From positions 1,205,144-1,269,143 of the forward strand of contig CP030759.1 in NCBI GenBank assembly GCA_003290465.1: a DNA stretch of 64,000 nucleotides, read 5' to 3'. Position numbers and translations under genes: made by a program. This DNA comes from Candidatus Sumerlaea chitinivorans. Its GTDB lineage: Bacteria > Sumerlaeota > Sumerlaeia > Sumerlaeales > Sumerlaeaceae. Below are positions 1-64,000 of the stretch, in pieces (the first letter of the stretch is position 1; every line of letters begins with the position of its first letter). The notes under the pieces were generated by a model that was not told where the DNA came from, did no database searches, and worked only from the letters and a program-made list of their open reading frames with translations.

Positions 1-533
1 GCTCATCCGCGAGGATGAGGTCTGGATTGTTTATCAGCGCACGTGCCAGAGCAACCCGCTGCTGCTCGCCACCTGACAATTTGGCAGGCCGGTGGTGAAG
101 TCGCTCCCCAAGTCCAAGCGCTGTCAGACGCTCGGTCGCCTCGCGTTCGAGTTCACTCCGGGGGCGCCCCAGAATCAAGCCGGGAATCATGACATTCTCC
201 AGTGCGCTGAACTCTGCCAACAGATGATGAAACTGGAAAATGAACCCCACATTACGGTTTCGAATCTGAGCGAGCTCTGCACTGTTTAAACGGGAGAGCT
301 CTTGACCTCGTAAGAAGATCTGGCCGGCAGTGACGCGGTCCAAGGCGCCTAACAGGTGAAGAAGCGTGCTTTTGCCCACGCCACTTGCTCCAACAATTGA
401 GACTATCTCCCCCTCGCGTACCGTAAGATTGACCCCACGCAAAACATGCAGTTCGCGCGTGGCGTCTAAGTACGATTTGTGAACGTTGCGCGCTTCAAGC
501 ACGATGGAATTCTGGGAGGGGCTCTTACTCATA
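1..533 (-). CDS. lolD: ABC transporter ATP-binding protein, LolD/MacB-type (N-terminal part; gene runs off the window start)
   Basis: Reverse-strand translation from ATG at 531-533 reads MSKSPSQNSIVLEARNVHKSY...GASGVGKSTLLHLLG (Walker A)...LSGGEQQRVALARAL (ABC signature)...LILADE (Walker B). Start overlaps the stop of the adjacent FtsX-type permease gene. Absent from ORF track because no stop lies inside the window. Confidence 0.8.
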
Positions 534-1757
534 GCGCAGCGCCTCAACGGGATCCAGTCGTGCGGCTTGGCGGGCGGGATAGTACGAGGCCGCAAGGCAA
601 ATGGTAAGAGCTGAGAAAACGATGAGGATGTTCCACCATGGATTGATAAGGATCGGAATTCGATCTGACAGATAGGCTTCAGAGAGCAGGTCTATTTTTA
701 CATGGTATTTCAGTAAATAACACGTCCCGAGCCCGAGCACCGCGCCAATTGCCGTTCCCACCATTCCAATGAATGTCCCCTGGAAAAGAAAAATCCGCAG
801 AATGGCTTGCTCAGTCGCCCCCATGGATTTGAGAATTCCGATCTCCCGGGTTTTTTCGATCACCACCATGATGAGAGTCCCGATGATGTTGAAGGCCGCT
901 ACGAGGACGATAAGCAGAAGAATGATAAACATTGCCCATTTTTCGAGTACGAGTGCGTCGAAAAGAACAGGATTTCGCTCTCGCCACGTTGTGACGGTGT
1001 AATCGGGTCCAACCGCGGCCTGCACTTTTTTGCGCGCTTCGTCCACCTTCTCGGGATCATTTACCACTAAATGGATCCCATCGACCTCATTCGGAGGCAC
1101 CATGAATAGCGCTCGAGCTGTCTCCAAGCTTGTATATCCAATCATTTCGTCGGCTTCGGGAAAACCACTTTCGAACGCCCCGCACACAATCGCATTGCGC
1201 GCCAAAGCAGCTCCTCCAGTGGGAGTCCGCACAACTTTTGGAGAGAGCACGGTCACTTTTGTGCCGAGAGGGATGTAGAGCTTTTGAAGAATTTTTTTGC
1301 CCAACACGATTTCGCCGGGACCGGGCAGTTTTTTCCCAACGACTTTGTCCATGAGACGGGTCACATGCTGTTCCGCCTCCAAATCCACCCCTTGAATAAA
1401 AATCGCCGTCTGGCGTGGCTCCTCCCCTTCCCCAGGAACCACTTGGATGAGAGCTTGGCGCATAATGACGGGCCCCGCCGCTTTTACCTCAGGCACCGAG
1501 CGGACGATGGGCAACAGCTTGTCAGGATCCACCGGTGGCGAGTCCGTGGTGGTTCGAACAATTTCAATGTGCGCATAGGCACCGATGATTTTCTGGACAA
1601 GGTTTGAATCGAATCCCTCCATCACCGCAAGGACCACAATCAATGCGTAGACCCCCAGGGCGACACCCGCGATCGAGATGATCGTTATGAGTGAGATCAG
1701 CGCCTTATGTGTCCCTGAGAATAGATAGCGGCGTGCAATAAACGGCTCGAACCGCAA
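525..1757 (-). CDS. lolE: Lipoprotein-release ABC transporter permease, LolC/LolE (FtsX) family
   Basis: 410 aa; N-terminus MRFEPFIARRYLFSGTHKALISLITIISIAGVALGV typical of LolC/E; large extracytoplasmic domain between TM1 and TM2; C-terminal FtsX-type TM bundle. Apparent TTG start. Confidence 0.8.
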   Translation of the reverse strand: MRFEPFIARRYLFSGTHKALISLITIISIAGVALGVYALIVVLAVMEGFDSNLVQKIIGAYAHIEIVRTTTDSPPVDPDKLLPIVRSVPEVKAAGPVIMRQALIQVVPGEGEEPRQTAIFIQGVDLEAEQHVTRLMDKVVGKKLPGPGEIVLGKKILQKLYIPLGTKVTVLSPKVVRTPTGGAALARNAIVCGAFESGFPEADEMIGYTSLETARALFMVPPNEVDGIHLVVNDPEKVDEARKKVQAAVGPDYTVTTWRERNPVLFDALVLEKWAMFIILLLIVLVAAFNIIGTLIMVVIEKTREIGILKSMGATEQAILRIFLFQGTFIGMVGTAIGAVLGLGTCYLLKYHVKIDLLSEAYLSDRIPILINPWWNILIVFSALTICLAASYYPARQAARLDPVEALRYE

Positions 1758-1924
1758 CGATCACTCCTCTACTCAGTCATAGTTGCCCACGTAACTCTGT
1801 GGGATGATTGTCAGTCGACTCGCCGGTGCAAGTACAAACGCCATGCGTTGCGTCTGACAGGTGTCTCAAACAGTGCACTAAGAACCAGTTTCTCATCCAA
1901 GTTTAAACTGCATCAGAAAAGCTG

Positions 1925-1962
1925 TGGGGCTCTCCGACCTTTTGTCGGTCAGGAGAGCCCCA
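1925..1962 (-). terminator. Rho-independent terminator downstream of hppA
   Basis: Inverted repeat ggggctctccgacc / ggtcaggagagcccc forms a ~14-bp GC-rich stem just downstream of the hppA stop (1997); on the minus strand it is followed by a U-rich tract (cuuuucu). Coordinates approximate. Confidence 0.6.
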
Positions 1963-1996
1963 CAAGGATCTCGTTTTTTTGCGCGTTGCGTCACGC

Positions 1997-4180
1997 TTAA
2001 ATGAACAGTGGTGCAAGCACTAAGGTGACGGTGCTTAATAGCTTGATCAGCACGTGCAAGGAGGGGCCAGCCGTATCCTTGAATGGATCTCCAACGGTGT
2101 CGCCGACGACGGCTGCTTTATGGGCATCCGAGCCCTTTCCACCATATTGGCCCGTCTCGATATACTTCTTGGCATTGTCCCACGCACCGCCACCATTGTT
2201 CATGAAGAGTGCCATCAGAATGCCGGCAATCGTGCCGACCATAAGCAAGGCGGCGACAGACTGAGGTGCAACCCCTTCTTTCGTGACGAATTTCAGGCCG
2301 AAACCCAGCGCCGCGGGCACGACCACGGGGAGAATTCCCGGCAAGACCATTTCTTTCAAAGCGGCCTTGGTCACGATATCCACGCAGCGAGCGTAATCGG
2401 GTTTGTCCTTACCCTCCATAATTCCCGGCTTTTCACGGAATTGCCGCCGCACCTCCTCGATGACGGACTGCGCGGCTTTACCCACGGAGCGAATCGCAAG
2501 CGCGGAGAACAAGAAGACAAGCATAGCGCCGATCGATGCCCCAATGAACACCGGCACGTGCCCAAGGTCCACCGTGGTCATAATGGCTTTCCCGGCATGA
2601 CGTAGATACTCATTCACTTCATCGATGTAGGCTTGGAACAGCAGGAACGCGGCTAACGCGGCAGATCCAACCGCATAGCCTTTCGTCAAGGCTTTGGTGG
2701 TATTGCCAACTGCGTCGAGGCGGTCGGTCTTTTCGCGAATGCTTTCGGGCTGCTGGCTCATTTCCACGATTCCGCCCGCGTTGTCCGTGATGGGTCCAAA
2801 GGTGTCCATTGCCAAGATGTAGGCGGCAGTGGACAACATGCCCATGGTCGCAATCGCGGTACCGTACAAACCGGCGGCCGTGGGGCTAATACCCGCTTTG
2901 GTCATTCCACCCCAGCCACCGAGGACATGCAGCATCCCCAATTGGCCAAATTTATAGGCAAGCATCAGGGCCACCGAAATCACAACGATCGGAATGGCCG
3001 TGCACTCCATACCAACCGATAAGCCAGAGATGATGGTGGTGGCAGGGCCAGTACGGCAGGAGTCCGCGATCCATTTCACGGGGCGATACCGATACTCAGT
3101 GTAATACTGCGTAATCCACACGAACGCGTAAGAGCATAGGATACCGACGACTCCGGCGAGGAAGAAGTAAATCTGGCCCTTCAGAAGCAACAGGACAGCA
3201 ATGTAGAACCCGATAATCCCTAAAATCGTTGTGACGAGGTAGCCGCGGTTGAGGGCCGACATGGGATCCTCCCATCCACTCTCCTCGCTGCCTTTGACCT
3301 TTACCGAAAGCACACCGACGATCGAGGCGATGAGTCCCAAAGCACGCGCAAAGAGCGGGAACATGATTGCGCCCAAACCAAACACGGGGCCGTTTTCACC
3401 TGTGATTTTGTAGAGGGCGATACCGAGAATCATGGCCCCAATGTTCTCCGCAGCGGTGGATTCGAAAAGGTCTGCGCCACGGCCCGCACAATCGCCAACA
3501 TTGTCGCCCACGAGGTCAGCGATCACCGCTGGATTTCGAGGATCGTCCTCAGGAATGCCCGCCTCGACTTTGCCAACAAGATCAGCACCAACGTCGGCAG
3601 CCTTCGTGTAGATTCCTCCGCCGAGCTGAGCAAACAGCGCGACGAAGGAGGCGCCAAAGCCGTAACCTACGATTTGCAAAGGTACGATATCGGGGTTCTT
3701 CAATCCGTCAAAAATCCAAAAGAGTAACCCGACACCCAACAGCGACATCGCAACCACCATAATACCCGAAACGGCTCCTCCGCGTAGAGCAACTTGGAGG
3801 GCAGTATTGAGGTTTTTGGTCGCTGCAGATGCAGTACGAATGTTCGAACGAATGGAAATATACATGCCGATGAAACCGGCAAACCCTGAGCAAAATGCAC
3901 CGAACAGGAAAGAAATAAACGTCCGAATGGCCAGCTGGCTGCCCTTCTCCTTGAAGTAGAAGGCAAAGAGGATTGCCGCCAAAACCACAGACAGAATCGC
4001 AATGGTTTTGTACTGGCGCTTTAGGAACGCTTCCGCGCCCTCTTTAATCGCGTTGGAGATCACCTGCATGGCGGGTGTCCCCGTGTCTTTGGCCAATACC
4101 CATTTCGCCATTGCAAAGGCGACGATGAGTCCGGCAACTGAGATCAGCATCGTAACAGCGAAGACAAGTTGCGGCGTCAT
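1997..4180 (-). CDS. hppA: Membrane-bound proton-translocating pyrophosphatase (H+-PPase)
   Basis: ORF 1997..4240; motifs [40 protein letters not shown], many TM helices. Start re-assigned to ATG at 4180 (MTPQLVFAV...); track start is GTG. Confidence 0.93.
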
Positions 4181-4589
4181 AGAACCCTTTCCTAAATAAA
4201 ATTTTGTCGGGAGCCGGAGCCCCCGAGACACTCCTAACACTCACGCGCGCACTTAACGTGTCAAGCGAACTCACGCCCCATTAGGCCACAAAGATGCCAA
4301 GAGGCTTGCAGCAAAGACACGAAGAAAGCACGACGCTACCGAAAGCCAAACAAACAGCTTTTTAGTCTATGTATTCAAAAGATGGTCACAGGATAAGTTA
4401 AATCGTTCCAATTATTTAGTACAAATAATGTACTCTTTCCGCGCAAACATTGACCCTGCGGAACTTGTGGGACGCGAGAGAAGTTCATGCTTGCCGCCAC
4501 AGATCGGTATTATGCGATGGTTTATATGCGCGTCTTAGTTGGCGCCCGGTAAATGATTGAGGGGAGGCAAATGCACGAAGTGAATCAAC

Positions 4590-4635
4590 AAAAAGGCCTT
4601 GTCGGGTTGAGCCCAAAAGGGGGACTCAACCCGAC
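4590..4635 (-). terminator. Rho-independent terminator downstream of the 4670-6064 gene
   Basis: Perfect inverted repeat gtcgggttgag...ctcaacccgac (11-bp stem) downstream of the minus-strand stop at 4670, followed on the minus strand by CCUUUUUGUUG. Coordinates approximate. Confidence 0.65.
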
Positions 4636-4669
4636 AGGCTGAACGGAAATCTGCAAACTTAGCTATGAG

Positions 4670-6064
4670 CTATTGTTTGCTACGGAAAGCGCCGATGAAC
4701 GCATCCAGTTCACTACGGAACTTGGTTAGGTAGGGGGTAAAGTCGGGATCCTGCGGCACAAACATTTCAATCTCTATAAGCTTTGGGGCAATGCTGACAA
4801 TCTTGCCATCTTCGACTTCCACGATCGCGTGACCGATTTGCCGTCCTTCGAAGCCTCCCGTGAGGACCCACGTGTTGCCAACGCGTTGGGCGTTGTTCAT
4901 GTAGTAGTCCTTCGCCTTGCCGGCAGTAAACTCTCCGCACACCACGATGGCAATGCTCTTAGCGGTATCGCCTAACTTTTCAAGCAGCGCGGGGACATCC
5001 TCGCGCGTGTAGTACGCCAAAAGAATGATGAGGTCGCTTTCTTTTTTGGCCTTTGGCAGCGTTTCCTTGAGCGCAGCCACTGGATCGGTGATCTCATAAT
5101 CAGGCTGCGGAGCAGTGGGAATGCGACCGTCCACTGGCTTCGTGACCCCAACAATCGCTACACTCACTTTCTTGCCGTTCATGAGCTTGAGCTTACTTAC
5201 GCGATACGCTGGAAACGCTAACTTCCCGTTTTGGGTGCGGACGTTTGCCGAAACAAATGGCAACGAAAAGCTCGTTTGGAGATCCTGTAGAAAATTGAGC
5301 CCACTGCTGAGGTCGGTAGTACCGACATTTACCGCATCAACTTGCATTTTTGCTAAAGCTTCTGCTATGTAACGAACCCCGATTTTGCTCGGCTCATTTG
5401 CGGGCACCCGCAAATAGCCCCCAGCGTCTACCTTGAGCTGCGGCTGGCCCCCTTCGGCAATAAGTTTGGCGATTTTAGCTTCGCGATCAATGCCACCGAG
5501 GGGATGAGCTGGGCAAGAGCAGGGCTCGAGGCTTGAACGACGATTGCTGGAGTGCAGCAACGAGAAGGCGCGTTCCATAGACTGCGGGGCACTCGTGGGG
5601 CGCAGATGGGCCAGCAAAACCTCCATGCTCACGGTCGTCGGCCGGGCTGCAAATTGGGTGGGTTTGCGTTGAGAGGCCTGCCGTGCCCTCATCTGTGCAA
5701 GCGTCTCTGAAGAAATGCTGGTTTGTCGGGGGCGCGTCGTCAAGCCAGCCCGACGCCGCATTTCCATTATCTCGGTCGTGCTAAAGGTTCGCCGTACCAG
5801 TGGTGGGGTGGACATCCGACGTGCTGGTCGCGCAACCAGTGGACCACTCGTTGCGCGTCCCGCTTTCAAGGGCGCCTCGAGACGCTTTTCTTGCCCCAAC
5901 AAAGGGTTTGGGGTTTCCGAAACAGCTGCCGTGCCAGCTACTTGGGCGAGGGCGCCTCCGACGCAGAAGAGCACGAAAACACCCATGAACCATGCCCCCA
6001 CTCGGCGAGCAGGTTTGTCAGCCAATTTCCAACGTCCCAACATCATTATCCTCCTTGAAAACAC
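4670..6064 (-). CDS. Membrane-anchored hypothetical protein with low-complexity linker and C-terminal degenerate 5'-nucleotidase/metallophosphatase-like domain
   Basis: 464 aa; N-terminal hydrophobic segment AWFMGVFVLFCVGGALAQVAG; Arg/Ser/Thr/Pro-rich linker; C-terminal region (LPFVSANVRTQNGK...KVSVAIVGVT...DLIILLAYYT...IAIVVCGE) follows the UshA/5'-nucleotidase N-domain pattern, but positions normally GNHEFD and GHSH read GTTDLS and VCGE. Start codon uncertain. Confidence 0.5.
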   Translation of the reverse strand: MFSRRIMMLGRWKLADKPARRVGAWFMGVFVLFCVGGALAQVAGTAAVSETPNPLLGQEKRLEAPLKAGRATSGPLVARPARRMSTPPLVRRTFSTTEIMEMRRRAGLTTRPRQTSISSETLAQMRARQASQRKPTQFAARPTTVSMEVLLAHLRPTSAPQSMERAFSLLHSSNRRSSLEPCSCPAHPLGGIDREAKIAKLIAEGGQPQLKVDAGGYLRVPANEPSKIGVRYIAEALAKMQVDAVNVGTTDLSSGLNFLQDLQTSFSLPFVSANVRTQNGKLAFPAYRVSKLKLMNGKKVSVAIVGVTKPVDGRIPTAPQPDYEITDPVAALKETLPKAKKESDLIILLAYYTREDVPALLEKLGDTAKSIAIVVCGEFTAGKAKDYYMNNAQRVGNTWVLTGGFEGRQIGHAIVEVEDGKIVSIAPKLIEIEMFVPQDPDFTPYLTKFRSELDAFIGAFRSKQ

Positions 6065-6161
6065 TCAGCTCTGGGAATGGTGATTATGCACAGCCTACCA
6101 GCTATTCCACCTGCGTCTACCCGTGGGCAGTTTTCTGTCTAAGCGACGGGGCCTCCAAACG

Positions 6162-7757
6162 TCACTGGGCATTTTTCCCCAACGACTCTCGGATGCTATT
6201 GGCCCAACGCCGCACCTCGTCCGCTCGGCTCCCCCCAACTTGTAGGTACCGCTCGTAGTATTTCAACGCTTGTTGCTTATCCTGGAGATGATCATCGTAG
6301 ATGATGCCGAGGTTCAGTAGGGCTTTTTCATAGTTTGGGTCGAGCTCGAGAACTTTTTTGAACTGCTCAGCGGCTTTCGCATATTCGCCCTTTTCCATGT
6401 AAACAACCCCCAAGTTGTTGCGAGCGAATTTGTGTTTAGGATCGAGCTCCAAAGCTCTGCGAAATGCACCAATCGCGAGGTCGAGGCGGCGCAATTCTCG
6501 ATACACATTGCCACGCCGGTAGTAAATTTGCGGCTCATTAGGATTTTGAGCGATGGCACGATCAAATTGCGCCTCAGCCGCGTCCAGCTCACCTGCACGA
6601 GCTAAGGCCTCTGCAAGTAAGGCTCGCGTCTCCACATCATTTGGATTCAGTCGCAAAGCCTGCTCATATTCGTTTGCAGCCTCGACCCAACGCTCCGACT
6701 TGCGATAAGAATCGGCCTTCTCCCGGTGAAAAGCGAATGTTCCAAGAGCCACCTTCTCGCGATTACCGTAACCTATGGATCCTCGCTCCGCCCGACTTTC
6801 TTCGCTAAAAGCGACCCGGTTCACTTCTTCTGCCGTCGGCCGCCCGCCTTCAGTGGGCCCAGGACCTTTCCCACCTTCAGAAACGCGTTCTGGGGCATGA
6901 TCCCGTATCTCAATATCCTGACCTTCTTCTTGATTCCCCATCGCTGGCTTCCGCGCCTCGAATCCCCTCTTAGCTCCTGATGGCTTTGAGCCCGCACCCG
7001 TCTGCGCCTGAGCGCTCTTCCCGCGCTTATCCTGCGGTTGTTCGGCGTTCACGATTTCACGAGCAGGAACCTCATGAACGATTTCGACCGGCTGCTGAGG
7101 GATGACCTGGTCGCGCACTCCTCCGACAGGGATCGCATTCTGGGGGCTACGGGGAATAGGTGGGGAAAAAGCTTCACTGCTGACTTTTGGCGGCTTTGGC
7201 AAAAGGAGTCCGACCCGACCAATGAGAGGCCGAGGTTCTGGGGTCGCATCGTCAGGTGCGACTTCGGGCTTGCGAAGGGATTGGATGGTCTCGACTTCCG
7301 ACTGAAGCGCGTCGACGTTGGTGCGGGCAGACTCCTCGCCTTCCTCACTCGAGGCCCCATGCGCTGAACGTCGGCGACTCGCCTGACTGCGGACACCAAG
7401 TTTGGCCAACTCCGCCTTTGCGAGTTCATACTCAGGATTGAGCTCGAGGGCTTTCTCAAAAGCTTCCCGAGCTTCGTCCTTACGCCCTAACCGGGCATAG
7501 ATCCGTCCCAACTCGCAATAGGCTGCCGGCGAGGGTGCGAGGCTCACGGATTTTTGAACCGCCTCGGCAGCTTGTTCGAGCTGCCCGTTGCTTGCGAGAG
7601 CCTTGCCATGAGCAAGGTACTCGATCGCCTGACGACGCCCTTCAAGCGGTCGCGCAGCCGGTCCTGCATTCACGACTCCGGCGAATAGTGCCAATCCAGC
7701 CACGAAAAGTGTGATTCTGCTCGCCATTTCCTGTGTCCACATTCGTTTTTGTATCAT
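6162..7757 (-). CDS. Tetratricopeptide-repeat (TPR) protein, secreted or periplasmic
   Basis: 531 aa; N-terminal signal-like segment ITLFVAGLALFAGVVNAG; TPR-like repeats at both ends (AYCELGRIYARLGRKDEAREAFEKALELNPEY; YYRRGNVYRELRRLDLAIGAFRRALELDPKH; GVVYMEKGEYAKAAEQFKKVLELDPNY); central Pro/Gly/Glu-rich low-complexity region. Confidence 0.75.
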   Translation of the reverse strand: MIQKRMWTQEMASRITLFVAGLALFAGVVNAGPAARPLEGRRQAIEYLAHGKALASNGQLEQAAEAVQKSVSLAPSPAAYCELGRIYARLGRKDEAREAFEKALELNPEYELAKAELAKLGVRSQASRRRSAHGASSEEGEESARTNVDALQSEVETIQSLRKPEVAPDDATPEPRPLIGRVGLLLPKPPKVSSEAFSPPIPRSPQNAIPVGGVRDQVIPQQPVEIVHEVPAREIVNAEQPQDKRGKSAQAQTGAGSKPSGAKRGFEARKPAMGNQEEGQDIEIRDHAPERVSEGGKGPGPTEGGRPTAEEVNRVAFSEESRAERGSIGYGNREKVALGTFAFHREKADSYRKSERWVEAANEYEQALRLNPNDVETRALLAEALARAGELDAAEAQFDRAIAQNPNEPQIYYRRGNVYRELRRLDLAIGAFRRALELDPKHKFARNNLGVVYMEKGEYAKAAEQFKKVLELDPNYEKALLNLGIIYDDHLQDKQQALKYYERYLQVGGSRADEVRRWANSIRESLGKNAQ

Positions 7758-7817
7758 TCTTCCCTCGAGGAAGGGGAATTTTAGCTGTTCTGGGGCAGCT
7801 TAAGCTCGGCAGCCGGT

Positions 7818-8501
7818 TTAGTACGAGTACGCTTCATCCTCAAACACAAGCTTGCCATTCGCGAAACTAAAAACCATTTCCTTGGCTGACTTGAAAGGTG
7901 AACGATAAAGCCAAGTTTCGCGCCGAATGTTCGGCGCAATCGTTGTCGCAATTACTTCGCTTGGGAGGCCATAAACCAAGATGGTTCGCTCCTGATCTGT
8001 GAGCGGACCTTCGTAAACCATGGTGCGGTCCACAAATTGAAATAGGTGATTCAGCCGATGATAAACCCATTCCACGACCAGTTCGCCGCGAGTGGATTTA
8101 TAGGGTCCTCGGAGGTAGTCCGGCTGTCCCCACTCGCGAAGGATTGCTTTCTGCTCTTCGGATAGGACTTCGTCAGGTTGGCGTTTGAGGCGCTTCCCTC
8201 GCATTACATGTTCCACCCCGTGAACGTTCTCATAGTAAGGATACTTACGAAAATGAAGAACGTTATGGGTGTTTTGGGCTGGATAGCGCTTCGTGAGGAT
8301 GGGGCGGCCATCTTCGGTAAAGTCGTACTTGGGGCGTGGCGGACAGACCTGATTCGGCTGATAGCGACTTGGCTGCTCTCCGGATTTCCCCGTGTTAAAA
8401 AACGGGAACGAGAACAGCGGCTTTTGGGCATAAGTTGGCGAAGCCATCAAGATCGGAATAGCAAGGAAAAGAAGACTCCTACTCAGCCACTTGTTGCGCA
8501 T
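7818..8501 (-). CDS. Hypothetical secreted protein
   Basis: 227 aa; signal peptide MRNKWLSRSLLFLAIPILMASPTYAQ; no recognisable catalytic motif. Confidence 0.5.
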   Translation of the reverse strand: MRNKWLSRSLLFLAIPILMASPTYAQKPLFSFPFFNTGKSGEQPSRYQPNQVCPPRPKYDFTEDGRPILTKRYPAQNTHNVLHFRKYPYYENVHGVEHVMRGKRLKRQPDEVLSEEQKAILREWGQPDYLRGPYKSTRGELVVEWVYHRLNHLFQFVDRTMVYEGPLTDQERTILVYGLPSEVIATTIAPNIRRETWLYRSPFKSAKEMVFSFANGKLVFEDEAYSY

Positions 8502-8800
8502 CCGTTAGCACCTCAATTCTTGACCACTTCAGTTATGGCACCCAGCCACGTAAGCCAAACTGCTGCGCCGTGTCCACCGAGCGCCGTATTTTCTGTATTA
8601 TTCACACTGATCTGATTGCTGTAAGCAAGCAAGATCTGCGCCCAAACATTCTGCACTTGTTGGCTGCGCAGTGTGCGAATTTGCTGTACAAAGGGATTGA
8701 AGAGGGGGCGTAGTAAACGCGATTCTGCGTTTGCGGTTGGGATTTTTCCCCCAAAATCATGAAGTTAGTAATCCGTCGAAGGGAAATCGGTGCTCAAATG

Positions 8801-9235
8801 AAAAAACTGGTTTTGACGATTATTGGATCATTCGTCGTGACGGTCGCTTTCGCAGGGGGAGAACTCCCGCGTGGTGCGGCCGCACCTGAGCCGGTCCGTG
8901 TGTTCAAGCCGCGAGACGAACAGAAGCGGCTTGGCCCGCCTGCGGGTGATCAAACCGTTTGTCGTGAGGCACCGTTGCCTGCTCCGTACCGGCCGATTGG
9001 GTGGGGTAAGAAACTCCATGAGAAGTATGGCCCGACGTACTATTACCCGTCTGAGCGCGCCTATGAGGGACTGAACCCTACGTATTATCCGTTTTTCCAT
9101 CCGCGCTTGTGGCCGAACTACAAAGCCCCAGCGCAATATCCCCGCAACCATTTCTGCGGCAGTAGCCGAAGCGGCTGGTATTGGGATGAGTACGACGACT
9201 GGGTGCGGGGCGGCCGTTACGAAGAGCGCCAGTAA
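8801..9235 (+). CDS. Hypothetical secreted Tyr/Pro-rich protein
   Basis: ORF 8759..9235; start re-assigned to MKKLVLTIIGSFVVTVAFAGG (signal peptide). The overlapping minus-strand ORF 8828..9310 is Arg-rich and less protein-like. Confidence 0.45.
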   Translation, partial: KKLVLTIIGSFVVTVAFAGGELPRGAAAPEPVRVFKPRDEQKRLGPPAGDQTVCREAPLPAPYRPIGWGKKLHEKYGPTYYYPSERAYEGLNPTYYPFFHPRLWPNYKAPAQYPRNHFCGSSRSGWYWDEYDDWVRGGRYEERQ

Positions 9236-9553
9236 GACATAGGCAAAAATTGCACAGTTCGGGGCGAAAACGTTCGCGTAGGGAACATTTTTAGGACCAA
9301 ATTTGTCCAATATCTGGACTCACTCAGTGAATATCTCTTCCGGCCGAGCCGATGCGGGACAGCAGCATAAGTTTAGGAACTTCAACAAGATTTGTGCGGA
9401 TGGATGGTTTGAAGAAGGATAGAATCGACCACTCCGTTCTGCCACCTGAGCAAACGGAACAAACTTTGCTCCACTTGCAACGAACGATTGAACAGTCTTT
9501 GAGCTTGAATTTGGTACAGTGAATCGGAAGCATTTCTTCAGAAAGTGGGAAAA

Positions 9554-10369
9554 ATGGTGAGTACAATATCCACAAGGCGAAGAACCCATTCCAAAGCGCA
9601 GAAGCGTTTACGGGGTAAGACCTTGTCACGCGTAGCCGAACCCCTCGATCTGCACGATGAGGTGGTGGAGAGCGAGCCAGAGCAGCGTGCTTTGCTTCCA
9701 CGGGAGGAACCAGAAACAGTGCTGGAGAACGACTTCGAAAACCAAGAGAATCTCCTTATTGAAGAGCCTACCCCGAGCGAGGAAGAACAGCGCTTCCTCA
9801 CGGCGGAAGAAGAAAGGGAGATTATACGCCGAGTCCAGCAAGGCGACCGTGCGGCTTTCGAACAGCTGGTCGCTGCCTATGAACAGAAAGCCTATTACAC
9901 GGCACTGCAGTTTGTGAACAATCCAGAGGATGCGAAGGATTTGTCCCAAGACTGCTTCGTCAAGGCGTACAAAGCAATCAAGACGTTCGATATTAACTCT
10001 CCATTCTTCCCGTGGTTTTACAAAATCATCAAGAATCACTGCCTGAACTTCCTAAAGAAAAACCAACGGGTGCGTAGCGACTATATGTCGCAAATGGAGG
10101 AGGACAACCATCAGCAATTTGAAGACTCGCGCCAGCCAACGCCGAGTGACTGGTTCGTCAACGATGACGTTCGACACAAGCTGTGGCAGGCCATCGAGCG
10201 GCTCAAACCCGATTTCCGCGAAATCATCGTGATGAAGCACTTCCACAACCTCTCCTATAAGGAGATTGCGGAAGCACTCCAGATTCCAATCGGAACGGTG
10301 ATGAGTCGTCTGTTCAATGCGCGTCAGGAACTGCGGGAGAAATACGAAGAAGTTTTGAAAGGCAAATAG
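9554..10369 (+). CDS. RNA polymerase sigma factor, ECF (sigma-70 family) with acidic N-terminal extension
   Basis: Region 2 (FEQLVAAYEQKAYYTALQFVNNPEDAKDLSQDCFVKAYKAI...PFFPWFYKIIKNHCLNFLKK) and region 4 HTH (IIVMKHFHNLSYKEIAEALQIPIGTVMSRLFNARQELR). About 90 aa of acidic low-complexity sequence precede region 2. Track start is GTG at 9545; first ATG at 9554. Confidence 0.8.
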   Translation: MVSTISTRRRTHSKAQKRLRGKTLSRVAEPLDLHDEVVESEPEQRALLPREEPETVLENDFENQENLLIEEPTPSEEEQRFLTAEEEREIIRRVQQGDRAAFEQLVAAYEQKAYYTALQFVNNPEDAKDLSQDCFVKAYKAIKTFDINSPFFPWFYKIIKNHCLNFLKKNQRVRSDYMSQMEEDNHQQFEDSRQPTPSDWFVNDDVRHKLWQAIERLKPDFREIIVMKHFHNLSYKEIAEALQIPIGTVMSRLFNARQELREKYEEVLKGK

Positions 10370-10398
10370 GCGCCCATTTCAAGCAAGCGAAAGACTTA

Positions 10399-10438
10399 GC
10401 CCCGTCGCCGGGAAAAGCGACGGGGCTCTTTCTTATTT
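10399..10438 (+). terminator. Rho-independent terminator after the sigma factor gene
   Basis: gccccgtcgc-cgggaaaa-gcgacggggc stem-loop followed by tctttcttattt, about 30 bp downstream of the stop at 10369. Confidence 0.75.
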
Positions 10439-10815
10439 GCAGAGCAAAAACAAATGCCGCCCCCCTCCCACCGCACCTGAGTTCACTGCAATAGATCTCA
10501 GTAGTCGGAGGTTTGGAAAAAGATCGCCCACGAAGATCTCATGGCGGAGGCAGCACGGAAATCCCTGACTGGGGTTGCGGCTCCACCGAAAAAGATTGGT
10601 AGAACAAAGTTCCTCCGTTACACTCGAGAATGGAGCCTTGATTTCGACAGACTGCGCAAATCTCCTTAACTCCATTGGTAAGGCTTACAGATCAACCTGC
10701 GCAATCACCCCTTATAACCGTTGAACAGCCTCTCGTCTCGTGGGACTCCCCTTCGGACGAAGGAGACACCAGCTTTACTCTATAGCAGACGCGCAGTTGT
10801 TCGCCCACGCGTTCA

Positions 10816-11955
10816 TCACGGCAGAGCATCGAGCAGTTGGTCGAGTTCCGACTCATCATTGTAAAAATGCGGGGAGACCCGCAAGAAGCCCCGCCGAGCA
10901 GCAATGAGAATCTTGCGCTCCTGAAGTTGCTGAACGATTTCGGAAGGGGAGATCCCTTCCTTGATGAAACTCACAATTCCCGCGCGGCTGGCCACGTCTG
11001 TCGGTGTGATGATTGAGTATCCCTTTCTTCGAACCCCTTCGATTACATACTCCGTGAGCTCCTGAACTCTGGCACCGATTCGCTCGAGTCCCACGTCAAG
11101 AAGAAGGCGGAGAGAACTTCCTAAAGCATGAATGGTCATCAAGTTATGGGACCCTTCCTCAAAACGCCGCGCATCTGGCTTATACGGCTGATCGTAGTTG
11201 TCGTAATCCTGCGGATTGGCAAGACCACACCAACCACACATGTTCAGATTCAGCTCCGGGATCCGCGAGCGCCGCACGTAAAGAATACCACACCCCTCAG
11301 GCGCCAAGAGCCACTTGTGGCCATCTGCTGAGAGAAAATCGACAGGAATTTCCTGAACGTCCAAAGGTAGAACGCCCAAGCCTTGGATAGCGTCCAAGAA
11401 GAACATCACGCCGCGCTCGGTACAAATCTGGGCCAAAGCTGCGATGTCGTTGCGCACCCCCGTGCCATATTCCACCCATGAGACCGCGAGGAGACGGGTT
11501 CGCTCATCTATTGCAGCAATAACGTCATCCAATCGAAAACGGTAATCCGGCTGTTCAGCAACCAGTCGCAACTCAACGCCCCGCTCAGCCAGATTTCGCC
11601 AAGGGTGAACATTTGCGGGGAACTCATGGGCAAACCCAACAATGTTGTCACCGGGGCGCCAGTTAATCGAGTTCGCAATAATTAGGATCCCGTGCGTGGT
11701 GTTGTGGGTGAAACAAATATCGCGAGGTTCAGCATTGATAAGGCGAGCTGCAGCCTCCCGCGCCTGTGCCATTCCATGCAGCCATGCGGCATAGTTCGCC
11801 GGACCTTCCTCAGCAGCATCTCTGGCGAATTCTGTGATCGCCATCTGCGTGGAAACAGGGATAGGCGCCACACCTGCATGGTTGAGAAAAACGTACTGCT
11901 CCTTGATTGGAAACTCGCTTCTCAGATCGAACGGAAACTCAGTATTCTTGCTCAT
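10816..11955 (-). CDS. Class V aminotransferase / cysteine desulfurase-family PLP enzyme
   Basis: 379 aa; FLNHAGVAP N-terminus, SADGHKWLLAPEGCGILYV (PLP-lysine motif), overall length and pattern of aminotransferase class V. Confidence 0.75.
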   Translation of the reverse strand: MSKNTEFPFDLRSEFPIKEQYVFLNHAGVAPIPVSTQMAITEFARDAAEEGPANYAAWLHGMAQAREAAARLINAEPRDICFTHNTTHGILIIANSINWRPGDNIVGFAHEFPANVHPWRNLAERGVELRLVAEQPDYRFRLDDVIAAIDERTRLLAVSWVEYGTGVRNDIAALAQICTERGVMFFLDAIQGLGVLPLDVQEIPVDFLSADGHKWLLAPEGCGILYVRRSRIPELNLNMCGWCGLANPQDYDNYDQPYKPDARRFEEGSHNLMTIHALGSSLRLLLDVGLERIGARVQELTEYVIEGVRRKGYSIITPTDVASRAGIVSFIKEGISPSEIVQQLQERKILIAARRGFLRVSPHFYNDESELDQLLDALP

Positions 11956-12128
11956 ACAATCGTAAGAATCTAAGAGCTTGCGTGAATTGCAAGCGGGGAA
12001 CGCGCTCCCATAGAGCCCTTCGCCTCAGAAACACTTCGCAGAAGTTGCATTTTGATGATTGACATCGACCGATGGAGCCACTTGGAGAAATTTTAGTTTC
12101 AAAACAATGGGCTTAGACAAAATCTGCG

Positions 12129-13178
12129 ATGAAAGAATTCCCTGACGAGCTGTCGACCGAACACGAATTAGAAGAGCTGCTGAGTGAGCCAACCCCCGAG
12201 ACAGTTGAAATGTTTCGTCGCCTTTCAGGCGATCTGATGATTCTTGGTGCCTCAGGGAAAATGGGTCCTTCGCTTGCACGTATGGCGGCGAAAGCTGCCC
12301 GCCGTGCAGGTAATCCCATGCGAGTCATTGCAGTGGCCCGTTTCTCTGATCCTCAGGCCCGGACGCTCCTCGAGAACGATGGTATAGAAACCATCGCTGT
12401 TGATCTACTGGATTATGAACAGGTCCTTCGCTTGCCGCGCGCGAAGTATGTCCTGTATTTAGTTGGGCGCAAATTTGGTAGGGCGGGCACGGAGACGTTG
12501 ACGTGGGCAACGAATGCAGTTGTCCCTGCCTACTTGCTCGAAGCCTGCCGCGGCTCTTATGTCGTTGCGTTTTCGACCGGGTGTGTTTACCCCTTAGTAC
12601 CCGTGCAGAGCCAAGGCTGTTCCGAGCAGGATCCGGCCGGCCCGGTTGGCGAATATGCGTGGTCGTGTTTAGCTCGGGAGCGTGTGTTCGAGTTTCTAAG
12701 TACGCGTTACGACACGCCTGTTCTCCTCTATCGCCTCAACTATGCCAATGCCGTACGTTATGGCGTGCTCACGGATCTGGCCACCACGATAGCGCGTGGC
12801 GAGCCGGTGGACCTGTCCGTAGTAGCTGTCAATCTGATCTGGCAGGGCGACGCGAACAATTTTGCCCTGCGGTGCCTCGAGTTCGCAAAAGTTCCACCCG
12901 AGGTATTGAACATCACCGGACCTGAGAAATGGTGGATTCGCGACCTCGCTATGGAAATCGGGCGTCTGATGAATAAGCCAGTGACTTTTTGCGGCTCCCC
13001 CACTGGTGTCGCGTATCTCAGTGATGCTTCGCGTGCCTGTGAACTGTTTGGTGCGCCTCGCGTCCCGATCCAAGTGGTTACTCGGTGGACCGCTCGTTGG
13101 GTAGCATCCGGCAAACCCATCTTAGGAAAACCAACCCACTTCCAAGTTACCGATGGTCAATTTCTCGATCCTGCATAA
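12129..13178 (+). CDS. NAD-dependent epimerase/dehydratase-family protein (Rossmann fold)
   Basis: 349 aa; glycine-rich dinucleotide-binding motif ILGASGKMG near N-terminus; extended-SDR-like length. Substrate not assignable. Confidence 0.6.
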   Translation: MKEFPDELSTEHELEELLSEPTPETVEMFRRLSGDLMILGASGKMGPSLARMAAKAARRAGNPMRVIAVARFSDPQARTLLENDGIETIAVDLLDYEQVLRLPRAKYVLYLVGRKFGRAGTETLTWATNAVVPAYLLEACRGSYVVAFSTGCVYPLVPVQSQGCSEQDPAGPVGEYAWSCLARERVFEFLSTRYDTPVLLYRLNYANAVRYGVLTDLATTIARGEPVDLSVVAVNLIWQGDANNFALRCLEFAKVPPEVLNITGPEKWWIRDLAMEIGRLMNKPVTFCGSPTGVAYLSDASRACELFGAPRVPIQVVTRWTARWVASGKPILGKPTHFQVTDGQFLDPA

Positions 13179-13202
13179 ATTGTGAGGAGGAAATCTGCCC
13201 TT

Positions 13203-14276
13203 ATGTCGCTTCCCATGCCTGATTCGGAAGTTCTTGCCACGCTGCGCCGGGGGGTCGTGATTCCGGCAAGTCCGCTCGCTCTGGACGCGGAGAAAAGGCT
13301 CGATACGCGTCGTCAAACGGCCCTCATGCGCTATTACTGCGCAGCAGGCGCTGGCGGGGTTGCTGTAGCAGTGCACACCACGCAGTTTGAGATTCGAGAC
13401 GCCGCAACTCGCATGTTCGAACAGGTGCTGGAAACCTGCTCGCGTGCGATCGATGAAGCCGGACGTGCCCAGCGCCGACGAATTGTAAAAATCGCAGGCG
13501 TGTGTGGGCGTACAACGCAAGCATTAGACGAAGCCCGCAAAGCTGCAGATTTCGGCTACGACGCCGCACTACTCAGTCTTGCTGCTCTTCAGAATTCATC
13601 CGAGGAAGAGCTAATTCGGCATTGCCAAGCAGTGAGTCAGATCATTCCGCTCGTCGGTTTCTATCTTCAACCCGCCGTAGGGGGCAGAATCTTGCCCTTC
13701 TCATTCTGGCGTCGGTTCGTAGAAATAGAAAACGTCGTCGCTATCAAGATTGCCCCATTCAATCGCTATCAGACGCTTGACGTCGTGCGAGCAGTTGCAC
13801 TGGCCGGTCGGGATGAGGAAATTGCCCTCTACACGGGCAACGACGATAACATCATTGCGGATTTACTCACCCCATTTACGCTGCAAACCCAAGCGGGACC
13901 CGTGCGCCTACGCATTCGCGGTGGACTCTTGGGACAGTGGAGTGTTTGGACGCGCACCGCGGTCCGGCTTCTCCATGAAATTCACGAGGCGTTGGCAACG
14001 TCAGACCACATCCCAATCAGCTTACTTGAAAAGAATGCCCAGCTAACCGATGCAAACGCGGCCATCTTTGACGCTGCCCACGGTTTTGCCGGGTGCATCG
14101 CAGGCATCCACGAAGTCCTGCGACGGCAAGGGCTGCTCGAATTCACACATGCGTTGGATGAGAAGGTTCAACTCTCGCCGGGGCAAGCGGAAGAAATCAC
14201 TCGGGTGACGCGCGACTACCCGTGGCTCCCAGATGATGACTTCGTGAGTGCACACCTTGCCGAATGGCTCGACTGA
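13203..14276 (+). CDS. Dihydrodipicolinate synthase-family (class I aldolase, TIM-barrel) protein
   Basis: ORF 13182..14276; start re-assigned to ATG at 13203, preceded by AGGAGG. DapA-family pattern with candidate Schiff-base lysine in VVAIKIAPFN. 4-bp spacing from upstream epimerase gene suggests an operon. Confidence 0.6.
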   Translation: MSLPMPDSEVLATLRRGVVIPASPLALDAEKRLDTRRQTALMRYYCAAGAGGVAVAVHTTQFEIRDAATRMFEQVLETCSRAIDEAGRAQRRRIVKIAGVCGRTTQALDEARKAADFGYDAALLSLAALQNSSEEELIRHCQAVSQIIPLVGFYLQPAVGGRILPFSFWRRFVEIENVVAIKIAPFNRYQTLDVVRAVALAGRDEEIALYTGNDDNIIADLLTPFTLQTQAGPVRLRIRGGLLGQWSVWTRTAVRLLHEIHEALATSDHIPISLLEKNAQLTDANAAIFDAAHGFAGCIAGIHEVLRRQGLLEFTHALDEKVQLSPGQAEEITRVTRDYPWLPDDDFVSAHLAEWLD

Positions 14277-14391
14277 GCTCAGACGCACGTTCTGAAGCGA
14301 AAATAGCCCCGGTCGGCGTCAGTCTCAAGCTGCCCCCACTAAAGCAGCAGGGATACGCAACTGGTGCATATAGCACGTTCGCCAATGAAGT

Positions 14392-14772
14392 TTATGGAGA
14401 GGGCACAGGAATGATGCGTTTGACTGAGACACGCGGGCGACCCGCGGGGACGTGTGCGGTCACGACCAACGATTGCGTGGTAGCCTCTGCTCCGTCATTA
14501 AGGAGTGAGACCTCCACCACACCGGATTCAAACTCAAATCGGCTGGTCTGTGTCGTCGCGCGATCGCTCGCGTGGGCTTGTACTGCGCACACTGCACCTC
14601 TTGCCAGCCACTCCGCCTGTGCGCGCTCGACGGCGGCCGCAACGCGCTTAACGCTACGTACGTGAGACTCGGCAAGTCCGAACATAAGTATCGTCAGCAC
14701 GGCAAGAGCCCCCACAAGGTAGAGCATCGTCGTGCCGCGCTGCGTTTTCAATTTGACCTCGCTCGACCTCAT
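14392..14772 (-). CDS. Minor pseudopilin-like protein (GspK/J-like?)
   Basis: 126 aa; leader MRSSEVKLKTQRG followed by hydrophobic helix TTMLYLVGALAVLTILMFGLA; Tyr instead of Glu at +5; last gene of the pilin-like trio. Confidence 0.45.
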   Translation of the reverse strand: MRSSEVKLKTQRGTTMLYLVGALAVLTILMFGLAESHVRSVKRVAAAVERAQAEWLARGAVCAVQAHASDRATTQTSRFEFESGVVEVSLLNDGAEATTQSLVVTAHVPAGRPRVSVKRIIPVPSP

Positions 14773-15338
14773 CAGCGCTTCTCCTCCTTTCCTGCCCCAG
14801 TCAACGTCGCGGCCAAGGGGTCAGGCACTGCGTAAACTGTCAGCTGCTGGGTACTATGAAAAGCGTCGAACCCATCGCGAGTGGCTATTTCTAATACGAA
14901 TGCGCCCTCGCGCGTTTGAGACACCGAGACCGTTGTGAGATCCGATGCTAACCGCTGCTTGGCGATCGGGCGTCTGTCCGCTCCGTAACGCGTGCGTATT
15001 ACGCCGAACGTCCCCTCAGGGTTTTGCGTGATCTGGTACTCACATCTTGGAGCAACGGGATCCGCCTGCTCGAGCACCAACAGACGTTTTTCAGTAGCGG
15101 ACGTTTCCTGAAGGTGCCCTCGAATGGTCTTGTGGATGTCCGTACGCCATGCCTGCTCTAAGGTCACAAGTTCTTCCAAACGGAGTTGCTGGGCAGTCAC
15201 CCCCCGCTCGAGGCGGATCGTCATGATAAACACGGAGAAGACGCTGCCCATGAGAATTGCCATGGCAGCGATGACAATGAGCATCTCTATAAGCGTCACG
15301 GCCCGGTCAAATCGTTGCTTCAGCCAGTTCTTATTCAT
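14772..15338 (-). CDS. Prepilin-type N-terminal cleavage/methylation-domain protein (pseudopilin)
   Basis: 188 aa; basic leader MNKNWLKQRFDRA followed by VTLIEMLIVIAAMAILMG (class III signal with Glu at +5), but Ala rather than Gly at -1. Confidence 0.65.
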   Translation of the reverse strand: MNKNWLKQRFDRAVTLIEMLIVIAAMAILMGSVFSVFIMTIRLERGVTAQQLRLEELVTLEQAWRTDIHKTIRGHLQETSATEKRLLVLEQADPVAPRCEYQITQNPEGTFGVIRTRYGADRRPIAKQRLASDLTTVSVSQTREGAFVLEIATRDGFDAFHSTQQLTVYAVPDPLAATLTGAGKEEKR

Positions 15339-15799
15339 GGCTGCCTCCCTTGGTGTAGGCGTGTTGTCATGGTTACGCGCAAAGGACGATGCGGGAACGC
15401 CCCAAACATGCAGGATGCAGTTGCCGAAAGCTCCAGCATTCCGTGCTCGCGTCGTCGCACCCGCAACACGGTCTGTTCATTCGGGGCAAGGTCGGCTGCG
15501 GTCGGATTCGCAAAGGGATGTTCCCCTTCGGTGAGGGTTGCCAGACGCTCCGGCGACGCGACTTTCCACCATTCAAGTTCGTTCTGAGCCAACACACTGA
15601 GCCTTAGGCGTTCTTGGCTCACCCGAGTCCCCATCAGTGCCCGCTCACCGATTGTTAGGAATGCCAGAAATCCGGCGCTGACAATCGCAGCGACGACAAT
15701 CAGTTCAAGCAAGGTTATGGCGCGCGAGCGGTGCAGTGTCAGTTTGAGAAAGATTCGACGTCTGCGTTCCATATCGGCGGTCCTCCTTCTCACAGCCAC
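15335..15799 (-). CDS. Prepilin-type N-terminal cleavage/methylation-domain protein (pseudopilin)
   Basis: 154 aa; leader ...LHRSRA followed by ITLLELIVVAAIVSAGFLAFL (Glu at +5, Ala at -1). Track start is GTG; an in-frame ATG (MERRRR...) lies at 15772. Confidence 0.65.
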   Translation of the reverse strand: MAVRRRTADMERRRRIFLKLTLHRSRAITLLELIVVAAIVSAGFLAFLTIGERALMGTRVSQERLRLSVLAQNELEWWKVASPERLATLTEGEHPFANPTAADLAPNEQTVLRVRRREHGMLELSATASCMFGAFPHRPLRVTMTTRLHQGRQP

Positions 15800-16824
15800 T
15801 TATGCAACGTTTGGAAATGAGCAAAAATGCTTGCGACGTACGAGCCGACCAAGAGCCCGAGAACGCAAATAAGTGCGGGCTCGAGAAGGCGGTAAGCCAC
15901 CTCGAGATTGCCAAAGTCTTCCAGACTGCGTGCCGCAAGCCTACGGAAATACTGCTCCACATTCTCGCGCTCCTCAGCGCGCTCCAAGAGCCAGACTTCG
16001 GATCTGGGGAACCACGAGACCTTTGCGAGTCCTCGAGAAAGTGGCGTTCCGTGCTCGATCGCTTCGCGCAGTTCCTTCACGGTCTCGCCGACCAATGGCA
16101 AATCTGGCGTCTCGAGGATCGTGGCGAGCGCCTCGCGCAGGGGCACGCCCTCACTCAGCATAACATCCAGCATCGCCGAAAGGTGGTAGAGTCGCGCATG
16201 ACGCAATGTACGACCATAGACGGGAAGGCGGAGCAAAAGGCGATCTGCGGTAGCTGACCCTGGCCGAAAAACGCTAACAACGGTTAGCCCAACGCTGGTC
16301 AACCACACGAGCACGATGACCACCGTGAGGCAAAGCAAAGCGAGACGTACTGGCAAGAATCCGTGTAAATACGCCTCTCGCTGCCCTGTTGGGATGAATG
16401 CAAGAGCCACCTCCTGCAGCGGCCCGTACACGAACGCATAAAACACGACCGAGATAGCTGCAAGCAGCGTGAGAACTACCGCTGGGTAGACCAAGGCAGC
16501 CAAGAGAGCGTTCTGCAAACGACGCCGCATTTGAAGATACTCAAGGTATTTACTTAGGGCCTGTGGGAGCCGCCCACTGACTTCGCCAGCTCGAGTGATC
16601 GCGAGAAGGACAGGAGGTAATCGGTCGGCAACTCGTGCCAGCGCTTCGCTCAACGACTGACCAGCTTGGAGACCATTACTTACCACGTCCAGCCTCTTAC
16701 CAAGCGGACTCTGGCCAAGGCGCTCTTTCGCGCATCTCAGTGCGTCCGTCAGATCGACTCCCACTGCCCCAGCTCCAGCCAGTTCACTGACGAGTAGCTC
16801 AATTTCCTTCCAGCGGTAAGACAT
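15790..16824 (-). CDS. Type II secretion / type IV pilus platform protein, GspF/PilC family (paralog D)
   Basis: 344 aa; two T2SSF-like repeats (LQAGQSLSEALARVADRLPPVLLAITRAGEVSGRLPQAL and LSEGVPLREALATILETPDLPLVGETVKELREAIEHG) separated by TM helices; ATG preceded by GAGGAG. Confidence 0.75.
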   Translation of the reverse strand: MSYRWKEIELLVSELAGAGAVGVDLTDALRCAKERLGQSPLGKRLDVVSNGLQAGQSLSEALARVADRLPPVLLAITRAGEVSGRLPQALSKYLEYLQMRRRLQNALLAALVYPAVVLTLLAAISVVFYAFVYGPLQEVALAFIPTGQREAYLHGFLPVRLALLCLTVVIVLVWLTSVGLTVVSVFRPGSATADRLLLRLPVYGRTLRHARLYHLSAMLDVMLSEGVPLREALATILETPDLPLVGETVKELREAIEHGTPLSRGLAKVSWFPRSEVWLLERAEERENVEQYFRRLAARSLEDFGNLEVAYRLLEPALICVLGLLVGSYVASIFAHFQTLHKWL

Positions 16825-16834
16825 GGTTCACTCC

Positions 16835-18088
16835 TCACGTGTAAGGGATGCAGGTCACAATTTTGAAAATGGCGAGGTAGACAGTGGTCGCGAGTCCAAC
16901 ACCGCTTAAGAGAACAATGCTGTGAGCAGAGATGCCGAGCGTGTGTGCGAGAGCATGCCGTTGCTTTACCCAAATCTCTAACTGGGCCCTTCCTGCGGTG
17001 AGCAGAACATTCGGCATGGAGTCTGAGCTCTGTGCACGAGCAAGCAGATTTGAGAACTCTCTGGAAAGTTGCGGAACAATTGCGAACACTTCCTTCAGCG
17101 GCATACCGGACGCGAGTCGCTTCTCCAACTTAGGCAAAAATGCCCGCAACACAGGATCGCGAGACGCCTGCACAGCAGCCCGCAGGGCCTGCTCTATCGA
17201 CACGCCATACTTTAGGAATGTACCGAGAGTGAGCGAGAAGCGTATGAGCGCCTCTTGCCATGAAAACTCACGCAGCGGGCCGGCAATCGCGCGCACCATG
17301 CGACACGCGAGCGCACTTCGCCGATAAACGAAGTGCAGGACACGAATCGCCACTGCCAAGACGAGAACACCTACCACTACGTAGGACCACACGGCAAGCA
17401 ACCCATAGGAGAACGGCCAAACCTTCGCCGGTGCCACATCGGACTGCAGGAATTCTTGTTCCAAAACGCTGAATCGCAAAAGGATCAGCCAAGAAACGGC
17501 GAGAAGAACGAGACCCTCGGAATATGCAAGTGCTAGGTGGCGATTTGCGCCAAACCTGGACGGACTCGAGAGAGCCGGCTCTGATAACATGCTGAGCGCG
17601 GCACTCAGTGAGTCGCCTTTTTCGGCAGTTGTGATGACTGCAAGATCTGAGCTCGGGAAGATTGCCGGTCGCTTGCTCAGCGCGTTGGACAGAGGCGCTC
17701 CTGTGCGGAGTTCAGCCGCTATCTCGGTGAAAACTTTCTTCATGGCCTGTGGCAGGTCGCTGTTGGCAAACCCCTCGGTGATGCGTGCGGGATCGCCCCC
17801 AAGCTCGATGCCATCGCGCAAGTAGCAATAATAGGCTCTTCGTAGCACCGCCACGCGATACCGCGCATAGCGCGACTGTGCGAACAGGTGAATGTACATC
17901 ACCCAAACAGTAAGCAGAAGCAGCGCTAAGCCAAAGCGCACCATCTGATCCGCAGTACTCCTTGGCACACCCTCAACCTCTGTCGCTGCAGCAAGCACTT
18001 CTCTCCAAATGAAAACCGAACCGAGCGCGAGGGGCACAAACAGTATTGCCAGAACGATCGAGGATTTCGCCTTCAACAACATGGCCAT
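16835..18088 (-). CDS. Type II secretion / type IV pilus platform protein, GspF/PilC family (paralog C)
   Basis: ORF 16835..18313; start re-assigned to ATG at 18088 (MAMLLKAKSSIVLAILFVPLALG). Two T2SSF-like repeats (...LAVITTAEKGDSLSAALSMLSE; ...RAAVQASRDPVLRAFLPKLEKRLASGMPLKEVF) plus TM helices. Confidence 0.7.
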   Translation of the reverse strand: MAMLLKAKSSIVLAILFVPLALGSVFIWREVLAAATEVEGVPRSTADQMVRFGLALLLLTVWVMYIHLFAQSRYARYRVAVLRRAYYCYLRDGIELGGDPARITEGFANSDLPQAMKKVFTEIAAELRTGAPLSNALSKRPAIFPSSDLAVITTAEKGDSLSAALSMLSEPALSSPSRFGANRHLALAYSEGLVLLAVSWLILLRFSVLEQEFLQSDVAPAKVWPFSYGLLAVWSYVVVGVLVLAVAIRVLHFVYRRSALACRMVRAIAGPLREFSWQEALIRFSLTLGTFLKYGVSIEQALRAAVQASRDPVLRAFLPKLEKRLASGMPLKEVFAIVPQLSREFSNLLARAQSSDSMPNVLLTAGRAQLEIWVKQRHALAHTLGISAHSIVLLSGVGLATTVYLAIFKIVTCIPYT

Positions 18089-18131
18089 CGCCTCGCGTGG
18101 AAAATTAGCTGGCCAGCCTGCGCCCCCATCC

Positions 18132-19397
18132 TCACGCCTCCCCCACGATGCGTCGGGCTTCAGCAAGTGTGATAAGGCCAGCAGCAACACACTGAAGAGC
18201 TGCCTTCCAAAGTGAGGTGGTCCCGCTTGCGAGCACCAGTTGGCGCAGCTCTGCTGTTGGGGCTTTGCGTACAATTGCCTCGCGAAGTGGATCGTCGGGC
18301 ACGGAAACCTCAAAGCCAGCTCGACGCCCGCGATATCCCGTTTCCGAGCACGCTGGGCATCCCCCTACCTCGTACAAATGGTCTGGAATAGGAAGCCCTT
18401 CCCCCGCCCATAAGTTTTCCGTACCCGTTGCCGAAATCGGGCGCTTACATTGCGCGCACAGCTGTCGAGCGAGCCGCTGGGCAACGACCCCAGAAATGGC
18501 GCCCGCCAGAAGAAATGGCTCAATCCCCATGTGCAAGAGACGGGCGTAAACCTGCGCTGTCGTGCCACTGTGAATCGTCGAAAGCACCAAATGACCGCTG
18601 AGGCCTGCTTGCATGACGGTGGCGGCTGTTTCCTCGTCGCGTATTTCCCCAACGACAATCACGTCTGGGTCCATTCGCAGAAGAGTGCGAAGACCCGTGA
18701 GAAAGGTGAGCCCGCCCGTCGGATCGATCTGTGTCTGATTGACCCCATCTATCTCCTGCTCGATGGGATCCTCAAGAGTCGCGATATTCGGGATAAGGGG
18801 AGAACGATCGAGGAGAAAGCGCAGGGCTGCGTAGATCGAGGTGCTCTTGCCGCTGCTACAAGGGCCGGTAAATAGTATGACACCGTGCGACCGAAGAAGG
18901 GCTCGCTGAAGCCGCCCCAAATCAGTCGCAGACAGGCCCAACTCTTCAAGTCGGCGAGGAGCGATCTGGGTAGGGAGCCGCAGGACAGCCTTCTCGCCGT
19001 GGAGGGTTGGCATGAACGCGGCCCGAAGCGCCAAGCCATCATCGTTTCCGAGCCGACCGTCCTGCGGCAAACGCTTTCGATACGTAAGAACCTTCGCAAG
19101 CATTTTCAGGCGCGCTATGACGTTTTCGCCGCGCTTGCGCGACAATCTTGCGACAGGGATCAGTTGACCATCCACCCGGTAGCGGACGAGGTAATGATCT
19201 GGTCTTGCTTCCAAATGAATGTCACTTGCGCGCAACTCCTGAGCGGCGTTCAAGATCCTGTCCGTCAATTCGGGGACGGCCATTTCGTCTAAGGCCCCCA
19301 ACTGTTCGATTTCTTGCTTCAGGAAAGCAAGAACCGTTGGCGGCTCATGCTGGTCCGCTTCTGCTGCCACTCTGTTTTCCTTCGTGATTTCCGTCAT
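18132..19397 (-). CDS. GspE/PilB-family secretion ATPase (short form)
   Basis: Walker A FTGPCSSGKSTSIYA, Walker B-like DPDVIVVGEIRD, His-box HLVLSTIHSGTTA, C-terminal tetracysteine CAQC...CPAC. Track ORF starts at TTG 19538; ATG at 19397 (MTEITKENR) has an AAGGA RBS, giving about 421 aa. Confidence 0.8.
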   Translation of the reverse strand: MTEITKENRVAAEADQHEPPTVLAFLKQEIEQLGALDEMAVPELTDRILNAAQELRASDIHLEARPDHYLVRYRVDGQLIPVARLSRKRGENVIARLKMLAKVLTYRKRLPQDGRLGNDDGLALRAAFMPTLHGEKAVLRLPTQIAPRRLEELGLSATDLGRLQRALLRSHGVILFTGPCSSGKSTSIYAALRFLLDRSPLIPNIATLEDPIEQEIDGVNQTQIDPTGGLTFLTGLRTLLRMDPDVIVVGEIRDEETAATVMQAGLSGHLVLSTIHSGTTAQVYARLLHMGIEPFLLAGAISGVVAQRLARQLCAQCKRPISATGTENLWAGEGLPIPDHLYEVGGCPACSETGYRGRRAGFEVSVPDDPLREAIVRKAPTAELRQLVLASGTTSLWKAALQCVAAGLITLAEARRIVGEA

Positions 19398-19557
19398 ATC
19401 TTTAAGGTCCTTCGCCTGAGTGTTAGACGTCCAAGCCATGCGATTCGTTGACACTTGCCTCGCAATTGCTCTATCCCGCTCCAAATCCCCGTTCCTTGCT
19501 GCCGCTCCTCGCACACCTTGACTTCGCAAAGTTGGCAAATCGGTGGAGAATCCTGGT

Positions 19558-20610
19558 TTACCGCATCCCGAAGATCCAAAACATGAGCAACGGCCAGACG
19601 GTGAGGACGTATATGCCCATGAGTAAGCCGAGGAACGCCATCATCATGGGTTCGATTGCGCGAAGGGAGCGCCCAAATTCGTCAAGTTCATCAAGCGTGC
19701 GCTGGGCAAGGTCCTGAAAGTATTCGGTGACTGTGTCCTGAAGAAAGGCTTGTTCCATTAACCAGCACTCGTGGGAGGGGAACCATTCTTCTTTTCCAAG
19801 CGCCTCTGTGGGCGAAGCCCCACGAGCGAGCGTGTCACGTAGTTTTTTGCACACTCCTGCCAAAAGTGGTTCTTCACGCATTTGGGCAATTGCCTCGAGT
19901 CCGTCCCGCAAGCAAGCTGCTCCTCCCGAAACGAAGGTCCCCATTAGGGTAGCAAAATGGTACAAATTTGCGCGTGCGACCACGACGCCAAAGAATGGTA
20001 GGGTCGTAAGAAAACGTTCGAAGCGGGCTCTCCGCGGAGCAGAGAGGATAAGAGCAGACACTGCAAAAGTACTGAGGGCCAACACTACCAACGTACACAG
20101 GACTGCCCACCGCAAAAGGCGTACGGGTAACAAAAACTCAGTGCTCTGGGATTCAAATCCGCGGCTCATGGCTGCAAATTCCAACAATGCATACGGTTCA
20201 TTCGAAAGCGACGCGAGATACGACTCACAAACAATCATCAGAATGGCCGCGATCACCAAAACCACCACGGGATAGGTAATTGTGCGCAGGTAGGCACTCT
20301 GAATACGCCGGCGGGCTTCGACGTACGCGACAATCCGCCGAAACCACACATCCAGCTCGCCTGAGGTCTCGCCCGCAGCGATCAAGCTAATGATCGGACG
20401 AGGCAGCGGGCAGCGGGCCTTGGTCAAGGCTTCGCTCAAGCTGAGGCCTAATCGAAGGAATTCCTCTGTCACCTCAAGTGCTTGAGCAAATCTACGATTC
20501 TTCACTCCCCTACGGATAGCCGGGAGCACATCTACCGGAGCCAGTCCGACCGAAAGTCCGGCACTAAGTTCCCGTACAAAGAGCTCCAAATCTCGCCATG
20601 AGGTTCGCAT
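19558..20610 (-). CDS. Type II secretion / type IV pilus platform protein, GspF/PilC family (paralog B)
   Basis: 350 aa; two T2SSF-like repeats (RFAQALEVTEEFLRLGLSLSEALTKA...IISLIAAGETSGELDVWF; LMGTFVSGGAACLRDGLEAIAQ...LMEQAFLQDTVTEYFQDLAQ), three predicted TM segments; ATG preceded by AGGAGGG. Confidence 0.75.
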   Translation of the reverse strand: MRTSWRDLELFVRELSAGLSVGLAPVDVLPAIRRGVKNRRFAQALEVTEEFLRLGLSLSEALTKARCPLPRPIISLIAAGETSGELDVWFRRIVAYVEARRRIQSAYLRTITYPVVVLVIAAILMIVCESYLASLSNEPYALLEFAAMSRGFESQSTEFLLPVRLLRWAVLCTLVVLALSTFAVSALILSAPRRARFERFLTTLPFFGVVVARANLYHFATLMGTFVSGGAACLRDGLEAIAQMREEPLLAGVCKKLRDTLARGASPTEALGKEEWFPSHECWLMEQAFLQDTVTEYFQDLAQRTLDELDEFGRSLRAIEPMMMAFLGLLMGIYVLTVWPLLMFWIFGMR

Positions 20611-20620
20611 CGGTTCCCTC

Positions 20621-21844
20621 CTACTCGAATGGCACGATAGTTACGACAGAGAAGAGGCTGAGATAGATGGCTGACACCAAAATGATGCCAAAAGCTAAGA
20701 CGGCGAGATGCACAATCGCTGCAATAAGCTGCATCATTAGAGCCCGTTGAAGTTTCCACTTTTGCTGAAGCTCGTAGGCACCTGCGCAAAGGACCTCAGG
20801 CGCGGTTTCCGACACGCTAGCCCGCATAAGCACCTGATGAAACACCGTGGGAAGAGACGGAATCCCAGCGAAGAGATTCGGCAACGAAGCACCGGCCCTG
20901 ATTCGTTCCCGTAGGAGCGGAAGGCATCGCTGCAGAACCGGGTCCCCCGTGGCTCGTACTGCCGAGTCAAATGCAGACAAGGGATCTACGTTCCATTTCA
21001 GAAGCATTCCAAGCGTGTGTGCAAAGCGGGCCAACTTTCGAAGCCAAAGAAGTTCGGCCAGCCGTTCACTTCTGTTTGCAAGAAGGCGCCGAACCCAGAG
21101 GCTTCGTCGTTCGAGAACACGAATTCCCCACAGAAGAACAAGCAACAATACCAGACCCTGCCATAAAGGAACCGAGTATCGAACGACCTGCTGCGTGAAA
21201 ACGGGTGGTTGCTTGTGGAGATCCGCGTAGAGTTCCGCAATCCTCGGCAAGGTTTGAATGGCGAATAGGCCAAGGATAAAAGAGAATACGATGAGCTCTC
21301 CAACGATGATCCCAACCCACACCTTGCGGCTAAAACCATGCTCGCGATCCACTAACTCCTCACTTGCGAGAAACCGCAAAGCCTCGGGAAGGCTGTCCGA
21401 ATCCTCTGCAGCGGAAATGACTGCAAGGTGCGCACCGGGGACGGGCGCGCGTCGGAACAAGGTGGGTTTTAACGTCTCCGCCAGCGAAGCACCAACCTCC
21501 AATCGCTTCGATGCCCGTAGCAACAGGCGCCGCACGCGCCATGGCATCTTGATGGAGCTTGAGGCAAAGGCACGGGTAGCGTCGGCAAGTCTGCCGCGTA
21601 CCAAGCACGCTGTCCCGAGGTAACGGTAAAACTGATACCTCCAGCCATAGGGCGCCCCTGCGGTAGATCTCCCTAAGAGCAAGGCAAAAGCGTAAACAGT
21701 AAGTAAAATCCCACCTAAGAACAAGATTGAGTCATGAAACACACGAAAGAGGTTCCGGTCCGCCTGTTCCACCCACGCGATGAGCATGACGTAGAGATAA
21801 GCGGGTAAGAGAACCCAGAACAGATATCGTGGCACTCGACTCAT
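20621..21844 (-). CDS. Type II secretion / type IV pilus platform protein, GspF/PilC family (paralog A)
   Basis: 407 aa; N-terminal TM helices then two T2SSF-like repeats (LEVGASLAETLKP...HLAVISAAEDSDSLPEALRFLA; FDSAVRATGDPVLQRCLPLLRERIRAGASLPNLF...LMRASVSETAPEVL); ATG preceded by AAAGGGGA. First gene of the cluster. Confidence 0.7.
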   Translation of the reverse strand: MSRVPRYLFWVLLPAYLYVMLIAWVEQADRNLFRVFHDSILFLGGILLTVYAFALLLGRSTAGAPYGWRYQFYRYLGTACLVRGRLADATRAFASSSIKMPWRVRRLLLRASKRLEVGASLAETLKPTLFRRAPVPGAHLAVISAAEDSDSLPEALRFLASEELVDREHGFSRKVWVGIIVGELIVFSFILGLFAIQTLPRIAELYADLHKQPPVFTQQVVRYSVPLWQGLVLLLVLLWGIRVLERRSLWVRRLLANRSERLAELLWLRKLARFAHTLGMLLKWNVDPLSAFDSAVRATGDPVLQRCLPLLRERIRAGASLPNLFAGIPSLPTVFHQVLMRASVSETAPEVLCAGAYELQQKWKLQRALMMQLIAAIVHLAVLAFGIILVSAIYLSLFSVVTIVPFE

Positions 21845-22088
21845 TCTAACTGTCCCCTTTCAGTAGCCCACTGCGTTGGTAGCGTGGTGAAAGCCTAATC
21901 ACGCCTAGGAAGAGCAACCTCTGCTGAACCTGCGCAAAGGGGTGTCCCGCTCGCTTCCCCCCGTGCCGTCGTTCCCGTAATCATTGTTCACCAGCCGTCC
22001 GGTCCATCCCGCTTAAACGCTCCTTTGTCGTCACCATGTTAGACGGAGAGGCTCGGGTGAGTGGTTGACACGGTTTCCAGAATTTTTT

Positions 22089-22967
22089 CTAATCGCATGG
22101 GACAGGAGTAGATTCCCCGCGCGTCCCCTCGAGTGTGGCCACGGCAGCGGAGCCAAGGATCATCGCCGCGCCGATCCAGAAGCGCATCGGCATTGTGTCC
22201 CCCAGGAATAGAGTTCCAAACATGGCGCTCCAAACCACCACAGTAAGCGAGAGCAATCCGCCTTGCGCCGCCGTCAAAACCCGGTAGGCATTCGTCATCA
22301 GGAGCTGAGCGACCGTTGCAAATGCCACCATGCCGACCACAAGCAGCCATTCCCGAGCGTGCGGAACCACAAAGTGCAATGCGGTGGGAAAAGCCGTCAC
22401 AATGGTCCCTACGAGGGTAAAGAAAATCACAATCCAGCCACTCGACTCGGTTCCGCGAAGGAGCCGCACGCTGACGATCGCTGATCCGGTCAGAGCCCCC
22501 GCCGCAAGTCCGACGAGGTCCCCAAAGCTAAACGCAAAGTGTCCAGTTGAGAAATCCAAGGTGAGAAGGGTCCCCACAACCCCGAGTGGAAGCGACCAGA
22601 GGGTAAGCCGATGTGGTTTTTCGCGCAGTTCAAACCACGCAAAGAGGGCCGACCACACGGGATACGTATAGCAGTAGAGCGTTGCCTTCGGTAGCCCAAT
22701 GTGATCGATGGCGTAGAAATAACAAAGCAGCGCGGCGGTACCAGCGACCCCACGCCACAGAAGGCGTCGGTAATTCCCGGGACGTCCAAGGGGGCGACGT
22801 GTGACCACGTAGAGGCACACGACGAGGATGAGACCGAAGAGACTGCGGAAGAAGACTTTCTCTATGCTCGGTAAACGCGGGAGCAGGCGCGTACACAACG
22901 CCATCAAGGCAAAACAGAACGCGGAGGCAAGCATAAGGAGCTGACCGCGGAGAACTCCGTGACGCAT
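22089..22967 (-). CDS. EamA/DMT-family transporter
   Basis: 292 aa, about 10 TM helices, duplicated EamA-like halves (LMLASAFCFALMALCTRL...; ...SAMFGTLFLGDTMPMRFWIGAAMILGSAAVA). Confidence 0.75.
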   Translation of the reverse strand: MRHGVLRGQLLMLASAFCFALMALCTRLLPRLPSIEKVFFRSLFGLILVVCLYVVTRRPLGRPGNYRRLLWRGVAGTAALLCYFYAIDHIGLPKATLYCYTYPVWSALFAWFELREKPHRLTLWSLPLGVVGTLLTLDFSTGHFAFSFGDLVGLAAGALTGSAIVSVRLLRGTESSGWIVIFFTLVGTIVTAFPTALHFVVPHAREWLLVVGMVAFATVAQLLMTNAYRVLTAAQGGLLSLTVVVWSAMFGTLFLGDTMPMRFWIGAAMILGSAAVATLEGTRGESTPVPCD

Positions 22968-22971
22968 CGCT

Positions 22972-24660
22972 TTAGCGTTCCTTTATCGTGTCTGGGAGGG
23001 TGGGCCGAGCCGATGCACGAGGCTTATAGAGGAAAAATTGCCACAGGTGCCCTCCTTGAATCACCCGATCGAGCCGGTATGTGTCGCGTAAAGCTTCCCG
23101 CATTCCGGGCGTGAACGCATCCGTGTAGGCGTCCGAAAACAAGTCCGTCGTGGACGCAAAAATTGTGAAACGCCCGGCCCGAATATCTTTCAGAAACCTT
23201 GATTCGTCCCAACGACCTTGCCGCGCCAATTCACTCATAATAAACGGCTGAAACAGCACAGGCTTTTCTGCGAAGAGCGCATAGGCGGCCACCTCGCTCA
23301 CGACGTCCCCCGAAGCTCGGGCGAGTTCGCTCGTTAAGCGAGCTGCAGCTTCGAAATCCGCGGGTGTCGGCCGCTTCCATTCGCCGAAAATCACCTTTTC
23401 CCAGCGGTGCAGGTGCACTGCGTGAAGTGCGAGGAGAAACGCCATTAGGAGAATCCACGCCTTCCATGAGTCGGACTGCGCGGCGGTGCGTTTCCGTAAT
23501 CCATATCCGATAGCAACCCCAACCGCAAGGCTCCACGCTGCAAGAGGTTCAAGGAGATAATTCTCCGCGCTTCCAGCTTTAGGAAGAGAGAGGAAATTCG
23601 TGACAGACAACATCTGGTAAGCGACGCAAGCGATAAGAAGGAAGCGCGTTCGCAAAAGTTCCTGTTCCGCCCTCGAGGTCACAGCCGTCGAGACAGGATT
23701 AGAAGAGGCCGCCGCGTCCAGTGTGCCATGAATCGTCGCGAGAGGACGCCAGGACCGGACAAGTTCACGCACAAGAAGGGCAAAAGCCAGGAGCCCGGCG
23801 AGCAGCCACCAACGGTAGAAGCGCCACACATGGGCCGCCCACACCAGCAAGTCCGGCCAGTGATAGCGATTCATGTTGTACCAAATTGTGTGAACAGCGA
23901 ATTGCCCACCCGTAAGAGCACTCAGGGCAAGGAACGGCAGGCCTGCCGCAGCTACAAATGTAACCGCGTAACGTCGAAAGGCAGCACGGTCCCACACCCA
24001 CAAAGCAATTAGCGAAACAACGGGCACGGAATACATCGTCTGCTTGGTGAACAAAGCCAGTGCAGCAAGACATGCTGCGCCGATATGCATCCACTTTTTC
24101 TCGGAACCCCCAAGCAGAAGCGCCAAGCTCGACAGCGTCAGCGCTAAGGCGAGCAAATCTACGCGAAAGTAGGCCGACCAGTTGTAGCACTCAAAGGTGG
24201 CTAAGAAAAGAAGCGGAGCAAGCAGAGCAGCAAAGATCTGACGCGTGAGTGCATAGACGATGGTGAACAGTAGAATGCCGGTGGAGAACACCGACAGTGC
24301 AGTGATGAGGCGCCCGACAAAGAAGCTGGGAGTGTGAAGATTCGTCAGGCTTCCTGCCACCCAGAGATAGAAGGGAGGATAGGTCCCAACGAGATAGGGG
24401 TAGTCGTTCAGTTCGCGGTAGAGCGGTTTGCCTTGGGCAACACGTACAGCTTGAGCGAGGAGTGCCCCTTCTTCGTTGTCCAGTTGAAGCATCGGATGAG
24501 CAAGCGCCTCAGTCACACGTACATAAACGTGTGGGATCAGCACCGCCAGCCCCAACACACATAAGACTACGAGCCCCCGAATGAGTATGGCACCGAAGTC
24601 GTCGGGCCATCGGTTTTCCTGCGTTGCTTCCTCCTCAACCTGCACAGGATTGTTCATCAT
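22972..24660 (-). CDS. Polytopic membrane glycosyltransferase (GT39/ArnT/PMT-like fold)
   Basis: ORF 22972..24717; likely start at MMNNPVQ. Multi-TM N-terminal region with Tyr/Trp-rich loops and a C-terminal soluble domain, typical of lipid-linked-sugar-using glycosyltransferases. Family assignment is by pattern only. Confidence 0.5.
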   Translation of the reverse strand: MMNNPVQVEEEATQENRWPDDFGAILIRGLVVLCVLGLAVLIPHVYVRVTEALAHPMLQLDNEEGALLAQAVRVAQGKPLYRELNDYPYLVGTYPPFYLWVAGSLTNLHTPSFFVGRLITALSVFSTGILLFTIVYALTRQIFAALLAPLLFLATFECYNWSAYFRVDLLALALTLSSLALLLGGSEKKWMHIGAACLAALALFTKQTMYSVPVVSLIALWVWDRAAFRRYAVTFVAAAGLPFLALSALTGGQFAVHTIWYNMNRYHWPDLLVWAAHVWRFYRWWLLAGLLAFALLVRELVRSWRPLATIHGTLDAAASSNPVSTAVTSRAEQELLRTRFLLIACVAYQMLSVTNFLSLPKAGSAENYLLEPLAAWSLAVGVAIGYGLRKRTAAQSDSWKAWILLMAFLLALHAVHLHRWEKVIFGEWKRPTPADFEAAARLTSELARASGDVVSEVAAYALFAEKPVLFQPFIMSELARQGRWDESRFLKDIRAGRFTIFASTTDLFSDAYTDAFTPGMREALRDTYRLDRVIQGGHLWQFFLYKPRASARPTLPDTIKER

Positions 24661-25879
24661 CCGCCTCTTGAGGAGCAGAATGAATGGTCTGGGTCGCCGC
24701 AAGCCGGTGGAGGCCACGCAACACCGCGGCGCCTACAACGTCACCGCGTAAAGCTTCCATGCACATGGGCTGCTTGTCGCAGGTCTTTAAATAGCATGGG
24801 CTGCAGCTGAAATCGGTCACAATTTTCTCACCACGATCATAAAGCTCAATTTCAACGGGGGAAGTTGAGCCAAAGATTGCGACGACCCATTTCTGTCGGG
24901 CAATCGCGATATGCATTGCCAGACTGTCGGAGCTCACGACTAAATCACAGGCATCCACCACACCGACGAACTCGTCGAGCGTATTGCCGCAGCCGGTGTC
25001 GAAGAGATAGGGACAGCGCTGAAGGATCTGGGCGTTGAGTTCGCGCTCGGCTTCACCTCCGAGAAGCAGCAACGATACGTGTGGAAGGTGCGCATGCAAG
25101 AACTCGCACAACTCAACCCACCCTGCTAAGGTCCACTGCTTGGTTCGAAAAACTGAGCCGCAACCCGTGTTGATCCCGATGCGCGGTGGCTGGGGTACCC
25201 CGGCGAGAATCTCGGCGCGACGACGCTGACCGTTTTCAGTCAAAAAAAGTTGGTAGGGATCGCGCGCGTATGGCAGGCAGGCCATTTCGGCAATGATTTC
25301 TGGATACGTTTTCCGATTCTTGCGAAATTTCAGCTCGTCGCTCACCCCGAGAAGCAAGGCATATTCCGACTCAGGATTGAATACCGTCGGCGTATTCCAT
25401 TGCGTAGGTGCAAAACCAAGGTGTCTACGGGCAGGAACCTTTCCCGCAAGTGCAAGCGGCTCACTTTCCTTCTCAAAGTTTAAGAGAAGATCAAACGTCT
25501 CGCGCATGAGGGTTTGAACCGTTTCGCCGTCGAGGGCCAACAACCGGTCTATATTCGGGTTTGCCATCAGCAACGGAATGGACGGAGGGGCAGTCACCCA
25601 CGTGATATGGGAGCGGGGATACGCTCGGCGCAACGGAGCCAAAAGGGTTGTCGTGCGGAGCACATCGCCCATGGCACCGGTTTTGATGATCAGGATGCGC
25701 ACCTGTCCGGCCTCACCAAAGGCGCCCGGGGCGGTCACCTTGACTGGACTTGCCGGGTTGCCAACCACCTCGCTCCGCCGCTCGTACCATTGGCAATCTC
25801 GGCATTCATTGCCGTACTTGCACGGCTTGTAGCCGTTGTAGAGAACGCAATCGAATTTGATGTCTCTGAATTCAAGCAT
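24635..25879 (-). CDS. Glycosyltransferase family 9 (ADP-heptose:LPS heptosyltransferase-like) with Cys-rich N-terminal extension
   Basis: 414 aa; GT9 pattern VRILIIKTGAMGDVLRTTTLLAPLRRAYPRSHITWV and C-terminal ...CDLVVSSDSLAMHIAIARQKWVVAIFGSTSP; N-terminal ~40 aa MLEFRDIKFDCVLYNGYKPCKYGNECRDCQWY contains 5 Cys. Confidence 0.75.
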   Translation of the reverse strand: MLEFRDIKFDCVLYNGYKPCKYGNECRDCQWYERRSEVVGNPASPVKVTAPGAFGEAGQVRILIIKTGAMGDVLRTTTLLAPLRRAYPRSHITWVTAPPSIPLLMANPNIDRLLALDGETVQTLMRETFDLLLNFEKESEPLALAGKVPARRHLGFAPTQWNTPTVFNPESEYALLLGVSDELKFRKNRKTYPEIIAEMACLPYARDPYQLFLTENGQRRRAEILAGVPQPPRIGINTGCGSVFRTKQWTLAGWVELCEFLHAHLPHVSLLLLGGEAERELNAQILQRCPYLFDTGCGNTLDEFVGVVDACDLVVSSDSLAMHIAIARQKWVVAIFGSTSPVEIELYDRGEKIVTDFSCSPCYLKTCDKQPMCMEALRGDVVGAAVLRGLHRLAATQTIHSAPQEADDEQSCAG

Positions 25880-26039
25880 CGTTGCTGCGGACTAAACGCA
25901 ACAGTAACAGAATGTTCAATTGCATTTCAGGTGGGGAACGCACAGGACCCAACACCTCAGATTTCGCCTCGAGCGAGCTCTGGCCCCCATCGGGTTGTCA
26001 GAACTTCACACGGTGGGAACGCCATGCCACCGGCTTTCG

Positions 26040-28412
26040 CTATTCTGCAGAGTTTTCCCCCTTGGAGTTCGCAGCGGCAAGGGCTTGGCGAAACTGGATC
26101 TCGTAGAACCGGGCATATCGCCCACCCAATTTCACAAGTTCGTCGTGGGTACCACGTTCTACGATTTTCCCCTGATCAAGCACGAGAATGCTGTCCGCAT
26201 GCAGAATCGTGGAGAGTCGGTGGGCGATGACAAAGACCGTCCGGCCCTTGATGATGCGGCTAAGGGCTTCTTGGATGAGAGCTTCAGTCTCGGAGTCGAG
26301 CTGGCTGGTGGCCTCGTCCAGGATAAGGATTGGGGCGTTCTTCACAAATGCACGGGCAATGGCCAAACGTTGGCGTTCTCCGCCCGAGAGACGGACGCCG
26401 CGCCCACCGACCACTGTGTCGTAGCCGTGGGGCAATCGCATGATAAAATTGTGGGCATTTGCTGCTTTTGCGGCTTCGATGATTCGCTCCCGAGGAATAT
26501 CATCCGGCATACCGTACGCAATGTTACGGGCGATGGTGTCATTGAAGAGAATCACATCCTGAGTTATGATGGCAATCTGGTCGCGCAGAGAACGCAGCCG
26601 AACACTGCGGATATCCACACCATCAAATAGGATCCGTCCCTCGGTGGGGTCGTAAAAGCGCGGCAGTAGATTTACAAGGGTGGTTTTACCCGCCCCCGTT
26701 TCGCCAACAATCGCGGTGACATGGCCGGCGGGGACGGTGAAGTGGACATCCTTCAGCACATGGTGGGACTCCGCAGAATACCGAAACCACACGTGCTCGA
26801 AGGAAATCTCGCGTTGGACAGGTCGCAGTTCGGGAGCACTCGGGTCATCCACAATCTTCGCTTTTGTGTCTAAGACGCGGAATACCCGATCACTCCCAGC
26901 CATGCCACGTTGAATTTTTGCAATGACCCGGCTGCTGCCCTTTAGGGGGCGGAAAACTTGTGTGAGGAACAAAATAAAGAGGACGAAGTCTGAGCCGCTA
27001 AGCTCGCGAGTCTGAAGCACATAGTAGCCACCCGCCAGAATCATGGCAGAGACTGTCACGATGCCCAAGAGAGCGACCAAACCAGTTCCGAGCTCTTCGG
27101 CGATGACTGTTTTTAGAGTGCGACCGAAAACATTCCAGCTTTCACGCTCGTAGCGGTTTGCCTCCTTCGTCTCCATATTGTAAGCCTTCACGACCCGGAT
27201 TCCGCTGAATGTCTCTTCGGCTATTGAGGCAATTTGGGCACGGATCTCTTGGACACGCTTTGAGATTTTACGCACCTTGCGCCCAATTCCATAGAGCAGC
27301 AATCCCAGAATCGGGGCGACGCCAAAACTGAGCAGCGTGAGTGGCGGAGAAATAAAGAGCATTGCGATGATGAGCGTGACAACCGTGAGAGGCGTTTTGA
27401 GAACATTTGAGAAAAGCACTTCAATGGCGCCGCTGATCGCCATGACATCTTGCATGATTGTGGATAGAAGCGTACCGACAGCCCGGCGATTGTAGTACTC
27501 CATGTCCAGCGTCAGCATATGCCTGTAGACATGGTTGCGGAGCCGTAACAAACAGAGGTTTCCCAGATAGGCGCTCAAGTACCCCGCAAAAAAGGCGGCA
27601 GTCACCATGCAGAGCGCAGAGACGACCATGGCCCCCAGAATCAGACCCAGCAAACGGAACTTATTCTCGGAGCTGGTCATGACGTAGTCCTGAAGTCGCT
27701 CAAGATACGGAAGTGTGCGTTTCGTGAACTCGGCTTTGAGGGACGAAATCCATCCCGTGTGGTGCTTTTTCGTGAGCACGGGCACGGGCACATCCTTCAG
27801 CTTAGTGGTGAGGAGTGCAACAGCCGGTGGAGCCCCCTCAGGATAGATTTCGAACCACTCGTGAGGATCGAGCCCATGTAGATTGGTTTCCCCTTGCGGT
27901 AGGATAATGGTGAGCTTGACGCCACGTTGTGCAGAAACCATGCGGCCAAAATAACATTGGGCCCAGCCACTTTCATCAATTCGGTGAACTTGTGATAAAT
28001 CAAGAATGACCCACTTGTGCGGGGGCTTGAGTAACGCTGCTAAAGCGCCGTGGAGTTCCTCCGCCGCACGTGATCCCGCAAGTTCCCCTGCGGCGCGCAA
28101 GGCATACGTTTCCTCCCCAACGGGTTGAGGCGGAGCAAGCTCGAATGATGCTTTTTCAGCGGCCTTGGTGACATCGGTCAGACGGTTCTTGATAAGAAGC
28201 TCAAGTGCGGGACGAGTAAGCGAAAGTGTCGTCACTGTGAACAGGGCCTCAAAGAGCATCGCTAGTACAAGGCCAGCGACGACCCACTTGGTGCCATGCA
28301 AATACGTCACGAGACGCCGGTAAAGGCCTAAATCCGTGTAGCGACGTTTACTCACTCGGCCGACTTCCCACCGACAGCGCTTTCGAGCTTCTGCAAATAA
28401 ATCGCGAGACAA
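26040..28412 (-). CDS. ABC exporter (fused TMD-NBD, MsbA-like) with STAS-like domain inserted after TM1
   Basis: 790 aa; NBD motifs GETGAGKTTL (Walker A), LSGGERQRLAIARAF (signature), ILILDEATSQLD (Walker B), AHRLSTI. Between TM1 (WVVAGLVLAMLFEALFTVTTLSL) and the next TM helix lies ~170 aa including YALRAAGELAGSRAAEELHGALAALLKPPHKWVILDLSQVHRIDESGWAQCYFGRMVSAQRGVKLTIILP, matching the anti-sigma-antagonist (STAS) pattern. Start overlaps the upstream ORF by about 60 bp. Confidence 0.8.
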   Translation of the reverse strand: MSRDLFAEARKRCRWEVGRVSKRRYTDLGLYRRLVTYLHGTKWVVAGLVLAMLFEALFTVTTLSLTRPALELLIKNRLTDVTKAAEKASFELAPPQPVGEETYALRAAGELAGSRAAEELHGALAALLKPPHKWVILDLSQVHRIDESGWAQCYFGRMVSAQRGVKLTIILPQGETNLHGLDPHEWFEIYPEGAPPAVALLTTKLKDVPVPVLTKKHHTGWISSLKAEFTKRTLPYLERLQDYVMTSSENKFRLLGLILGAMVVSALCMVTAAFFAGYLSAYLGNLCLLRLRNHVYRHMLTLDMEYYNRRAVGTLLSTIMQDVMAISGAIEVLFSNVLKTPLTVVTLIIAMLFISPPLTLLSFGVAPILGLLLYGIGRKVRKISKRVQEIRAQIASIAEETFSGIRVVKAYNMETKEANRYERESWNVFGRTLKTVIAEELGTGLVALLGIVTVSAMILAGGYYVLQTRELSGSDFVLFILFLTQVFRPLKGSSRVIAKIQRGMAGSDRVFRVLDTKAKIVDDPSAPELRPVQREISFEHVWFRYSAESHHVLKDVHFTVPAGHVTAIVGETGAGKTTLVNLLPRFYDPTEGRILFDGVDIRSVRLRSLRDQIAIITQDVILFNDTIARNIAYGMPDDIPRERIIEAAKAANAHNFIMRLPHGYDTVVGGRGVRLSGGERQRLAIARAFVKNAPILILDEATSQLDSETEALIQEALSRIIKGRTVFVIAHRLSTILHADSILVLDQGKIVERGTHDELVKLGGRYARFYEIQFRQALAAANSKGENSAE

Positions 28413-29053
28413 GCGATTAGATAAACAATCGTGAAGCCCCCGCTAAACATTTCACGCGCCCAAACACCCCATGGGATCTTGAAAATTGTTTGCGGGCGGT
28501 GCGGATGGACGACACGCAACATCTCCGTGTCCACCATTTCCTCCAAGTCGCTGATGAACTGGAATCCTCGTTTCTCGAGTTGTGGCCGTAGCGTGATATT
28601 GTGAAATGAAGCAAAATCAAACACCATACGGATCGAAATCCGACGTGGCAAGAGCATATCATCCAAAAAATCTTCGCGGACCCAACTCTCCAGCCGGGTC
28701 TTAGGATCCAAAGGCATCGGTGCGTTCGCAACCTCGGAAAGATCGTAGACAAGATGCGGACCGCTTGAAGCAAAAAGCTTGCGAGCTTCGTGCTCCAAAA
28801 CCTCCATCACCGAGGCCGCCATCTCGTCCGGCAGGTTCCACGGAATAAAAGCCAAGACCACTTGGGGATCGACCTGCGCCAAGAGTAATTGCGATTGCTC
28901 AAACGCCTCGAAAGCAAAATCATAGTAGAGAGGGCGCAAGGCCGCCCACCGTTCAATGCCCTCCGTGACCTCGGCAAGCTCCAGATTCTTCTGCGCCACC
29001 AAGTCAGCGCAGCGGTTCAAATCGTAAAGTAATATCGGGTTCGAGTTTTCCAT
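28352..29053 (-). CDS. Hypothetical protein, first gene of the envelope operon
   Basis: ORF 28352..29092; likely start MENSNPILLYD. No recognisable motif. Co-directional with and overlapping the ABC exporter gene. Confidence 0.45.
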   Translation of the reverse strand: MENSNPILLYDLNRCADLVAQKNLELAEVTEGIERWAALRPLYYDFAFEAFEQSQLLLAQVDPQVVLAFIPWNLPDEMAASVMEVLEHEARKLFASSGPHLVYDLSEVANAPMPLDPKTRLESWVREDFLDDMLLPRRISIRMVFDFASFHNITLRPQLEKRGFQFISDLEEMVDTEMLRVVHPHRPQTIFKIPWGVWAREMFSGGFTIVYLIACLAIYLQKLESAVGGKSAE

Positions 29054-29389
29054 CCTGAGCCTTGGTCTTAGCCACTCCGGTTCACAAATCAATGCGAATG
29101 CACTAACGCGCGAATAACAAAAGCATTCGCAATGGGGCAGATTGAACCGCGCGATGACAATGAAAACAGGTGTTTTGCAATTCAGCTACCTGAACTGGAG
29201 ATCAGTTTCGGCAATGCATAGAAAGGCCGATGGATTGGATCGTTACAAACGTACATTCGTTTATCTTGATCGTCGAATCACAGGAACAATGAAGTCGTAA
29301 GTAATGTCAGAATAACCGAGAAGCGCTGGCCGCGCGCTCTCAAGTGAGGGGTGTGATCGCAGTCGAAGTCCACTGTGGAGGTGTGTACG

Positions 29390-29779
29390 ATGACTGCTAC
29401 AAACATTTCCCACAAAGTCCTTGTTCTCCTGCCTGAAAGAGACAAGCCCGCATTCGCTGTTTCCACTGGAACTCCACACCCGATTGAATGGGTCGAGGCC
29501 ACGTCACTCGAGGAGGCCGCGCGTATGCTGCGCGAGCTCGAGTTCGATTTTACGGTGATTGATGCGGACAACCCCTCGATTGATTACCGGAAGTGCATTC
29601 ATTTCGTAAAATCCACTCAACCCAAAGCCCGGGTGGTTGTGGCTGCAGAGATTGGGGATGACGAAATGTGGCTGGATGCGCTCGATGCGGGGGCTTGCGA
29701 TCTCGTGGAGAAACCCATTGATGGGACGTATCTTGAGCGTCTGTGCCACCGCGCAGCAAGCCGCGCCGCCGCCGCGTAG
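29390..29779 (+). CDS. Stand-alone receiver (REC)-like domain protein, degenerate
   Basis: ORF 29375..29779; ATG at 29390 preceded by GGAGG. Fold pattern of a CheY-like receiver (KVLVLL...FDFTVIDADNP...ARVVVAAEIGDD...DAGACDLVEKP) with candidate phospho-Asp and conserved Lys, but lacking the N-terminal acidic DD pair and the conserved Thr/Ser. Confidence 0.5.
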   Translation: MTATNISHKVLVLLPERDKPAFAVSTGTPHPIEWVEATSLEEAARMLRELEFDFTVIDADNPSIDYRKCIHFVKSTQPKARVVVAAEIGDDEMWLDALDAGACDLVEKPIDGTYLERLCHRAASRAAAA

Positions 29780-29898
29780 AATTGTTTGCCATAATTTTCT
29801 AAAATTTGTGAAGTGCACCTTGACAACCACCTTCTTGTTTTCGCGAAGTTCTCTTTGTTAGAATGGGAAAATAGCGAATTTTGGTCATAGGAGAGCGC

Positions 29899-30936
29899 AT
29901 GTTACTACCATCGCACTCGAAGAGGAACAAGAAGCGGGTTATTCTTTTTTTAGATACAGGTGATAATTGCCGATGTCCACTCGCAAAAGGCTACCTCACA
30001 AAACTTCTCGAAGAGCGTGGTATACGCCACATTGAGGTTAAAACGGCTGGTGTCATGACGCCAACGGGGCTCCTCCCCCAACCAGAAGTCGTCCAGTTAC
30101 TTAAAGAGGAAGGGGTCGACATCTCGCACCATCGCTCTCACCCCGTCACCGTCCAAATGATCGAAGATGCCGATCTCATCCTTGGGATGTCGTCTTTTCA
30201 CGTCCAGACGGCGATTCGCCGGTCGCCGGCCGCTCGGGGCAAAGCATTTCTTCTCAAAGAATATGTGGGTTATAGCGGCAAGGCCATCCAAATTGGCGAC
30301 CCAATGGGGGGGACGATGGAAATCTTCAAGAAATGCTTCGAGCAAATCAAGGATGCCCTCGAAAAGCTCGTCGAAATGGATATTATCCGCAAGCCGCCCG
30401 AAGACTGGACCGAACCCCCAGCACGAGCTCCGCGCGAAGGTGAACCCTTAGAGGCAGAGGCTGTAGGGGCAGGCGGAGATGGGCACGTAGGTTCGACCAC
30501 AACCGCAAAAAAAGAAACGGCTGCTGCAGGAGCGATCGAAGCTGGTACAAAACCCCGGCGCCGAGGGCGCCCACCCAAAAGCGCGCAGAAATCCGTAGAG
30601 GTGGCCCAATCCGCAGAACTCAAACGCAAGCGGGGACGTCCGCCGAAAAGCGCCAAAGCCGGTGAAGCTCAGGCGCCAGCAAAAGCTCCAAAAATAGGAA
30701 AGGCTACCGCCGCCGAGACAGGGCGCCGGAGAGCGAGTGCCCCCAAAGCCAAGAAAGCGGCAGCAGGACGGAGCAGACGCGTAGCGGTCAAAGGTTCTGC
30801 GAAAGCGGAATCAGCCCCAAAAGTGAGAGAAAAAAGCACTTCTAAGAAGCAGAAGACCGGGGAGAAAACCTCAACCAGAACTCCTCAACGTACAAAGAAA
30901 GCATCTGCAAAAACAGCTACAAAAAAATCCAAGTAA
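29899..30936 (+). CDS. LMW-PTP-fold protein with Cys-to-Asp P-loop substitution and C-terminal AT-hook tail
   Basis: ORF 29881..30936 (TTG); ATG at 29899 preceded by AGGAG. N-terminus VILFLDTGDNCRCPLAKG aligns residue-for-residue with the LMW-PTP P-loop (I-x-F-V-C-T-G-N-x-C-R-S-P), with Asp at the nucleophile position; DPMGG general-acid loop retained. C-terminal ~180 aa Lys/Ala/Pro-rich with two AT-hook cores (KPRRRGRPPKS, KRKRGRPPKS). Confidence 0.65.
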   Translation: MLLPSHSKRNKKRVILFLDTGDNCRCPLAKGYLTKLLEERGIRHIEVKTAGVMTPTGLLPQPEVVQLLKEEGVDISHHRSHPVTVQMIEDADLILGMSSFHVQTAIRRSPAARGKAFLLKEYVGYSGKAIQIGDPMGGTMEIFKKCFEQIKDALEKLVEMDIIRKPPEDWTEPPARAPREGEPLEAEAVGAGGDGHVGSTTTAKKETAAAGAIEAGTKPRRRGRPPKSAQKSVEVAQSAELKRKRGRPPKSAKAGEAQAPAKAPKIGKATAAETGRRRASAPKAKKAAAGRSRRVAVKGSAKAESAPKVREKSTSKKQKTGEKTSTRTPQRTKKASAKTATKKSK

Positions 30937-30948
30937 GGAGCACTGTGC

Positions 30949-32934
30949 ATGAACAGTAGCTATCGTTCAATGTCAGTTAACGTGATTCTTTTACTACTCG
31001 CGGGAGTGCTAATTGGAAACGTATCAGTTGGCGCTCCCGAGAAAACGCGCAAGTCTCGTGTCACGCTAAAAGATGAGCAGCCAGAATTATCAACGACCCA
31101 TGTCAATGGGCCTTCTGTCGCATCTGGCAAGAATGACAAGATAAGCGCGCAGTCAGATGGTCCGACTTCAAGGGTTGCCACCTCCAAGGATGGAAAGACG
31201 GACAAAGTCACAACCTCCATTGATGTCGGGACGCCTGGGAATTTCCTGCTTGCTCGCGTCAAGGACAAGTACCTGCGGGATCCCGATGTCATGAACTATA
31301 AGCAACTGATGGACATCACCGAAGGTGGGGTGTGGACGGATGTCCGTGATCGTGAAACACTTGAGGACATGGTCCTTCAGGAAGTACTCTTTGATATCGT
31401 CCCCACTCTTCGTAAGGAGGAACATGGGAGCCTCCATGGTACGTATCCTTCCACCATGGAAGAGCGCATGTACCTTCGGGTCAGGATGCGCGAAGAGATA
31501 GAAAAAGAAACCACCCCGACTCGCGAGCAGCTCGAAGAATGGACTGCACGCAACATTTCCCGCTTCACCCGACCTGAGCGCGTGCACGCTTATCACCTCT
31601 TCATGCAGGTCTCGAAGGATAATCCGACCAGCAGCCTTGAAGCAGTGCGGCAGCGGATGGAAAAGGTAAAACAAGAGGCGGACGCCGGGACATCTTTTGC
31701 GCAGCTTGCTCGCAAGTACTCGGAAGCTGCCAGCGCCAAGGTGGGAGGCGAGATTGGATGGGTGACCCGCCGAATGCCAATCGGCGCGGAAAATAAGCCG
31801 ATGAACATTGTCCTCGAGAACGCCCTGTTTGCTCTTAAAACCGGTCAGGTCTCGGACATTCTTCAGACCTCCCATGGGCTCCACCTTATGTATGTTGCGG
31901 ACCGGCTCACGACCTACGTTCCTACAGTGGATGACCTCATTACAAGCCGTATCTTGCCGAGAAGTGCACAGGTGGAACTTGTTGCGCAGAAATGGCGGGA
32001 TTTGACGTCCGCAACCCGTCAGCGCTATCACGCGAAGATCCTCTTCGATCTAAATAAAGGCACCAAGCTGACGACCGACGTTCCTGCGGTGGAGTTCAAC
32101 GGCCAGAAGTGGACGGTGGGGGAACTTGAGCAATTGTATGGTCAGCGCTTCGTTTCCGCCTACCGCCTGCGTCAAGACACGACAGAGACTTTGGTAGGGC
32201 TCCTGAATGAAGTCCTGGACGAAATGGCGCAGGTACAGCTCGCACTCGACAGGAAGCTGGACAAAGATACCACCGTCGCCCGCAATTTGAAACTTCTTCA
32301 TGATCGAGTACTTTTCAAGAAAGCCTTCCAGCAGTACGTTGCGCAAACTTCACCGATTACTGAGAAGAAAATCAGAGATAAGTACGAGGCGGAAAAGGAC
32401 CGGAATCGGCTACCAGAGGCCACGGGTTACATCATTTCGATCAAAGTGCAACCAACGACGGTAGGCTTGGACCGCGAAGAAGCGCGAAAAATCGCGCGCG
32501 AGAAAGCTGAAGAGATCCGCAAACAGATCCTCGCGGGAGCTGATATCGAAAAGCTTGCTCGGGAGCACTCCCAAGACGATCGCGCCTCCTCGGGCGGACT
32601 GGTCCCGCGAAGCCGTCTTGCATCGCTGCATGACCTCTCGGGCCGACGTTTTGCCGCAGTGGCAAGTACACTCAAACCCGGTGAGGTGAGCGATGTGCGT
32701 GACTTTGGCGACGTCTTCGTAGTGGTGAAGCTTGTCGAACGCTGGCCCGGTGAGCCTCCTGCTATTGAAGAGGTGCGCGAGCGCTTGAAGGCAGCTCTCA
32801 CGAATGAGGCAAACCGTACTGCACGTGACCGGCTGATTAACGCGGCTGCACAAAAAGGCCTGTTGCGGTGGGCGAATCCGGCTGCAAGTTATGGAATCAC
32901 GCCCAAACCCAATCTGGCAGATGACCCGCAATGA
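30949..32934 (+). CDS. Periplasmic chaperone / peptidyl-prolyl isomerase, SurA/PpiD/PrsA-like (parvulin domains)
   Basis: 661 aa; signal peptide MSVNVILLLLAGVLIGNVSVGA; parvulin-like segments (FAQLARKYSEAASAKVGGEIGWVTR; LAREHSQDDRASSGGLVPRSRL...); ATG preceded by AAGGAG; 13 bp after the upstream gene. Confidence 0.7.
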   Translation: MNSSYRSMSVNVILLLLAGVLIGNVSVGAPEKTRKSRVTLKDEQPELSTTHVNGPSVASGKNDKISAQSDGPTSRVATSKDGKTDKVTTSIDVGTPGNFLLARVKDKYLRDPDVMNYKQLMDITEGGVWTDVRDRETLEDMVLQEVLFDIVPTLRKEEHGSLHGTYPSTMEERMYLRVRMREEIEKETTPTREQLEEWTARNISRFTRPERVHAYHLFMQVSKDNPTSSLEAVRQRMEKVKQEADAGTSFAQLARKYSEAASAKVGGEIGWVTRRMPIGAENKPMNIVLENALFALKTGQVSDILQTSHGLHLMYVADRLTTYVPTVDDLITSRILPRSAQVELVAQKWRDLTSATRQRYHAKILFDLNKGTKLTTDVPAVEFNGQKWTVGELEQLYGQRFVSAYRLRQDTTETLVGLLNEVLDEMAQVQLALDRKLDKDTTVARNLKLLHDRVLFKKAFQQYVAQTSPITEKKIRDKYEAEKDRNRLPEATGYIISIKVQPTTVGLDREEARKIAREKAEEIRKQILAGADIEKLAREHSQDDRASSGGLVPRSRLASLHDLSGRRFAAVASTLKPGEVSDVRDFGDVFVVVKLVERWPGEPPAIEEVRERLKAALTNEANRTARDRLINAAAQKGLLRWANPAASYGITPKPNLADDPQ

Positions 32935-32964
32935 GCTTACATCGTAAGCGATTGGATTGATTGG

Positions 32965-33005
32965 GCTGGCAGATGCCACTCCAAGGCATCTGCCAGCTTT
33001 TTTTT
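32965..33005 (+). terminator. Rho-independent terminator of the REC-like / PTP-like / SurA-like operon
   Basis: gctggcagatgcc-actccaa-ggcatctgccagc (13-bp perfect stem) followed by tttttttt. Confidence 0.85.
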
Positions 33006-33094
33006 GCGTTAGTGAAAAGCTGGGCAGGTGAGGGATAGATTGCTTTGCAGCACTTTTAAAACAATCAAACCGTGCCCGACAGGATAGTTTGACG

Positions 33095-33340
33095 TCATTC
33101 GGCTGGGGGTTCGGCGACCATTATTTGCCACTCGACTTCGCTGAACAATGCCGCAACGTCAGCCTCGATGTCTTCGGGGTCAGCCCACGGCTTGATGGCG
33201 AACTCAATCCATGCTCGGTCGTGCTCATCACACATGAAGTGAATTCCCGCCAACTCGCGGTGTTGGTGGAGAAACTGTTGGATGAGATCGCGATGACGGG
33301 CCCGCCACTCGAGCAGCTCACTCAGTGTCATGACCGACAC
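33095..33340 (-). CDS. Hypothetical small acidic protein
   Basis: 81 aa ORF (MSVMTLSELLEWRARHRDLIQQFLHQHRELAGIHFMCDEHDRAWIEF...); protein-like composition; no motif recognised. Confidence 0.4.
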   Translation of the reverse strand: MSVMTLSELLEWRARHRDLIQQFLHQHRELAGIHFMCDEHDRAWIEFAIKPWADPEDIEADVAALFSEVEWQIMVAEPPAE

Positions 33341-33352
33341 TCACCATAAAAA

Positions 33353-33442
33353 TGGCGGTGGGAGTAGGATTCGAACCTACGAGGGGCTTGCACCCCTGGC
33401 GGTTTTCAAGACCGCTGCCTTAAACCACTCGGCCATCCCACC
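33353..33442 (-). tRNA. tRNA-Ser (anticodon TGA)
   Basis: Reverse strand reads GGTGGGA-TG-GCCGAGTGGTTTAAGGC-A-GCGGT-CTTGAAA-ACCGC-(long variable arm CAGGGGTGCAAGCCCCTC)-GTAGG-TTCGAAT-CCTAC-TCCCACC-G-CCA. 7-bp acceptor stem, type-II variable arm, anticodon UGA, encoded CCA. Coordinates checked against the overlapping ORF's codon frame. Confidence 0.9.
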
Positions 33443-33479
33443 GCGCACGAACATTTTACATTCATCCGCGGCGCGTACT

Positions 33480-34316
33480 TCACCTGTTTGTCGCTTCAGT
33501 CTCGCCGGAAAGCTCACGACTACGACGTGTAGCTGCCTCAACGCATTTCTCGACAAGTGTCGAGAAGCCTCCCTCAGAAAGTACTCGCAGCCCGGCTTCC
33601 GTCGTACCCCCTTTTGTTGTCACGGCCTGCCGCAATTCGGAAAGAGGCTTCCCACTTTCTAAAGCCATTTTCGACGCCCCGTATAGCGTTTGGAGAACGA
33701 GTTTGGTTGCTGCATCCTCGGGTAAACCCAGCTTCTGCGCGGCTTGGATGAGGCACTCGGCAAAATAAAAAACATAGGCAGGTCCACTGCCGCTCAGCCC
33801 CGTTACGACGTCCAACAAATCCTCCTCAAGCACCACGGTAATGCCTATGGCGTCAAACAGCCTTCGAACGGTTTCGATATCGTCCGCGGTGGCATAACGA
33901 CCTGCCGAAATCGCAGTAGCACCACAGCCAATGAGTGCGGGTGTATTCGGCATGACACGGATCACACGGGGGGTTCCGCGCAAACGCTTCTCAATGAATG
34001 AGGAACGAATGCCGGCGCAAATCGAAACAAAGAGTTGGTCTGTACGCGTGAGTTCAGCTATTTCGGCACAAACATCGGCCACGTGAAAGGGCTTCACAGC
34101 GAAGATCACAATGTCGGCAAACTGCGTAACTTCTCGATTCGTGTTCACGGATCTGCAGTTAGTCGCCCGAGTAAATCCTTCCCGCTGCTGCAGGACGACA
34201 TCCGAGGCAACAATATCTTCCGCACGAACAAGACCTGCACGCACCACTCCCCCAGCAATGGCTCGCGCCATATTCCCAGCGCCCAAGAATCCAATTCGCT
34301 TCTTCACTTCATCCAT
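33480..34316 (-). CDS. proC: Pyrroline-5-carboxylate reductase
   Basis: 278 aa; N-terminal Rossmann IGFLGAGNMARAIAGG; C-terminal P5CR pattern GSGPAYVFYFAECLIQAAQKLGL...ATTKGGTTEAGL. Confidence 0.9.
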   Translation of the reverse strand: MDEVKKRIGFLGAGNMARAIAGGVVRAGLVRAEDIVASDVVLQQREGFTRATNCRSVNTNREVTQFADIVIFAVKPFHVADVCAEIAELTRTDQLFVSICAGIRSSFIEKRLRGTPRVIRVMPNTPALIGCGATAISAGRYATADDIETVRRLFDAIGITVVLEEDLLDVVTGLSGSGPAYVFYFAECLIQAAQKLGLPEDAATKLVLQTLYGASKMALESGKPLSELRQAVTTKGGTTEAGLRVLSEGGFSTLVEKCVEAATRRSRELSGETEATNR

Positions 34317-34499
34317 TTGACCTTACCTGATCTGTGTCTGATCGTACTCGCTCTACCGGTGCATAGACGAATATTGAAGGCAAGCTTTTGACACAAGTAT
34401 TCGTTGCATGTTCGGGCGGTTGCGTCGTGCTATAGAAAGCACGAAGCAGTCTCTTGCATTAGCGAAGGCAAGGCTGGGTTCGTATCGGTTGGCGAAATC

Positions 34500-35240
34500 A
34501 TGGTCGAGACCGTTAAACAACAGATCCACGAGCAGATACGGATTGTTCAAGAGCGCATAGCTCGGGCGGCTCAGCGAGTGGGACGCCGCCCTGAGGAGGT
34601 GCGGCTTATCGCCGTGACCAAGACTCATCCTGTGGAGTTTGTGGTCGCAGCAATGGAAGCTGGGATTACGGACATCGGAGAAAACCGAGTTCAGGAGGCG
34701 ATTGCGAAATTTGGCGCTCTTCGTTTGACCCCAATCGCCCAACAGTTGAAGCCACGTTTCCATCTCATTGGCCATCTGCAGACGAACAAAGCAAAGCTTG
34801 CGGTGGAGTGGTTTGACCTGATTCACTCGTTGGATTCCATTAAACTTGCGGATGAGCTCGAGAAACATGCAGCGACTCATGGCCGTATGTGTGAAGTTCT
34901 CATCCAAGTGAACGTGTCAGGTGAGGAAACAAAGTTCGGGATTGAACCCGTGCAGGTCAGAAGTCTCGTAGAACATATCTTGCAGGAATGCCCTCATCTG
35001 GTGGTGCGGGGATTTATGACGATGGCGCCCTTTGAAGCCATTGCGGAGGCAACGCGGCCTCATTTTCGCAAACTTCGCGAGTTGCGGGATTCCCTGCTCC
35101 AACAATTTTGCGGATGCGAGCGTTTCTTAGCTCACGAGCTATCCATGGGAATGACCAACGATTATGAGGTCGCAATCGAAGAAGGAGCCACGATGGTGCG
35201 TATTGGCAGCGCCATCTTTGGTGTGCGGGCTGCCCATTGA
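34500..35240 (+). CDS. yggS: YggS-family pyridoxal-phosphate homeostasis protein
   Basis: ORF 34404..35240; start re-assigned to MVETVKQQI (34500). Pattern RLIAVTKTHPVEFVVAAMEAGITDIGENRVQEA...HLIGHLQTNKAK...VRGFMTMAP...LSMGMTNDYEVAIEEGATMVRIGSAIFG. Confidence 0.88.
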   Translation: MVETVKQQIHEQIRIVQERIARAAQRVGRRPEEVRLIAVTKTHPVEFVVAAMEAGITDIGENRVQEAIAKFGALRLTPIAQQLKPRFHLIGHLQTNKAKLAVEWFDLIHSLDSIKLADELEKHAATHGRMCEVLIQVNVSGEETKFGIEPVQVRSLVEHILQECPHLVVRGFMTMAPFEAIAEATRPHFRKLRELRDSLLQQFCGCERFLAHELSMGMTNDYEVAIEEGATMVRIGSAIFGVRAAH

Positions 35241-35301
35241 GAAGGCTATGGAGAACTCGGATGCCGCAAAAGTGATAACCTCTTGAAATAGAAAGGATGG
35301 G

Positions 35302-36384
35302 GTGTTGCACAACGCAGCCAGCCACAAAGGGCCTGACACTGTTGGCAAAGGTAATGTGTCTTCAGTGTCATTAGCGAACGACGACACATGTTGCTCTGCT
35401 GTTCTTGAGGTGAATGAGCTATGTGTCGAATTCGCCACGGCAGAGGGACAGTACCGCGCAGTGGACGGAGTGACATTTGAACTCCGGAGAGGTGCCACCG
35501 TTGGCCTCGTCGGCGAGTCGGGCTCGGGTAAAACTGTAACCGCTTTGAGTATCATGCAGCTTCTCCCGAAACCGACGGGTCGCGTTCTCTCCGGCTCGAT
35601 CCGTTTTCTCGGACAAGAACTTGTGGGGCAGCCTGAGCATGAGCTCCGTGCACTCCGTGGGAACCGCATTTCGATGATCTTTCAGGAACCCACCACTTGC
35701 TTGAATCCTCTGATAACCGTAGGCGACCAAGTCGCTGAAGTGCTTCGTGTGCATAAAGGGTTGAGCCGACGTGATGCGCTGGAAGAGACCTTGAAACTCT
35801 TTGAACTCGTCAAAATTGCGGCGCCACGCGAGCGACTGCATGCGTATCCGCATCAGTTGAGCGGTGGGATGCGTCAGCGGGTGATGATTGCAATGGCAAT
35901 TGCGTGCAATCCTGACCTGCTGATCGCAGATGAGCCGACCACAGCCTTGGATGTCACGGTTCAGGCGCAAATTCTGGCCCTTCTGGAGGAACTTCGCGTT
36001 CAATCCTCGGCTGCGATTCTTCTTATTACGCATGATCTCGGCATTGTGGCCGAAATGTGTGACGAAGTCTTGGTTATGTACGCTGGGCAGATTGTCGAGC
36101 AGGCCGACGTCTACACTCTTTTCTCGCGTCCCCTCCATCCATACACTTTGGGCCTGCTTCGTTCGCTCCCCAAAATGGAGCACGGAAAAAGTCGGCTAAC
36201 TCTCTACAGCATTCCGGGAACAGTGCCAGACCCTCGCCATTTCCCGAGCGGGTGCCGATTTCATCCTCGTTGTGAATTTGCAGAGGCTCGGTGTAAGAGC
36301 GAAATCCCTGCTTTCACGCACGCCGACAAAAACCACCTCGTGCGATGTCACCTGTGGGATAAAATTGAATCACGTGAGCTCTGA
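35302..36384 (+). CDS. Peptide/nickel-type ABC transporter ATP-binding protein (OppD/DppD-like), orphan
   Basis: 360 aa; Walker A GESGSGKTVT, signature LSGGMRQRVMIAMAIA, Walker B LLIADEPTTALD, C-terminal oligopeptide-ABC extension with Cys pairs. True start probably downstream of the track start. No cognate permease or binding protein adjacent. Confidence 0.75.
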   Translation: MLHNAASHKGPDTVGKGNVSSVSLANDDTCCSAVLEVNELCVEFATAEGQYRAVDGVTFELRRGATVGLVGESGSGKTVTALSIMQLLPKPTGRVLSGSIRFLGQELVGQPEHELRALRGNRISMIFQEPTTCLNPLITVGDQVAEVLRVHKGLSRRDALEETLKLFELVKIAAPRERLHAYPHQLSGGMRQRVMIAMAIACNPDLLIADEPTTALDVTVQAQILALLEELRVQSSAAILLITHDLGIVAEMCDEVLVMYAGQIVEQADVYTLFSRPLHPYTLGLLRSLPKMEHGKSRLTLYSIPGTVPDPRHFPSGCRFHPRCEFAEARCKSEIPAFTHADKNHLVRCHLWDKIESREL

Positions 36385-36478
36385 GGCGTTATTCAGCGCT
36401 TGACTGCATCAGACGCTACTAATAGAGGTGAGCATTGTCATTGAGTACAGTATATGAAACTCAGGAGCAATCCGAGCC

Positions 36479-37663
36479 ATGCAGACGTTGAGATTTGCTC
36501 TCGTGGCAGCCGTGCTGACGGCCATGGTCATGAGCCCCTCGCTTGAAGAGCCGCGCGTTGCCACTGTGGAAACCCCTCGTGAGGCCCCCATGGCAGTGCT
36601 CCGTGTCCAACCCATGGTTCCGACAATTGCCGCCCCGAGTCGGGCACCCATTTCGGCTTATGCATCAGCCCACAAACCTTTGGAAGGAATTCGCATTTGC
36701 ATCGATCCCGGCCATGGCGGACAAGAAAAATGGGACAAGATCCTCTACACCGGCGGAACACGCGGCGTGGTTACGGGCCAAACCGAAAGCGATGTGAATT
36801 TGCGCGTTGCGCTCTTGCTGCGGCAATACCTGGAAGCTGCCGGGGCCGACGTCATTATGACTCGAACTTCGGATGAGCGTTGTACGAACTGCGGCGATAA
36901 ACGAGACGAACTGGATTTCCGCCCCAATTTGGCGAACTCGACAAACTCCGATATTTTCGTGAGCATTCACCACAACGAGGCAAATGACCCCTCAGTAAAT
37001 TATACGATGACGTTCTTCCCCGCCGGCATGCCCAGTGCAGCCTCGTTGGCTGATAACGTGGCTTCTGCGGTGTCACGTTACCTGGGTACTCCATGCGCCG
37101 GGGCAAGACCGGGAACCTATCGGATTTTACAGAAGGCAAAGATGCCGGCGGTCTTAGTTGAGGCATCGTTTATGAGTAATCCGAGTGAGGACCTTCGGCT
37201 TCAGTCGCTTGCCTACAACAAGCTGGAGGCCAAGGCGATCGCCACGGGTATCCTCAACTATGTTCGAGCCACAAAAGGGCGTCCTGTCGATTTCTCCACA
37301 ATCTTTGCGCCAATTGACGAACAAGCTCCTGCGGCGCAAGCAATTGCGGATGCGACCATCGTGCGAAAGACAATTCGCGAGAAAAAGTCCCTCTTCGGAC
37401 GCAAATATGAAGAGGTAGCGCTCGACGCCACGGGGCGTGTCATCAGCCGACGAGACATTGGTGGTGGCAGCCTGAGTAAAAAACGTCCAGCCGCCCAAAA
37501 GGTTGTCGCTTCGGCAACTGGAAAGCGTCAAATTTCAAGCAGCGTCACAAAGGCCTCGAAATCTGCATCGGTAGCGCACTCCAAGGCGCCTGCCAAGAAA
37601 GCCTCCAGCGGGAAAGCAAGTTCTGCAAAACCGACGAAGACCAAAAAAATGGTTGTCAAATAG
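36479..37663 (+). CDS. N-acetylmuramoyl-L-alanine amidase (Amidase_3 family) with basic C-terminal tail
   Basis: 394 aa; signal peptide; catalytic pattern [10 protein letters not shown]...[10 protein letters not shown]...[10 protein letters not shown]...[10 protein letters not shown]...[13 protein letters not shown]; C-terminal ~60 aa Lys/Ser/Ala-rich. Confidence 0.85.
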
Positions 37664-37712
37664 CTGCCGCTCAGGGGTTGTACACTCGAAATTATTGCAT
37701 CGAGGTGCAAAC

Positions 37713-39584
37713 ATGCGTAGTGACACCATTAAGCGGGGCTTAGAGCGTGCTCCCCACCGTGCACTCCTGAAAGCAACCGGCGTCCGCGATGAAGACATGC
37801 ATAAGCCGTTCATCGCGATTGCGAACTCTTACGTGGACATTATACCTGGTCATGTCCACCTTAAAGAGGTCGGCGAATACGTTAAGGCCTGTGTGCGCCA
37901 GGCTGGTGGCGTGCCTTTTGTCTTCAACACCATTGGCGTGGATGACGGCATTGCTATGGGACACACAGGCATGAAGTATTCGTTGCCGTCGCGCGAACTC
38001 ATCGCAGATTCCGTGGAAACCATGATCCGCGCCCACTGCTTCGATGCAATGATTTGCATCCCAAACTGTGATAAGATTGTCCCCGGCATGCTCATGGGCG
38101 CGATGCGGTGCAATATCCCCACCATTTTTGTCAGCGGTGGGCCGATGGAAGCCGGTCGCACAGCAAGCGGCCAAACCGTGGACTTAATCAGTGTCTTCGA
38201 AGGGGTGGGCGCACGCCAAGCGAACCAAATCTCGGACGAAGAGTTGAAACAACGCGAAGACGCGGGCTGCCCAACCTGTGGCTCGTGCAGCGGAATGTTC
38301 ACGGCGAATTCTATGAATTGCCTGTGCGAAGCATTAGGTATGGCGTTGCCAGGTAACGGGACAGTTTTGGCCACAAATCGCGAGCGCCTAAAGCTGTACC
38401 GGTGGGCAGCTTTCCAGATCATGGAGCTGCTCCGGAGAGATATTAAACCACGCGATATCGCTACGCTTGAGGCCTTCGACAATGCGATGATCTTGGACAT
38501 GGCGATGGGAGGCTCAACAAATACGCTCCTGCACCTACTCGCGATCGCCCGCGAGGCGGGCATTGAGTACACGATGGATCGCGTAAACGAACTCTCTCGC
38601 AAAACACCCAACCTGTGCAAGGTGTCCCCCTCGTCGAAGTACCACGTCGAAGATGTGGCACGGGCGGGTGGCATTCACACAATTCTGTGGGAAATCTTGC
38701 AGGGCAAGCCTGGGTTACTTACTGAAAGCTGCCTGACGGTGACCGGCGAAACACTTGGGGACAACATCAGGAAGTACTCAGTACGGTCCCCAGAATGTTG
38801 TGAAATCGGTCGGATTCAGACAGAGCGGGGAAGCATCCCGACCGGGCGCTTGCGTGATGAGGTGGTTGCAATTCTTCAAGAGGAAACTCAACGCGTGCGG
38901 AGCGGCCATGAGGAGCCTGAGCCCGAGACGGCGGTGCGGGCTGCGGATTCCATGCCTTTTGATGCGTTCGATGTAATTCGTACCGTTCAGAATGCATACT
39001 CCCCCGAAGGCGGATTGTCGATTCTGTATGGCAACCTTGCCGAACGGGGTGCTGTCGTGAAAACAGCTGGCGTCGACCCCAAAATGCTTGTCCATAGCGG
39101 CCCCGCGGTTGTGTTCGAGTCGCAAGAGGATGCGTGTAAGGGAATTTTAAGCGGTAAGGTGAAGCCCGGAGATGTGGTGGTGATTCGAAACGAAGGGCCG
39201 AAGGGTGGCCCTGGCATGCAGGAAATGCTTGCTCCAACGTCCTACATCAAGGGCATGGGCCTTGGCGACAAGTGCGCGCTTGTTACCGACGGGCGTTTCA
39301 GTGGGGGCACTGCCGGCGCATGCATTGGGCACGTCTCGCCCGAAGCTGCGGCTGGTGGTGTGATTGGTCTTCTTAAGGACGGCGATATTATTGATATTGA
39401 TATACCGAACCACAAGCTCAACGTGCGGCTCAGCCCTGAGGAAATTGCTCGGAGGCGCGAAGAACTGGAGAAAGCTGGTGGATGGAAATCTCGCTTGCCC
39501 GAAGAACTCCGCCGCGGTTGGCTGGGCCGCTATATGGCAATGGCCACAAGCGCGGACACAGGTGCGGTGCTGCGCTGGGAGTAA
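37713..39584 (+). CDS. ilvD: Dihydroxy-acid dehydratase
   Basis: ORF 37653..39584; ATG at 37713 preceded by GAGGTG ([23 protein letters not shown]). Motifs [47 protein letters not shown] (Fe-S cysteines), GRFSGGT. Confidence 0.92.
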
Positions 39585-39681
39585 ATGAGTGTTTTGACCT
39601 TACTCTCGCCGGCGAATGGCAATCGGCCTTGGTGCTTTGGCGCTGCCTCAGAATAGGGAGAAGGTAGGCTCTTTAAAGAGC

Positions 39682-40860
39682 ATGAAACCCAAGCAGGTTC
39701 TTATCGCTCACCAGAACTCAATTCCCCATTACCGAGTTCGCTTTTATGAACTACTTGAGGAACGTCGGCCGCGGGACTGGGAATTTCGTGTTGTATTCGA
39801 TACGTGCCCGAAGCGTTACCAGCGATTCTTTAAAGTTCCCATCACGCCGTCTCAGTTTAAATTCCCCATTCTCGATGTACGGTCGTTTTTCCTGCATCCG
39901 CAACGAGATGACGTTGTTTGGCAGACTTTTTTTCTTGCGGCACGGCAAGCCGACCTTCTGATCACTGACACATATCTTAAGAACCTGACTTATCCGGCGA
40001 CCTTAATGTGGAAAGGTTTTGGCCAAAAACGCATTTTCTGGGGTATCAGTCGTCATCGGAGCATTCCTAAAGAAGAGCAGTCTCCGCCCAAGCGCCTCTT
40101 GGAATGGATAAAACAGCGAATGATAAGGTGTGCTGACCTTTTTTTTGCTTACACGCCGGGTGAAAAGGAGTGGCTCATTGCTCACGGTTGGCCAGAAGAT
40201 CGCGTCATTAGTCTGAACAACACAATAGATACTCTCGCTCTACGTCGCGACTATCTTGCTCTAAAAGATAAGCGTGGGGCCGTTCGGTCAGAGTTGGGGG
40301 TCAGTGACCGGCATGTGCTGATCTACGTGGGAAGACTCATCCAAGGCAAGCGGGTTGAATTTCTTTTGGATTCGTTTCGTCGATGGCAAGCGGTAGATCC
40401 CATGGCAACTCTCTTTGTTTCGGGTGGGGGTGATTTCGGGAACAAACTCGAATCCCTGGCGAAGGAAGCGTTTCCAGAAGGAACCGTTCATTATTTTGGA
40501 GCACTGCCGGACGCGGAACTGTCGAGAATCTTATTGGCCTCCGATGTCTACGTCATTCCGGGCAGAGTAGGCTTGGCCCCGCTAACCGCAATGTGTTTTG
40601 ACTTGCCAGTGGTTGCCTTCGACCTGCCAATCCATAGCCCTGAGATTGAGTATTTGACCCCTGAGAATTCAGTAATCCTGCCGGCGTCGACCACGCCCGA
40701 AGAGTTTGCTGAGCAACTGCCTAAGATTTTTGAACAGTTTAGCGACCCTGCACGGCGGGCCAAGATCTACCCGTCCATCGCTCACCTAACAATGGAAGCT
40801 ATGGTGGACCGCTTTATCGAGGGGATCGAGCGGGTCTTCGCTCTCGACCGGAAAGCCTAA
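39682..40860 (+). CDS. Glycosyltransferase, group 1 (GT4-like)
   Basis: ORF 39616..40860; start MKPKQVLIAH (39682). C-terminal GT1 pattern LIYVGRLIQGKRVEFLLDSF...VIPGRVGLAPLTAMCFDLPVVAFD. Confidence 0.7.
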   Translation: MKPKQVLIAHQNSIPHYRVRFYELLEERRPRDWEFRVVFDTCPKRYQRFFKVPITPSQFKFPILDVRSFFLHPQRDDVVWQTFFLAARQADLLITDTYLKNLTYPATLMWKGFGQKRIFWGISRHRSIPKEEQSPPKRLLEWIKQRMIRCADLFFAYTPGEKEWLIAHGWPEDRVISLNNTIDTLALRRDYLALKDKRGAVRSELGVSDRHVLIYVGRLIQGKRVEFLLDSFRRWQAVDPMATLFVSGGGDFGNKLESLAKEAFPEGTVHYFGALPDAELSRILLASDVYVIPGRVGLAPLTAMCFDLPVVAFDLPIHSPEIEYLTPENSVILPASTTPEEFAEQLPKIFEQFSDPARRAKIYPSIAHLTMEAMVDRFIEGIERVFALDRKA

Positions 40861-40869
40861 CGCTGCTGC

Positions 40870-41496
40870 CTACGTGTCATTCGGCCCAGCCTCAACTCCC
40901 GCGGAGGTATCGGGGAAAAGCTCTTCTTGTACGGCGTCTGGAATTGTGTGGCAATAACGACATCGCGCCTCGTATGCATCACCTGCGCCAATCAGGACAA
41001 GGTCTTTGTTTTGTACTTTTCGTTGGGTGCGGTGGGCAGGAGCACCACACACCACGCAAATAGCGAGCATTTTTTGAACGTACTCCGCAACCGCCATGAG
41101 TTCAGGCACAGGATGCCACGGACGGCCGCGGTAATCTTGATCGAGCCCAGCACAAATCACTCGGATCCCTCGGTTTGCCAACTCCTCGCACACGGCAACT
41201 ATTTCGGAACCGAGAAATTGAACCTCGTCAATTCCAACAACTTCAGTATCCGGCTCAAGATAACGGTAGATATCTGCTGCTGCCCCAATCGTAACGCACG
41301 GAATCTGCTGTTGTGAGTGGGAGGAAATGCAACTTTCGCTATAGCGGGTGTCGATCTGAGGCTTGAAAGCAATAACCTTTTGGCGGGCAATCTGAGCGCG
41401 GCGCAGACGCCGGATAAGCTCTTCGCTCTTACCGCTAAACATACTTCCACAAATGACTTCGATCCAACCACGGTTTGGATATTTCAGAACATGCAT
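40870..41496 (-). CDS. tdk: Thymidine kinase
   Basis: 208 aa; P-loop GSMFSGKSEELIRR, VIGIDEVQF, C-terminal zinc ribbon CVVCGAPAHRTQR...ARCRYCH. Confidence 0.9.
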   Translation of the reverse strand: MHVLKYPNRGWIEVICGSMFSGKSEELIRRLRRAQIARQKVIAFKPQIDTRYSESCISSHSQQQIPCVTIGAAADIYRYLEPDTEVVGIDEVQFLGSEIVAVCEELANRGIRVICAGLDQDYRGRPWHPVPELMAVAEYVQKMLAICVVCGAPAHRTQRKVQNKDLVLIGAGDAYEARCRYCHTIPDAVQEELFPDTSAGVEAGPNDT

Positions 41497-41616
41497 GACC
41501 CCATTGCCCTCGAGGATTGCGCCTTCGTCAAGCTTGGACGTAGGACGTTTTCTTGCTCAGCTCTCTTGCAGTCACACCATATTGAAAAACGCCCAAAAAC
41601 GTCGGTTGCGTCGCGA

Positions 41617-42726
41617 TTATCGTTCCAGCAGTACTTCCAAAATCCGCCTTGCAGCGTGGCCATCGCCAAAGGGGTTTTGGTGAATCGAAGTCGGTGGGTG
41701 AACGACTTTTGTCCGCGCGAGGCATTCTTGTGCGGCTTGAATAAGTCTCTCCGCATTTGTGCCAACAATGTGCGCCCTCCCCGTTTCCAAAACCTCCGGT
41801 CTTTCCGTCACTTCACGCGTGATGAGAAGCTCTTTCCCAAGCGCGGTAGCTTCTTCTTGTACCCCACCCGAATCCGTAATTACGAGGGTTGCGTGCTTGA
41901 GCAAAGTCAGGAAGGAAGGGTAATCGGGCGGCTCGATCACTTGGACATTCGCGCACGGGTCAAGCAACTCACGGACAACATCACGCACGTTCGGATTCGG
42001 ATGTACGGGGAACACCCATTCGACTTCCGGATGTTGTTCTGCAAGCTTCCGCAAGGCCATTAGGACAGCCCTCAGTGGAGCACCAAAATTTTCACGCCGA
42101 TGAAGTGTGATGAGCACAAATCGGCGAGCTATGATGCTGCGAATCTGTTCCGAAATCGGCAGTTCTTGACGCAGCACCCATTGAACGGCGTCCACAACCG
42201 TGTTGCCGGTCACATAGATACGGTCCGGCGATATCCCTTCCTGTAGCAGATTCACTCGGGCTTGTTGAGTTGGGGCAAAGTGGTACTGGGCAATATGGCT
42301 AATTAGGCGCCTATTGATTTCTTCAGGAAACGGCGCGTAGGGATCGGCGGTGCGTAGACCTGCTTCCACGTGAGCCACGGGAATGCGTTCATAGAACGCA
42401 CACATTGCTCCCACAAATGCACTGGTAGTGTCACCCTGCACAATCACCCAATCCGGTCGCTCCTCGGCAAGGATGGGCGGCAGTGTCTCGAACAATCGGG
42501 CAGTGAGTTGCGGCAAGGTTTGGTTGGGTATCATCACGCCAAGCCAATGGTGCGGCTGCAGTCCAAAGACGTCGCACGCTTGCTTCAGCAACTCGTTATG
42601 CTGCCCTGTTGCACAAATCCTCACCTCAGCCCTTGGTTCGATCGCTTGGGCTTGGATGGCAATGGGAGCGAGTTTTATCGCCTCCGGACGCGTACCAAAA
42701 ATCAGAAGCAGTCTTTTCTGTCTCAT
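41617..42726 (-). CDS. wecB: UDP-N-acetylglucosamine 2-epimerase (non-hydrolysing)
   Basis: 369 aa; LLIFGTRPEAIKLAPI, HVEAGLRT, QGDTTSAF and overall WecB/MnaA pattern. Confidence 0.88.
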   Translation of the reverse strand: MRQKRLLLIFGTRPEAIKLAPIAIQAQAIEPRAEVRICATGQHNELLKQACDVFGLQPHHWLGVMIPNQTLPQLTARLFETLPPILAEERPDWVIVQGDTTSAFVGAMCAFYERIPVAHVEAGLRTADPYAPFPEEINRRLISHIAQYHFAPTQQARVNLLQEGISPDRIYVTGNTVVDAVQWVLRQELPISEQIRSIIARRFVLITLHRRENFGAPLRAVLMALRKLAEQHPEVEWVFPVHPNPNVRDVVRELLDPCANVQVIEPPDYPSFLTLLKHATLVITDSGGVQEEATALGKELLITREVTERPEVLETGRAHIVGTNAERLIQAAQECLARTKVVHPPTSIHQNPFGDGHAARRILEVLLER

Positions 42727-42896
42727 GGTTGGCCTTCTTAGTTGGGAATTCTAACAAGTCCTTGCCAAATCAAATTTTGCCTTGATAGTAATTAGGACCA
42801 CAACGGTCGCGGTTCGCGGAAAATCCGTTGGCATGTTTTCGTTGATTGACGTTCATCAGTTTATCACCACGAACTACGTTTCAGAAAGGTTCGGAA

Positions 42897-43763
42897 ATGG
42901 CCGAGAATCTAAAGGCGCTGCGGCGACGCCTGCGGACAATTCGAAACACCAAGCAGATTACGCGCGCGATGGAAATGGTTAGCGCGGCAAAGTTGCGCCG
43001 TGCACAAAATGCGCTTTTTGCAGGAAGGCCTTACGCGTCCAAGCTTACGGACGTGTTAGCTCGCCTCAGTGCAAGCGGCACCGTCGCACACCCCCTTCTT
43101 GCTCAGCGGGAGCTGCGGCAAAGGTGGCTTGTTGTTGTGACTGCCGACCGCGGGCTTGCCGGAGCGTTCAACGCGCAAATCATAAAACAAGCCGAACAAT
43201 TCCTGCGGGAAAATCCTGAAAACGTAGCTCTCGTGTGCATTGGAAAAAAGGGGTTCGACTACTTTCGGACGAAGAAATGGCAGATTGCGTGGGCGGTGAC
43301 CGACCTCAATGCCAGAATCTCCTCGCAACGAGCAAACGAAATCGCTGATCGCCTTATGGAGAGTTTCCTAAACGAGGAGACCGACGAGGTTCTGTTGCTC
43401 TACAACAAATTTATCTCCACACTGGTGTATCGGCCTGCTCTGGAGCCCATTTTGCCACTGCGGGCTATCACAGGGCAGGAGACGGAAACCCGAAGTTCGG
43501 TACGAGAATACCTGCTGGAGCCCTCACCCGATGCTGTCCTTCAGGCCTTGCTGCCGCGCTTCGTTCGAAGTAAAATCTTTATCATGTTAGCAGAAACCTT
43601 CACTGCTGAGCACAGCGCCAGAATGGTGGCAATGAGTGGGGCAACACGCAATTGCGAAGAGCTTACGGACAAACTCACGCTCAGGTTGAACAAAGTACGC
43701 CAAGCGGCAATCACGAAGGAGATTATTGAAATCGTGAGTGGGGCCGAGGCACTGAAGGCCTGA
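42897..43763 (+). CDS. atpG: F-type ATP synthase gamma subunit
   Basis: ORF 42846..43763 (TTG); ATG at 42897 after AAAGG. N-terminus MAENLKALRRRLRTIRNTKQITRAMEMVSAAKLRRAQ and C-terminus ...ITKEIIEIVSGAEALKA are canonical gamma-subunit helices. No other atp genes adjacent. Confidence 0.9.
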   Translation: MAENLKALRRRLRTIRNTKQITRAMEMVSAAKLRRAQNALFAGRPYASKLTDVLARLSASGTVAHPLLAQRELRQRWLVVVTADRGLAGAFNAQIIKQAEQFLRENPENVALVCIGKKGFDYFRTKKWQIAWAVTDLNARISSQRANEIADRLMESFLNEETDEVLLLYNKFISTLVYRPALEPILPLRAITGQETETRSSVREYLLEPSPDAVLQALLPRFVRSKIFIMLAETFTAEHSARMVAMSGATRNCEELTDKLTLRLNKVRQAAITKEIIEIVSGAEALKA

Positions 43764-43784
43764 TTTGGACTCGCGATTCTCACG

Positions 43785-44654
43785 ATGAAAGAGGCTGAAG
43801 CCAGCAAACGCAAACATAGTGGCGCAGGAGAGGATTTCGCTGCCGCGATCGCCGATCTTCCGCTCATCAGCCGTGTTTACTTTTTTCCAGAAATTGATTC
43901 GACTTCGACGTGGGCGCACCAACTTCTTCTCAAGTCTGGGTACTCAGCCGCTCTCCACGGCTCGATTGTTCTCGCAGACTACCAGACTGCCGGTCGAGGA
44001 CGATACCAGCGTGCATGGGTAAGTCCTCCGCAACGGTCTTTACTATTCACCCTGATTCTAAGTGCCAACGCTTTCCCGTTCAAAGCACAACGCTCTCTTG
44101 CGACGAGGAGCCAGCATGTCGCCCAATGGCTGAGCCTTGCCGCTCCATTGTCCGTTTGCGAGGGACTGCAGGAGGCAGCGCAAATACCGGCGCGCGTGAA
44201 GTATCCAAACGATGTGTACGTGCACGACAGTAAGATTGCGGGTATCTTGCTCGAGAATTCTGGCAGCGAACATGAATGGTTTCTTGTAGGAATTGGCGTG
44301 AACGTAAATCAGACTCGCGACGAGCTGCCGTCCCCAGCCGAATGCCAAGCAACGTCACTTTTTTGTGAGACCCAGCGGCAGTTTGAGCGGCCCCGCGTAC
44401 TTCGGGCCATTCTCGAAAAGCTGAGTCGGTGGTGGGAATTAGGAGATATTGCCCCCCTCACCCGACGGATGAATGAGTTGTGCTACACCATTGGGCGACT
44501 GGTGAAGATTGTCCTCCCAGAGACCGAAATTATGGGAGTCGCTTTAGGAATTGCTCCCGGCGGGGCACTTCTGGTACGGGATTCAGCGGGACGCACCCGC
44601 GAAGTGTATGCGGGTGATATCCGGGAACTGCGCTTTATAGAGCCAAAGCCATAG
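43785..44654 (+). CDS. birA: Biotin--[acetyl-CoA-carboxylase] ligase
   Basis: 289 aa; YQTAGRGRYQRAWVSPP (GRGRxGR biotin-binding loop), KYPNDVYV, KIAGILLE. No obvious N-terminal HTH. Confidence 0.85.
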   Translation: MKEAEASKRKHSGAGEDFAAAIADLPLISRVYFFPEIDSTSTWAHQLLLKSGYSAALHGSIVLADYQTAGRGRYQRAWVSPPQRSLLFTLILSANAFPFKAQRSLATRSQHVAQWLSLAAPLSVCEGLQEAAQIPARVKYPNDVYVHDSKIAGILLENSGSEHEWFLVGIGVNVNQTRDELPSPAECQATSLFCETQRQFERPRVLRAILEKLSRWWELGDIAPLTRRMNELCYTIGRLVKIVLPETEIMGVALGIAPGGALLVRDSAGRTREVYAGDIRELRFIEPKP

Positions 44655-44686
44655 CGAAAGGCAACGGAGGTTAAAGGTAACCACGA

Positions 44687-45502
44687 ATGCTTCTTACCGT
44701 TGATATTGGAAATACAAACATCGCTCTTGGGCTTTTTGATGGAGACTCGTGCGTTCGTTTCTGGCGCGCAGCCAGCGACACCAGACGGACAGTGGATGAG
44801 TACGCCGTGTTACTTGAGGCGTTGCTGGCCCATAGCGCGGTAGATGTGCAATGCATAGAAGGCGTGGTCATTGGAAGCGTCGTACCGGTACTCTCTGACA
44901 CATTGAATGATGCCTTACAGCGCGTATTCGGACGTGTCCCCTTCCATGTCACTTACACGGTCCCGATGCCTGTCAAAAACCGCTATGCAAAACCGAATGA
45001 AGTGGGTGTGGACCGTCTCGCCAACGCAGTAGCTGGAGTTGAGCTCGTCGGAGCTCCTACAATTATCGTAGATGTGGGTACGGCTATCACGCTTGATGTG
45101 GTGAACAAACGAAAAGAGTACTTGGGCGGGGCAATCTTGCCCGGCCTTGAGATGAGTGCGGAGGCCTTGGCAAAACGTACCGCCCGCCTACCGCGCGTTG
45201 CTCCACATGAACCCCATCATGTCATTGGGCGAACAACCGTCGAAAGCATCCGCTCGGGTTTGCTCAACGGACTTGTTGGCTCGGTGGATTATCTCATCGA
45301 ACGAATGTGGGAAGAACTCGGCTATCGGACGGCAGTTATTGCCACGGGCGGCCTTGCAGGCCTTGTGACCCACCGCTCTCGGTTGGTCAAAGAAAGTCGA
45401 GAGGACCTTACCCTCTTGGGGCTAAAGCGCATCTTTGAATTCAACCACACCAAAAAGATCCTCAAAGCACGTCGAACTGCCCGCAATACTGGCAGAGCGT
45501 GA
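44687..45502 (+). CDS. coaX: Type III pantothenate kinase
   Basis: 271 aa; MLLTVDIGNTNIALGLF, IIVDVGTAITLDVV, ATGGLA; conserved birA-coaX adjacency. Confidence 0.9.
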   Translation: MLLTVDIGNTNIALGLFDGDSCVRFWRAASDTRRTVDEYAVLLEALLAHSAVDVQCIEGVVIGSVVPVLSDTLNDALQRVFGRVPFHVTYTVPMPVKNRYAKPNEVGVDRLANAVAGVELVGAPTIIVDVGTAITLDVVNKRKEYLGGAILPGLEMSAEALAKRTARLPRVAPHEPHHVIGRTTVESIRSGLLNGLVGSVDYLIERMWEELGYRTAVIATGGLAGLVTHRSRLVKESREDLTLLGLKRIFEFNHTKKILKARRTARNTGRA

Positions 45503-45514
45503 CCCCTCACTCAT

Positions 45515-46978
45515 TTATGCGGTTTTACCATTGCGTCGAGAGAGAGCCCACTTCAGGAGAGGTGGGGTCATCATAGTGGTCACAACGACCATAATGACGA
45601 TCGCGGAGAAGGTGTCGGTAGCAATCACGCTGTGCCCTTCGGGCGTTCGCATTGCGGCGCCGATACTCGCGACGATGAGTCCTACCTCGCCTCGCGGGAC
45701 CATGCCCAAACCCACAACCATTCGTTTGAGCCCTTTTTCTAAGACACCGAGAGCGCAGATTTGCTTTCCGGCGATAGCTGCAACAGTGAGAGCAAGAGCG
45801 AATCCCAGAACGTGCCACTGGGCAAATACTGCAAGTTGGACTTTCATTCCCATGTGGACGAAGAACACCGGAACAAGAAAGTCACAGACCGGCTTCAGAA
45901 GCTTTTCCAAAGGTTCTTCGCGCCCCTCCCAGTTGAGGAAAGTCGCTTCTTCGAGTACGAGCCCCGCTGCGAAAGCCCCAACAATCGGAGCTAATCCAAT
46001 CTTTGCGGCGATATAGGAAATCGCAAAGCACCAAATTAGCGTGACAGTGAGTAGAATCCCTTTTCCACGCAAATACGTTGCCCAGTGGAACAGTTTCCGT
46101 GAAACAGTCAATCCAAGAGCAATGGCAAGGATGAAGAAAAGGAGAGCCTTTACGACAATCCACGCGACCGCCCAGAGGCTGATCTCTTGTCCAGAGTTCA
46201 CGGCAGTAATAATGCCTTGGACCGCTGCAAGCACGATGAGGCCGAGGACATCGTCGATGACTGCGGCCCCCAAGACAATCTTAGCCTCGCGCAGTTGCAT
46301 TTTCCCTAAGTCCGATAGCACGCGTGCCGTAATGCCAACACTTGTGGCTGCAAGCACTGCCCCCAGATATAAATGCACTGTCCACGGTTCCTGAGGCAGA
46401 AAGATTTCGCCCACGAGAAAACCAAGCGCTACTGGCGCTACGACCCCTAAGCACGCCACGAGAAGCGATGATGGCCCAACGGACACCATCTCGCGAACAG
46501 TGGCTTCAAGACCAACCTCGAAGAGCAACAGAATCACTCCGATTTCGGCGATGACGGTAATGAACAAATCTACGGTTGGGTCATGAACAATGCGGTCGAG
46601 TGAGTCGGACAAAAACGGCATGTGGAATAGAGAGAGATTGCCGAGCACCATGCCGAAAATCAGTTCTCCCAGGACAGCCGGTTGCCCAAACCGCTCAAAC
46701 AAATCGCCGCCCACTTTCGCAGCGAGCAGAATTAAGATCAGGACAATGAGGACTTCCTCCACCAGCCCCGCGGCATGAGGTTTATCGGCCTTCGATTCTG
46801 GCACCCCAGTCGTGGAACTGGAATGCGGCGATGACTCCATCGCGGGAGCAGTAGTCACGGACTCTCCTGCTGTGGGGGAAGCAAAGCCCAATGGGCTTTG
46901 ACCTGTCACGAAAAAGTAGAGCACACTTGTGACAACAGCGAGCAGCAACGCACGATAAAAACGGCCTCGTCTCAACAT
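45515..46978 (-). CDS. Cation:proton antiporter (CPA1/CPA2, Na+/H+ exchanger family)
   Basis: 487 aa polytopic membrane protein; pattern AVLGELIFGMVLGN...LLLFEVGLEATVREM...; N-terminal ~60 aa Ser/Thr-rich extension. Confidence 0.8.
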   Translation of the reverse strand: MLRRGRFYRALLLAVVTSVLYFFVTGQSPLGFASPTAGESVTTAPAMESSPHSSSTTGVPESKADKPHAAGLVEEVLIVLILILLAAKVGGDLFERFGQPAVLGELIFGMVLGNLSLFHMPFLSDSLDRIVHDPTVDLFITVIAEIGVILLLFEVGLEATVREMVSVGPSSLLVACLGVVAPVALGFLVGEIFLPQEPWTVHLYLGAVLAATSVGITARVLSDLGKMQLREAKIVLGAAVIDDVLGLIVLAAVQGIITAVNSGQEISLWAVAWIVVKALLFFILAIALGLTVSRKLFHWATYLRGKGILLTVTLIWCFAISYIAAKIGLAPIVGAFAAGLVLEEATFLNWEGREEPLEKLLKPVCDFLVPVFFVHMGMKVQLAVFAQWHVLGFALALTVAAIAGKQICALGVLEKGLKRMVVGLGMVPRGEVGLIVASIGAAMRTPEGHSVIATDTFSAIVIMVVVTTMMTPPLLKWALSRRNGKTA

Positions 46979-47070
46979 GAGGGAAGTCTGTTTCGTAGTG
47001 TTTGATGAGAGTCAATCGGAACCGAATACGTGGGGAGACGAGAGGGTAAATTCTTGCCGGACCCTTCCGA

Positions 47071-47154
47071 GCGGGCGTGGCGGAATGGCAGACGCGCCGG
47101 ACTTAGGATCCGGTTCCGCAAGGAGTGGAGGTTCAAGTCCTCTCGCCCGCACCA
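47071..47154 (+). tRNA. tRNA-Leu (anticodon TAG)
   Basis: GCGGGCG-TG-GCGGAATGGCAGACGC-G-CCGGA-CTTAGGA-TCCGG-(variable arm TTCCGCAAGGAGT)-GGAGG-TTCAAGT-CCTCT-CGCCCGC-A-CCA. 7-bp acceptor stem, anticodon UAG, long variable arm, encoded CCA. Coordinates checked against the overlapping ORF's codon frame. Confidence 0.88.
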
Positions 47155-47206
47155 CCTTCACGGACTAAAGTCCTATTTCTTCCCCACTCAAACTTCTTCG
47201 TGTGCC

Positions 47207-48451
47207 TCAATAGAAATAGGTATCAAAAATTCGTCGCATACGCTCGATGAAACGGCTTACCACATTCTCATGGTGTATTGGATAGGCCACAAGGGGATCG
47301 TTTCGCAGTGCCCCCATTACCAGACCAACACAGGTCGAGTAGGCAGGGGATTTTACAGCATTCTTCAACCCGTGGATACAATCGGGATAGCGCACCACGA
47401 CCTCATCACTTTTGTCGAGCACACGACCAGCAACATCTTCGATGCCTTTGAGTAGGGCGGTTCCCCCTGTCAGCACCACGCCTGCTTTGAGGCGCTGGTC
47501 AATGCGTGCTGCCGTAAGCAAGTCACGCACCTTTGTAAAAATCAGCTCAAGCTGAGCTTCGACAATTTCACAAAGAAATGCGCGAGAGACCGTACGAGTC
47601 TTGTCCGCGAGCACATCCGTGTATTCGACCACTTCCGTCGGATCAACCCCCCGCGAAGTTGCTTGTGCTGAACGAATCTTCAAATTTTCGGCCTCTTCAG
47701 GGGAACAATGAAGCACCTTGTATATGTCGCGTGTCACGTTGTCGCCCCCGCATGGCACAACACCAGTGAAAATCACGCTATCATTATCAATCACCGCGAT
47801 ATCGGTGGTTCCCCCGCCAATGTCGAGTAGGATGACACCCGCCTTCCGTGCCTCGGGTGTTAGAGTCGCAACAGCGCTTGCAAGACTTTCAAGCACGGTT
47901 TCTCGTGGAGTAATTCCCGCGCGCTGTATACAGCGCGTAATGTTGCCCATGCTAAAGGTATCCGCAAGGACGATGTGCATGTGGACTGTGAGCTGGTTGC
48001 CGGTCATACCGATCGGATTCTGCACACCGTGAGCATCGTCGACACTGTAGCTGTTAGGAATGCAGTGGAGAATAGTTTCTCCTTCCTGACGCGGCAACTT
48101 TTCAATCGTGCGCTGAATGACTTTACGCCGGTCCTCTTCCGTGACCCCACGCTGGGGATTTGCAATCTCGATTCCCCCACTGACGTTTAGGCTGCGCACG
48201 TGATTCCCGGCGATGCCGACGAACACCTCGCGAATGCGGTAGCCGGAGTTTTCCTCACATGCTTGCACGGCACTCTGGATGGAAGCTACCGTTTGCTCAA
48301 TGTCGACGACTTTGCCGCAACGCAAACCATAAGAGGGGCGGGGCGCAAATCCAATGATGTTGATCTGATCCTTGTCGTCAATATAACCTTGGATCGCACA
48401 GATCTTGGTTGTACCGATATCGAGCCCCGTGACAATTCGCTTTTTTCCCAT
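47207..48451 (-). CDS. ftsA: Cell division protein FtsA (actin-like ATPase)
   Basis: 414 aa; IVTGLDIGTTKICAI, VFVGIAGNHV, ILLDIGGGTTDIAVI, C-terminal amphipathic tail. Confidence 0.88.
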   Translation of the reverse strand: MGKKRIVTGLDIGTTKICAIQGYIDDKDQINIIGFAPRPSYGLRCGKVVDIEQTVASIQSAVQACEENSGYRIREVFVGIAGNHVRSLNVSGGIEIANPQRGVTEEDRRKVIQRTIEKLPRQEGETILHCIPNSYSVDDAHGVQNPIGMTGNQLTVHMHIVLADTFSMGNITRCIQRAGITPRETVLESLASAVATLTPEARKAGVILLDIGGGTTDIAVIDNDSVIFTGVVPCGGDNVTRDIYKVLHCSPEEAENLKIRSAQATSRGVDPTEVVEYTDVLADKTRTVSRAFLCEIVEAQLELIFTKVRDLLTAARIDQRLKAGVVLTGGTALLKGIEDVAGRVLDKSDEVVVRYPDCIHGLKNAVKSPAYSTCVGLVMGALRNDPLVAYPIHHENVVSRFIERMRRIFDTYFY

Positions 48452-48467
48452 TCACACTCTCTCCTCG

Positions 48468-49712
48468 TCACTCCGACTGGTCATCAACTGGGGCCAAAAG
48501 AATGGGCTGGCGAGTCTGAGAGGCCTGCCTCCGCCAGAAGAAAAACCGAGAACGGCGCTGAGGTACTTCGGGTTGTAGATCAGAAACCACGCTGGGTTCG
48601 TGAGAGAATTCGATTGTTCCATCTTCCACATTGCCTGCCTGTCGGCTACGATTCTCACTACGTACCGATTCGCTTTTTCGTTTTGTTTGGGGGTTTTGAT
48701 TCTCTGAGGCTGGCCCGCCAAATGATGCTGAACGTGCATTTGATGCCGTTTTGTCTGCATGAGAATCTTTTTTCTTTTCGGCCGCCTCGCTCTCTTTTGC
48801 TGTCGCCTCGATATCCTCAAGCAGCCCAGCCCGAAGGGCGAGCGCGGTCGCACGATCCATGTAAACGATCTGATTGCGAAACCGCAGATCGACATACGCG
48901 AGCGAAAATGGGTCGTTCCCCTGCTGCTTTTGTTGCTGCACGAAGAAGTCCAGCGCGGGCAATTTCTCCACTGGGTTCTTATCTCCGAACCGCACTTCCA
49001 TTCCGCCCCGCAGACGAGCTGTGATATTGTCAAACTGGGCAACGGGATCCTTCGCAAGGTTGACCTCAGACAGCCACGAATACAATTCTGGATTTCGGTC
49101 ACGTAACGTCTCTACCAGTTCAAGTGCGCGCCGGAGGACGACGTTGGGAATCTGCTTGCCCACTTCCACTTCACTACCGGCTATTCCTGTAATGTAGGGT
49201 AAATCATACTCGCGCAATGCGGCAGGCCGTACCCGATCCACAACGTATCCTTCTCGATCCACAAGATAGAAGCCGTCCGCACTGACGATGGCGACGGGCA
49301 CACGTTCTGCAGCACTAACAAGTAAGGTATCGGGATACGAAATAGACACGCGTGGTTGCCGGATTTTAGGATACGCCGCCAAGTCGCGCTGGAGTTTGGT
49401 GAGGTTAATTGCTAACAAATTTGGGTTAGGACCTAAGAGCTCGCTCGTCAGCGAACGAAGCTCATCTTCGAGTGGTTTGGATACTCCCACGATTTTTAGG
49501 GTACGGAGGCGGAAATACGGTTGGTCCAAGACCCATTGGTAGGAAGCTTGCGCTATCGCCCAAACCGCGAGGGAGGTCCCAATGAGATAAAACAAAAACA
49601 GCAATGGCGAACGACGACGACGGCCACGGTGATCCCGTGATTTTGGTGCACGACGGCCCGAAGTCACGTCACGAACCACTTCTCTTTTTGATTTTGGTGC
49701 GAGATAGGCCAT
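48468..49712 (-). CDS. ftsQ: Cell division protein FtsQ/DivIB (POTRA domain) with long disordered C-terminal extension
   Basis: 414 aa; basic N-terminus, single TM (LLFLFYLIGTSLAVWAIA), POTRA-like FRLRTLKIVGVSKPLEDELRS; ~120-aa Lys/Glu/Ser-rich C-terminal tail; immediately upstream of ftsA. Confidence 0.75.
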   Translation of the reverse strand: MAYLAPKSKREVVRDVTSGRRAPKSRDHRGRRRRSPLLFLFYLIGTSLAVWAIAQASYQWVLDQPYFRLRTLKIVGVSKPLEDELRSLTSELLGPNPNLLAINLTKLQRDLAAYPKIRQPRVSISYPDTLLVSAAERVPVAIVSADGFYLVDREGYVVDRVRPAALREYDLPYITGIAGSEVEVGKQIPNVVLRRALELVETLRDRNPELYSWLSEVNLAKDPVAQFDNITARLRGGMEVRFGDKNPVEKLPALDFFVQQQKQQGNDPFSLAYVDLRFRNQIVYMDRATALALRAGLLEDIEATAKESEAAEKKKDSHADKTASNARSASFGGPASENQNPQTKRKSESVRSENRSRQAGNVEDGTIEFSHEPSVVSDLQPEVPQRRSRFFFWRRQASQTRQPILLAPVDDQSE

Positions 49713-50089
49713 CGTCCAGCCCTACTGCATCCCTTTCCCTCACCCAACCCTAAACCTGCTAATTAGTTGGGTTATTTGGGGTTAGCCGTAAGATCTTCAA
49801 GTAATTTTGTACAAAGCTTCTATGTAAGACGACAATCGAAGCTTGGTACCGGTTTCCAGCCAGAGCATTCGTGACAGAGCTTTGCTACCAAAGCAAGAGG
49901 TTTTCCAGCAAAACCTGTGATTGCTCGCACAAAAGGCGGCTCTCCGACTCCCGCCGCTTCCCGGCTCGTGATTTCTCAGCAGCCTCCACCAGAATCGTGC
50001 TTGCACAAAAGACAACGGCACCATCAGCTTCATCCTGATTCTCAATTCTCACGTGAGAATACAACACAGACCCTCAAGGCGGACAACAG

Positions 50090-51301
50090 ATGAGCTCGCA
50101 ACACGGCGATTTGCACGAGTCATTTTTGCGCTACGTGTGCCAGACATCGCCTTTCCCGACTGCATTCGAAGTGAGTCACGCGAAGGGGTGTTATCTCTAC
50201 GACCGAGCGGGGCGGGCATATCTCGATTTTATTTCGGGCATCTCTGTGAACAATCTTGGGCATAATCACCCGGCGATCCAAGCCGCGGTGATGCAACAAA
50301 TTGAGCGATATGCCCACACGATGGTGTATGGCGAACACATTCAAGAGCCTCAAGTGAAGTTGGCTCGGGCTTTGGCGGAGATCGCGCCGGAGAATTTGAA
50401 TTGCGTCTACTTTCTCTCTACTGGGGCCGAGGCAAACGATGCGGCACTTAAGCTTGCTGCAAAGTTGACCGGTAGGCGCCGGTTTTGCGCGTTTCACAAG
50501 GCTTATCACGGGGACACGGTGGGAGCGGCGTCCTGTTTTGGGGACGAGTCATTTCGCCACCCTTACCAGCATATCCTTCTTCCTGTCACATTTCTGGAAT
50601 TTGGCAAGGTTGATGATCTGGAGAAGATCACTGAGGATATTGCAGCGGTGCTTGTGGAACCAGTGCAAGGCGAGGGAGGAATTCGGGTTCCATTGCCAAG
50701 TTTTTTACAAAGTCTGCGGCAGCGATGCACTGCTACTGGAACTTTGCTAATTTTTGATGAGGTACAAACCGCATTGGGACGCGTCGGCGATTGGTTTGCG
50801 GCCACTCTTTTCAACGTTACCCCCGACTTGATCACCATGGCAAAAGCTTTGGGCGGTGGGTATCCTCTCGGTGCCTTGGTCGGCGAACGAGAGATGCTTC
50901 GGAGGTTTGCCGCTGAGCCGCCCTTTTCGCATATCACCACTTTTGGTGGACATCCAGTCTCGTGCGCAGCTGGGTTAGCGGTGATCCGCACCATCCGCAG
51001 CGAGCGTCTACTAAGCAACGCCCGACGCATGGGCAAGAAGCTGATGGAGGGGCTGCAGAAGATTTGCCTTCGAGACGAGCGTGTGCGAGAAGTGCGTGGG
51101 ACAGGGCTTATGATCGGGGTCGAGCTCATGGATTCTCAGCTTGCCCGCAAGGTAGTGACGGACTGTCGCGAACGTGGGCTCATCCTTGAGACTACGCTGC
51201 TCGACGAGCGCGTCGTGCGGTTCAGTCCCCCTTTGATCGTAAGTGAACAGGAGTGTAGCACCGCGCTCGAGATTTTTGAAACCGTTCTGAAGGAGTGCTG
51301 A
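50090..51301 (+). CDS. Class III aminotransferase (acetylornithine/ornithine aminotransferase-like)
   Basis: 403 aa; DFISGISVNNLGHNHP, LSTGAEANDAALKLA, LLIFDEVQTALGRVG, TMAKALGGG (PLP lysine in AKALGGG). Confidence 0.8.
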   Translation: MSSQHGDLHESFLRYVCQTSPFPTAFEVSHAKGCYLYDRAGRAYLDFISGISVNNLGHNHPAIQAAVMQQIERYAHTMVYGEHIQEPQVKLARALAEIAPENLNCVYFLSTGAEANDAALKLAAKLTGRRRFCAFHKAYHGDTVGAASCFGDESFRHPYQHILLPVTFLEFGKVDDLEKITEDIAAVLVEPVQGEGGIRVPLPSFLQSLRQRCTATGTLLIFDEVQTALGRVGDWFAATLFNVTPDLITMAKALGGGYPLGALVGEREMLRRFAAEPPFSHITTFGGHPVSCAAGLAVIRTIRSERLLSNARRMGKKLMEGLQKICLRDERVREVRGTGLMIGVELMDSQLARKVVTDCRERGLILETTLLDERVVRFSPPLIVSEQECSTALEIFETVLKEC

Positions 51302-51313
51302 AGATCGCGCCCT

Positions 51314-53146
51314 TTATGTCGACGCGATGAGAGGGGCGGAAGACTTCTCGGAAGTGTCTTGCCCTCCTTGAGCACCGTCGCGAAATTGCAGTTCGTAAAG
51401 CCTGCGGTAGAGGCCATTCCGCGAGAGCAACTCGGTATGTGTACCTACTTCCCGCACCTTCCCATGATGCAACACGATAATCTTGTCGGCATGGCGAATG
51501 GTCGACAGACGATGCGCAACCACGATAGAGGTTCGACCGTGGAGAAGCTTTTGCAGGGCATCTTGAATGATCAGCTCGGTTTCCGTATCAATGCTCGCCG
51601 TTGCTTCATCGAGTAGCAGAATTTGTGGATCGAAAGCTAATGCTCGCGCAAAGGCCAAGAGCTGCTTCTGCCCCACCGACAATGTTGCCCCCCGTTCTCG
51701 CACCTCATGGCGATAGTTCTCCGGGAATTTCTCGATGAAGAGTGCAGCGTTTACGTACCGTGCACTTTCACGAACTTTCTCCATCGAAATGCTGTCCCTT
51801 CCCAATCGGATATTTGACGCAATATCTCCGCTAAATAGGAAGACGTCTTGAAGAACAATCGCGAGCAGGCTTCGAAGAGAGTGCAAGTCCATCTTCCGAA
51901 TATCTGTGCCATCGATACGAATCGCCCCCCGTTGCACATCGTAGAAACGCGCGAGCAGATTCAAAATCGTGCTTTTGCCACTTCCCGTCGGACCTACGAT
52001 TGCGACGGTCTCGCCACGGCGAACTTCGAAACTGACATCGCGTAGGACCCACTCCTCGCCTTGGTAAGCAAACCAGACATTTTCGAAAGTTATGGAGCGT
52101 TCCATGCGAGAGACTTTGATCGCGTTCGGTGGCGAAACAATCCGTGGCTGAGTGTCGAGCAGTTTGAAAATTCGCTCGGCAGCAGCCATGGCGGTTTGGT
52201 AAATGTTAAATTTATCGCTCAGATCCTTGATGGGCTGGAAAAAGCGCTGCGTGTATTGGATGAATAGGTAGACCGTCCCCAAAGTGATCGAGCCGTCAAG
52301 CGATCCGATCCCGCCCCGCCAAAGAATGAGCGCAAGTGCGATTGCGGCAATTAATTCGATTGCTGGGAGGAAGATTGCATGCGCGAAAACTGTGCGCATG
52401 TGCGCCCGGCGCAATTCCTCATTAATCGCCGCGAACTTCTCCCCCATCGCTTTCTGGCGGTTGTAAGTTTGAACGGTTCTTATCCCTCCGAGAGATTCCT
52501 GAACAAACGCATTGAGCTGGGAAAGTTTTGCGCGCACCTCACTGTAGCCCGCACGCACATGCGTGCTAAACAAATGACCGGCAATAAGCACAAGGGGAGC
52601 AGTCGTAAACACGAGAAGTGTCAGGATGTGGCTTGTCTTGAGCATAAGCACGACAATGGCAATCAACAAAAAGATGTCCCCTGCGACTGTCATCACGCCT
52701 TGGCTGAAAAGTTCGTTGAGGGCTTGCACATCACTCGTGACGCGCGTGAGAAGGCGTCCCACTGGATTGCGATCAAAAAATGCGAGGTCAAGCTTCTGCA
52801 GGTGAGCAAAAAGCTCATGACGCAGGCGACGCATTCCTTCTTGGCCCACAAATGCGATGAGCCATCCCTGCCAGTACTCGAGAAAGAAACCGACAACGAC
52901 GGTGAGAAGATAAAGCGCGCTCATTTGCGCAATCCCCAGGACATCACCCGCCGCAATGTAATTGTCGATCGTAAGCTTGACAAGGTACGGGCCCACGAGC
53001 TGAAGCACCGCCATTGCTAACGAGACCGCGCTCGAGAGTACGATCAGTTTCCAGTAGGGTCGAACAAACCTCAGTAAGCGAATCGTGAGCCGATGATCCG
53101 CTAACTCAGAGCTGTGGTCCTGTTCGATGTAAGATGAAGCCAACAT
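51314..53146 (-). CDS. ABC exporter, fused permease/ATPase (MsbA/lipid A exporter-like)
   Basis: 610 aa; six N-terminal TM helices; GPTGSGKSTIL (Walker A), LSVGQKQLLAFARAL (signature), LLLDEATASID (Walker B), AHRLSTI. Confidence 0.85.
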   Translation of the reverse strand: MLASSYIEQDHSSELADHRLTIRLLRFVRPYWKLIVLSSAVSLAMAVLQLVGPYLVKLTIDNYIAAGDVLGIAQMSALYLLTVVVGFFLEYWQGWLIAFVGQEGMRRLRHELFAHLQKLDLAFFDRNPVGRLLTRVTSDVQALNELFSQGVMTVAGDIFLLIAIVVLMLKTSHILTLLVFTTAPLVLIAGHLFSTHVRAGYSEVRAKLSQLNAFVQESLGGIRTVQTYNRQKAMGEKFAAINEELRRAHMRTVFAHAIFLPAIELIAAIALALILWRGGIGSLDGSITLGTVYLFIQYTQRFFQPIKDLSDKFNIYQTAMAAAERIFKLLDTQPRIVSPPNAIKVSRMERSITFENVWFAYQGEEWVLRDVSFEVRRGETVAIVGPTGSGKSTILNLLARFYDVQRGAIRIDGTDIRKMDLHSLRSLLAIVLQDVFLFSGDIASNIRLGRDSISMEKVRESARYVNAALFIEKFPENYRHEVRERGATLSVGQKQLLAFARALAFDPQILLLDEATASIDTETELIIQDALQKLLHGRTSIVVAHRLSTIRHADKIIVLHHGKVREVGTHTELLSRNGLYRRLYELQFRDGAQGGQDTSEKSSAPLIAST

Positions 53147-53281
53147 TGCGTGCGAAGTCTGGAGAATCTAACGCTAACGAGACAAAGTATTGTCGCGACT
53201 TCCGAAATTCGCGGAATGCGAAGTCCTTGAGTACGCACTAGCCCGTAGTATGGATGAGGGATTGAGAAGTTAGAAAAAGCA

Positions 53282-54448
53282 TTGCTTTCTAGGGTCCGCT
53301 ATCATCCGTTGATAGCCATGGGTGCAATTAATTTCAGCAGGAAGTGGTCAAACCTTTTCGGGCTTGTGTTTGTGGGCGCTGCAATTGTTTGGAGCGTTGT
53401 GGCCATCCCGTGCTGGAGCACATCGTCACAAGCACCATTCAGTGCGCGAGGTCAGGGGAACGCAGCCAATACGTCTCGTTCTGGCAAGGGCACACATCCT
53501 GCTCTTCCTTCCGTTCGACTCGGTGATATTGCCCCGCTGGATTTGAGCAAACTGCCTCAGTTACCCACAGGGGAACGCTATGTAGCAGTGGTGAATGGCA
53601 CGACAATTACGGAGCGACGTTTCGCTGCAGAGCTTGCCCTTGCGATCGAACAGCAACAGTTCTCACAGATTCCTTCTCCCACGACGTCCGATGAAGCCGC
53701 GGGATTGCGAGCCGCCCTCGCCCAACCGGTCCTCGATCAACTCATCGCCAATGTTTTGATCAAGCAGCTTGCAGAGCGCCGACGAGTTTCTGTCGCCGAT
53801 GCAGAAGTAGAGCGTGCTGTCAACCAAACGAACGAGAAGCTCCCTCCGGGACGGAAGTTGCAGGACCTCGCGGTCTCCTATGGCCTCACTTTTGACGAGA
53901 TCAAAGATACGTTTCGAGCGCTGCTTCTTGCCGCGAAAATTGAAGACACTTTTGGGCGTGATGAGCGAGATCCCACTCCAGAGGAGCTCCGGAACTTCCT
54001 CAAGAGCCATCCTGAAGCAAACACACCAAACGAAGAAATTCGGGTGAGTGCGATTTTGCTCAAGTTGCCGAATCAAGCCACAACCGAGACTCGTGAGCGG
54101 ACCCGCAGGCTTGCGGAGAGAATTGTCCAAGAGCTGCGTGGCGGAGCCGATTTCTGTGAGCTTGCGATGAACTACTCACAGGATCGGGCTTCTGCTCCAA
54201 AGTGTGGTGATCTTGGTTACGTTTCACGCGGCAAGATGGATCCAGAATTCGACAAGGTCGCGTTCTCATTACCAATCGGAAAAATCAGCGACGTGGTGGC
54301 CACCCCTCGCGGGTTTTACATCATCTTGGTGCGCGAGAAACATCCTACGAGCGCTCGTCAGGCTTATCGTCAGTTCAAAAAACGTGAAGCCTACCTGCGG
54401 TGGTTCGAAGAAGAAAAACGCAAGGCAAAGATCGAAAAATTCTTGTAG
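53282..54448 (+). CDS. Peptidyl-prolyl cis-trans isomerase, parvulin/SurA-like
   Basis: 388 aa; N-terminal TM/signal anchor; C-terminal PpiC pattern FCELAMNYSQDRASAPKCGDLGYVSRGKMDPEFDKVAFSLPIGKISDVVATPRGFYIILV. Start may be at the internal Met at 53318. Confidence 0.75.
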   Translation: MLSRVRYHPLIAMGAINFSRKWSNLFGLVFVGAAIVWSVVAIPCWSTSSQAPFSARGQGNAANTSRSGKGTHPALPSVRLGDIAPLDLSKLPQLPTGERYVAVVNGTTITERRFAAELALAIEQQQFSQIPSPTTSDEAAGLRAALAQPVLDQLIANVLIKQLAERRRVSVADAEVERAVNQTNEKLPPGRKLQDLAVSYGLTFDEIKDTFRALLLAAKIEDTFGRDERDPTPEELRNFLKSHPEANTPNEEIRVSAILLKLPNQATTETRERTRRLAERIVQELRGGADFCELAMNYSQDRASAPKCGDLGYVSRGKMDPEFDKVAFSLPIGKISDVVATPRGFYIILVREKHPTSARQAYRQFKKREAYLRWFEEEKRKAKIEKFL

Positions 54449-54561
54449 CATAGCATCCTTGCGCCACAGTGGCCCAACTTCAGTTCTCAGTTGAATTCGG
54501 CTTTTGCCGGCGGCAGTTGGCTGAGTAAGACTTGCGGGAATCAAGAAAGGGTAAGGGAAAA

Positions 54562-55866
54562 ATGGTAAAGGGAAATGTGTCGGTCCAGAGCGTGAACGAG
54601 CTTTTGCCGGAGATCAAGGTCACCCCTCCCGGTCCGAAAGCGAAAGCAGTGATCGAGAGAGACCACGCGATCATGTCCCCCTCCTACACTCGTGACTACG
54701 GCTTTGTGATGGAGCGCGGTGAAGGTTGCGTGGTTTGGGACGTCGACGGAAATCGGTACCTTGATCTTGCTGCCGGGATCGCTGTCTGTTCGACCGGCCA
54801 TTCCCATCCTAAGGTCGTAGCCGCTATTCAGGAACAAGCCTCGAAATTCCTGCATATGAGCGGAACGGACTTCTACTATGAGGTTCAAATCCGCCTTGCG
54901 GAACGGCTCGCCAAATACGCCCCAATCTCGGGCCCCAAGCGAGTTTTTTTCACAAATTCCGGCGCTGAATCCATCGAGTGTGCTATTAAGCTCGCGCGCC
55001 ACCACACGCGAGGCCATCAGATGTTGGCCTTTTACGGATCATTCCACGGACGCACGATGGGGGCGCTCTCACTAACCTCGAGCAAGAATATCCAGCGCAG
55101 AAACTTCGGCCCATTCCTGAGCGGGGTGGTGCACGTAGACTACCAGCAGCCCGTTGAGCTCATCGAGCGCAATGTGATCAAGCGCGTAATTGATGAGGGA
55201 AATTTTGCTGCGGTCTTTGTGGAGCCAATTCAGGGTGAAGGTGGCTATATTGTGCCGAGCAAGCAATGGCTACTGGAATTGCGCGAGCTTTGCACTCGCT
55301 ACGGGATTGTATTGGTCGCCGACGAAGTGCAGTGCGGCATGGGGCGCACCGGCAAGATGTTCGCTTGCGAGCACTTTGGCCTCGAGCCAGACATCATTTG
55401 CACTGCGAAGGGTATCGCCTCCGGTTTACCGCTCGGCGCCGTCATCGCTCGCGCAGACATTATGAACTGGCAACCCGGTCAACACGCCTCCACCTTTGGC
55501 GGAAATCCTGTTGCTTGTGCAGCGGCGAACGCCACGTTGGATCTTCTCGAAGAATCTCTCATGGAAAATGCGAGCGTCGTCGGTGCGTATCTCGTCGAGC
55601 AGCTCCACGCACTCTGCCAGCGAGTGAAAATTCTTGCGAACCCCCGAGGCCTTGGTCTGATGGTGGGGATCGATGCCGTGGACAAGGAGGGGAAACCCTC
55701 CCCCGATCTGCGCAATAAAATTGTGACCAGCCTCTTCTACGAAGGAGTTCTCATCTTGGGCTGCGGTGCCCATAGCATCCGTTTCTGCCCGCCACTTGTT
55801 CTCCAAAAAGAACAAGTGGATTACGCGATCGCAGCATTAGAGCGCGTATGCGCGAAACTCCAATAA
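54562..55866 (+). CDS. Class III aminotransferase (4-aminobutyrate / omega-aminotransferase-like)
   Basis: ORF 54532..55866 (TTG); ATG at 54562 after AAGGG. Pattern DLAAGIAVCSTGHSHP, FTNSGAESIECAIKLAR, LVADEVQCGMGRTGKMFA, CTAKGIASG (PLP lysine). Confidence 0.82.
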   Translation: MVKGNVSVQSVNELLPEIKVTPPGPKAKAVIERDHAIMSPSYTRDYGFVMERGEGCVVWDVDGNRYLDLAAGIAVCSTGHSHPKVVAAIQEQASKFLHMSGTDFYYEVQIRLAERLAKYAPISGPKRVFFTNSGAESIECAIKLARHHTRGHQMLAFYGSFHGRTMGALSLTSSKNIQRRNFGPFLSGVVHVDYQQPVELIERNVIKRVIDEGNFAAVFVEPIQGEGGYIVPSKQWLLELRELCTRYGIVLVADEVQCGMGRTGKMFACEHFGLEPDIICTAKGIASGLPLGAVIARADIMNWQPGQHASTFGGNPVACAAANATLDLLEESLMENASVVGAYLVEQLHALCQRVKILANPRGLGLMVGIDAVDKEGKPSPDLRNKIVTSLFYEGVLILGCGAHSIRFCPPLVLQKEQVDYAIAALERVCAKLQ

Positions 55867-55958
55867 AGCTCGGGGCTGAACCAACGCGCTGAGTTGAATG
55901 GCTGGAAAACGGCCTCCCAGTGATTCGCTGGTTGGCATTACTGACCAAAGCGGAAAGC

Positions 55959-55986
55959 TTGCGGGTGTAGAAAAATGTGATAAGAT
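55959..55986 (+). promoter_or_regulatory. Candidate sigma-70-type promoter upstream of coaE
   Basis: TTGCGG - 16 nt - TAAGAT about 80 bp upstream of the coaE start; weak match to TTGACA/TATAAT. Coordinates approximate. Confidence 0.25.
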
Positions 55987-56067
55987 TTGCACAAACGGCT
56001 GTAACTTATAGCGACGCCAGTGCAGCTTATCCCCCGCACAAGCATCCGAGAGTGAGCTTTTAGTATT

Positions 56068-56667
56068 GTGATCTTGGGGTTAACTGGTACTATTGGAAGC
56101 GGGAAAAGCACTGTTGCTCGCATGTTTCAGGAACTTGCGGGGGCGATCGTCATCGACGCAGATTCCATCGCCCACGAAGTTCAAGAGCCCGGTGGCGCCG
56201 CCTACGAGGCCATCCTCAACGCGTTCGGAAAGGAAGTTTTGCTGCCGGACGGCAGAATTTCGCGAGCAAAACTCGGCGAACTTGTTTTTCGGGATCCGAA
56301 GAAACGGACTGTACTAAACGAAATTATTCATCCCCGCGTTCGTGAGCGCGAATTAGAGTTACTTGAGAAATATCGTGAGCACCCATTGGTGATCTTGATG
56401 GTTCCATTGCTGTTTGAGAACCAAATGGAATCACTGGTGGACAAGGTTGTGGTTGTCGCCACGGATGACGCGATTCGGCGCGAGAGACTTAAGGCGCGGT
56501 CGGGGTGGGATGATGAAGAGATTTCCCGAAGGTTGGCTGCTCAACTTTCGGACGATGAGAAGGTTCGACGAGCTGACTACGTGATCTGGAACAGCGGTTC
56601 AATGCAAGAAACCCAGTCACAAGTCGAAGCGCTACTCAAAGAGCTTGGCTTTCTGCAGACGACTTAA
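56068..56667 (+). CDS. coaE: Dephospho-CoA kinase
   Basis: 199 aa; GTG start; MILGLTGTIGSGKSTVARMF (P-loop), IDADSIAHEV, length typical of CoaE. Confidence 0.9.
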   Translation: MILGLTGTIGSGKSTVARMFQELAGAIVIDADSIAHEVQEPGGAAYEAILNAFGKEVLLPDGRISRAKLGELVFRDPKKRTVLNEIIHPRVRERELELLEKYREHPLVILMVPLLFENQMESLVDKVVVVATDDAIRRERLKARSGWDDEEISRRLAAQLSDDEKVRRADYVIWNSGSMQETQSQVEALLKELGFLQTT

Positions 56668-56808
56668 CGGATCACCCAAGATTCGTTCGCGTTAGCCTGC
56701 AGTGCCTGTTTTTCACCCCTAAAGCCTGTGCACTGCAAGTGGGTGTCGGAGGTACGCCCCTTGCCCACAGGCCAAAACAGAGAATCGAAGCAAAGGAGAA
56801 TGTCACCT

Positions 56809-58074
<1,266 letters not shown>

Positions 58075-58405
58075 GGGGATTCCACTTCTGAGGATGCCAG
58101 CAGGCCACGCTATGGGGTCGCAGCTATTCTCTCACTTCTATGCGCGGGGCTGTGCGGCAGCGGATACTGAGCGTCCTTGTTACGTCGTGTTCTAACAAAC
58201 AAGCGCTGCAACTCTCCTCGAAAAGTCTGCCCGGAGTTAGCAGCGCAGAAGCTCCCCATAGGGAAGGTCGCGCGAGGATGCGGTTCGAGACGACGATGGT
58301 TGCCGCGGAAACACGTTCGCGCGAATCCCTTAAGCGTGATCGCCCCCTCGGCGAAAGTTAAGGTACTCACTTATGCTCGCGAACATTTCGGCCTCGGCAG
58401 CTGAC

Positions 58406-59242
58406 TCATGGATTGCGAAACGATACCATGGTTTCTGTAATCACATTGTCCGCTTGGCGCGTATCGACGTGACTCTCCGCCGGTGACCTCGAACCAGTCA
58501 AAAAGCGTCCGACTCTTCCCGGCCAACGCCATGAAAAAGCCCACAACGAGACGGTCCAGCCGATTGCTCCACCCATCAGGATGTCCTCGAGATAATGGTG
58601 GCTGGACTTCACGCGCGCAAGGGCTGCGAGCACAGCAAGACCAAGCCAAATCCACCGCGCCTCCGGATACATCGCGCACAAAAAGGCGGCAAGGGCAAAC
58701 GCCGCACAGGCATGACCCGACGGAAAAGAAGCATCCCAATCTGCAAACCACAGACGATTGCGATGGAGGCCAAGCCACAGATCCCGGTGTTCTATCGGAA
58801 TGTACTTGTCGGGATGCCTTTGGGCACGCTCGAGCATGACCTTTTCGCGATGAGCATCCAAGTTGATTGACCATTCGGGACGGCGGCGTCCCGCAGTTTC
58901 CTTGATAACACTATTCAGACCTCCCGCCGCAAGAGCGCCAACCACGAGGTATGGAAGGAAATGTCGGCGACGCCGATCTAACATCCAGACCGTCAGGAGA
59001 ACAACCACGGGGGCGAAGGGATTGGCATATTGCAGGGCTAAAGCGAACAAATGCTGAAGGGGAGCATTTTCAAGAGCAGGTTGCAAAACACGAAAAATCG
59101 CTACGCCATACGGGATGAGCGCAAGCGATAAAAGGGCTGCAGCTCCGGGAACAAGCACGGAACGCCAGGACCATGGAAGCAGCACCCAATCCGTACACTT
59201 ATCAGGTGTAGAACCCACCGATCCTTCAGCAGCACTATCCAT
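58406..59242 (-). CDS. PAP2-family phosphatase (phosphatidic acid / undecaprenyl-PP phosphatase-like)
   Basis: 278 aa membrane protein; PAP2 signature elements ...AGRRRPEW, SFPSGH, ...SSHHYLEDIL. Confidence 0.75.
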   Translation of the reverse strand: MDSAAEGSVGSTPDKCTDWVLLPWSWRSVLVPGAAALLSLALIPYGVAIFRVLQPALENAPLQHLFALALQYANPFAPVVVLLTVWMLDRRRRHFLPYLVVGALAAGGLNSVIKETAGRRRPEWSINLDAHREKVMLERAQRHPDKYIPIEHRDLWLGLHRNRLWFADWDASFPSGHACAAFALAAFLCAMYPEARWIWLGLAVLAALARVKSSHHYLEDILMGGAIGWTVSLWAFSWRWPGRVGRFLTGSRSPAESHVDTRQADNVITETMVSFRNP

Positions 59243-59301
59243 ACTTTCTATGATTTCCGCGTGCGTCAGGAGAAATGGACACTCAGAACTTCTGCCGAAG
59301 C

Positions 59302-59793
59302 TTATGTGCGCGGGTCGGGGTTATTCAGAATCTTTGCCGCTTGTTCAGCCCGGAATGCTTCGAGTTTGGTGCGGTAGCTCGGTTCGCTTTGCGCGAGAAT
59401 GGCTATTGCGAATAGCGCGGCATTGACGGCTCCCGCTTTCCCAATTGCAAACGTCGCCACGGGCACGCCTGCGGGCATCTGGACCATGGAAAGCAGAGAG
59501 TCGAGGCCCTGCAGGGCATCGGATTTCATCGGCACAGCAAGAACGGGTAAGGTAGTCTTTGCGGCCAGAACACCGGCTAAGTGCGCTGCCCCCCCCGCTG
59601 CTGCAATCAGCACCGAGAGGCCTCGCGCGGCAGCGGTCGCGGCATACTCAAAAGCTGCATCCGGAGTGCGATGGGCGGAACAAACACGCACTTCACAACT
59701 AACTCCAAACCGCTCCAACGTTTCCACACAATGACGCATGGTCTCCCAGTCGGATTTCGATCCCATGAGCACACCGACCTGTGGTTGGGACAT
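59302..59793 (-). CDS. purE: 5-(carboxyamino)imidazole ribonucleotide mutase
   Basis: ORF 59302..59919; start re-assigned to MSQPQVGVLMGSKSDWE (59793). Pattern VRVCSAHRTPD, IAAAGGAAHLAGVLAAKTTLPVLAVP. Confidence 0.88.
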   Translation of the reverse strand: MSQPQVGVLMGSKSDWETMRHCVETLERFGVSCEVRVCSAHRTPDAAFEYAATAAARGLSVLIAAAGGAAHLAGVLAAKTTLPVLAVPMKSDALQGLDSLLSMVQMPAGVPVATFAIGKAGAVNAALFAIAILAQSEPSYRTKLEAFRAEQAAKILNNPDPRT

Positions 59794-59912
59794 TGCACGA
59801 TCTCCTTCAAAATCCTCGATGGTTTCGAACGCGCGTTTTCCTGGTTCAAAGGCCGATGGACTCGCAAGGAGAACCAGACGTCGTCGTGTGTGACAAATTT
59901 GTGTCGGGACGC

Positions 59913-61055
59913 CTACCACTCCCTCCTCGGCAATAAGCGAAACAAGTGGTGTAACGCTATACCAATCAAAATGGCCCAGACATACCCATAGGGAACGAGG
60001 GCAGCAAGCAAGCCTCCACTCAAAGCGATAAAGAGTTCTTCACGGTTTGGAGCCACATCCTTGATGAAACGCATCAAAGTTATGGCTTCAAAGACCAGAA
60101 TGACACCAAGTATTGAGGTCGGGAACACTTGAACAAGGTCGGAAAACGCCTTCGAAAAAAACAAGCCAACCACAAGCCAAATGCTTCCATAAATTACGAC
60201 ACTCCCTCCGGTGCGCGCCCCAAAGAAACAATGGCCTGCCATACCACCGCACCCGTGGCACGTCGGAATGCCTCCAAGAAGAGGTTGAACAAAATTCATC
60301 AAGCTATAGGTCACGCCAAGTTTTCGAACGGTGATGCGGCGCTCTGGGAAGAGATCATTTGCGACAGCCGTCGTGGCAAAGAGAGAATTGGACATGCTCA
60401 GGGGAAGTTGTGGTAAAGAAAGCAACAAGAAACCTGTCCAAAGGTCTTCCCACGAAACAGTATGCAAGGTTGGAAGACGAAACTCGATCCCTTGAATTAT
60501 GCTCGAGAACGGGACCTTGCCCTGAAACACAGTCCACACTAACCCCAAAGCCACCACCACTAACGCGGCTGGTAACCGACGATTTCCTATCAGCAGAATC
60601 ACGATCCCCGCCCCCACAAAAGCAAGAAGCCAGCCGAGGGGCCCTTCTCGTGGGATATAATCTTTAAGTGCTAATGAGGCCAGCTGCAGCCCTAATCCGA
60701 ATTGGACACCGCGGATGGCGGAACGGGGAATCAACCGACATAGCCAGTCGAGAATTCCACTCGCTGATAGTATAAGCATCACAATTGCAATCGCAAGTCC
60801 GCCCCCCCAGAGAACATTTGCCGGCAGCTTCTGCGCGAGCACAATCACAGCCATGGCTTTGAGTGGCTGCACCGGCATGGGGATCCCATAGACAAGCCCA
60901 GTCAAGAGCTGCGCCACGCCAAATCCCACGAGGGGTCCCACTGGATCCATCTTGGTTGATTGGATGATGCCGACGATGAGGGGTAGATCGGTACCAATAT
61001 CTCCAAACGCCCCTGCAAGTTCGTTTCGGTTAAAAGAGATTCGTGGTTTCCACAT
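59913..61055 (-). CDS. Putative sulfate/molybdate transporter-family membrane protein
   Basis: ORF 59913..61118; likely start MWKPRISFNRNELAGAFGDIGTDLPLIVGI (61055). About 10 TM helices; N-terminal AGAFGDIGTDLPL motif resembles MOT1/SulP-related transporters. Family assignment tentative. Confidence 0.5.
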   Translation of the reverse strand: MWKPRISFNRNELAGAFGDIGTDLPLIVGIIQSTKMDPVGPLVGFGVAQLLTGLVYGIPMPVQPLKAMAVIVLAQKLPANVLWGGGLAIAIVMLILSASGILDWLCRLIPRSAIRGVQFGLGLQLASLALKDYIPREGPLGWLLAFVGAGIVILLIGNRRLPAALVVVALGLVWTVFQGKVPFSSIIQGIEFRLPTLHTVSWEDLWTGFLLLSLPQLPLSMSNSLFATTAVANDLFPERRITVRKLGVTYSLMNFVQPLLGGIPTCHGCGGMAGHCFFGARTGGSVVIYGSIWLVVGLFFSKAFSDLVQVFPTSILGVILVFEAITLMRFIKDVAPNREELFIALSGGLLAALVPYGYVWAILIGIALHHLFRLLPRREW

Positions 61056-61375
61056 GGCTCCCTTGCCAAAGCGCCGATGGAGCCTCAGCGTTTGCAAGAA
61101 GAATGTTCCCTCGGCCACGCAGCTCCAAACTCGACATTTCTTGACATTAGTTAATGGCGAGCGTGACTCTTGCGAAGGGGCTCACCCGGTTCTTCCGCGC
61201 CCCAACTGACGGACGCCACGTTGCGAGCACGAGTGAAGCAAACTCACTAATGTTACTCCTCGCGAAGATCCGGCTGTTACCTTGTATGCGAGGGTCGCCA
61301 AAGGACGCCCAACACCGCAGGGCAACTTTTCCTTACCACAAGAAACTAAGGACGCAATCAATCTGAACCAATGTA

Positions 61376-61398
61376 GTTTTGTATAATTGATACAAAAC
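61376..61398 (+). promoter_or_regulatory. Perfect 9-5-9 inverted repeat overlapping a consensus -10 box upstream of ackA (candidate operator)
   Basis: GTTTTGTAT-aattg-ATACAAAAC; TATAAT at 61382-61387 lies inside the left arm and spacer; in an AT-rich intergenic region about 110 bp upstream of the ackA ATG. Confidence 0.5.
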
Positions 61399-61509
61399 AG
61401 TCGAGAATATGCTTGATTGCTCAGGATTCTTTATTTGATTGTGGAATAAATTGCGTGCGAAAAGGTACTGTGTCATCGGCTTAATCTTCTTTCAATAAAA
61501 GGAATCTGT

Positions 61510-62748
61510 ATGAAAGTTCTCGTTTTGAATGTTGGAAGTTCTTCGGTAAAATTTGAGCTCATTGAAACAAGCCTCGAAGCAATCCAAAATGGCACGGAAC
61601 GCAAACTGGGCCGGGGGCTGGTCGACAAAATCGGCATGACGACCTCGACGGTGAAGTTTCAGGCGCCCGGTAAAGATCAATTTGTGGACACACCCAATGT
61701 GCCGGACCACCAGACAGCCATCAAGCATGTGCTGAGTCTGTTGTGCGATCCAAAGACCGGTGCCATTGCGAATGTGAGTGAAATTGAAGCCGTCGGACAC
61801 CGCGTAGTCCATGGCGGCGAGGACTTTGTACAGTCGACACTCATTGACGATGCGGCGCTCGAGAAAATCCGTGAGTGCTTTGAGCTCGCCCCCCTTCACA
61901 ACCCCCACAATTATAAGGGCATTCGTTTGATGCAAGAAGCCCTTCCGAACATTCCGCATGTGGCAGTGTTCGATACCAGCTTCCACCAAACGATGCCCAA
62001 ATACGCATATATTTATGCGCTTCCTTACGAAGTCTATCAAAAGTATAAAGTGCGCCGATACGGGTTCCATGGTACGTCGCATCGGTACATGACCTATGCG
62101 CTCGAGACGCGCTTCGCCAAAAAGCCCAGAAAAGAGTTCAAGGCCATCACTGTTCACTTGGGCAATGGCTGCTCACTGGCTGCAGTTGACGGTGGTCGTT
62201 CCATTGACACCTCGATGGGCTTCACTCCCCTTGAGGGCCTGATCATGGGCACACGGTGCGGCGATGTGGATCCCGCCGTGATCCTATACCTCATGGCCAA
62301 GGAAGATCACTCGCTGCAGGAGATGAACACGATCCTTAACAAATTCAGCGGCCTGAAAGGAATCTCCGGCGTCTCAAACGATATGCGCGAGCTCGTGGCT
62401 GCGATGCGTGAAGGGAACGAGCGGGCCACTTTGGCGGTACGCGCATTCGCCTACCGCGTGCGCAAATATATTGGTGCGTACCATGCAGCATTGGGCGGAG
62501 CGGATTATATCGCATTTGCGGGCGGCATTGGCGAGAACAGTCCATTGGTGCGGGAACTGATCCTCGACGGGATGGAGAAGCTGGGAATCATTCTCGACAA
62601 AGGCCGCAATAACTCGGTCGGCGGGACAGGGAGCCTAGGTGGTGAAATCACGGCAGAGGGCTCTCCGATTCGCGCCTTTGTGGTGCCGACGGACGAAGAA
62701 CTTGTCATCGCTCGTGACACCGTCCGTTGCATCGCGGGCGTACTGTAA
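61510..62748 (+). CDS. ackA: Acetate kinase
   Basis: 412 aa; MKVLVLNVGSSSVKFEL, VGHRVVHGG, AVFDTSFHQTMP, RYGFHGTSH; ATG preceded by AAAGGA. Confidence 0.93.
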   Translation: MKVLVLNVGSSSVKFELIETSLEAIQNGTERKLGRGLVDKIGMTTSTVKFQAPGKDQFVDTPNVPDHQTAIKHVLSLLCDPKTGAIANVSEIEAVGHRVVHGGEDFVQSTLIDDAALEKIRECFELAPLHNPHNYKGIRLMQEALPNIPHVAVFDTSFHQTMPKYAYIYALPYEVYQKYKVRRYGFHGTSHRYMTYALETRFAKKPRKEFKAITVHLGNGCSLAAVDGGRSIDTSMGFTPLEGLIMGTRCGDVDPAVILYLMAKEDHSLQEMNTILNKFSGLKGISGVSNDMRELVAAMREGNERATLAVRAFAYRVRKYIGAYHAALGGADYIAFAGGIGENSPLVRELILDGMEKLGIILDKGRNNSVGGTGSLGGEITAEGSPIRAFVVPTDEELVIARDTVRCIAGVL

Positions 62749-62874
62749 TCGGCGCGTGATCTCGGCAAATTGGTGGATCGCCGCTTCCGAGTTGAATGCG
62801 GAAGCGGCTTTTACTTTGGCCTCTCACGCATTTTGCTTCACAAAGAAACTGTGGGCAGAGGATAAGTTTAGGCT

Positions 62875-63390
62875 ATGAAGCGATATATTCTGACTTTCAC
62901 AGGAGCGGACCGGCCGGGGCTGATTGCCGCCATTGCGACAGTGCTGGCCGAAGAAGGGGTGGACATCGAAGACGTTTCCATGACCCGGCTATCGGGCAAT
63001 TTTGCGCTGATCCTGTTAGCCCGTGTGGGTGAGGAAGGGCGATTGCGAGAGCGTATGGGTGCTACTGCAGCAGACCTCGGCCTGCATTGGGACCTCGAAC
63101 CAGCCGTCGAGGAAATTGAGCACGAAAAACCCAACTTATTTGTCTCTGCAGTAGGTCCAAATCGGGTGGGGATTGTAGCTAAGCTCGCTACGACATTGGC
63201 GCGGCACAATGCGAACATCCTTGAGATGACTACCCGCTTGCTGGAACGCACAAGCGTACCAGTTTATCTTGTCCGCATTGAGGCCTACGTTCCGGAGGCG
63301 ATTGAAGCTCTGGAAATGGATCTTCAGGAGGCCGCACGTGAAATCGGGGTAGAGATTCGCGTGGAGCCCATTTCGATCGAGGAGTTATAG
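62875..63390 (+). CDS. Tandem ACT-domain regulatory protein (GcvR-like)
   Basis: 171 aa; two ACT-like halves (ILTFTGADRPGLIAAIATVLAEEGVDIEDV; LFVSAVGPNRVGIVAKLATTLARHNANILEM). Confidence 0.7.
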   Translation: MKRYILTFTGADRPGLIAAIATVLAEEGVDIEDVSMTRLSGNFALILLARVGEEGRLRERMGATAADLGLHWDLEPAVEEIEHEKPNLFVSAVGPNRVGIVAKLATTLARHNANILEMTTRLLERTSVPVYLVRIEAYVPEAIEALEMDLQEAAREIGVEIRVEPISIEEL

Positions 63391-63395
63391 GCGCA

Positions 63396-63887
63396 GTGCC
63401 CGCCCGTCCGATTCTTACCCTGCCCCATCCCCTCCTGCGCGCAAAAGCCGAAGTCGTGCAACCGCCATTTGACGCTGTTTCCGAAGTCATTCGGGACCTA
63501 TGGGAGACGCTGGATGCCCACGTTGGGGTAGGCATTGCAGCCCCCCAAATCGGAGAGTCGCTACGCATCATCGTGGCGGACGCAACCCGCGCCAAACGGC
63601 CGGTGAAAAACCACGGCAGACTTACTCTCATCAATCCGGTCATTCTCGAACGCGAAGGAACAATTGCATTTCGGGAAGGATGTCTCTCCGTGCCTGATTA
63701 CGTTGCCTTCGTAGAGCGCTCGCGCGTGGTGACGGTAAGCGCTCTGGCGCCCGATGGCTCACCGTTAGTGGTCACAGCCGAGGGGTTCGAAGCGGTCATT
63801 CTTCAGCACGAAATTGACCACTTAGACGGCATCCTTTTCATCGACCGGATCCGGCACGCCCGCGACATCAAGCTGCGCCCCCGGTAG
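63396..63887 (+). CDS. def: Peptide deformylase
   Basis: 163 aa; GTG start; GVGIAAPQIG, EGCLSVPD, HEIDHLDG metal-binding motifs. Confidence 0.92.
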   Translation: MPARPILTLPHPLLRAKAEVVQPPFDAVSEVIRDLWETLDAHVGVGIAAPQIGESLRIIVADATRAKRPVKNHGRLTLINPVILEREGTIAFREGCLSVPDYVAFVERSRVVTVSALAPDGSPLVVTAEGFEAVILQHEIDHLDGILFIDRIRHARDIKLRPR

Positions 63888-64000
63888 CCGTCTTCCACGT
63901 CCGAAAAGCACCCGTGAGATTGCGCACCCGAAAACCGTGTTGTGTCAGGAGCCTCGATGCATAATAGGAGCGCTGACCCGCGGCACAATAGACAATGACG

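Follow-up and report, generated by a model that had tools for sequence, protein, structure and literature searches.

A Sumerlaeota UshA-like protein without a dimetal site carries a conserved Cys-x-Cys loop and may serve in periplasmic redox chemistry

The 64-kb stretch of Candidatus Sumerlaeota DNA analyzed here, to which we refer throughout as the window, encodes on its reverse strand a protein with a 5'-nucleotidase-type fold that has lost all canonical metal ligands and carries a conserved pair of cysteines spaced by a single residue. Based on its conserved E-P-C-S-C loop, the sequence of this protein (the window protein) places it in the 'UshA-like (seleno)protein' superfamily NF041198, within which it is a stand-alone Cys form devoid of a haem domain and of a nucleoside-binding C-domain. 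Judged from sequence conservation and from the domain fusions of its relatives, there is about an even chance that the window protein works in the periplasm as a Cys-based redox enzyme or carrier.

Results

Gene organization and predicted export

The gene, its flanking signals and the regions of its product are as follows.

4670..6064, (-): window-protein open reading frame, 464 aa, taken mechanically up to GTG 6064
4670..6046, (-): coding sequence of the UshA-like Cys-x-Cys protein, 458 aa counted from ATG 6046
6050..6056, (-): Shine-Dalgarno-like AAGGAGG, read from the sequence
5945..6046, (-): probable Sec signal peptide MMLGRWKLADKPARRVGAWFMGVFVLFCVGGALA, with a putative A-x-A cleavage motif before QVAG
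5630..5944, (-): Arg/Thr/Ala/Pro-rich low-complexity region, 105 aa
4673..5629, (-): 5'-nucleotidase-type metallophosphatase N-domain, 319 aa, with an eroded dimetal site and no nucleoside-binding C-domain after it
4600..4636, (-): intrinsic-terminator-like hairpin, 34 nt past the stop codon, with 15 bp in its stem and a T run after it

All residue numbers of the window protein given below are those of the 464-aa frame. Judged from the sequence, the true start is probably either ATG 6046 or ATG 6043, both being equally possible, as the Shine-Dalgarno-like element is situated 3 nt 5' of the former and 6 nt 5' of the latter; the start of P0001, a homologue 93% identical to the window protein, corresponds to the second Met.

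The amino terminus exhibits a hydrophobic core of 15 residues followed by A-L-A↓Q (the arrow marking the putative cleavage point), and homologues share the same layout of a basic stretch, a hydrophobic stretch and xA↓Q, with FA↓Q or SA↓Q at the equivalent place. This pattern makes a cleavable Sec signal peptide more likely than a transmembrane anchor, so that the membrane anchoring proposed in the preliminary description of this DNA is the less likely of the two, whereas the export to the envelope that it also proposed is supported, as a prediction, by the signal-peptide layout kept among the homologues. The adjoining low-complexity region has a pI of 12.0 with 15% Arg and 13% Thr and is predicted to be mostly disordered. 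In the full-length model the pLDDT falls below 50 at aa 36–95, 107–115 and 133–140, and over most of aa 1–145 in total, in line with the earlier description of the amino-terminal half as a low-complexity Arg/Ser/Thr/Pro stretch. The length of this Arg/Thr-rich region differs among homologues, and it is shorter or missing in the paralogue clade.

The carboxy-terminal domain has a 5'-nucleotidase fold

The best profile match of the window protein was NCBIfam NF041198 (UshA_like_PCGU; E 5.9e-36), aligning aa 153–416 with profile positions 10–266 of 519, at a score of 124.1 bits that lies under the curated cut-off of 275 bits. This profile corresponds to the COG0737 'UshA-like' CxU selenoprotein of Zhang and Gladyshev 2008. 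Weaker matches were obtained to NCBIfam SoxB (TIGR04486; E 3.5e-8, 32 bits against a 550-bit cut-off), to NCBIfam UshA (E 7e-5) and, by phmmer against the PDB, to YfkN (E 1e-6), and the family profile matched CpdB with E 2e-16 and UshA with E 2e-12. A Pfam scan of the window protein yielded zero matches at E<=10, PF00149 and PF02872 included, so the Pfam check that had been suggested for the domain was negative by sequence and the homology had to rest on NCBIfam, the PDB profile search and fold comparison.

The AF2 model of the domain reached a pLDDT of 90 and a pTM of 0.91, and a Foldseek search with this model retrieved 1ush, 1hp1, CD73, YfkN and SoxB with E values of 1e-17 to 2e-19 and TMq of 0.68–0.77. 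The full-length enzymes were matched over their N-domains only, and the window protein stops after its own N-domain, with no 5_nucleotid_C domain (PF02872) found at E<=10. Together, these data establish homology, far beyond chance, between the domain and the N-terminal metallophosphatase domain of UshA, CD73, YfkN and SoxB. The 5'-nucleotidase-like domain that had been recognized from the sequence is hence borne out by the NF041198 match, the predicted fold and the Foldseek matches to UshA and CD73, and the motifs then quoted for it (LPFVSANV, KVSVAIVGVT, DLIILLAYYT, IAIVVCGE and GTTDLS) are all found in the window protein.

Complete loss of the dimetal site

We delineated the remnants of the five metallophosphatase motifs, together with two further conserved elements, as follows.

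5495..5560, (-): motif I remnant and putative redox loop LLHSSNRRSSLEPCSCPAHPLG, D-x-H ligands replaced by N174 and R176
5513..5521, (-): Cys-Ser-Cys motif (C182, C184) within the E-P-C-S-C loop, second Cys in register with the Sec of the PCGU motif
5408..5431, (-): motif II remnant VDAGGYLR, canonical D-x-G-D, bridging Asp replaced by G216, R219 clade-invariant
5300..5329, (-): motif III remnant NVGTTDLSSG, canonical GNHEFD, N replaced by T249, H by T250 and the catalytic D by S253, D251 invariant
5000..5023, (-): motif IV remnant LLAYYTRE, ligand His replaced by Y351, R354 clade-invariant
4925..4948, (-): motif V remnant IVVCGEFT, canonical G-H-x-H/Q, H replaced by E378 and H/Q by T380
4829..4858, (-): conserved loop GGFEGRQIGH, E406-G407-R408 clade-invariant, with R or K at the last of these positions superfamily-wide

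Residue-by-residue alignment revealed that 0/7 canonical metal ligands are retained. With the ligand and dyad positions numbered as in E. coli UshA, the ligands D41, H43, D84, N116, H217, H252 and Q254 correspond to N174, R176, G216, T249, Y351, E378 and T380 of the window protein, respectively. The catalytic His-Asp pair is replaced as well, with T250 in the place of H117 and S253 in the place of D120. For motif I, the partner of LLHSSNRRSSLEPCSCPAHPLG in the alignment was LHTGDLHGHLDP, from P0067, whose domain is canonical.

The degeneration of the metal site noted previously is thereby confirmed at the level of single residues, with one correction: the counterpart of GHSH has indeed lost its motif, but it had been read as VCGE, which is off by one to two residues from the true partner G377-E378-F379-T380 (GEFT). 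The interval then assigned to the feature, 4670–5495, begins at aa 190 and therefore leaves out both the motif I remnant and the Cys-x-Cys pair at 5513–5521.

The Cys-x-Cys loop and the conservation of the former active site

In the one relative checked for an in-frame TGA at the second Cys position (L007), the stretch GPCG[TGA]PLNPMGG aligned with EPCSCPAHPLGG of the window protein, placing the TGA (Sec) codon opposite C184, and a stable hairpin follows 3' of this codon. Across 181 aligned relative domains the first and second positions were occupied by Cys in 155 and 152 cases, respectively, with about 24 of the others being gaps. Among the full-length relative domains, 76 combined 0/7 ligands with both Cys; the sole domain with 7/7 ligands was without the Cys pair. 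The list of the best 150 relatives is skewed towards sequences like the degenerate query profile. Some NF041198 relatives retain one to four of the old metal ligands.

Conservation in the window protein is highest in the loops of the former active site, which also hold most of its invariant residues. R175, R176, C182, C184, H187, R219, D251, R354, E406 and R408 are invariant across the two Sumerlaeota paralogue clades, which share 34–50% identity. The ligands are thus lost while the loops that once bore them stay invariant between such divergent paralogues, indicating that the site is under selection. In the AF2 model the Cys loop itself is of lower confidence, with a pLDDT of about 63–67.

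Superfamily, domain fusions and genomic context

At E<=1e-3 the superfamily comprises 13,310 representative clusters, a number that falls to 5,496 when the threshold is set to E<=1e-10. CXXCH motifs were present in 74/167 relatives, almost always exactly four of them, and Pfam detected Cytochrome_C554 in 50 and DsbA in four of 99 relatives; one relative contains a ResA-like domain and another an OS_HP2 (seleno)protein domain. The carboxy-terminal half of NF041198 (positions ~344–519) aligns with the cytochrome region in P0020, P0026 and P0060. The closest relatives outside the Sumerlaeota (~30–33% identity) include tetrahaem fusions with the R/CxC/R/EGR residues, for instance P0026. In the window protein no CXXCH was found, and both the tetrahaem cytochrome c module and a thioredoxin domain are absent. 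Members of its own clade were found in Candidatus Sumerlaeota only; of the four genomes recovered, three have two paralogues.

JGI automatic annotation lists P0004, P0016 and P0023 as 5'-nucleotidase or 2',3'-cyclic phosphodiesterase; on the basis of the ligand map, such nucleotidase and phosphodiesterase names for superfamily members cannot be right. The CxU motif is listed for the UshA-like family (PMC2398784, PMC9312934, PMC13188914), and our literature search found selenoproteome catalogues only and no functional or biochemical study of this family.

The gene order TPR protein, window gene, H+-PPase and MacB/ABC is kept between Sumerlaeota genomes. This shared synteny reflects a general collinearity over ~17 kb and is uninformative on a redox role. 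A functional link to the adjacent H+-pyrophosphatase was set aside in view of this collinearity and of the window gene having its own terminator. A Pfam scan of nine neighbouring ORFs (525–14276) found no redox-related genes, and a CXXCH scan yielded no c-type cytochrome candidates within the 64-kb window: the motif occurs only in a thymidine kinase (40870..41496) and in one spurious frame opposite a dihydroxy-acid-dehydratase-like gene, named from its translation alone, so that we rejected the idea of the window itself encoding a cytochrome partner. Sumerlaeota do encode c-type cytochrome systems, which are possible partners in trans (PMC8092238).

Discussion

Proposed redox mechanism

Cys/Sec pairs are a mark of catalytic redox residues. 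The invariance of the old loops, the equivalence of Cys and Sec at the second position and the redox fusions of the relatives argue that the active site was remodelled towards redox chemistry and that the enzyme is not a dead one. The label 'non-catalytic' given in the preliminary description is difficult to reconcile with these loops, with C184 being aligned to Sec in a relative and with the cytochrome and thioredoxin-fold fusions.

We infer redox activity, pocket geometry, substrate class, a partner in trans and signal-peptide cleavage along the following lines. The protein would be exported, probably to the periplasm, where the disordered Arg/Thr-rich segment at its amino terminus would probably act as a tether or place the protein within the envelope. 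Its domain has kept the alpha/beta sandwich seen in 5'-nucleotidase N-domains and has fully lost the dimetal centre, the old metal loops now bearing the invariant R175, R176, R219, D251, R354, E406 and R408. C182 and C184, in the loop just past motif I, would form a redox-active dithiol/disulfide, corresponding to a thiol/selenol in the Sec relatives, and by analogy with the metallophosphatase topology this pair may sit beside the Arg-rich pocket. The former metal pocket may hold a small, probably anionic substrate containing sulfur, selenium or a similar element, or a thiol. A partner would supply or accept the electrons; in relatives it may be the fused tetrahaem cytochrome c or thioredoxin-fold domain, and here it would act in trans.

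Alternative readings

Of the earlier proposal of a nucleotide- or ligand-binding pseudoenzyme, the loss of the metal site (0/7 ligands) stands, but the presumed lack of an alternative conserved site does not, given that the old loops carry invariant Arg, Asp and Glu and that the Cys-x-Cys is invariant as well. UshA and CD73 bind the nucleoside through their C-terminal domain (PF02872), and with this domain absent nucleotide binding is without basis. A true pseudoenzyme would be a dead scaffold that binds a ligand or an envelope partner protein, with the Cys-x-Cys as a structural disulfide. It would account well for the loss of all seven ligands together with the His-Asp dyad, for the lack of a redox partner domain in the window protein and in the neighbouring ORFs scanned, for the long disordered tether and for a gene that adjoins, and is probably co-transcribed with, that of a TPR protein, whose fold typically mediates contacts between proteins. 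We nevertheless consider it unlikely, because Sec does not normally replace a structural disulfide yet stands at the aligned position in a relative, because charged residues on the old catalytic loops are invariant across divergent paralogues, and because half of the scanned relatives carry tetrahaem cytochrome fusions. Rather improbable, too, is a new metal site in which C182, C184 and H187 (C-x-C-x-x-H), perhaps joined by D251 or E378, hold a thiophilic metal, namely Cu, Zn, Fe, Ni or a cluster, making the protein a periplasmic metal binder or chaperone or a differently metallated enzyme. None of these three residues varies in either Sumerlaeota clade, the fold bound metal ancestrally, and the one to four old ligands of several relatives suggest a stepwise remodelling of metal coordination; however, the residue at the H187 position differs among superfamily members (H 47, N 30, K 26, R 13), the invariant residues nearby are mostly cation-repelling Arg, and Sec at the second Cys together with the cytochrome and thioredoxin fusions suits redox chemistry better.

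Those same fusions also weigh on a metal-independent hydrolase, in which a nucleophilic Cys in an Arg-rich pocket would hydrolyse phosphate esters, sulfate esters or thiosulfonates by a chemistry like that of protein-tyrosine phosphatases, rhodaneses or ArsC, making the protein a Cys-based functional analogue of SoxB or 5'-nucleotidase. Five invariant Arg on former phosphate-binding loops, next to the Cys pair in sequence, and the distant homology to SoxB, which cleaves a sulfur oxyanion off a cysteine, are what one would expect of it. Such an enzyme has no need of electron-transfer fusions (tetrahaem cytochrome, DsbA/ResA), however, and with no activity of this kind reported for the family in the literature searched we regard it as highly improbable. 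Least credible of all, despite the common fold and the JGI naming of homologues, is a conventional 5'-nucleotidase or 2',3'-cyclic phosphodiesterase of the periplasm: with 0/7 ligands, without the His-Asp dyad or a C-terminal substrate domain, and with no match to Pfam Metallophos, it is effectively refuted by the ligand map.

Relation to known systems

The window protein shares with NF041198 members the P-C-x-C/U loop at an equal position, an eroded metal site and predicted export. It differs by lacking the tetrahaem half, by having Cys rather than Sec, by its score of 124 against 275 bits and by retaining no ligand where some members keep one to four, and its Arg/Thr-rich disordered extension is lineage-specific. 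Compared with E. coli UshA and human CD73, the N-domain fold, which Foldseek matched at E about 1e-19 with TMq 0.72–0.77, the order and spacing of motifs I–V, the SAN motif and the (predicted) periplasmic or extracellular location are alike, whereas the window protein has 0/7 ligands, no dyad and no C-domain and has gained the Cys-x-Cys. SoxB belongs to the same superfamily and shares the periplasmic location, predicted for the window protein, the profile and fold matches between the two being weak; it acts on a cysteine-bound sulfur oxyanion, but is a dimanganese hydrolase that retains its ligands and has a C-domain, both of which the window protein lacks. In Erv2 (CGC) and Mia40 (CPC) a Cys-x-Cys pair serves as a redox-active shuttle disulfide. 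The one-residue spacing of the Cys pair, the flexible loop and the oxidizing compartment would be common to these proteins and the window protein; the folds are unrelated, and the comparison is an analogy only.

Implications

The family has stood in selenoproteome tables since 2008, and the window gene, as one Cys-form member of a catalogued family, refines rather than changes what is known. As a tentative generalization, which we regard as possible though doubtful, the UshA-like Cys-x-Cys/Sec domain may represent an unrecognized class of metal-free periplasmic oxidoreductase, in which a Cys/Sec-plus-arginine site would replace the binuclear metal site and act on a sulfur-, selenium- or arsenic-type oxyanion or on a thiol; most lineages would be wired to a tetrahaem module, with the Sumerlaeota proteins as stripped-down forms docking in trans via the Arg/Thr-rich tail. 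The Sumerlaeota protein is small, haem-free and Sec-free and should express easily, making it a possible entry point for biochemistry and structure determination. If the Cys/Sec loop is catalytic, a metalloenzyme fold would have been re-used for thiol/selenol redox chemistry coupled to multihaem cytochromes, with relevance to periplasmic transformations of sulfur, selenium or metalloids.

Gene organization and protein layout

The UshA-like Cys-x-Cys protein (hereafter the window protein) is encoded in the following surroundings:

525..1757: MacB/FtsX
1997..4240, minus strand: H+-translocating membrane pyrophosphatase (PF03030, E 3.6e-268)
4636..4600, minus strand: strong hairpin, then a T run, 34 nt past the stop codon of the window gene
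4670..6064, minus strand: window protein ORF, 464 aa
6046 and 6043, minus strand: two ATG codons preceded by a Shine-Dalgarno-like AAGGAGG, read from the sequence
6162..7757, minus strand: TPR protein, 531 aa, signal-peptide-like N-terminus
7818..8501, minus strand: 227-aa secreted protein, no Pfam match, signal-peptide-like N-terminus

The placement of the AAGGAGG, together with the start of the homologue P0001 (93% identity) at the second Met, indicates a true length of ~457–458 aa, comprising an N-terminal segment, a 105-aa region and a 319-aa folded domain. Residues 1–34, counted from the ATG at 6046 (MMLGRWKLADKPARRVGAWFMGVFVLFCVGGALA), start out basic, run through a hydrophobic core of 15 residues and have A-L-A ahead of Q. 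As this basic, hydrophobic, xA|Q layout is repeated among homologues, the N-terminus is likelier to be a signal peptide that is cleaved off than the TM anchor previously proposed. Arg, Thr, Ala and Pro abound in the 105-aa region (pI 12.0), whose pLDDT values are mostly below 50 in the full-length AF2 model. Loose 'TT-x-PL-x-RR'-like units, such as GPLVARPARR and TPPLVRRTFSTT, occur in this disordered linker (5630–5944, minus strand) and, in varying number, in orthologues.

The genes for the 227-aa, TPR and window proteins lie on the same strand with short gaps, an order also found at locus L001 of a Sumerlaeota MAG, and may constitute an envelope operon. The order from the 227-aa protein through the terminator to the H+-pyrophosphatase and MacB/FtsX is kept in other Sumerlaeota genomes; since collinearity extends over ~17 kb, it is weak evidence for functional linkage. 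Likewise, the H+-pyrophosphatase lies directly downstream of the window gene here and in the Sumerlaeota MAGs L001 and L002, which is probably plain synteny given that the window gene has its own terminator, still curious beside an ex-phosphoesterase. A Pfam scan of the nine neighbouring ORFs (525–14276) yielded no cytochrome or thioredoxin gene, and a CXXCH scan of the whole window returned thymidine kinase and one spurious frame only; c-type cytochrome systems are present elsewhere in Sumerlaeota genomes (PMC8092238). The tRNA-Ser(TGA) at 33353–33442 (minus strand) and tRNA-Leu(TAG) at 47071–47154 (plus strand) are ordinary and unrelated to the window protein.

A 5'-nucleotidase-like fold devoid of metal ligands

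The Pfam check suggested in the preliminary description gave no match, even at E≤10. NCBIfam identified NF041198, 'UshA-like (seleno)protein' (E 5.9e-36), followed by weaker matches to SoxB, CpdB, YfkN-type enzymes and UshA, and phmmer against PDB sequences returned YfkN at E 1e-6, with snake-venom 5'-nucleotidase weaker at E 1e-3. A 16-member family profile matched CpdB (E 2e-16), UshA (E 2e-12), YfkN, CD73 and SoxB. The AF2 domain model (pLDDT 90, pTM 0.91) was grouped by Foldseek with the N-domains of UshA, CD73, YfkN and SoxB (E 1e-17 to 2e-19, TMq 0.68–0.77). The similarity to 5'-nucleotidase N-domains, as initially described, is thus real.

We mapped the ligands by residue-level alignments, checking the register internally with P0067, a homologue with a fully canonical domain. 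From here on, residue numbers of the window protein refer to the 464-aa ORF.

Ligand map of the window protein (E. coli UshA numbering)
UshA D41: N174
UshA H43: R176
UshA D84: G216
UshA N116: T249
UshA H117: T250
UshA D120: S253
UshA H217: Y351
UshA H252: E378
UshA Q254: T380

None of the seven ligands is kept and the catalytic dyad is also gone, bearing out the earlier reading of metal-ligand loss. Taken alone, the UshA alignment places D84 opposite Y217 rather than G216, neither of which could ligate a metal. The motif originally read as VCGE in place of GHSH is indeed degenerate, although that register was slightly off, the counterpart being GEFT.

The Cys-x-Cys loop and its selenocysteine counterpart

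The segment LLHSSNRRSSLEPCSCPAHPLG (5495–5560, minus strand) fell outside the preliminary description, whose interval begins at aa 190. A domain-profile search of 1.84 billion representative proteins gave 13,310 matches at E≤1e-3, 5,496 at E≤1e-10 and 298 at E≤1e-30. The two Cys positions of this loop are Cys in 155 and 152 of 181 aligned relative domains, drawn from this search and the one for close homologues, gaps accounting for ~24 of the remainder, and all 99 relatives scanned matched NF041198, the 'UshA-like' CxU selenoprotein of selenoproteome surveys (PMC2398784, PMC9312934, PMC13188914).

The gene call of homologue P0021 (269 aa) is incomplete, covering just the 3' portion of a gene for a selenoprotein at L007:7764-8810 (contig_9 of ENA ERZ25067069). 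Its 5' extension encodes a signal peptide, then ..HTHGDLRGNIGPCG, then a TGA at 7986, the in-frame translation reading ..AIHTHGDLRGNIGPCG*PLNPMGGFARR.., and a stable hairpin lies just 3' of the TGA. PCSCPAHPLGG of the window protein aligns in exact register with PCG[U]PLNPMGG of L007, making C184 the selenocysteine counterpart. Several further representatives start at profile positions 40–43, directly past the Sec codon position, and are probably gene calls cut in the same manner. The 5' part of the P0021 gene overlaps the called start of a divergent Maf gene, so one gene or the other has probably been given a wrong start.

CXXCH motifs, nearly always exactly four, were present in 74 of 167 collected relatives. 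Pfam Cytochrome_C554 was matched by 50 of 99 relatives and DsbA or thioredoxin families by four; P0124 carries an N-terminal ResA-like thiol-disulfide oxidoreductase domain and P0161 an OS_HP2 (seleno)protein domain. Among full-length domains, 76 combine both Cys with none of the seven ligands, others have one to four ligands, and the sole domain with all seven lacks the Cys pair. The giant fusions P0041, P0045 and P0053 (~1,200 aa) contain two UshA-like domains per chain plus four CXXCH, one domain ligand-free with Cys-x-Cys and the other retaining GD and GH motifs.

A Sumerlaeota clade with a conserved, probably remodelled pocket

We found about 19 close homologues, the named ones from Candidatus Sumerlaeaceae MAGs. 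When each GTDB species was represented by one genome, the scan placed the clade in just four genomes, all Candidatus Sumerlaeota or Sumerlaeaceae. Three of the four hold both an orthologue (41–51% identity) and a paralogue (36–38%). In two of the three these lie ~46 kb apart on one contig (loci L013 and L012 share contigs with L008 and L009). The paralogue, with the motif YNGYRRSSLEPCGCVSHKLGG and a much shorter N-terminal linker (L013, L012; also L003/L004:8001-9062), is located elsewhere, its neighbours being a GalT-like gene and one for a 460-aa protein without assigned function. The nearest relatives outside Sumerlaeota show ~30–33% identity, some being tetrahaem fusions with the R/CxC/R/EGR residues of the window protein.

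Residues invariant over both clades include R175, R176, C182, C184, H187, D193, E195, R219, N246, D251, R354, E406 and R408, most of them on loops following the motif I–V β-strands of the AF2 model. In all known metallophosphatases these loops meet at the active site, which points to an ex-catalytic pocket that is, as judged from sequence, conserved and chemically different, being Arg-rich and having the Cys pair next to it along the chain.

Discussion

The most economical reading, to which we give an even chance, is a periplasmic Cys-based redox protein on a metallophosphatase scaffold stripped of its metals. It draws on the Cys/Sec equivalence, the near-universal Cys-x-Cys, the repeated fusions with electron-transfer modules and a remodelled pocket that is strongly conserved, each of which speaks against a dead enzyme and hence against the non-catalytic pseudoenzyme of the preliminary description; a pure binding role is unlikely. 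Nucleotide binding finds no support either, since the C-domain that binds the nucleoside in UshA and CD73 is missing. A new thiophilic metal site, C-x-C-x-x-H, is weakened by H187 not being kept across the superfamily and seems rather less plausible still, and a Cys-based hydrolase is highly improbable. A classical nucleotidase is effectively excluded by the ligand map. For the redox protein, the Arg-rich pocket suggests that the substrate might be anionic (an S, Se or As oxyanion, a polysulfide or a thiosulfonate); a thiol would be the other candidate.

The window protein has the fold of the catalytic 5'-nucleotidase family but, with ligands and C-domain absent, is outside it. It shares the defining loop of NF041198, yet falls below the score cut-off (124 bits versus 275) and lacks the tetrahaem module; as this module forms the C-terminal half of the profile (~344–519), only positions 10–266 are matched. 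At most, the window protein works like this uncharacterised selenoprotein family. New is a haem-less, Sec-less and fully ligand-free form limited to Sumerlaeota, with a disordered Arg/Thr-rich extension. The window gene itself thereby enlarges a catalogued family by one variant and puts a misannotation right but reveals no mechanism; the NF041198 family, taken in its entirety, is a promising place to look for a new redox enzyme.

Follow-up and report, generated by a model that had tools for sequence, protein, structure and literature searches.

Features of the locus

The window, i.e. the whole stretch of DNA that was analyzed, comprises 64,000 nucleotides of Candidatus Sumerlaea chitinivorans (GCA_003290465.1 CP030759.1:1205144-1269143), and all positions are counted from its first letter. 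The following features were assigned within and around the gene of an ECF sigma factor:

8759..9235 (+), gene of a small exported protein, 158 aa, with the likely start MKKL at 8798
9282..9310 (+), ECF (sigmaE/AlgU)-type promoter-like motif GGAACAT-N17-TCCAA, from a pattern search
9294-9308, palindrome GGACCAAATTTGTCC, overlapping the ECF-type motif
9455..9470 (+), sigma-54-type -24/-12 promoter-like block CGGAACAAACTTTGCT (GG-N10-GC), from the conserved intergenic alignment
9545..10369 (+), ECF sigma factor gene, from Pfam, NCBIfam and an alignment with AlgU
9545..9631 (+), basic block of the N-terminal tail, residues 1-29, with 10 Lys/Arg and no Asp/Glu, net charge +10
9632..9793 (+), acidic block of the tail, residues 30-83, predicted disordered, net charge -16
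9794..10366 (+), conserved ECF core, residues 84-274, from Pfam, AlphaFold2 (AF2) and the AlgU alignment
10398..10437 (+), intrinsic terminator of the sigma gene, stem and T-tract
10816-11955 (-), aminotransferase class V gene, convergent with the sigma gene

The sigma gene encodes 274 aa when read from the GTG at 9545 and 271 aa from the ATG at 9554. The latter start is the one called in the public protein P0001, which is 100% identical to the 271-aa form. The peptide quoted in an earlier sequence-only reading of this DNA is the translation of the same ORF (9545/9554-10369, plus strand). No other sigma genes were found in the 64-kb window.

The terminator consists of a hairpin with an 11-bp stem (dG -26.2 kcal/mol, z -4.5) followed by a T-tract, and its fold was matched by none of 200 shuffles. 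A strong terminator had been placed at 10399-10438 before; it is present, with its position corrected to 10398-10427 plus the T-tract. Transcription of the sigma gene as a monocistronic unit, likewise proposed earlier, is likely; the gene downstream is convergent, and the same-strand gene on the other side ends 310 nt upstream.

Assignment to the ECF sigma factors

Profile searches with Pfam and NCBIfam confirmed that the protein is an ECF sigma factor, as had been claimed from the sequence. The Pfam matches were Sigma70_r2 (PF04542) at residues 108-175 (E 3.5e-17, 62 bits) and Sigma70_r4_2 (PF08281) at residues 211-263 (E 6e-16, 58 bits), with sigma2 encoded at approximately 9866-10069 and sigma4 at approximately 10175-10333. 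The gap between both matches leaves a linker of about 35 residues. Neither Sigma70_r3 (PF04539) nor region 1.1 was matched in the sigma protein by Pfam at E values up to 0.1, and region 1.2 gave a sub-threshold match of 19 residues (15.2 bits, cut-off 22). A group 3 sigma factor had been named beforehand as the outcome that would speak against the ECF class. Since region 3 is absent and the linker between sigma2 and sigma4 has only about 35 residues, the protein does not belong to that group.

The NCBIfam model of the sigma70-ECF superfamily (TIGR02937) was passed with 119 bits at a cut-off of 42.9, and the best 25 of 118 matches were all ECF-type models. The cut-off was reached for none of the equivalog models, among them RpoE TIGR02939 (129.0 bits, cut-off 236.15), PRK11922 (129.6 against 204) and SigW (112 against 243). 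A Bacteroidetes subfamily model gave 123.4 bits at a cut-off of 126.4. The family matches to BldN (TIGR02952, 70.9 bits against 206.45) and to SigH_actino (SigH/SigR-type, TIGR02947, 88 against 251.55) failed. The closest solved structures were those of Pseudomonas aeruginosa AlgU (E 2e-32), Escherichia coli RpoE (6e-28) and Bacillus subtilis SigW (2e-25).

The conserved core begins at the motif FL[ST]xEEE[KR]xIIRRVQxGD, which reads FL[ST]PEEE[KR]xIIRRVQxGD in the orthologues. Its AF2 model has a pLDDT above 90 and eight helices, the first of them starting at residue 87. The tail-less protein P0112 is 46% identical to this core. Judged by profiles and alignments, the protein is a genuine ECF (group 4) sigma factor of the RpoE/AlgU-like kind.

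The N-terminal tail

An N-terminal extension of approximately 90 aa had been noticed before, and this estimate is about right. Because residue 2 of AlgU pairs with residues 84-85 of the sigma protein, the extension comprises residues 1-83 (nt 9545-9793); it is referred to here as the tail. Its description as acidic holds for residues 30-83 (net -16), which contain 16 Glu, 3 Asp and no Lys (35% Asp/Glu), but not for residues 1-29 (MGKMVSTISTRRRTHSKAQKRLRGKTLSR; net +10), a basic block that had been overlooked.

AF2, run on a 34-sequence alignment, assigned residues 1-80 a pLDDT of 42-56 and no secondary structure, and left the tail undocked on the sigma core. The tail is predicted to be an intrinsically disordered polyampholyte of two blocks, in which an acidic stretch follows a basic tip. 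We saw no sensory motif in it.

In primary sigma factors, region 1.1 forms a folded helical domain. The tail resembles it in placing an acidic segment N-terminally of the DNA-binding domains. It differs from it by the strongly basic start, by the predicted lack of structure and by the missing Pfam match to region 1.1. As residues 1-80 have such a low pLDDT and no secondary structure, the tail is not a folded domain of the 1.1 type, and the proposed likeness to region 1.1 was not borne out.

The best 53 database matches of the sigma protein (E 1e-59 or better) make up a single clade of orthologues, in which all entries with an organism name belong to Candidatus Sumerlaeota. Likewise, the 11 loci found in a species-level genome collection were all from Sumerlaeota MAGs. 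The orthologous group thus appears to be confined to this phylum. Every full-length orthologue carries an extension of 20-245 aa ahead of the core-start motif, whereas the next-best matches outside the clade (45-52% identical) have 0-33 aa, mostly 15 or fewer.

The extensions of the orthologues cannot be aligned with each other and are hypervariable in both sequence and length. Common to them is a basic N-terminal tip of the form M-x-[KR]-x-K or M[AV]xT[LI]L.KK.KK. Most Sumerlaeaceae orthologues have a negative net charge (-2 to -17) in the stretch adjoining sigma2. In the branch P0044-P0048 the tail is rich in Lys, Ala and Pro, with a net charge of +9 to +63. In close relatives the ATG of the extension is preceded by the strong Shine-Dalgarno sequence GAAGGAGG. 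Because of this sequence, the basic tip and the open, Met-initiated frame in all orthologues, we regard the tail as translated and as more than a chance open frame. As far as the orthologues tell, its presence is kept by the clade and its sequence is not.

Absence of an adjacent anti-sigma gene

The sequence-only reading had noted that no anti-sigma gene adjoins the sigma gene. This is true at the locus and in 17 of the 17 Sumerlaeota lineages covered by our locus comparison. In particular, a co-transcribed anti-sigma gene of the RseA/MucA type was found neither at the locus nor in the 17 lineages, where the genes 3' of the sigma gene encode an aminotransferase V, a beta-eliminating lyase, a TPR protein, a PNPOx-like protein, a ferritin or a peptidase S13.

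The 64-kb window contained no credible anti-sigma-like ORF of either the ZAS or the ASD type. A ZAS motif scan that took in all six-frame ORFs of the window returned two matches, and both were rejected. The first (36855-37166, minus strand) is antisense to an obvious amidase gene (36479-37663) and lies within it, and the second is an Arg/Gly-rich frame of 75 aa. A genuine ZAS ORF corresponding to RsrA/RshA, the partners of SigR/SigH, was not found in the window.

The nearest outgroup relatives of the sigma factor are 45-48% identical and have no tail. In their loci (L004, L005 and L006) an anti-sigma gene overlaps the stop codon of the sigma gene by 4 bp. The encoded proteins of 146-164 aa show an ASD-like N-terminus (…LDGELS…), an FWxxYW motif and two transmembrane helices, and the one of L005 additionally carries an HxxxCxxC motif (HVGECHEC). 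From these features the partners are classed as membrane anti-sigma factors of the ZAS/ASD type. Using phmmer and a three-sequence HMM, we searched for this family in 258 kb (the window and the loci, ~230 kb of it from Sumerlaeota), and only the three outgroup loci matched. A cognate anti-sigma gene elsewhere, which had been considered as an outcome against the earlier reading, was thus not found within the window or the 258 kb searched. The outgroup anti-sigma profile does not match the tail either, and the idea that the tail is a fused ASD was rejected.

The outgroup relatives have an anti-sigma factor and no tail and the Sumerlaeota have a tail and no anti-sigma factor, so that the loss of the partner coincides with the gain of the tail. 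From this comparison, the gene for a membrane ZAS/ASD anti-sigma factor appears to have been lost in the Sumerlaeota group. The coincidence is the best argument for autoinhibition by the tail; it is a correlation, not a mechanism.

The small exported protein encoded upstream

Only the gene of the small exported protein is conserved as a neighbour of the sigma gene. A homologue lies directly upstream of the sigma gene and on the same strand in 16 of the 17 Sumerlaeota lineages. The protein of ~150 aa has a signal peptide that ends in AFA, ahead of GGELP, and a conserved Tyr/Pro-rich C-terminal region (YGPTYYYPS…YEGLNPTYYPF.HPRLWPNYK…SRS.WYWD.YDDW.RGGRYEE.Q). Among 5.8 billion proteins 66 homologues were found; the minority of them that bear an organism name are all from Sumerlaeota. 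The protein has no Pfam match, and its AF2 model (mean pLDDT 52.7) was too poor for a fold search.

Only ~15 residues precede the signal peptide on the cytoplasmic side, and they contain no ASD. With essentially no cytoplasmic part and no ASD, the protein cannot be a classical anti-sigma factor. A role as a target, or as an element of the same pathway outside the cytoplasm, is more likely. A functional link with the sigma factor, as its target or as part of its signalling route, is probable and is read from the conserved gene order only.

Conserved elements upstream of the sigma gene

The block CGGAACAAACTTTGCT precedes the GTG at 9545 by 75 nt. When 11 Sumerlaeaceae upstream intergenic regions were aligned, it was the sole well-conserved block, with the consensus GGnAC(G/A)nTTT(A/T)TGCT; the versions of close relatives are TGGCATATTTTCTGCT, TGGCATGTTTTGTGCT and TGGCATATAGTTTGCT. 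The best consensus match of each intergenic region had a shuffle p of 0.004-0.16, and it was identical with the aligned block in all Sumerlaeaceae regions except L010 and L016. Four loci were fetched after the motif had been defined, and all four contained the block (L018 TGGAATGTATTTTGCT, L019 TGGTACAATCTTTGCT, L020 AGGCACGCCATTTGCT and L021 CGGAACGATTTATGCT). The 15 loci with the block all share GG, A5 and GC, and nearly all of them T11, T13 and T16; no conservation is seen in the flanks, and the start codon follows at a variable distance of about 40 to 290 nt. The block of the window itself has two mismatches to the consensus. Matches of this quality occur 39 times in the window at an expectation of 37.6, which is not significant on the window alone.

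The promoter consensus of sigma-54 is TGGCACG-N4-TTGCW, in which the GG of the -24 element and the GC of the -12 element are 10 nt apart. The conserved positions of the block agree with this consensus, and the -24/-12 geometry is the same. The conservation of the block suggests a sigma-54-type promoter and, with it, a transcriptional control like that of HrpL.

Two other readings of the block were considered. As a -35 element of an ECF promoter it was rejected: the AAC varies (GGCAT, GGTAC and GGAAT occur), and it is the adjoining 3' TTnTGCT that is conserved. The short-tail subgroup, and only this subgroup, also permits the block to be taken for a weak sigma-70 promoter (TACA-N16-TATGCT); we rejected this reading in general and keep it as a caveat. 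In L003 and L017, which represent distant Sumerlaeota lineages, a clean sigma-70 promoter (TTGACA-N17/18-TATcAT) is present instead of the block. Two more sigma-54-like matches in the window, at 49892-49907 upstream of ftsQ and at 8628-8643 upstream of a 227-aa gene, were too weak to be used.

Searches with regular expressions for the GAFTGA motif and the RpoN box yielded nothing genuine in the window or in the fetched loci. The single match to sigma-54 machinery lay inside an EamA transporter and was rejected as spurious. We found no direct report on sigma-54 in Sumerlaeota in the literature. An indirect hint is that ZraSR has been reported in Sumerlaeota MAGs, ZraR being a sigma-54 activator (PMC10866078).

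Farther upstream lies the ECF-type motif. The window contains 10 copies of the pattern GGAAC-N18/19-TCNNA compared with 3.9 expected, and the ECF-type motif is found in the same intergenic region of L007, L010, L011 (twice) and L016. The promoter consensus of AlgU, RpoE and SigW resembles GGAAC-N16/17-TCnnA. The palindrome GGACCAAATTTGTCC is found again in L019 (GTACCAAATTTGTAC) and L018, where it precedes the -24/-12 block by 160-230 nt, a position that would suit an activator binding site. The ECF-type motif with the palindrome may represent an autoregulatory promoter or a binding site for an activator. For the 5' leader of the sigma gene there was no Rfam match, and its fold was no better than that of shuffled sequences (z +1.8).

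Proposed mode of control and alternatives

Based on the comparison of the loci we propose that the sigma factor is controlled mainly at the level of transcription, through sigma-54 and an enhancer-binding activator (bEBP). This reading is tentative, and we would give it a probability of about 0.45. According to it, an RpoE/AlgU-like ECF group in Sumerlaeota would have lost its membrane ZAS/ASD anti-sigma factor, as the outgroup comparison indicates. Control would have moved to the level of synthesis, with the conserved -24/-12 motif serving as the sigma gene's own promoter; from such a promoter, synthesis of the sigma factor would have to await the firing of an enhancer-binding activator. The conserved ECF-type motif farther upstream may add autoregulation. 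The tail would most likely be an accessory modulator that damps the binding of the free sigma factor to DNA or core enzyme, or sets its turnover, and is not regarded as the main switch. The exported protein, as its conserved gene order would imply, may be a target or a part of the signalling route. A sigma-54-type promoter, if it is one, offers a simpler reason for needing no anti-sigma factor than autoinhibition does.

Autoinhibition was the function suggested for the tail in the sequence-only reading. The tail would then be a built-in anti-sigma factor. Its acidic stretch would fold back onto the surfaces by which sigma2 and sigma4 contact DNA or core enzyme, or occupy the polymerase channel as a DNA mimic in the manner of region 1.1, until a signal relieves the inhibition; no partner protein would be required. 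The phylogenetic coincidence of tail gain with the loss of the adjacent anti-sigma factor fits this idea, and so does the negative charge next to sigma2 in most Sumerlaeaceae orthologues. However, full disorder is predicted for the tail, which is not docked in the AF2 model and is hypervariable and unalignable at lengths of 20-245 aa; it also contains no visible sensory motif. Furthermore, since the tails of P0044-P0048 are strongly basic (up to +63), charge mimicry is not conserved throughout the group, and a separate, putative control at the promoter level is conserved. The earlier suggestion was not borne out by these properties, and we consider it unlikely.

Similarly unlikely is an anti-sigma factor or other protein regulator that is unlinked or unrecognisable, perhaps acting through the small exported protein and a membrane component. 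The part of the genome in view spans 64 kb only, and the pairing of the exported protein gene with the sigma gene in 16 of 17 lineages, in an orphan family that is restricted to Sumerlaeota among its named members, would be in line with such a route. Yet the small protein cannot itself bind a cytoplasmic sigma factor with ~15 cytoplasmic residues and no ASD, the genes of ECF anti-sigma factors normally adjoin their sigma gene, and no ASD or ZAS ORF was present in the window or in the 258 kb, ~230 kb of it from Sumerlaeota.

Improbable in our view is that the tail is a pro-sequence that is cleaved as in BldN, or a degron for Clp or Lon as in the long isoform of sigmaR'. Disordered termini are typical protease handles, the motif of the basic tip is conserved and both precedents are documented (PMC7826278). 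On the other hand, the models of BldN (70.9 bits against 206) and of the SigH/SigR type (88 against 251) were missed clearly, a second in-frame start with a ribosome-binding site is not conserved at the core boundary, and no protease gene is conserved nearby. A neutral low-complexity expansion, of a kind common in proteins of the lineage, would agree with the hypervariable tails and with the long charged tails of three other proteins of the window (LMWPc phosphatase 29881-30936, amidase 36479-37663 and TPR protein 6162-7757), but it is just as improbable given that every orthologue retains a tail with the conserved basic tip, mostly in the basic-then-acidic order, and that the outgroup relatives have none.

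Control through a sigma-54-type promoter and these alternatives do not exclude each other. A combination of them valid for the whole phylum is quite unlikely, though less so than a pro-sequence or a neutral tail. In that combination the disordered two-block tail would have replaced the zinc-binding membrane anti-sigma factor as a post-translational brake, i.e. as an unstructured equivalent of region 1.1, with a sigma-54 cascade and the phylum-specific exported protein wired in.

Comparison with known systems

AlgU/RpoE (ECF02-type envelope-stress sigma factors) and SigW are the best structure matches of the Sumerlaeota sigma factor and share its two-domain architecture, and their promoter consensus is resembled by the GGAAC-type motif upstream of its gene. 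They differ from it in having no 83-residue tail, and it scores below their equivalog cut-offs. Unlike them, it has no partner gene of the RseA/MucA or RsiW type.

The regulatory logic proposed here is that of HrpL (ECF32) of Pseudomonas syringae, an ECF sigma factor without an anti-sigma factor, the amount of which is set by a sigma-54 promoter and enhancer-binding proteins (PMC8999054). For the Sumerlaeota sigma factor the dependence on sigma-54 is read from the motif only. HrpL is not among its best NCBIfam matches, there is no close sequence relationship, and HrpL itself has no N-terminal extension. Other ECF sigma factors that are controlled by transcription and lack an anti-sigma factor are SigE of Streptomyces coelicolor and SigH of Porphyromonas gingivalis (PMC8999054).

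[quoted passage not shown] SigC was absent from the PDB and NCBIfam matches, and in contrast to it the Sumerlaeota tail is a disordered polyampholyte, as predicted, with no conserved sequence. In BldN (ECF121) an N-terminal pro-sequence is cleaved, and in the long isoform of sigmaR'/SigH (ECF12s1) the extension destabilises the protein (PMC7826278). Both keep their anti-sigma factors, whereas the Sumerlaeota sigma factor has none adjacent; it also fails the family models of BldN and SigH and has no conserved alternative internal start.

N-terminal extensions of ECF sigma factors, as well as ECF sigma factors without an anti-sigma factor under transcriptional control, are already known, and the Sumerlaeota sigma factor is not categorically new. 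What is likely new is the combination, in one lineage-specific RpoE-like ECF sigma factor, of an orphan exported partner with a disordered polyampholyte tail and a promoter that is probably of the sigma-54 type.

ECF sigma factors belong to the principal signalling devices of bacteria, and those that are free of an anti-sigma factor show how such a switch can be rebuilt. Because they need no partner, they are attractive for synthetic circuits. N-terminal extensions are the least studied addition to ECF sigma factors, with BldN alone being well described (PMC7826278). The relatives with an anti-sigma factor and no tail and the phylum with a tail and no anti-sigma factor provide a natural comparison, in which the replacement of an anti-sigma factor is directly testable. 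If the sigma-54 reading is true, the locus would represent a second, independent sigma-54-to-ECF cascade of the HrpL type, in an uncultured phylum.

A small exported orphan protein encoded upstream of the sigma factor gene

In 16 of 17 Sumerlaeota lineages the ECF sigma factor gene was directly preceded by a gene for a small exported protein of about 150 aa. Besides its signal peptide, this protein shows the motif AGGELP and, in its C-terminal part, a conserved region rich in Tyr and Pro. The family comprised 66 homologues, and all of those with an organism name belonged to the Sumerlaeota. It is an orphan family, in which no Pfam domain was found. Examples, besides which others exist, are:

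8759-9235 (+), window, small exported protein gene
L001 7194-7652, homologue
L003 7202-7765, homologue
L018 2204-2659, homologue
L021 1879-2361 (+), homologue

Two genes are transcribed divergently from the small-protein/sigma pair, an arrangement kept in the loci L001, L018 and L020:

7818-8501 (-), exported protein of 227 aa with a weak GWxTD match below threshold
6162-7757 (-), TPR protein of 531 aa

The 227-aa gene is preceded, at a distance of 128 nt, by a weak sigma-54-like match (GGGCGCAGATCTTGCT, 8628-8643, -).

Two of the public annotations look like gene-call errors. In L020 just 14 nt separate the putative sigma-54-type promoter block (-24/-12 block, 2971-2986) from the annotated ATG of the sigma factor P0042 (start 3001), so that translation probably begins at the internal MTTMTHKRRKKK. 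The annotation of L021 has a 455-aa gene on the minus strand (1507-2874) that overlaps the real gene of the small exported protein.

Upstream elements and candidate regulon members

A palindrome precedes the -24/-12 block by 160-230 nt, a placement typical for the site of an enhancer-binding protein, for which it is a candidate:

9294-9308, window, palindrome GGACCAAATTTGTCC
L019 818-832, variant GTACCAAATTTGTAC
L018 ~2752-2767, variant GTGCCAATTTTGTCC

The palindrome of the window overlaps the putative sigmaE/AlgU-like (ECF-type) promoter motif. A second good match to this motif (GGAACAATGAAGTCGTAAGTAATGTCAGA, 29283-29311, +) is situated about 80 nt upstream of a receiver gene, which together with the next gene may belong to the putative regulon:

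29390-29779, stand-alone response-regulator receiver, 129 aa
29881-30936 (+), low-molecular-weight phosphotyrosine phosphatase whose basic tail spans 190 residues

The following genes of the window are ordinary context:

525-1757, MacB-like permease
1997-4240, H+-pyrophosphatase
14772-19538 (-), type II secretion / type IV pilus cluster (pilin-like N_methyl protein, T2SSF, T2SSE)
33356-33442 (-), tRNA
47071-47151 (+), tRNA
47207-49712 (-), ftsA and ftsQ

Charged segments and the distant lineages

A crude scan for long charged low-complexity segments flagged 6 of 52 ORFs. Such segments are present in several unrelated proteins of this genome, among them the TPR protein (mid-protein), the phosphatase (tail) and an amidase:

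36479-37663 (+), amidase with a Lys/Ser/Ala-rich C-terminus

In place of the -24/-12 block, the sigma gene of L003 and L017 has a sigma-70 promoter close to the consensus (TTGACA-N17/18-TATCAT or TATAAG; L003 ~7790-7820, L017 ~2490-2520). These two lineages are the most distant ones among the Sumerlaeota, and their sigma tails are basic, not acidic. One of them, the MAG represented by L017, carries the sigma gene twice in tandem (2600-3256 and 3260-4576). One copy is short-tailed; the other, P0048-like copy of 434 aa has a Lys/Ala/Pro-rich tail of 245 residues with a net charge of +63, which recalls histone H1.

Follow-up and report, generated by a model that had tools for sequence, protein, structure and literature searches.

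Two pairs of predicted long and short platform proteins accompany a single GspE/PilB-type ATPase in a candidate type IV filament locus of Candidatus Sumerlaea chitinivorans

Candidatus Sumerlaea chitinivorans is an uncultured chitin-degrader. ORF calling in a 64-kb stretch of its genome (CP030759.1:1205144-1269143; hereafter the window) distinguished eight co-directional minus-strand genes at positions 14392-21844, lying in the order A, B, E, C, D, p1, p2 and p3 that a first-pass annotation of this DNA had given them. Together they encode one GspE/PilB-type ATPase, four full-length platform proteins and three small pilin-like proteins, with the following predicted features:

21845-22088, no strand: gap between EamA and A (244 nt)
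20621-21844, minus strand: A, long-class platform protein (407 aa)
19558-20610, minus strand: B, short-class platform protein (350 aa)
18132-19397, minus strand: E, GspE/PilB-type assembly ATPase (421 aa with the likely ATG start at 19397)
16835-18088, minus strand: C, long-class platform protein, paralogue of A (417 aa)
15790-16824, minus strand: D, short-class platform protein, paralogue of B (344 aa)
15335-15772, minus strand: p1, pilin-like protein (145 aa)
14772-15338, minus strand: p2, pilin-like protein, weakly GspJ-like (188 aa)
14392-14772, minus strand: p3, protein with a pilin-like hydrophobic N-terminus (126 aa)

Gene callers also use a start for E at 19439, giving a product of 435 aa, and the mechanical ORF of C extends back to a TTG at 18313. 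The A/B and C/D junctions both measure 10 nt and have similar ribosome-binding sites, D and p1 are separated by 17 nt, and p1/p2 and p2/p3 overlap. The A-B genes are situated upstream of E, with a spacing of 118-160 nt between B and E. The gap between EamA and A is presumed to represent the putative regulatory region of the operon; a promoter scan of this gap returned no signal above shuffled sequence. Outer-membrane/LPS genes (GT9, MsbA-like ABC) neighbour the locus. Three NCBI genomes, JGI metagenomes and Logan runs provide at least six independent assemblies with this eight-gene arrangement, which excludes an assembly artefact. A genome scan of approximately seventy loci with ordinary platform genes revealed a single platform gene in all but one, and four tandem platform genes are thus well outside the norm.

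The Pfam T2SSF model (PF00482; gathering cut-off 25.2 bits) matched two stretches in each of the platform proteins, with scores of 51.1 (A), 96.4 (B), 53.5 (C) and 112.1 bits (D). HMM searches, profile-profile comparison and a fold search with a model of C concur in identifying four complete, two-repeat T2SSF/GspF/PilC-type proteins and no split halves, as had been proposed in the first-pass annotation, and the motifs quoted there occur in D (ITRAGEVSGRLPQAL) and B (IAAGETSGELDVWF). The four paralogues are non-equivalent, falling into a long (A and C) and a short class (B and D) that constitute two copies of a heterotypic pair. A shares 32 % identity with C (BLAST E-value 7e-32) and B shares 31 % with D (3e-53); cross-class BLAST matches are barely significant, and profile-profile comparison relates the classes with a probability of 99 %. 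The short class retains the canonical GspF/PilC core, including a Tyr-Pro motif in TMS1 and a Glu-Pro motif in TMS3. B has no N-domain and aligns to positions 61-390 of the GspF profile (NCBIfam), while D keeps Tyr113-Pro114 and Glu315-Pro316 and matches the PilC structure 3jc8 in the PDB at 2e-14. The long class carries extra N-terminal TM helices, two in A (five TM segments predicted by hydropathy) and in C and approximately eight in other Sumerlaeota, and lacks both motifs. Tyr-Pro and Glu-Pro are found in 15/15 control platforms and 6/6 short-class proteins, whereas Tyr-Pro is missing from 11/11 and Glu-Pro from 10/10 long-class proteins in the motif table. A membrane-embedded TMS1 Glu is relocated approximately one helical turn further along in 10/11 long-class proteins, with A having its Glu at TMS1 position +4, and A and C sharing a His at the +4 position of TMS3. 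The two motifs line the channel in PulF and have been stated to be conserved in all homologs (PMC10790770), a statement which their loss from the long class contradicts. Thus, although all four proteins are of the two-repeat T2SSF type, the status of A and C as PilC/GspF proteins is non-canonical because the channel motifs are lost. The AlphaFold model of C (pLDDT 76.8), the cytoplasmic domains of which match PilC, EpsF, OutF and TcpE in the fold search, shows the platform fold.

E, the only ATPase in the locus as previously noted, matches T2SSE (PF00437) at 325.1 bits (cut-off 24.9). Comparison with the NCBIfam models gave 371.8 bits for GspE (TIGR02533; equivalog cut-off 630.25) and 333.1 bits for PilB (equivalog cut-off 675.65), with lower values for ComGA (206.5; cut-off 300) and the TadA family (39.2 bits; cut-off 373), the GspE and TadA family E-values being 4.7e-111 and 4.5e-10, respectively. 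The best PDB sequence matches are to EpsE/GspE (2e-84). In addition to a Walker A box, E incorporates a zinc motif (CxxC...CxxC), but no N1E domain, the domain which binds GspL.

The N-terminus of p1 is of the prepilin type (SRA/ITLLELIVV) and, like that of p2 (DRA/VTLIEMLIVIA), includes Glu5. The check for N_methyl domains proposed in the first-pass annotation was positive for p2 alone (24.6 bits; Pfam cut-off 21.2), which is also matched by TIGR02532 (21.5 bits; NCBIfam cut-off 16.3), while p1 scores below the same Pfam cut-off (17.9 bits) and p3 has no Pfam match. The p1 motif, p2 and p3 are each conserved in five loci. Profile matches of p1 to solved pilins and PDB pilin matches of p2 are limited to the N-terminal helix, and the GspJ match of p2 (E-value 8e-4) is far below the NCBIfam cut-off. 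The hydrophobic N-terminus of p3 (QRG/TTMLYLVG) lacks Glu5 and is GspK/ComGG-like, weakly matching the N-terminal parts of the NCBIfam GspK (2e-4, far below cut-off) and ComGG (3e-3) models. A single-sequence model of p3 (pLDDT 62.6) comprises a long helix and four strands and has no significant match in the fold search, and this protein may only tentatively be regarded as a pilin. No major pilin was identified for the locus.

The 64-kb window encodes no secretin, prepilin peptidase (PilD/GspO), PilM/N/O/P, PilQ, PilT or second ATPase, in line with the earlier observation that secretin, PilM/N/O/P and peptidase genes are missing from the cluster and its surroundings. GspC/D/L/M and the major pseudopilin GspG are likewise missing from both locus and window. 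The lone PilM_2 match in the window is FtsA, adjoining FtsQ, and not PilM. Published counts locate such genes elsewhere in the S. chitinivorans genome, the KEGG table giving one pilD, one pilQ, one gspD and 13-15 gspG genes (PMC8092238 Data Set S1e). In that table, the pilC count for the genome is seven, compared to four in genera that are its sisters. The pilC-type genes, four of which are A-D, are outnumbered by eight of the pilB type in the published counts (PMC8092238).

In the synteny comparison suggested in the first-pass annotation, the corresponding loci of other Sumerlaeota encode E with one long and one short platform rather than four, followed by the same three pilin-like proteins, in the ancestral-type order E-long-short-p1-p2-p3 without A-B. 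Wherever one class was encountered, the other was present as well, namely in the window, in the other Sumerlaeota loci L009/L019, L010, L011, L012 and L020, and on the metagenome contigs L016 and L017, with every organism carrying the pair being uncultured. As these other Sumerlaeota loci carry one protein of each class, the long+short pair under one ATPase is the conserved Sumerlaeota unit, and as they lack A-B, the latter is a species-level duplicate of C-D. C is the ortholog of the long platforms of 630-703 aa in other Sumerlaeota. Simple distance (NJ) trees recover each class as a clade with 100 % bootstrap support, and place A with C and its counterpart in L010 (96-99 %) and B with D (63-78 %). 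Comparison with a 95 %-identical strain yielded dN/dS values of 0.23 (A), 0.16 (B), 0.31 (C) and 0.26 (D), with 0.10 for E, showing that all four platform genes are under purifying selection. The reading frames of A-D are intact, A and C are of equal length in two strains, and every S. chitinivorans assembly has A-B at this position, with 5-8 % amino acid divergence. The four-platform state is confined to S. chitinivorans among the Sumerlaeota loci compared. Multiple platforms as such, for which a lineage-specific machine had earlier been suggested, extend beyond this lineage, since two- and three-platform loci also occur in the Planctomycetota.

At the cytoplasmic membrane, the products of the locus may form the core of a GspE/PilB-branch type IV filament (T4F) machine, with a presumptive role in secretion or filament formation. 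One hexameric ATPase (E) would drive a platform made up of two non-interchangeable classes of full-length paralogues, while p1, p2 and p3 (I/J/K-like, minor-pilin-like) might initiate assembly of a short filament or pseudopilus. If long and short subunits assemble together, as we propose, the platform would be heteromeric and hence asymmetric, a functional analogue of TadB/TadC whose subunits each have two domains. With somewhat more confidence than doubt, we favour such a platform under one ATPase at the core of a T4F machine, present in two versions in S. chitinivorans. The pair has been duplicated in full in this species, so that two platform versions (A+B and C+D) sharing E are possible, each plausibly adapted to its own pilin sets within the 13-15 reported GspG-like genes. 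Other parts of the genome would provide the major (pseudo)pilin, the prepilin peptidase and the secretin. There is precedent for two platform homologs being required with one ATPase in TadB/TadC and EpdJ/EpdK (PMC4371748; PMC6668835). However, the platform is a homotrimer in current models (PMC10790770; PMC10191384), and a two-component mix has no simple mapping onto a trimer, which counts against the heteromeric platform.

The same accepted model (PMC10790770; PMC10191384) favours an alternative which we consider unlikely, namely that each protein or class forms its own homotrimer and that these take turns docking beneath the single ATPase. Exchanging platforms could then accommodate different pilin substrates, of which the many GspG-like pilins in the genome might be examples, or separate platforms could handle assembly and disassembly, as once proposed for TadB versus TadC; such an assembly-versus-removal idea has been reported for Tad (PMC4371748), and the locus is without a retraction ATPase. 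Against this, the long and short genes are strictly co-inherited neighbours with a conserved 10-nt junction, duplicated as a unit, and, with neither channel-constriction motif present in the long class, a long-only trimer would miss a feature reported to be essential in PulF. The loss of these motifs also agrees with the long class being a platform-derived scaffold outside the rotating/channel core, which would stand in for the absent alignment/assembly sub-complex (PilM/N/O, GspL/M/C) and the extra N-terminal membrane domain of which would anchor E and the short-class trimer. The extra TM helices, two in A/C and more in other Sumerlaeota, point in the same direction, as do an E protein without the GspL-binding N1E domain and a locus and window without PilMNO or GspLM. 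This role is nevertheless improbable: the long class has kept its two cytoplasmic T2SSF domains as well as three core TM segments, all modelled with good confidence, the conserved long-class membrane Glu suggests a function within the membrane core, and Com-type systems function without such a scaffold (PMC10191384).

The adjacency of the genes may itself mislead, with A-B an inserted, independent pair and E, C, D and p1-p3 a complete core. The partner of A-B could then be one of the seven other reported PilB-like ATPases, which would accord with the ancestral locus lacking A-B, with the position of this pair 118-160 nt upstream of E, and with the published eight pilB-type versus seven pilC-type genes, four of the latter at this locus. 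We regard this as quite unlikely, given that A-B share the orientation of the other genes in the locus and lie close to them, hold their position in all S. chitinivorans assemblies despite 5-8 % amino acid divergence, and have C and D, rather than any other system, as their nearest relatives. Decay of functionless duplicates, whether of A-B or the long class generally, might be read from the weak T2SSF scores of A and C (51-54 bits) and their lost motifs. It is largely refuted, and highly improbable, in view of the intact frames, equal lengths in two strains and dN/dS values (0.23 for A and 0.31 for C), the confident structure model of C, and the conservation of the long class, with a signature of its own, across Sumerlaeota families and beyond.

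Among known systems, the locus shares with the T4F (TFF) superfamily the ATPase, the T2SSF platform and the prepilin motif, while a prepilin peptidase is missing within the window. Assignment as a type IVa pilus is not borne out, with PilC models scoring at most 92 against a cut-off of 700 (NCBIfam) and no PilMNOPQ or PilT in the window. [quoted passage not shown] Unlike the T2SS, however, there are four platforms instead of one, E lacks N1E, GspC/D/L/M/GspG are missing from the window, and scores are far below the equivalog cut-offs, the best platform match to GspF (TIGR02120) being 127.9 for D against 424 (NCBIfam). The compact operon with an ATPase, platform and several small pilins but no PilMNO-type sub-complex resembles the Com (ComG) system, as do weak ComGB and ComGG matches. 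The Com pilus, however, possesses only one ComGB, alongside a clear major pilin (ComGC), as opposed to four platforms; the Com models remain below cut-off (ComGB at most 77.3 versus 240; ComGC E-value 0.95; NCBIfam), and the host of this locus has outer-membrane/LPS genes next door.

Loci in the Planctomycetota, including that of the cultured Anatilimnocola aggregata (CP036274.1; three tandem genes) and of a MAG (JACPTZ010000138.1), likewise consist of two to three tandem full-length T2SSF genes and then three small pilin-like genes, the third of which lacks Glu5 and resembles p3 (E-value 3e-4). These loci are annotated only, no description of them having been found. The A. aggregata locus has no adjacent ATPase, and the Planctomycetota platforms cluster with neither the long nor the short class and lack the TMS3 Glu in 5/5 proteins; the pairing of a canonical with a divergent platform is therefore not a general rule. 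In relation to the PulF/GspF/PilC homotrimer model, B and D keep the channel residues and the layout of three TM segments and two cytoplasmic domains, whereas all long-class members lack both motifs and, in 10/11, have the TMS1 Glu shifted by approximately one turn. No account of a system with this architecture was found in the searchable literature, in keeping with the first-pass annotation, and a long+short platform pair appears not to have been described previously for bacterial type IV filament machines. Parallels are also found in the Tad/Flp pilus (T4cP; TadB and TadC) and, among archaea, in the Epd pilus (EpdJ and EpdK), where one ATPase is likewise accompanied by two adjacent homologous platform genes, both retained, and both EpdJ and EpdK have been reported as essential (PMC4371748). 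The locus ATPase is of the GspE/PilB rather than the TadA type, and the TadB/TadC and Epd proteins contain one T2SSF domain each, the result of a two-domain gene having been split (PMC6668835; PMC10191384). In contrast, A-D each contain two T2SSF repeats that align across both GspF halves, and the locus pair therefore arose by duplication. The common principle implied by these separate routes would be a heteromeric platform.

The locus at 14392-21844 comprises eight co-directional minus-strand genes, separated by intergenic gaps of 0-160 nt, which encode four platform proteins (A-D), an ATPase (E) and three small pilin-like proteins (p1-p3):

20621-21844, minus strand: A, platform protein of the long class, 407 aa
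19558-20610, minus strand: B, platform protein of the short class, 350 aa
18132-19397, minus strand: E, GspE/PilB-type ATPase, 421 aa (other possible start at 19439)
16835-18088, minus strand: C, platform protein of the long class, 417 aa
15790-16824, minus strand: D, platform protein of the short class, 344 aa
15335-15772, minus strand: p1, pilin-like protein, 145 aa
14772-15338, minus strand: p2, pilin-like protein, 188 aa
14392-14772, minus strand: p3, pilin-like protein, 126 aa

The start sites differ between gene callers (A, 388 or 407 aa; B, 315 or 350; E, 421 or 435; C, 415 or 417), and the mechanical ORF of C extends back to a TTG (16835-18313), which gives it a 182-nt overlap with E at the 3' end of the latter. 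A scan for promoters and terminators gave no signal beyond that of shuffled sequence, so that it is the gene spacing alone which suggests that the eight genes may form an operon. The eight-gene arrangement with a single ATPase and four tandem platform proteins, as read in the first-pass annotation, was borne out by the ORFs and by Pfam: A, B, C and D each exceed the T2SSF gathering score, with two matched stretches apiece, and E matches T2SSE with 325 bits. Against the NCBIfam models, E scores best with GspE (371.8 bits), followed by PilB (333.1 bits), and the GspF model is aligned from approximately 61 to 391 by B and D and from 97 to 395 by A and C, with the scores of the locus proteins all far below the equivalog cutoffs. 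The translation of E carries a Walker A box and a tetracysteine motif and lacks the N1E domain, and the protein aligns with the N1-truncated EpsE in the PDB (2e-84).

The N_methyl family is matched above the cutoff by p2 and slightly below it by p1, with no Pfam match for p3. Glu5 is present in p1 and p2 and missing from p3, and weak matches to GspJ and GspK/ComGG were observed; together the three proteins look like a minimal I/J/K-type priming complex. When compared with solved pilins, their profiles matched over the N-terminal helix only or not at all, and the single-sequence structure model of p3 was of low confidence, with no significant match in a fold search.

Proteins identical or 95 % identical to those of the locus are found in Candidatus Sumerlaea chitinivorans (Sumerlaeota, formerly BRC1) genomes (GCA_003696745.1, GCA_017161645.1 [strain QZM1.53] and GCA_026416205.1), and the same eight genes occur in the same order on JGI and Logan metagenome contigs. 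An assembly artefact is ruled out by this recurrence across independent assemblies. The D-identical protein P0160 of GCA_003696745.1 carries the NCBI label 'Candidatus Hydrogenedentota bacterium', while near-identical genomes are labelled Candidatus Sumerlaea chitinivorans, which looks like a taxonomic label discrepancy.

The four platform proteins represent two classes rather than four equals. A and C share 32 % amino acid identity (E 7e-32) and B and D 31 % (E 3e-53), with cross-class BLAST matches near noise and a profile-profile homology probability of 99 %. Three transmembrane segments (TMS) are predicted in the short class (B, D), which begins where the dispensable N-domain of PulF ends, and the long class (A, C) has two additional N-terminal transmembrane helices. 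In neighbour-joining trees, the paralogues resolve into long and short clades, each at 100 % bootstrap, with A grouping with C and its counterpart in the closer relative L010 (96-99 %) and B with D (63-78 %). Each of the two junctions, A|B and C|D, measures 10 nt, and their ribosome-binding sites are similar. A-B is a diverged duplicate of the C-D pair, relocated upstream of E. According to the tree, this duplication predates the separation of the L010 lineage, which entails that L010 later lost the duplicate or that the evolution of A was accelerated.

The two classes also differ in the residues proposed to line the platform channel. In PulF, Tyr168-Pro (TMS1) and Glu370-Pro (TMS3) form the constriction of a proposed trimeric channel (PMC10790770). 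Both motifs are present in the alignment in 15/15 ordinary platform proteins used as controls and in 6/6 short-class proteins, and neither occurs in any long-class protein; compared with PulF, GspF and PilC, the short class has kept the pair and the long class lacks both. This loss contradicts the reported conservation of the channel motifs in all homologs (PMC10790770). Ten of the eleven long-class proteins instead carry a Glu four residues past the TMS1 Tyr position (at +3 according to hhalign), and in A and C (20621-21844 and 16835-18088) a His lies four residues past the TMS3 Glu position. The other long-class proteins share the TMS1 Glu but lack the His. In A and C, these residues may constitute a polar pair displaced by one helical turn.

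Word-indexed homolog searches, with A and the long protein of the metagenome contig L017 as queries, returned almost nothing outside the cluster of the query, and it took an exhaustive HMMER search to reveal relatives. When an A+C profile was searched against 1.84 billion representative proteins, just two matches fell below 1e-30, these being the A and C clusters themselves, and the next were proteins of 630-703 aa from other Sumerlaeota. These belong to syntenic loci with the order E, long platform (with about eight extra transmembrane helices), short platform, p1, p2 and p3, and common flanks (MsbA-like ABC, GT9, PMT_2/GT87-like glycosyltransferase and EamA on one side, DHDPS and an epimerase on the other). 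Their 300-aa N-terminal extension was considered as a third repeat and rejected, as it has no T2SSF match and is made up of extra transmembrane helices instead. In L010, whose E is 85 % identical, E, C and D come immediately after EamA, and A-B is missing. The conserved unit is therefore one ATPase, a long/short platform pair and three pilin-like genes. A-B occurs in S. chitinivorans alone, a species in which the two-platform design of the phylum has been elaborated into a four-platform state. In the synteny comparison suggested in the first-pass annotation, the four-platform state is thus specific to the species, and the multi-platform theme extends to Planctomycetota and metagenome contigs.

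In all the Sumerlaeota families compared, the genes immediately upstream of the filament locus are the same co-directional envelope genes, which encode an MsbA-like ABC exporter, a GT9 heptosyltransferase, a PMT_2/GT87-like membrane glycosyltransferase of 560-580 aa and an EamA transporter (22089-29092 and the syntenic parts of the comparison loci L009, L011, L012 and L014). Elsewhere in the window, two conserved minus-strand ORFs with no Pfam match (4670-6064, 464 aa; 7818-8501, 227 aa) occur in the vicinity of genes for an ECF-type sigma factor and a multi-TPR protein of 531 aa.

Beyond the Sumerlaeota, L017 has the order E, long, a 185-aa ORF, short, p1, p2 and p3; this hydrophobic ORF (1868-2425) has no family match and includes an assembly gap (X run). 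A second metagenome contig (L016, 3-2793; Logan SRR21358610) encodes two adjacent long-class proteins and, after them, the beginning of a short-class protein, and hence at least three platform genes in another lineage. Among the Planctomycetota, a MAG (L085) combines E, two platforms and pilin-like genes, and the cultured Anatilimnocola aggregata (L093, 8898-15314; CP036274.1, 6334670-6341086) carries three tandem full-length T2SSF genes (354, 345 and 444 aa), followed by three small pilin-like genes and a 336-aa N_methyl/SBP_bac_10 (DUF1559-type) prepilin protein, with no secretion ATPase within 10 kb. The planctomycete platform proteins cluster with neither class in the neighbour-joining tree, and the TMS3 Glu is absent from 5/5 planctomycete multi-platform proteins, including all three of A. 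aggregata. The genome scan yielded two Sumerlaeota loci and approximately 70 loci with ordinary platform genes, the latter used as controls and not as family members; of these 70 or so, all except L085 have a single platform, usually beside a single assembly ATPase. Two short GspF-like matches (P0173, P0166) were discarded as relatives since both lie in ordinary single-platform T2SS loci with secretins, and a short platform alone is thus not diagnostic.

Strict long/short co-inheritance, duplication as a unit and complementary motif content suggest a hetero-oligomeric platform, in which long and short subunits would co-assemble beneath the E hexamer, with two versions of this platform in S. 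chitinivorans. The output would most likely be a T2SS-like pseudopilus, given the GspE-like ATPase, diderm context and chitinolytic lifestyle, with a surface pilus as the other possibility. More broadly, it is conceivable, if somewhat doubtful, that Sumerlaeota, and Planctomycetota in another form, carry an undescribed GspE/PilB-type machine class whose platform is obligately hetero-oligomeric, with two full-length paralogues dividing the work, one keeping the Tyr/Glu constriction and the other having a relocated buried carboxylate and a large added membrane domain, and that S. chitinivorans drives two such platforms with one motor.

The paralogues might instead form alternative homotrimers, as modelled for PulF (PMC10790770), which is unlikely; the joint inheritance of the two classes and the loss of both motifs from the long class speak against such an assembly. 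There is likewise little probability that the long class is a substitute for PilMNO/GspLM. As the first-pass annotation had noted, no secretin, prepilin peptidase or PilM/N/O/P occurs anywhere within the 64-kb window, nor were GspC/L/M, PilT, a second ATPase or an obvious major pilin found there; the AlphaFold model of C (pLDDT 76.8, pTM 0.67) resembles the PilC model 3jc8 as well as the EpsF, OutF, PilC and TcpE cytoplasmic domains (target TM-scores 0.66-0.78). Published KEGG counts for S. chitinivorans (pilD 1, pilQ 1, gspD 1, gspG 13-15, pilT 8, pilB 8, pilC 7, with pilC 4 in sister genera; PMC8092238 Data Set S1e), in a paper which does not discuss the 14392-21844 locus, indicate that the missing parts exist elsewhere in the genome. 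With eight PilB-type and eight PilT-type ATPases against seven PilC-type platforms, four of them in this locus, ATPases greatly outnumber platforms elsewhere in the genome. The notion that A-B serves another ATPase appears distinctly unlikely. Decay of the platform genes, which is very improbable, is the sole one of the four alternatives to be refuted. Each of the eight genes has the same length in QZM1.53 as in the window, with dN/dS values of 0.23, 0.16, 0.31 and 0.26 for A, B, C and D, respectively, and 0.10 for E, compared with 0.10-0.15 for flanking housekeeping genes; A-D are thus intact and under purifying selection, and pseudogenisation of A-B is ruled out.

Of the steps in type IV filament assembly, the coupling of the ATPase to pilin insertion by the platform is understood least, and current platform models (homotrimer, "drill chuck", ion channel) are based largely on predictions. 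The locus matters to type IV filament specialists mainly because a long/short pair which is always co-inherited, and in which one paralogue alone keeps the channel residues, is a natural asymmetric variant for testing these models, including stoichiometry, which residues are truly essential and whether the membrane carboxylate can be relocated. An obligate hetero-oligomer, if true, would break the three-fold symmetry assumed in the rotary and ion-channel models. Anatilimnocola aggregata, as a cultured planctomycete, is available for experimental study of multi-platform loci.

The locus clearly belongs to the type IV filament superfamily, yet, when tested for membership, fits none of T2SS, T4aP, Com and Tad, and it adds an unclassified type for classification schemes. 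In agreement with the first-pass annotation, which did not recognise the architecture as a described system, tandem full-length platform paralogues in a bacterial GspE/PilB-type system were not found in the literature searched, the coverage of which was incomplete; two-platform loci are mentioned in an archaeal survey (bioRxiv 10.64898/2026.04.22.720090). Functionally, the closest analogues are Tad (TadB/TadC) and Epd (EpdJ/EpdK), both of which encode a single ATPase together with two platform homologs (PMC4371748), but the platforms of these systems differ in being single-domain fission products that operate with a TadA-type ATPase (PMC6668835; PMC10191384).

Follow-up and report, generated by a model that had tools for sequence, protein, structure and literature searches.

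Results

The 64-kb stretch of DNA analysed here (the window) encodes an eight-gene minus-strand cassette in which two pairs of GspF/PilC-like genes and one GspE/PilB-type assembly ATPase precede three genes for small pilin-like proteins that close the cassette (Table 1). Each of the three pilin genes has a Shine-Dalgarno sequence before its start codon (GGAGGA, GGGAGG and AGGAGG), and each stop codon shares bases with the next start codon (ATGA, TGATG), which points to coupled translation. The open frame of protein 1 covers 15335-15799, and the original prediction took it from GTG 15799; the downstream ATG 15772, which lies 8 nt past GGAGGA and is also called in public assemblies (145 aa), is most likely the true start, and the predicted junction is the same from either codon.

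Table 1. Genes of the filament cassette, from first to last; in junctions, here and in the text, a slash marks the cleavage point
Gene	Position in window	Strand	Length (aa)	Remarks
GspF/PilC-like Fa1	20621..21844	-	407	First cassette gene; paralog of Fa2; Pfam T2SSF E 1.6e-13
GspF/PilC-like Fb1	19558..20610	-	350	Paralog of Fb2; Pfam T2SSF E 1.6e-27
GspE/PilB-type assembly ATPase	18132..19397	-	421	ORF reaches 19538; Pfam T2SSE E 5.8e-97
GspF/PilC-like Fa2	16835..18082	-	415 as called	ORF reaches 18313; Pfam T2SSF E 6.2e-14
GspF/PilC-like Fb2	15790..16824	-	344	Directly upstream of pilin genes; Pfam T2SSF E 2.2e-32, two domains
Protein 1, GspI/PilV-like minor pilin	15335..15772	-	145	Predicted junction RSRA/ITLLELIVV
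Protein 2, GspJ/PilW-like minor pilin	14772..15338	-	188	Predicted junction FDRA/VTLIEMLIV
Protein 3, GspK/PilX/ComGG-like N-terminus	14392..14772	-	126	Junction TQRG/TTMLYLVG

We read the residue at -1 of proteins 1 and 2 with Glu set at +5. Protein 1 then has the leader MERRRRIFLKLTLHRSR followed by A/ITLLELIVV, and protein 2 has the leader MNKNWLKQRFDR followed by A/VTLIEMLIV; in both, Ala occupies -1 and Glu occupies +5, and the residue at +1 is Ile in protein 1 and Val in protein 2. The leader of protein 3, MRSSEVKLKTQR, is followed by G/TTMLYLVG, which places Gly at -1 and Tyr at +5 and lacks Glu5. The corresponding N-termini are MERRRRIFLKLTLHRSRA/ITLLELIVV, MNKNWLKQRFDRA/VTLIEMLIV and MRSSEVKLKTQRG/TTMLYLVG, or in longer readings MERRRRIFLKLTLHRSRA/ITLLELIVVAAIV, MNKNWLKQRFDRA/VTLIEMLIVIAAMAIL and MRSSEVKLKTQRG/TTMLYLVGALAVL. 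The prepilin motif used by PilFind is [GAS]-[uncharged]4-[DE] (PMC3244431), and proteins 1 and 2 follow this rule within about 35 N-terminal residues (RSRA/ITLLE and FDRA/VTLIE), with a permitted residue at -1, four uncharged residues and an acidic residue at +5. Protein 3 fits the rule at -1 and fails it at +5, like GspK and ComGG.

Scanning the 64-kb window for [GAS]-x4-E followed by a hydrophobic run in a plausible gene returned proteins 1 and 2 only. We do not regard the pattern as a product of chance because these are the sole two matches in the window, GspE and GspF genes lie upstream, protein 2 scores above profile thresholds, and the arrangement is conserved at eight further loci. The minus strand also reads GFTFFE near 54391, but that frame is non-coding, lies opposite a SurA-like gene and matches the motif by chance. 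A different start codon that would create a Gly-Phe/Met junction is ruled out because the leaders of proteins 1 and 2 hold no in-frame Gly, and an assembly or sequencing error behind the Ala residues is ruled out because Ala is also present in three independent assemblies (L001, L002 and L003) and in an 88%-identical variant (P0002).

Profile searches place the three proteins at graded distances from known pilins. Protein 2 exceeds the N_methyl thresholds of both Pfam PF07963 (24.6 against 21.2) and TIGR02532 (21.5 against 16.3), and protein 1 falls just under them (17.9 and 12.4, respectively); seven of the eight sequences in the protein 1 alignment, the window protein included, match TIGR02532 at E <= 0.1. 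Protein 3 matches neither PF07963 nor TIGR02532, and its profile found nothing among Pfam and PDB sequences. Its N-terminus does match that of NCBIfam T2SS_GspK (NF037980) at E 2.3e-4, with 20.8 bits against a cut-off of 130, and it matches ComGG_2 at E 3.2e-3. In an alignment of protein 3 and seven orthologs (A5), the first 54 positions of the GspK model are matched by seven of eight sequences, namely the window protein and six of the orthologs, with a best E of 2.6e-8. Protein 2 scores 19.3 against GspJ (TIGR01711), below the cut-off of 64.85; protein 1 itself has no match to GspI (TIGR01707), to which its orthologs match weakly, and ComGD/E/G-type matches to the pilin-like proteins are weak.

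Structure prediction supports the pilin assignment of the two Ala-bearing proteins. An AlphaFold2 model of protein 2 informed by 19 homologs (pLDDT 85.7) begins with a helix of 54 residues and continues with eight beta strands, and protein 1 was modelled from its single sequence. Both models are predicted lollipop pilin folds, in which a long N-terminal alpha-helix sits on an antiparallel beta-sheet, and they resemble the crystal structures of GspI (protein 1) and GspJ (protein 2). The original prediction had described all three ORFs at 14392-15799 as pilin-like, with Ala at -1 and Glu at +5 in two of them and a GspK-like third that has Gly at -1 but not Glu at +5; all three points are supported. 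Its proviso that these might be ordinary signal-anchored proteins lacking a pilin fold finds no support in the modelled folds of proteins 1 and 2. The trio is thus GspI-like, GspJ-like and GspK-like in canonical gene order. Proteins 1-3 resemble GspI/J/K in gene order and, for proteins 1 and 2, in fold, and are not members of these families by sequence score; we describe them as working like GspI/J/K because the equivalog scores lie far under the cut-offs.

The platform genes are the more unusual feature of the locus, ahead of Ala at -1. Two Fa+Fb pairs flank one GspE ATPase (15790-21844, minus strand), and since Fa1 and Fa2 are 32% identical, and Fb1 and Fb2 31% identical over 342 aa, the duplication is old. 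Related loci have instead a GspE gene followed by one long Fa (647-728 aa) and one Fb, the long Fa being extended at its N-terminus by an additional membrane region of some 360 aa. For a type IV filament system, it is unusual that one ATPase serves a heteromeric or duplicated platform. The ATPase scores 371.8 bits against TIGR02533 GspE and 333 bits against PilB, each under its equivalog cut-off, and Fb2 matches TIGR02120 GspF at E 5.8e-37, also under its cut-off. The cassette has no gene for a major pilin, secretin, GspC/L/M or PilMNOP, and Pfam scans of the other sizeable ORFs of the 64-kb window detected no secretin, GspC/L/M, PilMNOP or GspG-like major pilin; the genes that they identified have housekeeping and envelope functions. 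The combination of GspD, GspC/L/M and GspG with GspE/F that defines canonical type II secretion is therefore not present within the 64-kb window.

The cassette belongs to a conserved neighbourhood. Synteny was recovered in eight further loci, nine with the window, and the shared layout comprises an ABC exporter, GT9, PMT-like and EamA genes, GspE, two GspF genes, the three pilins, and DHDPS-like, epimerase and aminotransferase genes. In the window, the minus-strand side at 22089-28412 holds the ABC exporter, a GT9 heptosyltransferase-like gene, a PMT_2-like glycosyltransferase and EamA, and the side at 10816-14276 holds the DHDPS-like gene, the epimerase, a class-V aminotransferase and an ECF sigma factor. 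The neighbourhood is strongly conserved in the six related loci that are long enough (L004, L005 and L007-L010); six related loci have the minimal E-F-F-I-J-K layout, and the contigs of L011-L013 end short of the ATPase side. The ABC exporter is 790 aa long and has a weak STAS-like N-terminal match. Three minus-strand ORFs of the window have no Pfam match (4670-6064, 464 aa; 7818-8501, 227 aa; 28352-29092, 246 aa), and the 227-aa ORF and an adjoining ORF of 145-158 aa are kept beside the ECF sigma factor in related loci.

GCA_017161645.1 (JADFCU) and GCA_026416205.1 encode the same proteins or nearly identical ones. Public labels for these proteins (L001 and L002) conflict, reading Candidatus Hydrogenedentes/Hydrogenedentota in some records and Candidatus Sumerlaea chitinivorans in another. 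The MAGs JADFCT-JADFCW belong to Sumerlaeota and were recovered from sediments of hot springs and lakes (PMC8092238), and JADFCU and JADFCV are placed in Sumerlaeota by both their source paper and GTDB. The DNA of the window is thus that of Sumerlaea chitinivorans or of a very closely related organism. Comparing the GspE of the window with species-representative genome contigs recovered two Sumerlaeota loci and no match above 56% identity, so the species of the window itself appears to be absent from, or masked in, the species-representative collection.

We next compared the residue at -1 across orthologs. When 1.84 billion representatives were searched exhaustively with HMMER, protein 2 had only 20 relatives among them, and word-index searches with proteins 1 and 2 returned near-identical sequences only. 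In the protein 2 alignment (n=19), Thr+2, Leu+3 and Glu+5 are invariant, and -1 is Gly in 14 sequences, Ala in four and Cys in one; Glu5 is likewise invariant in the protein 1 family. In a neighbour-joining tree of protein 2, every Ala form clusters with Gly forms, which implies at least four independent Gly-to-Ala changes, each of them a single base (GGC to GCC), and no other visible change in the leader accompanies Ala. Over the nine syntenic loci, the 27 sites at -1 comprise 19 Gly, seven Ala and one Cys, with no large residue at any site (Table 2). Change that recurs but stays within the small residues is what one would expect if the site were still recognised and cut.

Table 2. Residue at -1 in the three pilin-like proteins of the syntenic loci
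Locus	Protein 1	Protein 2	Protein 3
Window	A	A	G
L004	G	G	G
L005	G	G	G
L007	A	A	G
L009	G	G	A
L011	G	A	A
L012	G	C	G
L013	G	G	G
L015	G	G	G

Gly and Ala prepilins stand side by side in single cassettes, as in the window (A,A,G), L009 (G,G,A) and L011 (G,A,A). The one Cys, in the protein 2 ortholog P0027 (L012:574-1107, plus strand; KRRSC/FTLIEQLIV), is not covered even by the permissive [GAS] rule; the metagenome contig that carries it is 1.3 kb long, and an assembly error is a possible source.

No A24 prepilin peptidase was detected in the 64-kb window by Pfam scans or by a multi-pass ORF scan for GxGD. At the level of the phylum, 14 of 16 Sumerlaeota MAGs in Data Set S1 of Fang et al. (KEGG) have a single pilD entry (K02654), another has two and the last has none, counts that describe these 16 MAGs and are not tied to GCA_003290465.1 in particular. 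According to the same data set, cpaA/tadV is missing from 15 of the 16 MAGs, and a MAG holds up to eight pilB, seven pilC and eight pilT genes, 13-15 gspG-like genes and one or two secretins. A lone, general PilD shared by many systems is consistent with simple tolerance of Ala and speaks against a dedicated divergent enzyme.

Discussion

Ala at -1 has clear precedent. The view that Gly at this position is invariant, which the original prediction took as established, is too strong: the accepted motif permits [GAS], PilD is described as an enzyme that 'cleaves at a glycine or alanine' (PMC3244431), and in S. pneumoniae top-down mass spectrometry found ComGC cut after Ala15 with its new N-terminus methylated (PMC3694846). 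Ala at -1 in proteins 1 and 2 is a known, tolerated variant, and comparison of the orthologous sequences points to normal processing of both proteins. We consider it likely that the trio is the minor-pilin set of a conserved, Sumerlaeota-type type IV filament cassette in which Ala at -1 is equivalent to Gly and enters the same processing pathway.

Gene order, motifs, pilin folds (predicted for proteins 1 and 2) and the interchange of Gly and Ala among orthologs are observed or computed, and from them we infer how cleavage, methylation, formation of an I-J-K complex and supply of a major subunit could proceed. Proteins 1-3 would enter the inner membrane via class III signal peptides, and an A24 peptidase PilD encoded at an unlinked site in the genome would remove their basic leaders of 13-18 residues, which end in Ala for proteins 1 and 2 and in Gly for protein 3, and probably N-methylate the new residue at +1. 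The processed proteins may then form an I-J-K-type tip or priming complex on the GspE/GspF machine, beneath which the ATPase and platform would polymerise a major pilin whose gene lies elsewhere.

The main rival explanation, which we judge distinctly unlikely, is that Ala at -1 makes a poor PilD substrate and that slow or partial cleavage throttles the level of a minor pilin or its entry into the filament. Changing Gly to Ala at -1 of P. aeruginosa PilA reportedly reduced cleavage, in work attributed to Strom and Lory in 1991, and Ala is said to have been the only substitution at -1 to retain some. Proteins 1 and 2 both carry Ala in the window and in L007, and this joint occurrence could hint at co-adaptation rather than neutrality. 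However, ComGC is an abundant major pilin that is fully processed after Ala (PMC3694846), and close orthologs in the same role have Gly. With at least four origins of Ala on the protein 2 tree and a leader that is otherwise unchanged, near-neutral drift fits better than tuned regulation.

The original prediction had also raised a divergent peptidase and a complete lack of cleavage, and both fare worse. A dedicated enzyme that co-evolved to prefer Ala at -1 would have parallels in archaeal PibD-type peptidases, which take a wider range of residues around the site (PMC4307647), and no A24 peptidase gene was detected in the window; yet a bifunctional-type pilD (K02654) is present as a single copy in 14 of the 16 Sumerlaeota MAGs, of which 15 lack cpaA/tadV, and because Ala and Gly pilins share cassettes in the window, L009 and L011, one enzyme must accept both. 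We therefore hold a dedicated peptidase to be very improbable. Least probable of all is that the proteins stay uncleaved as signal-anchored inner-membrane parts merely resembling pilins. The sub-threshold N_methyl scores of protein 1, the lack of a Pfam match for protein 3 and a cassette devoid of major pilin and secretin would suit such parts, but the lollipop models of proteins 1 and 2 match GspI and GspJ, neither family varies at Glu5, and 27 of 27 orthologous sites have Gly, Ala or Cys at -1 despite repeated change, when a plain anchor would need no small residue exactly five before Glu.

Three known systems come closest to the cassette, and each differs from it in composition. Like GspI-GspJ-GspK (XcpV-W-X, EpsI-J-K), the three genes run in the order I-J-K downstream of GspE/GspF, proteins 1 and 2 have predicted folds close to the GspI and GspJ crystal structures, and protein 3 shares with GspK an N-terminal match and the absence of Glu5. 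In contrast to GspI-J-K, Ala takes the place of Gly at -1 in two members, and protein 3, at 126 aa, lacks the large alpha-helical domain of GspK. Compared with type II secretion as a whole, the cassette lacks GspG/H, GspC/L/M and a secretin, scores far under the equivalog cut-offs, and has two to four GspF paralogs where type II secretion has one. The ComG system is similarly secretin-less and built from an ATPase, a platform protein and pilins; the S. pneumoniae ComGC-GG set includes prepilins with Ala at -1 that are cleaved and N-methylated by PilD in that organism, and ComGG, the last Com pilin, resembles protein 3 in its degenerate motif without Glu5 (PMC3694846). Com operons differ in that they encode the major pilin ComGC together with only one ComGB and occur in monoderm hosts, whereas the window carries genes for outer-membrane biogenesis, among them SurA and a GT9 heptosyltransferase. 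Unlike type IVa PilV-PilW-PilX loci, the cassette has no FimU/PilE/PilY1 or PilMNOPQ genes, and its scores are under the corresponding cut-offs.

A bolder reading, which we regard as unlikely, would make E-Fa-Fb-I-J-K a filament subtype restricted to Sumerlaeota, with a heteromeric GspF platform (in two pairs in the window) and no dedicated major pilin or secretin. The single PilD of the phylum would then be unusually relaxed, accepting Gly, Ala and even Cys, and the residue at -1 would set the processing rate of each minor pilin.

The Ala residues have little bearing on pilin biology, as the accepted prepilin motif already includes Ala at -1 and experiments elsewhere have confirmed it. Their value lies in annotation: HMMs dominated by Gly-Phe junctions under-score such pilins, leaving protein 1 sub-threshold and protein 3 annotated as hypothetical, and minor-pilin sets are consequently overlooked in poorly studied phyla. 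The conserved cassette with its paired GspF paralogs is a modest lead on type IV filament diversity. The locus also provides a natural case in which Gly and Ala, and once Cys, exchange at -1 within one orthologous family, which supports the use of [GAS] over Gly in pilin finders. Pilin-like ORFs in 33 loci from other phyla include few genuine pilins and one more case of Ala, in a Kiritimatiellae MAG (L026:10400-11400, plus strand; JAFGHX010000455.1). There, neighbouring pilin-like ORFs near a GspE homolog read RPRAG/FTAIEMAMV and VRHRA/FTLVELMFA, so mixed usage of Gly and Ala at -1 is not limited to Sumerlaeota.
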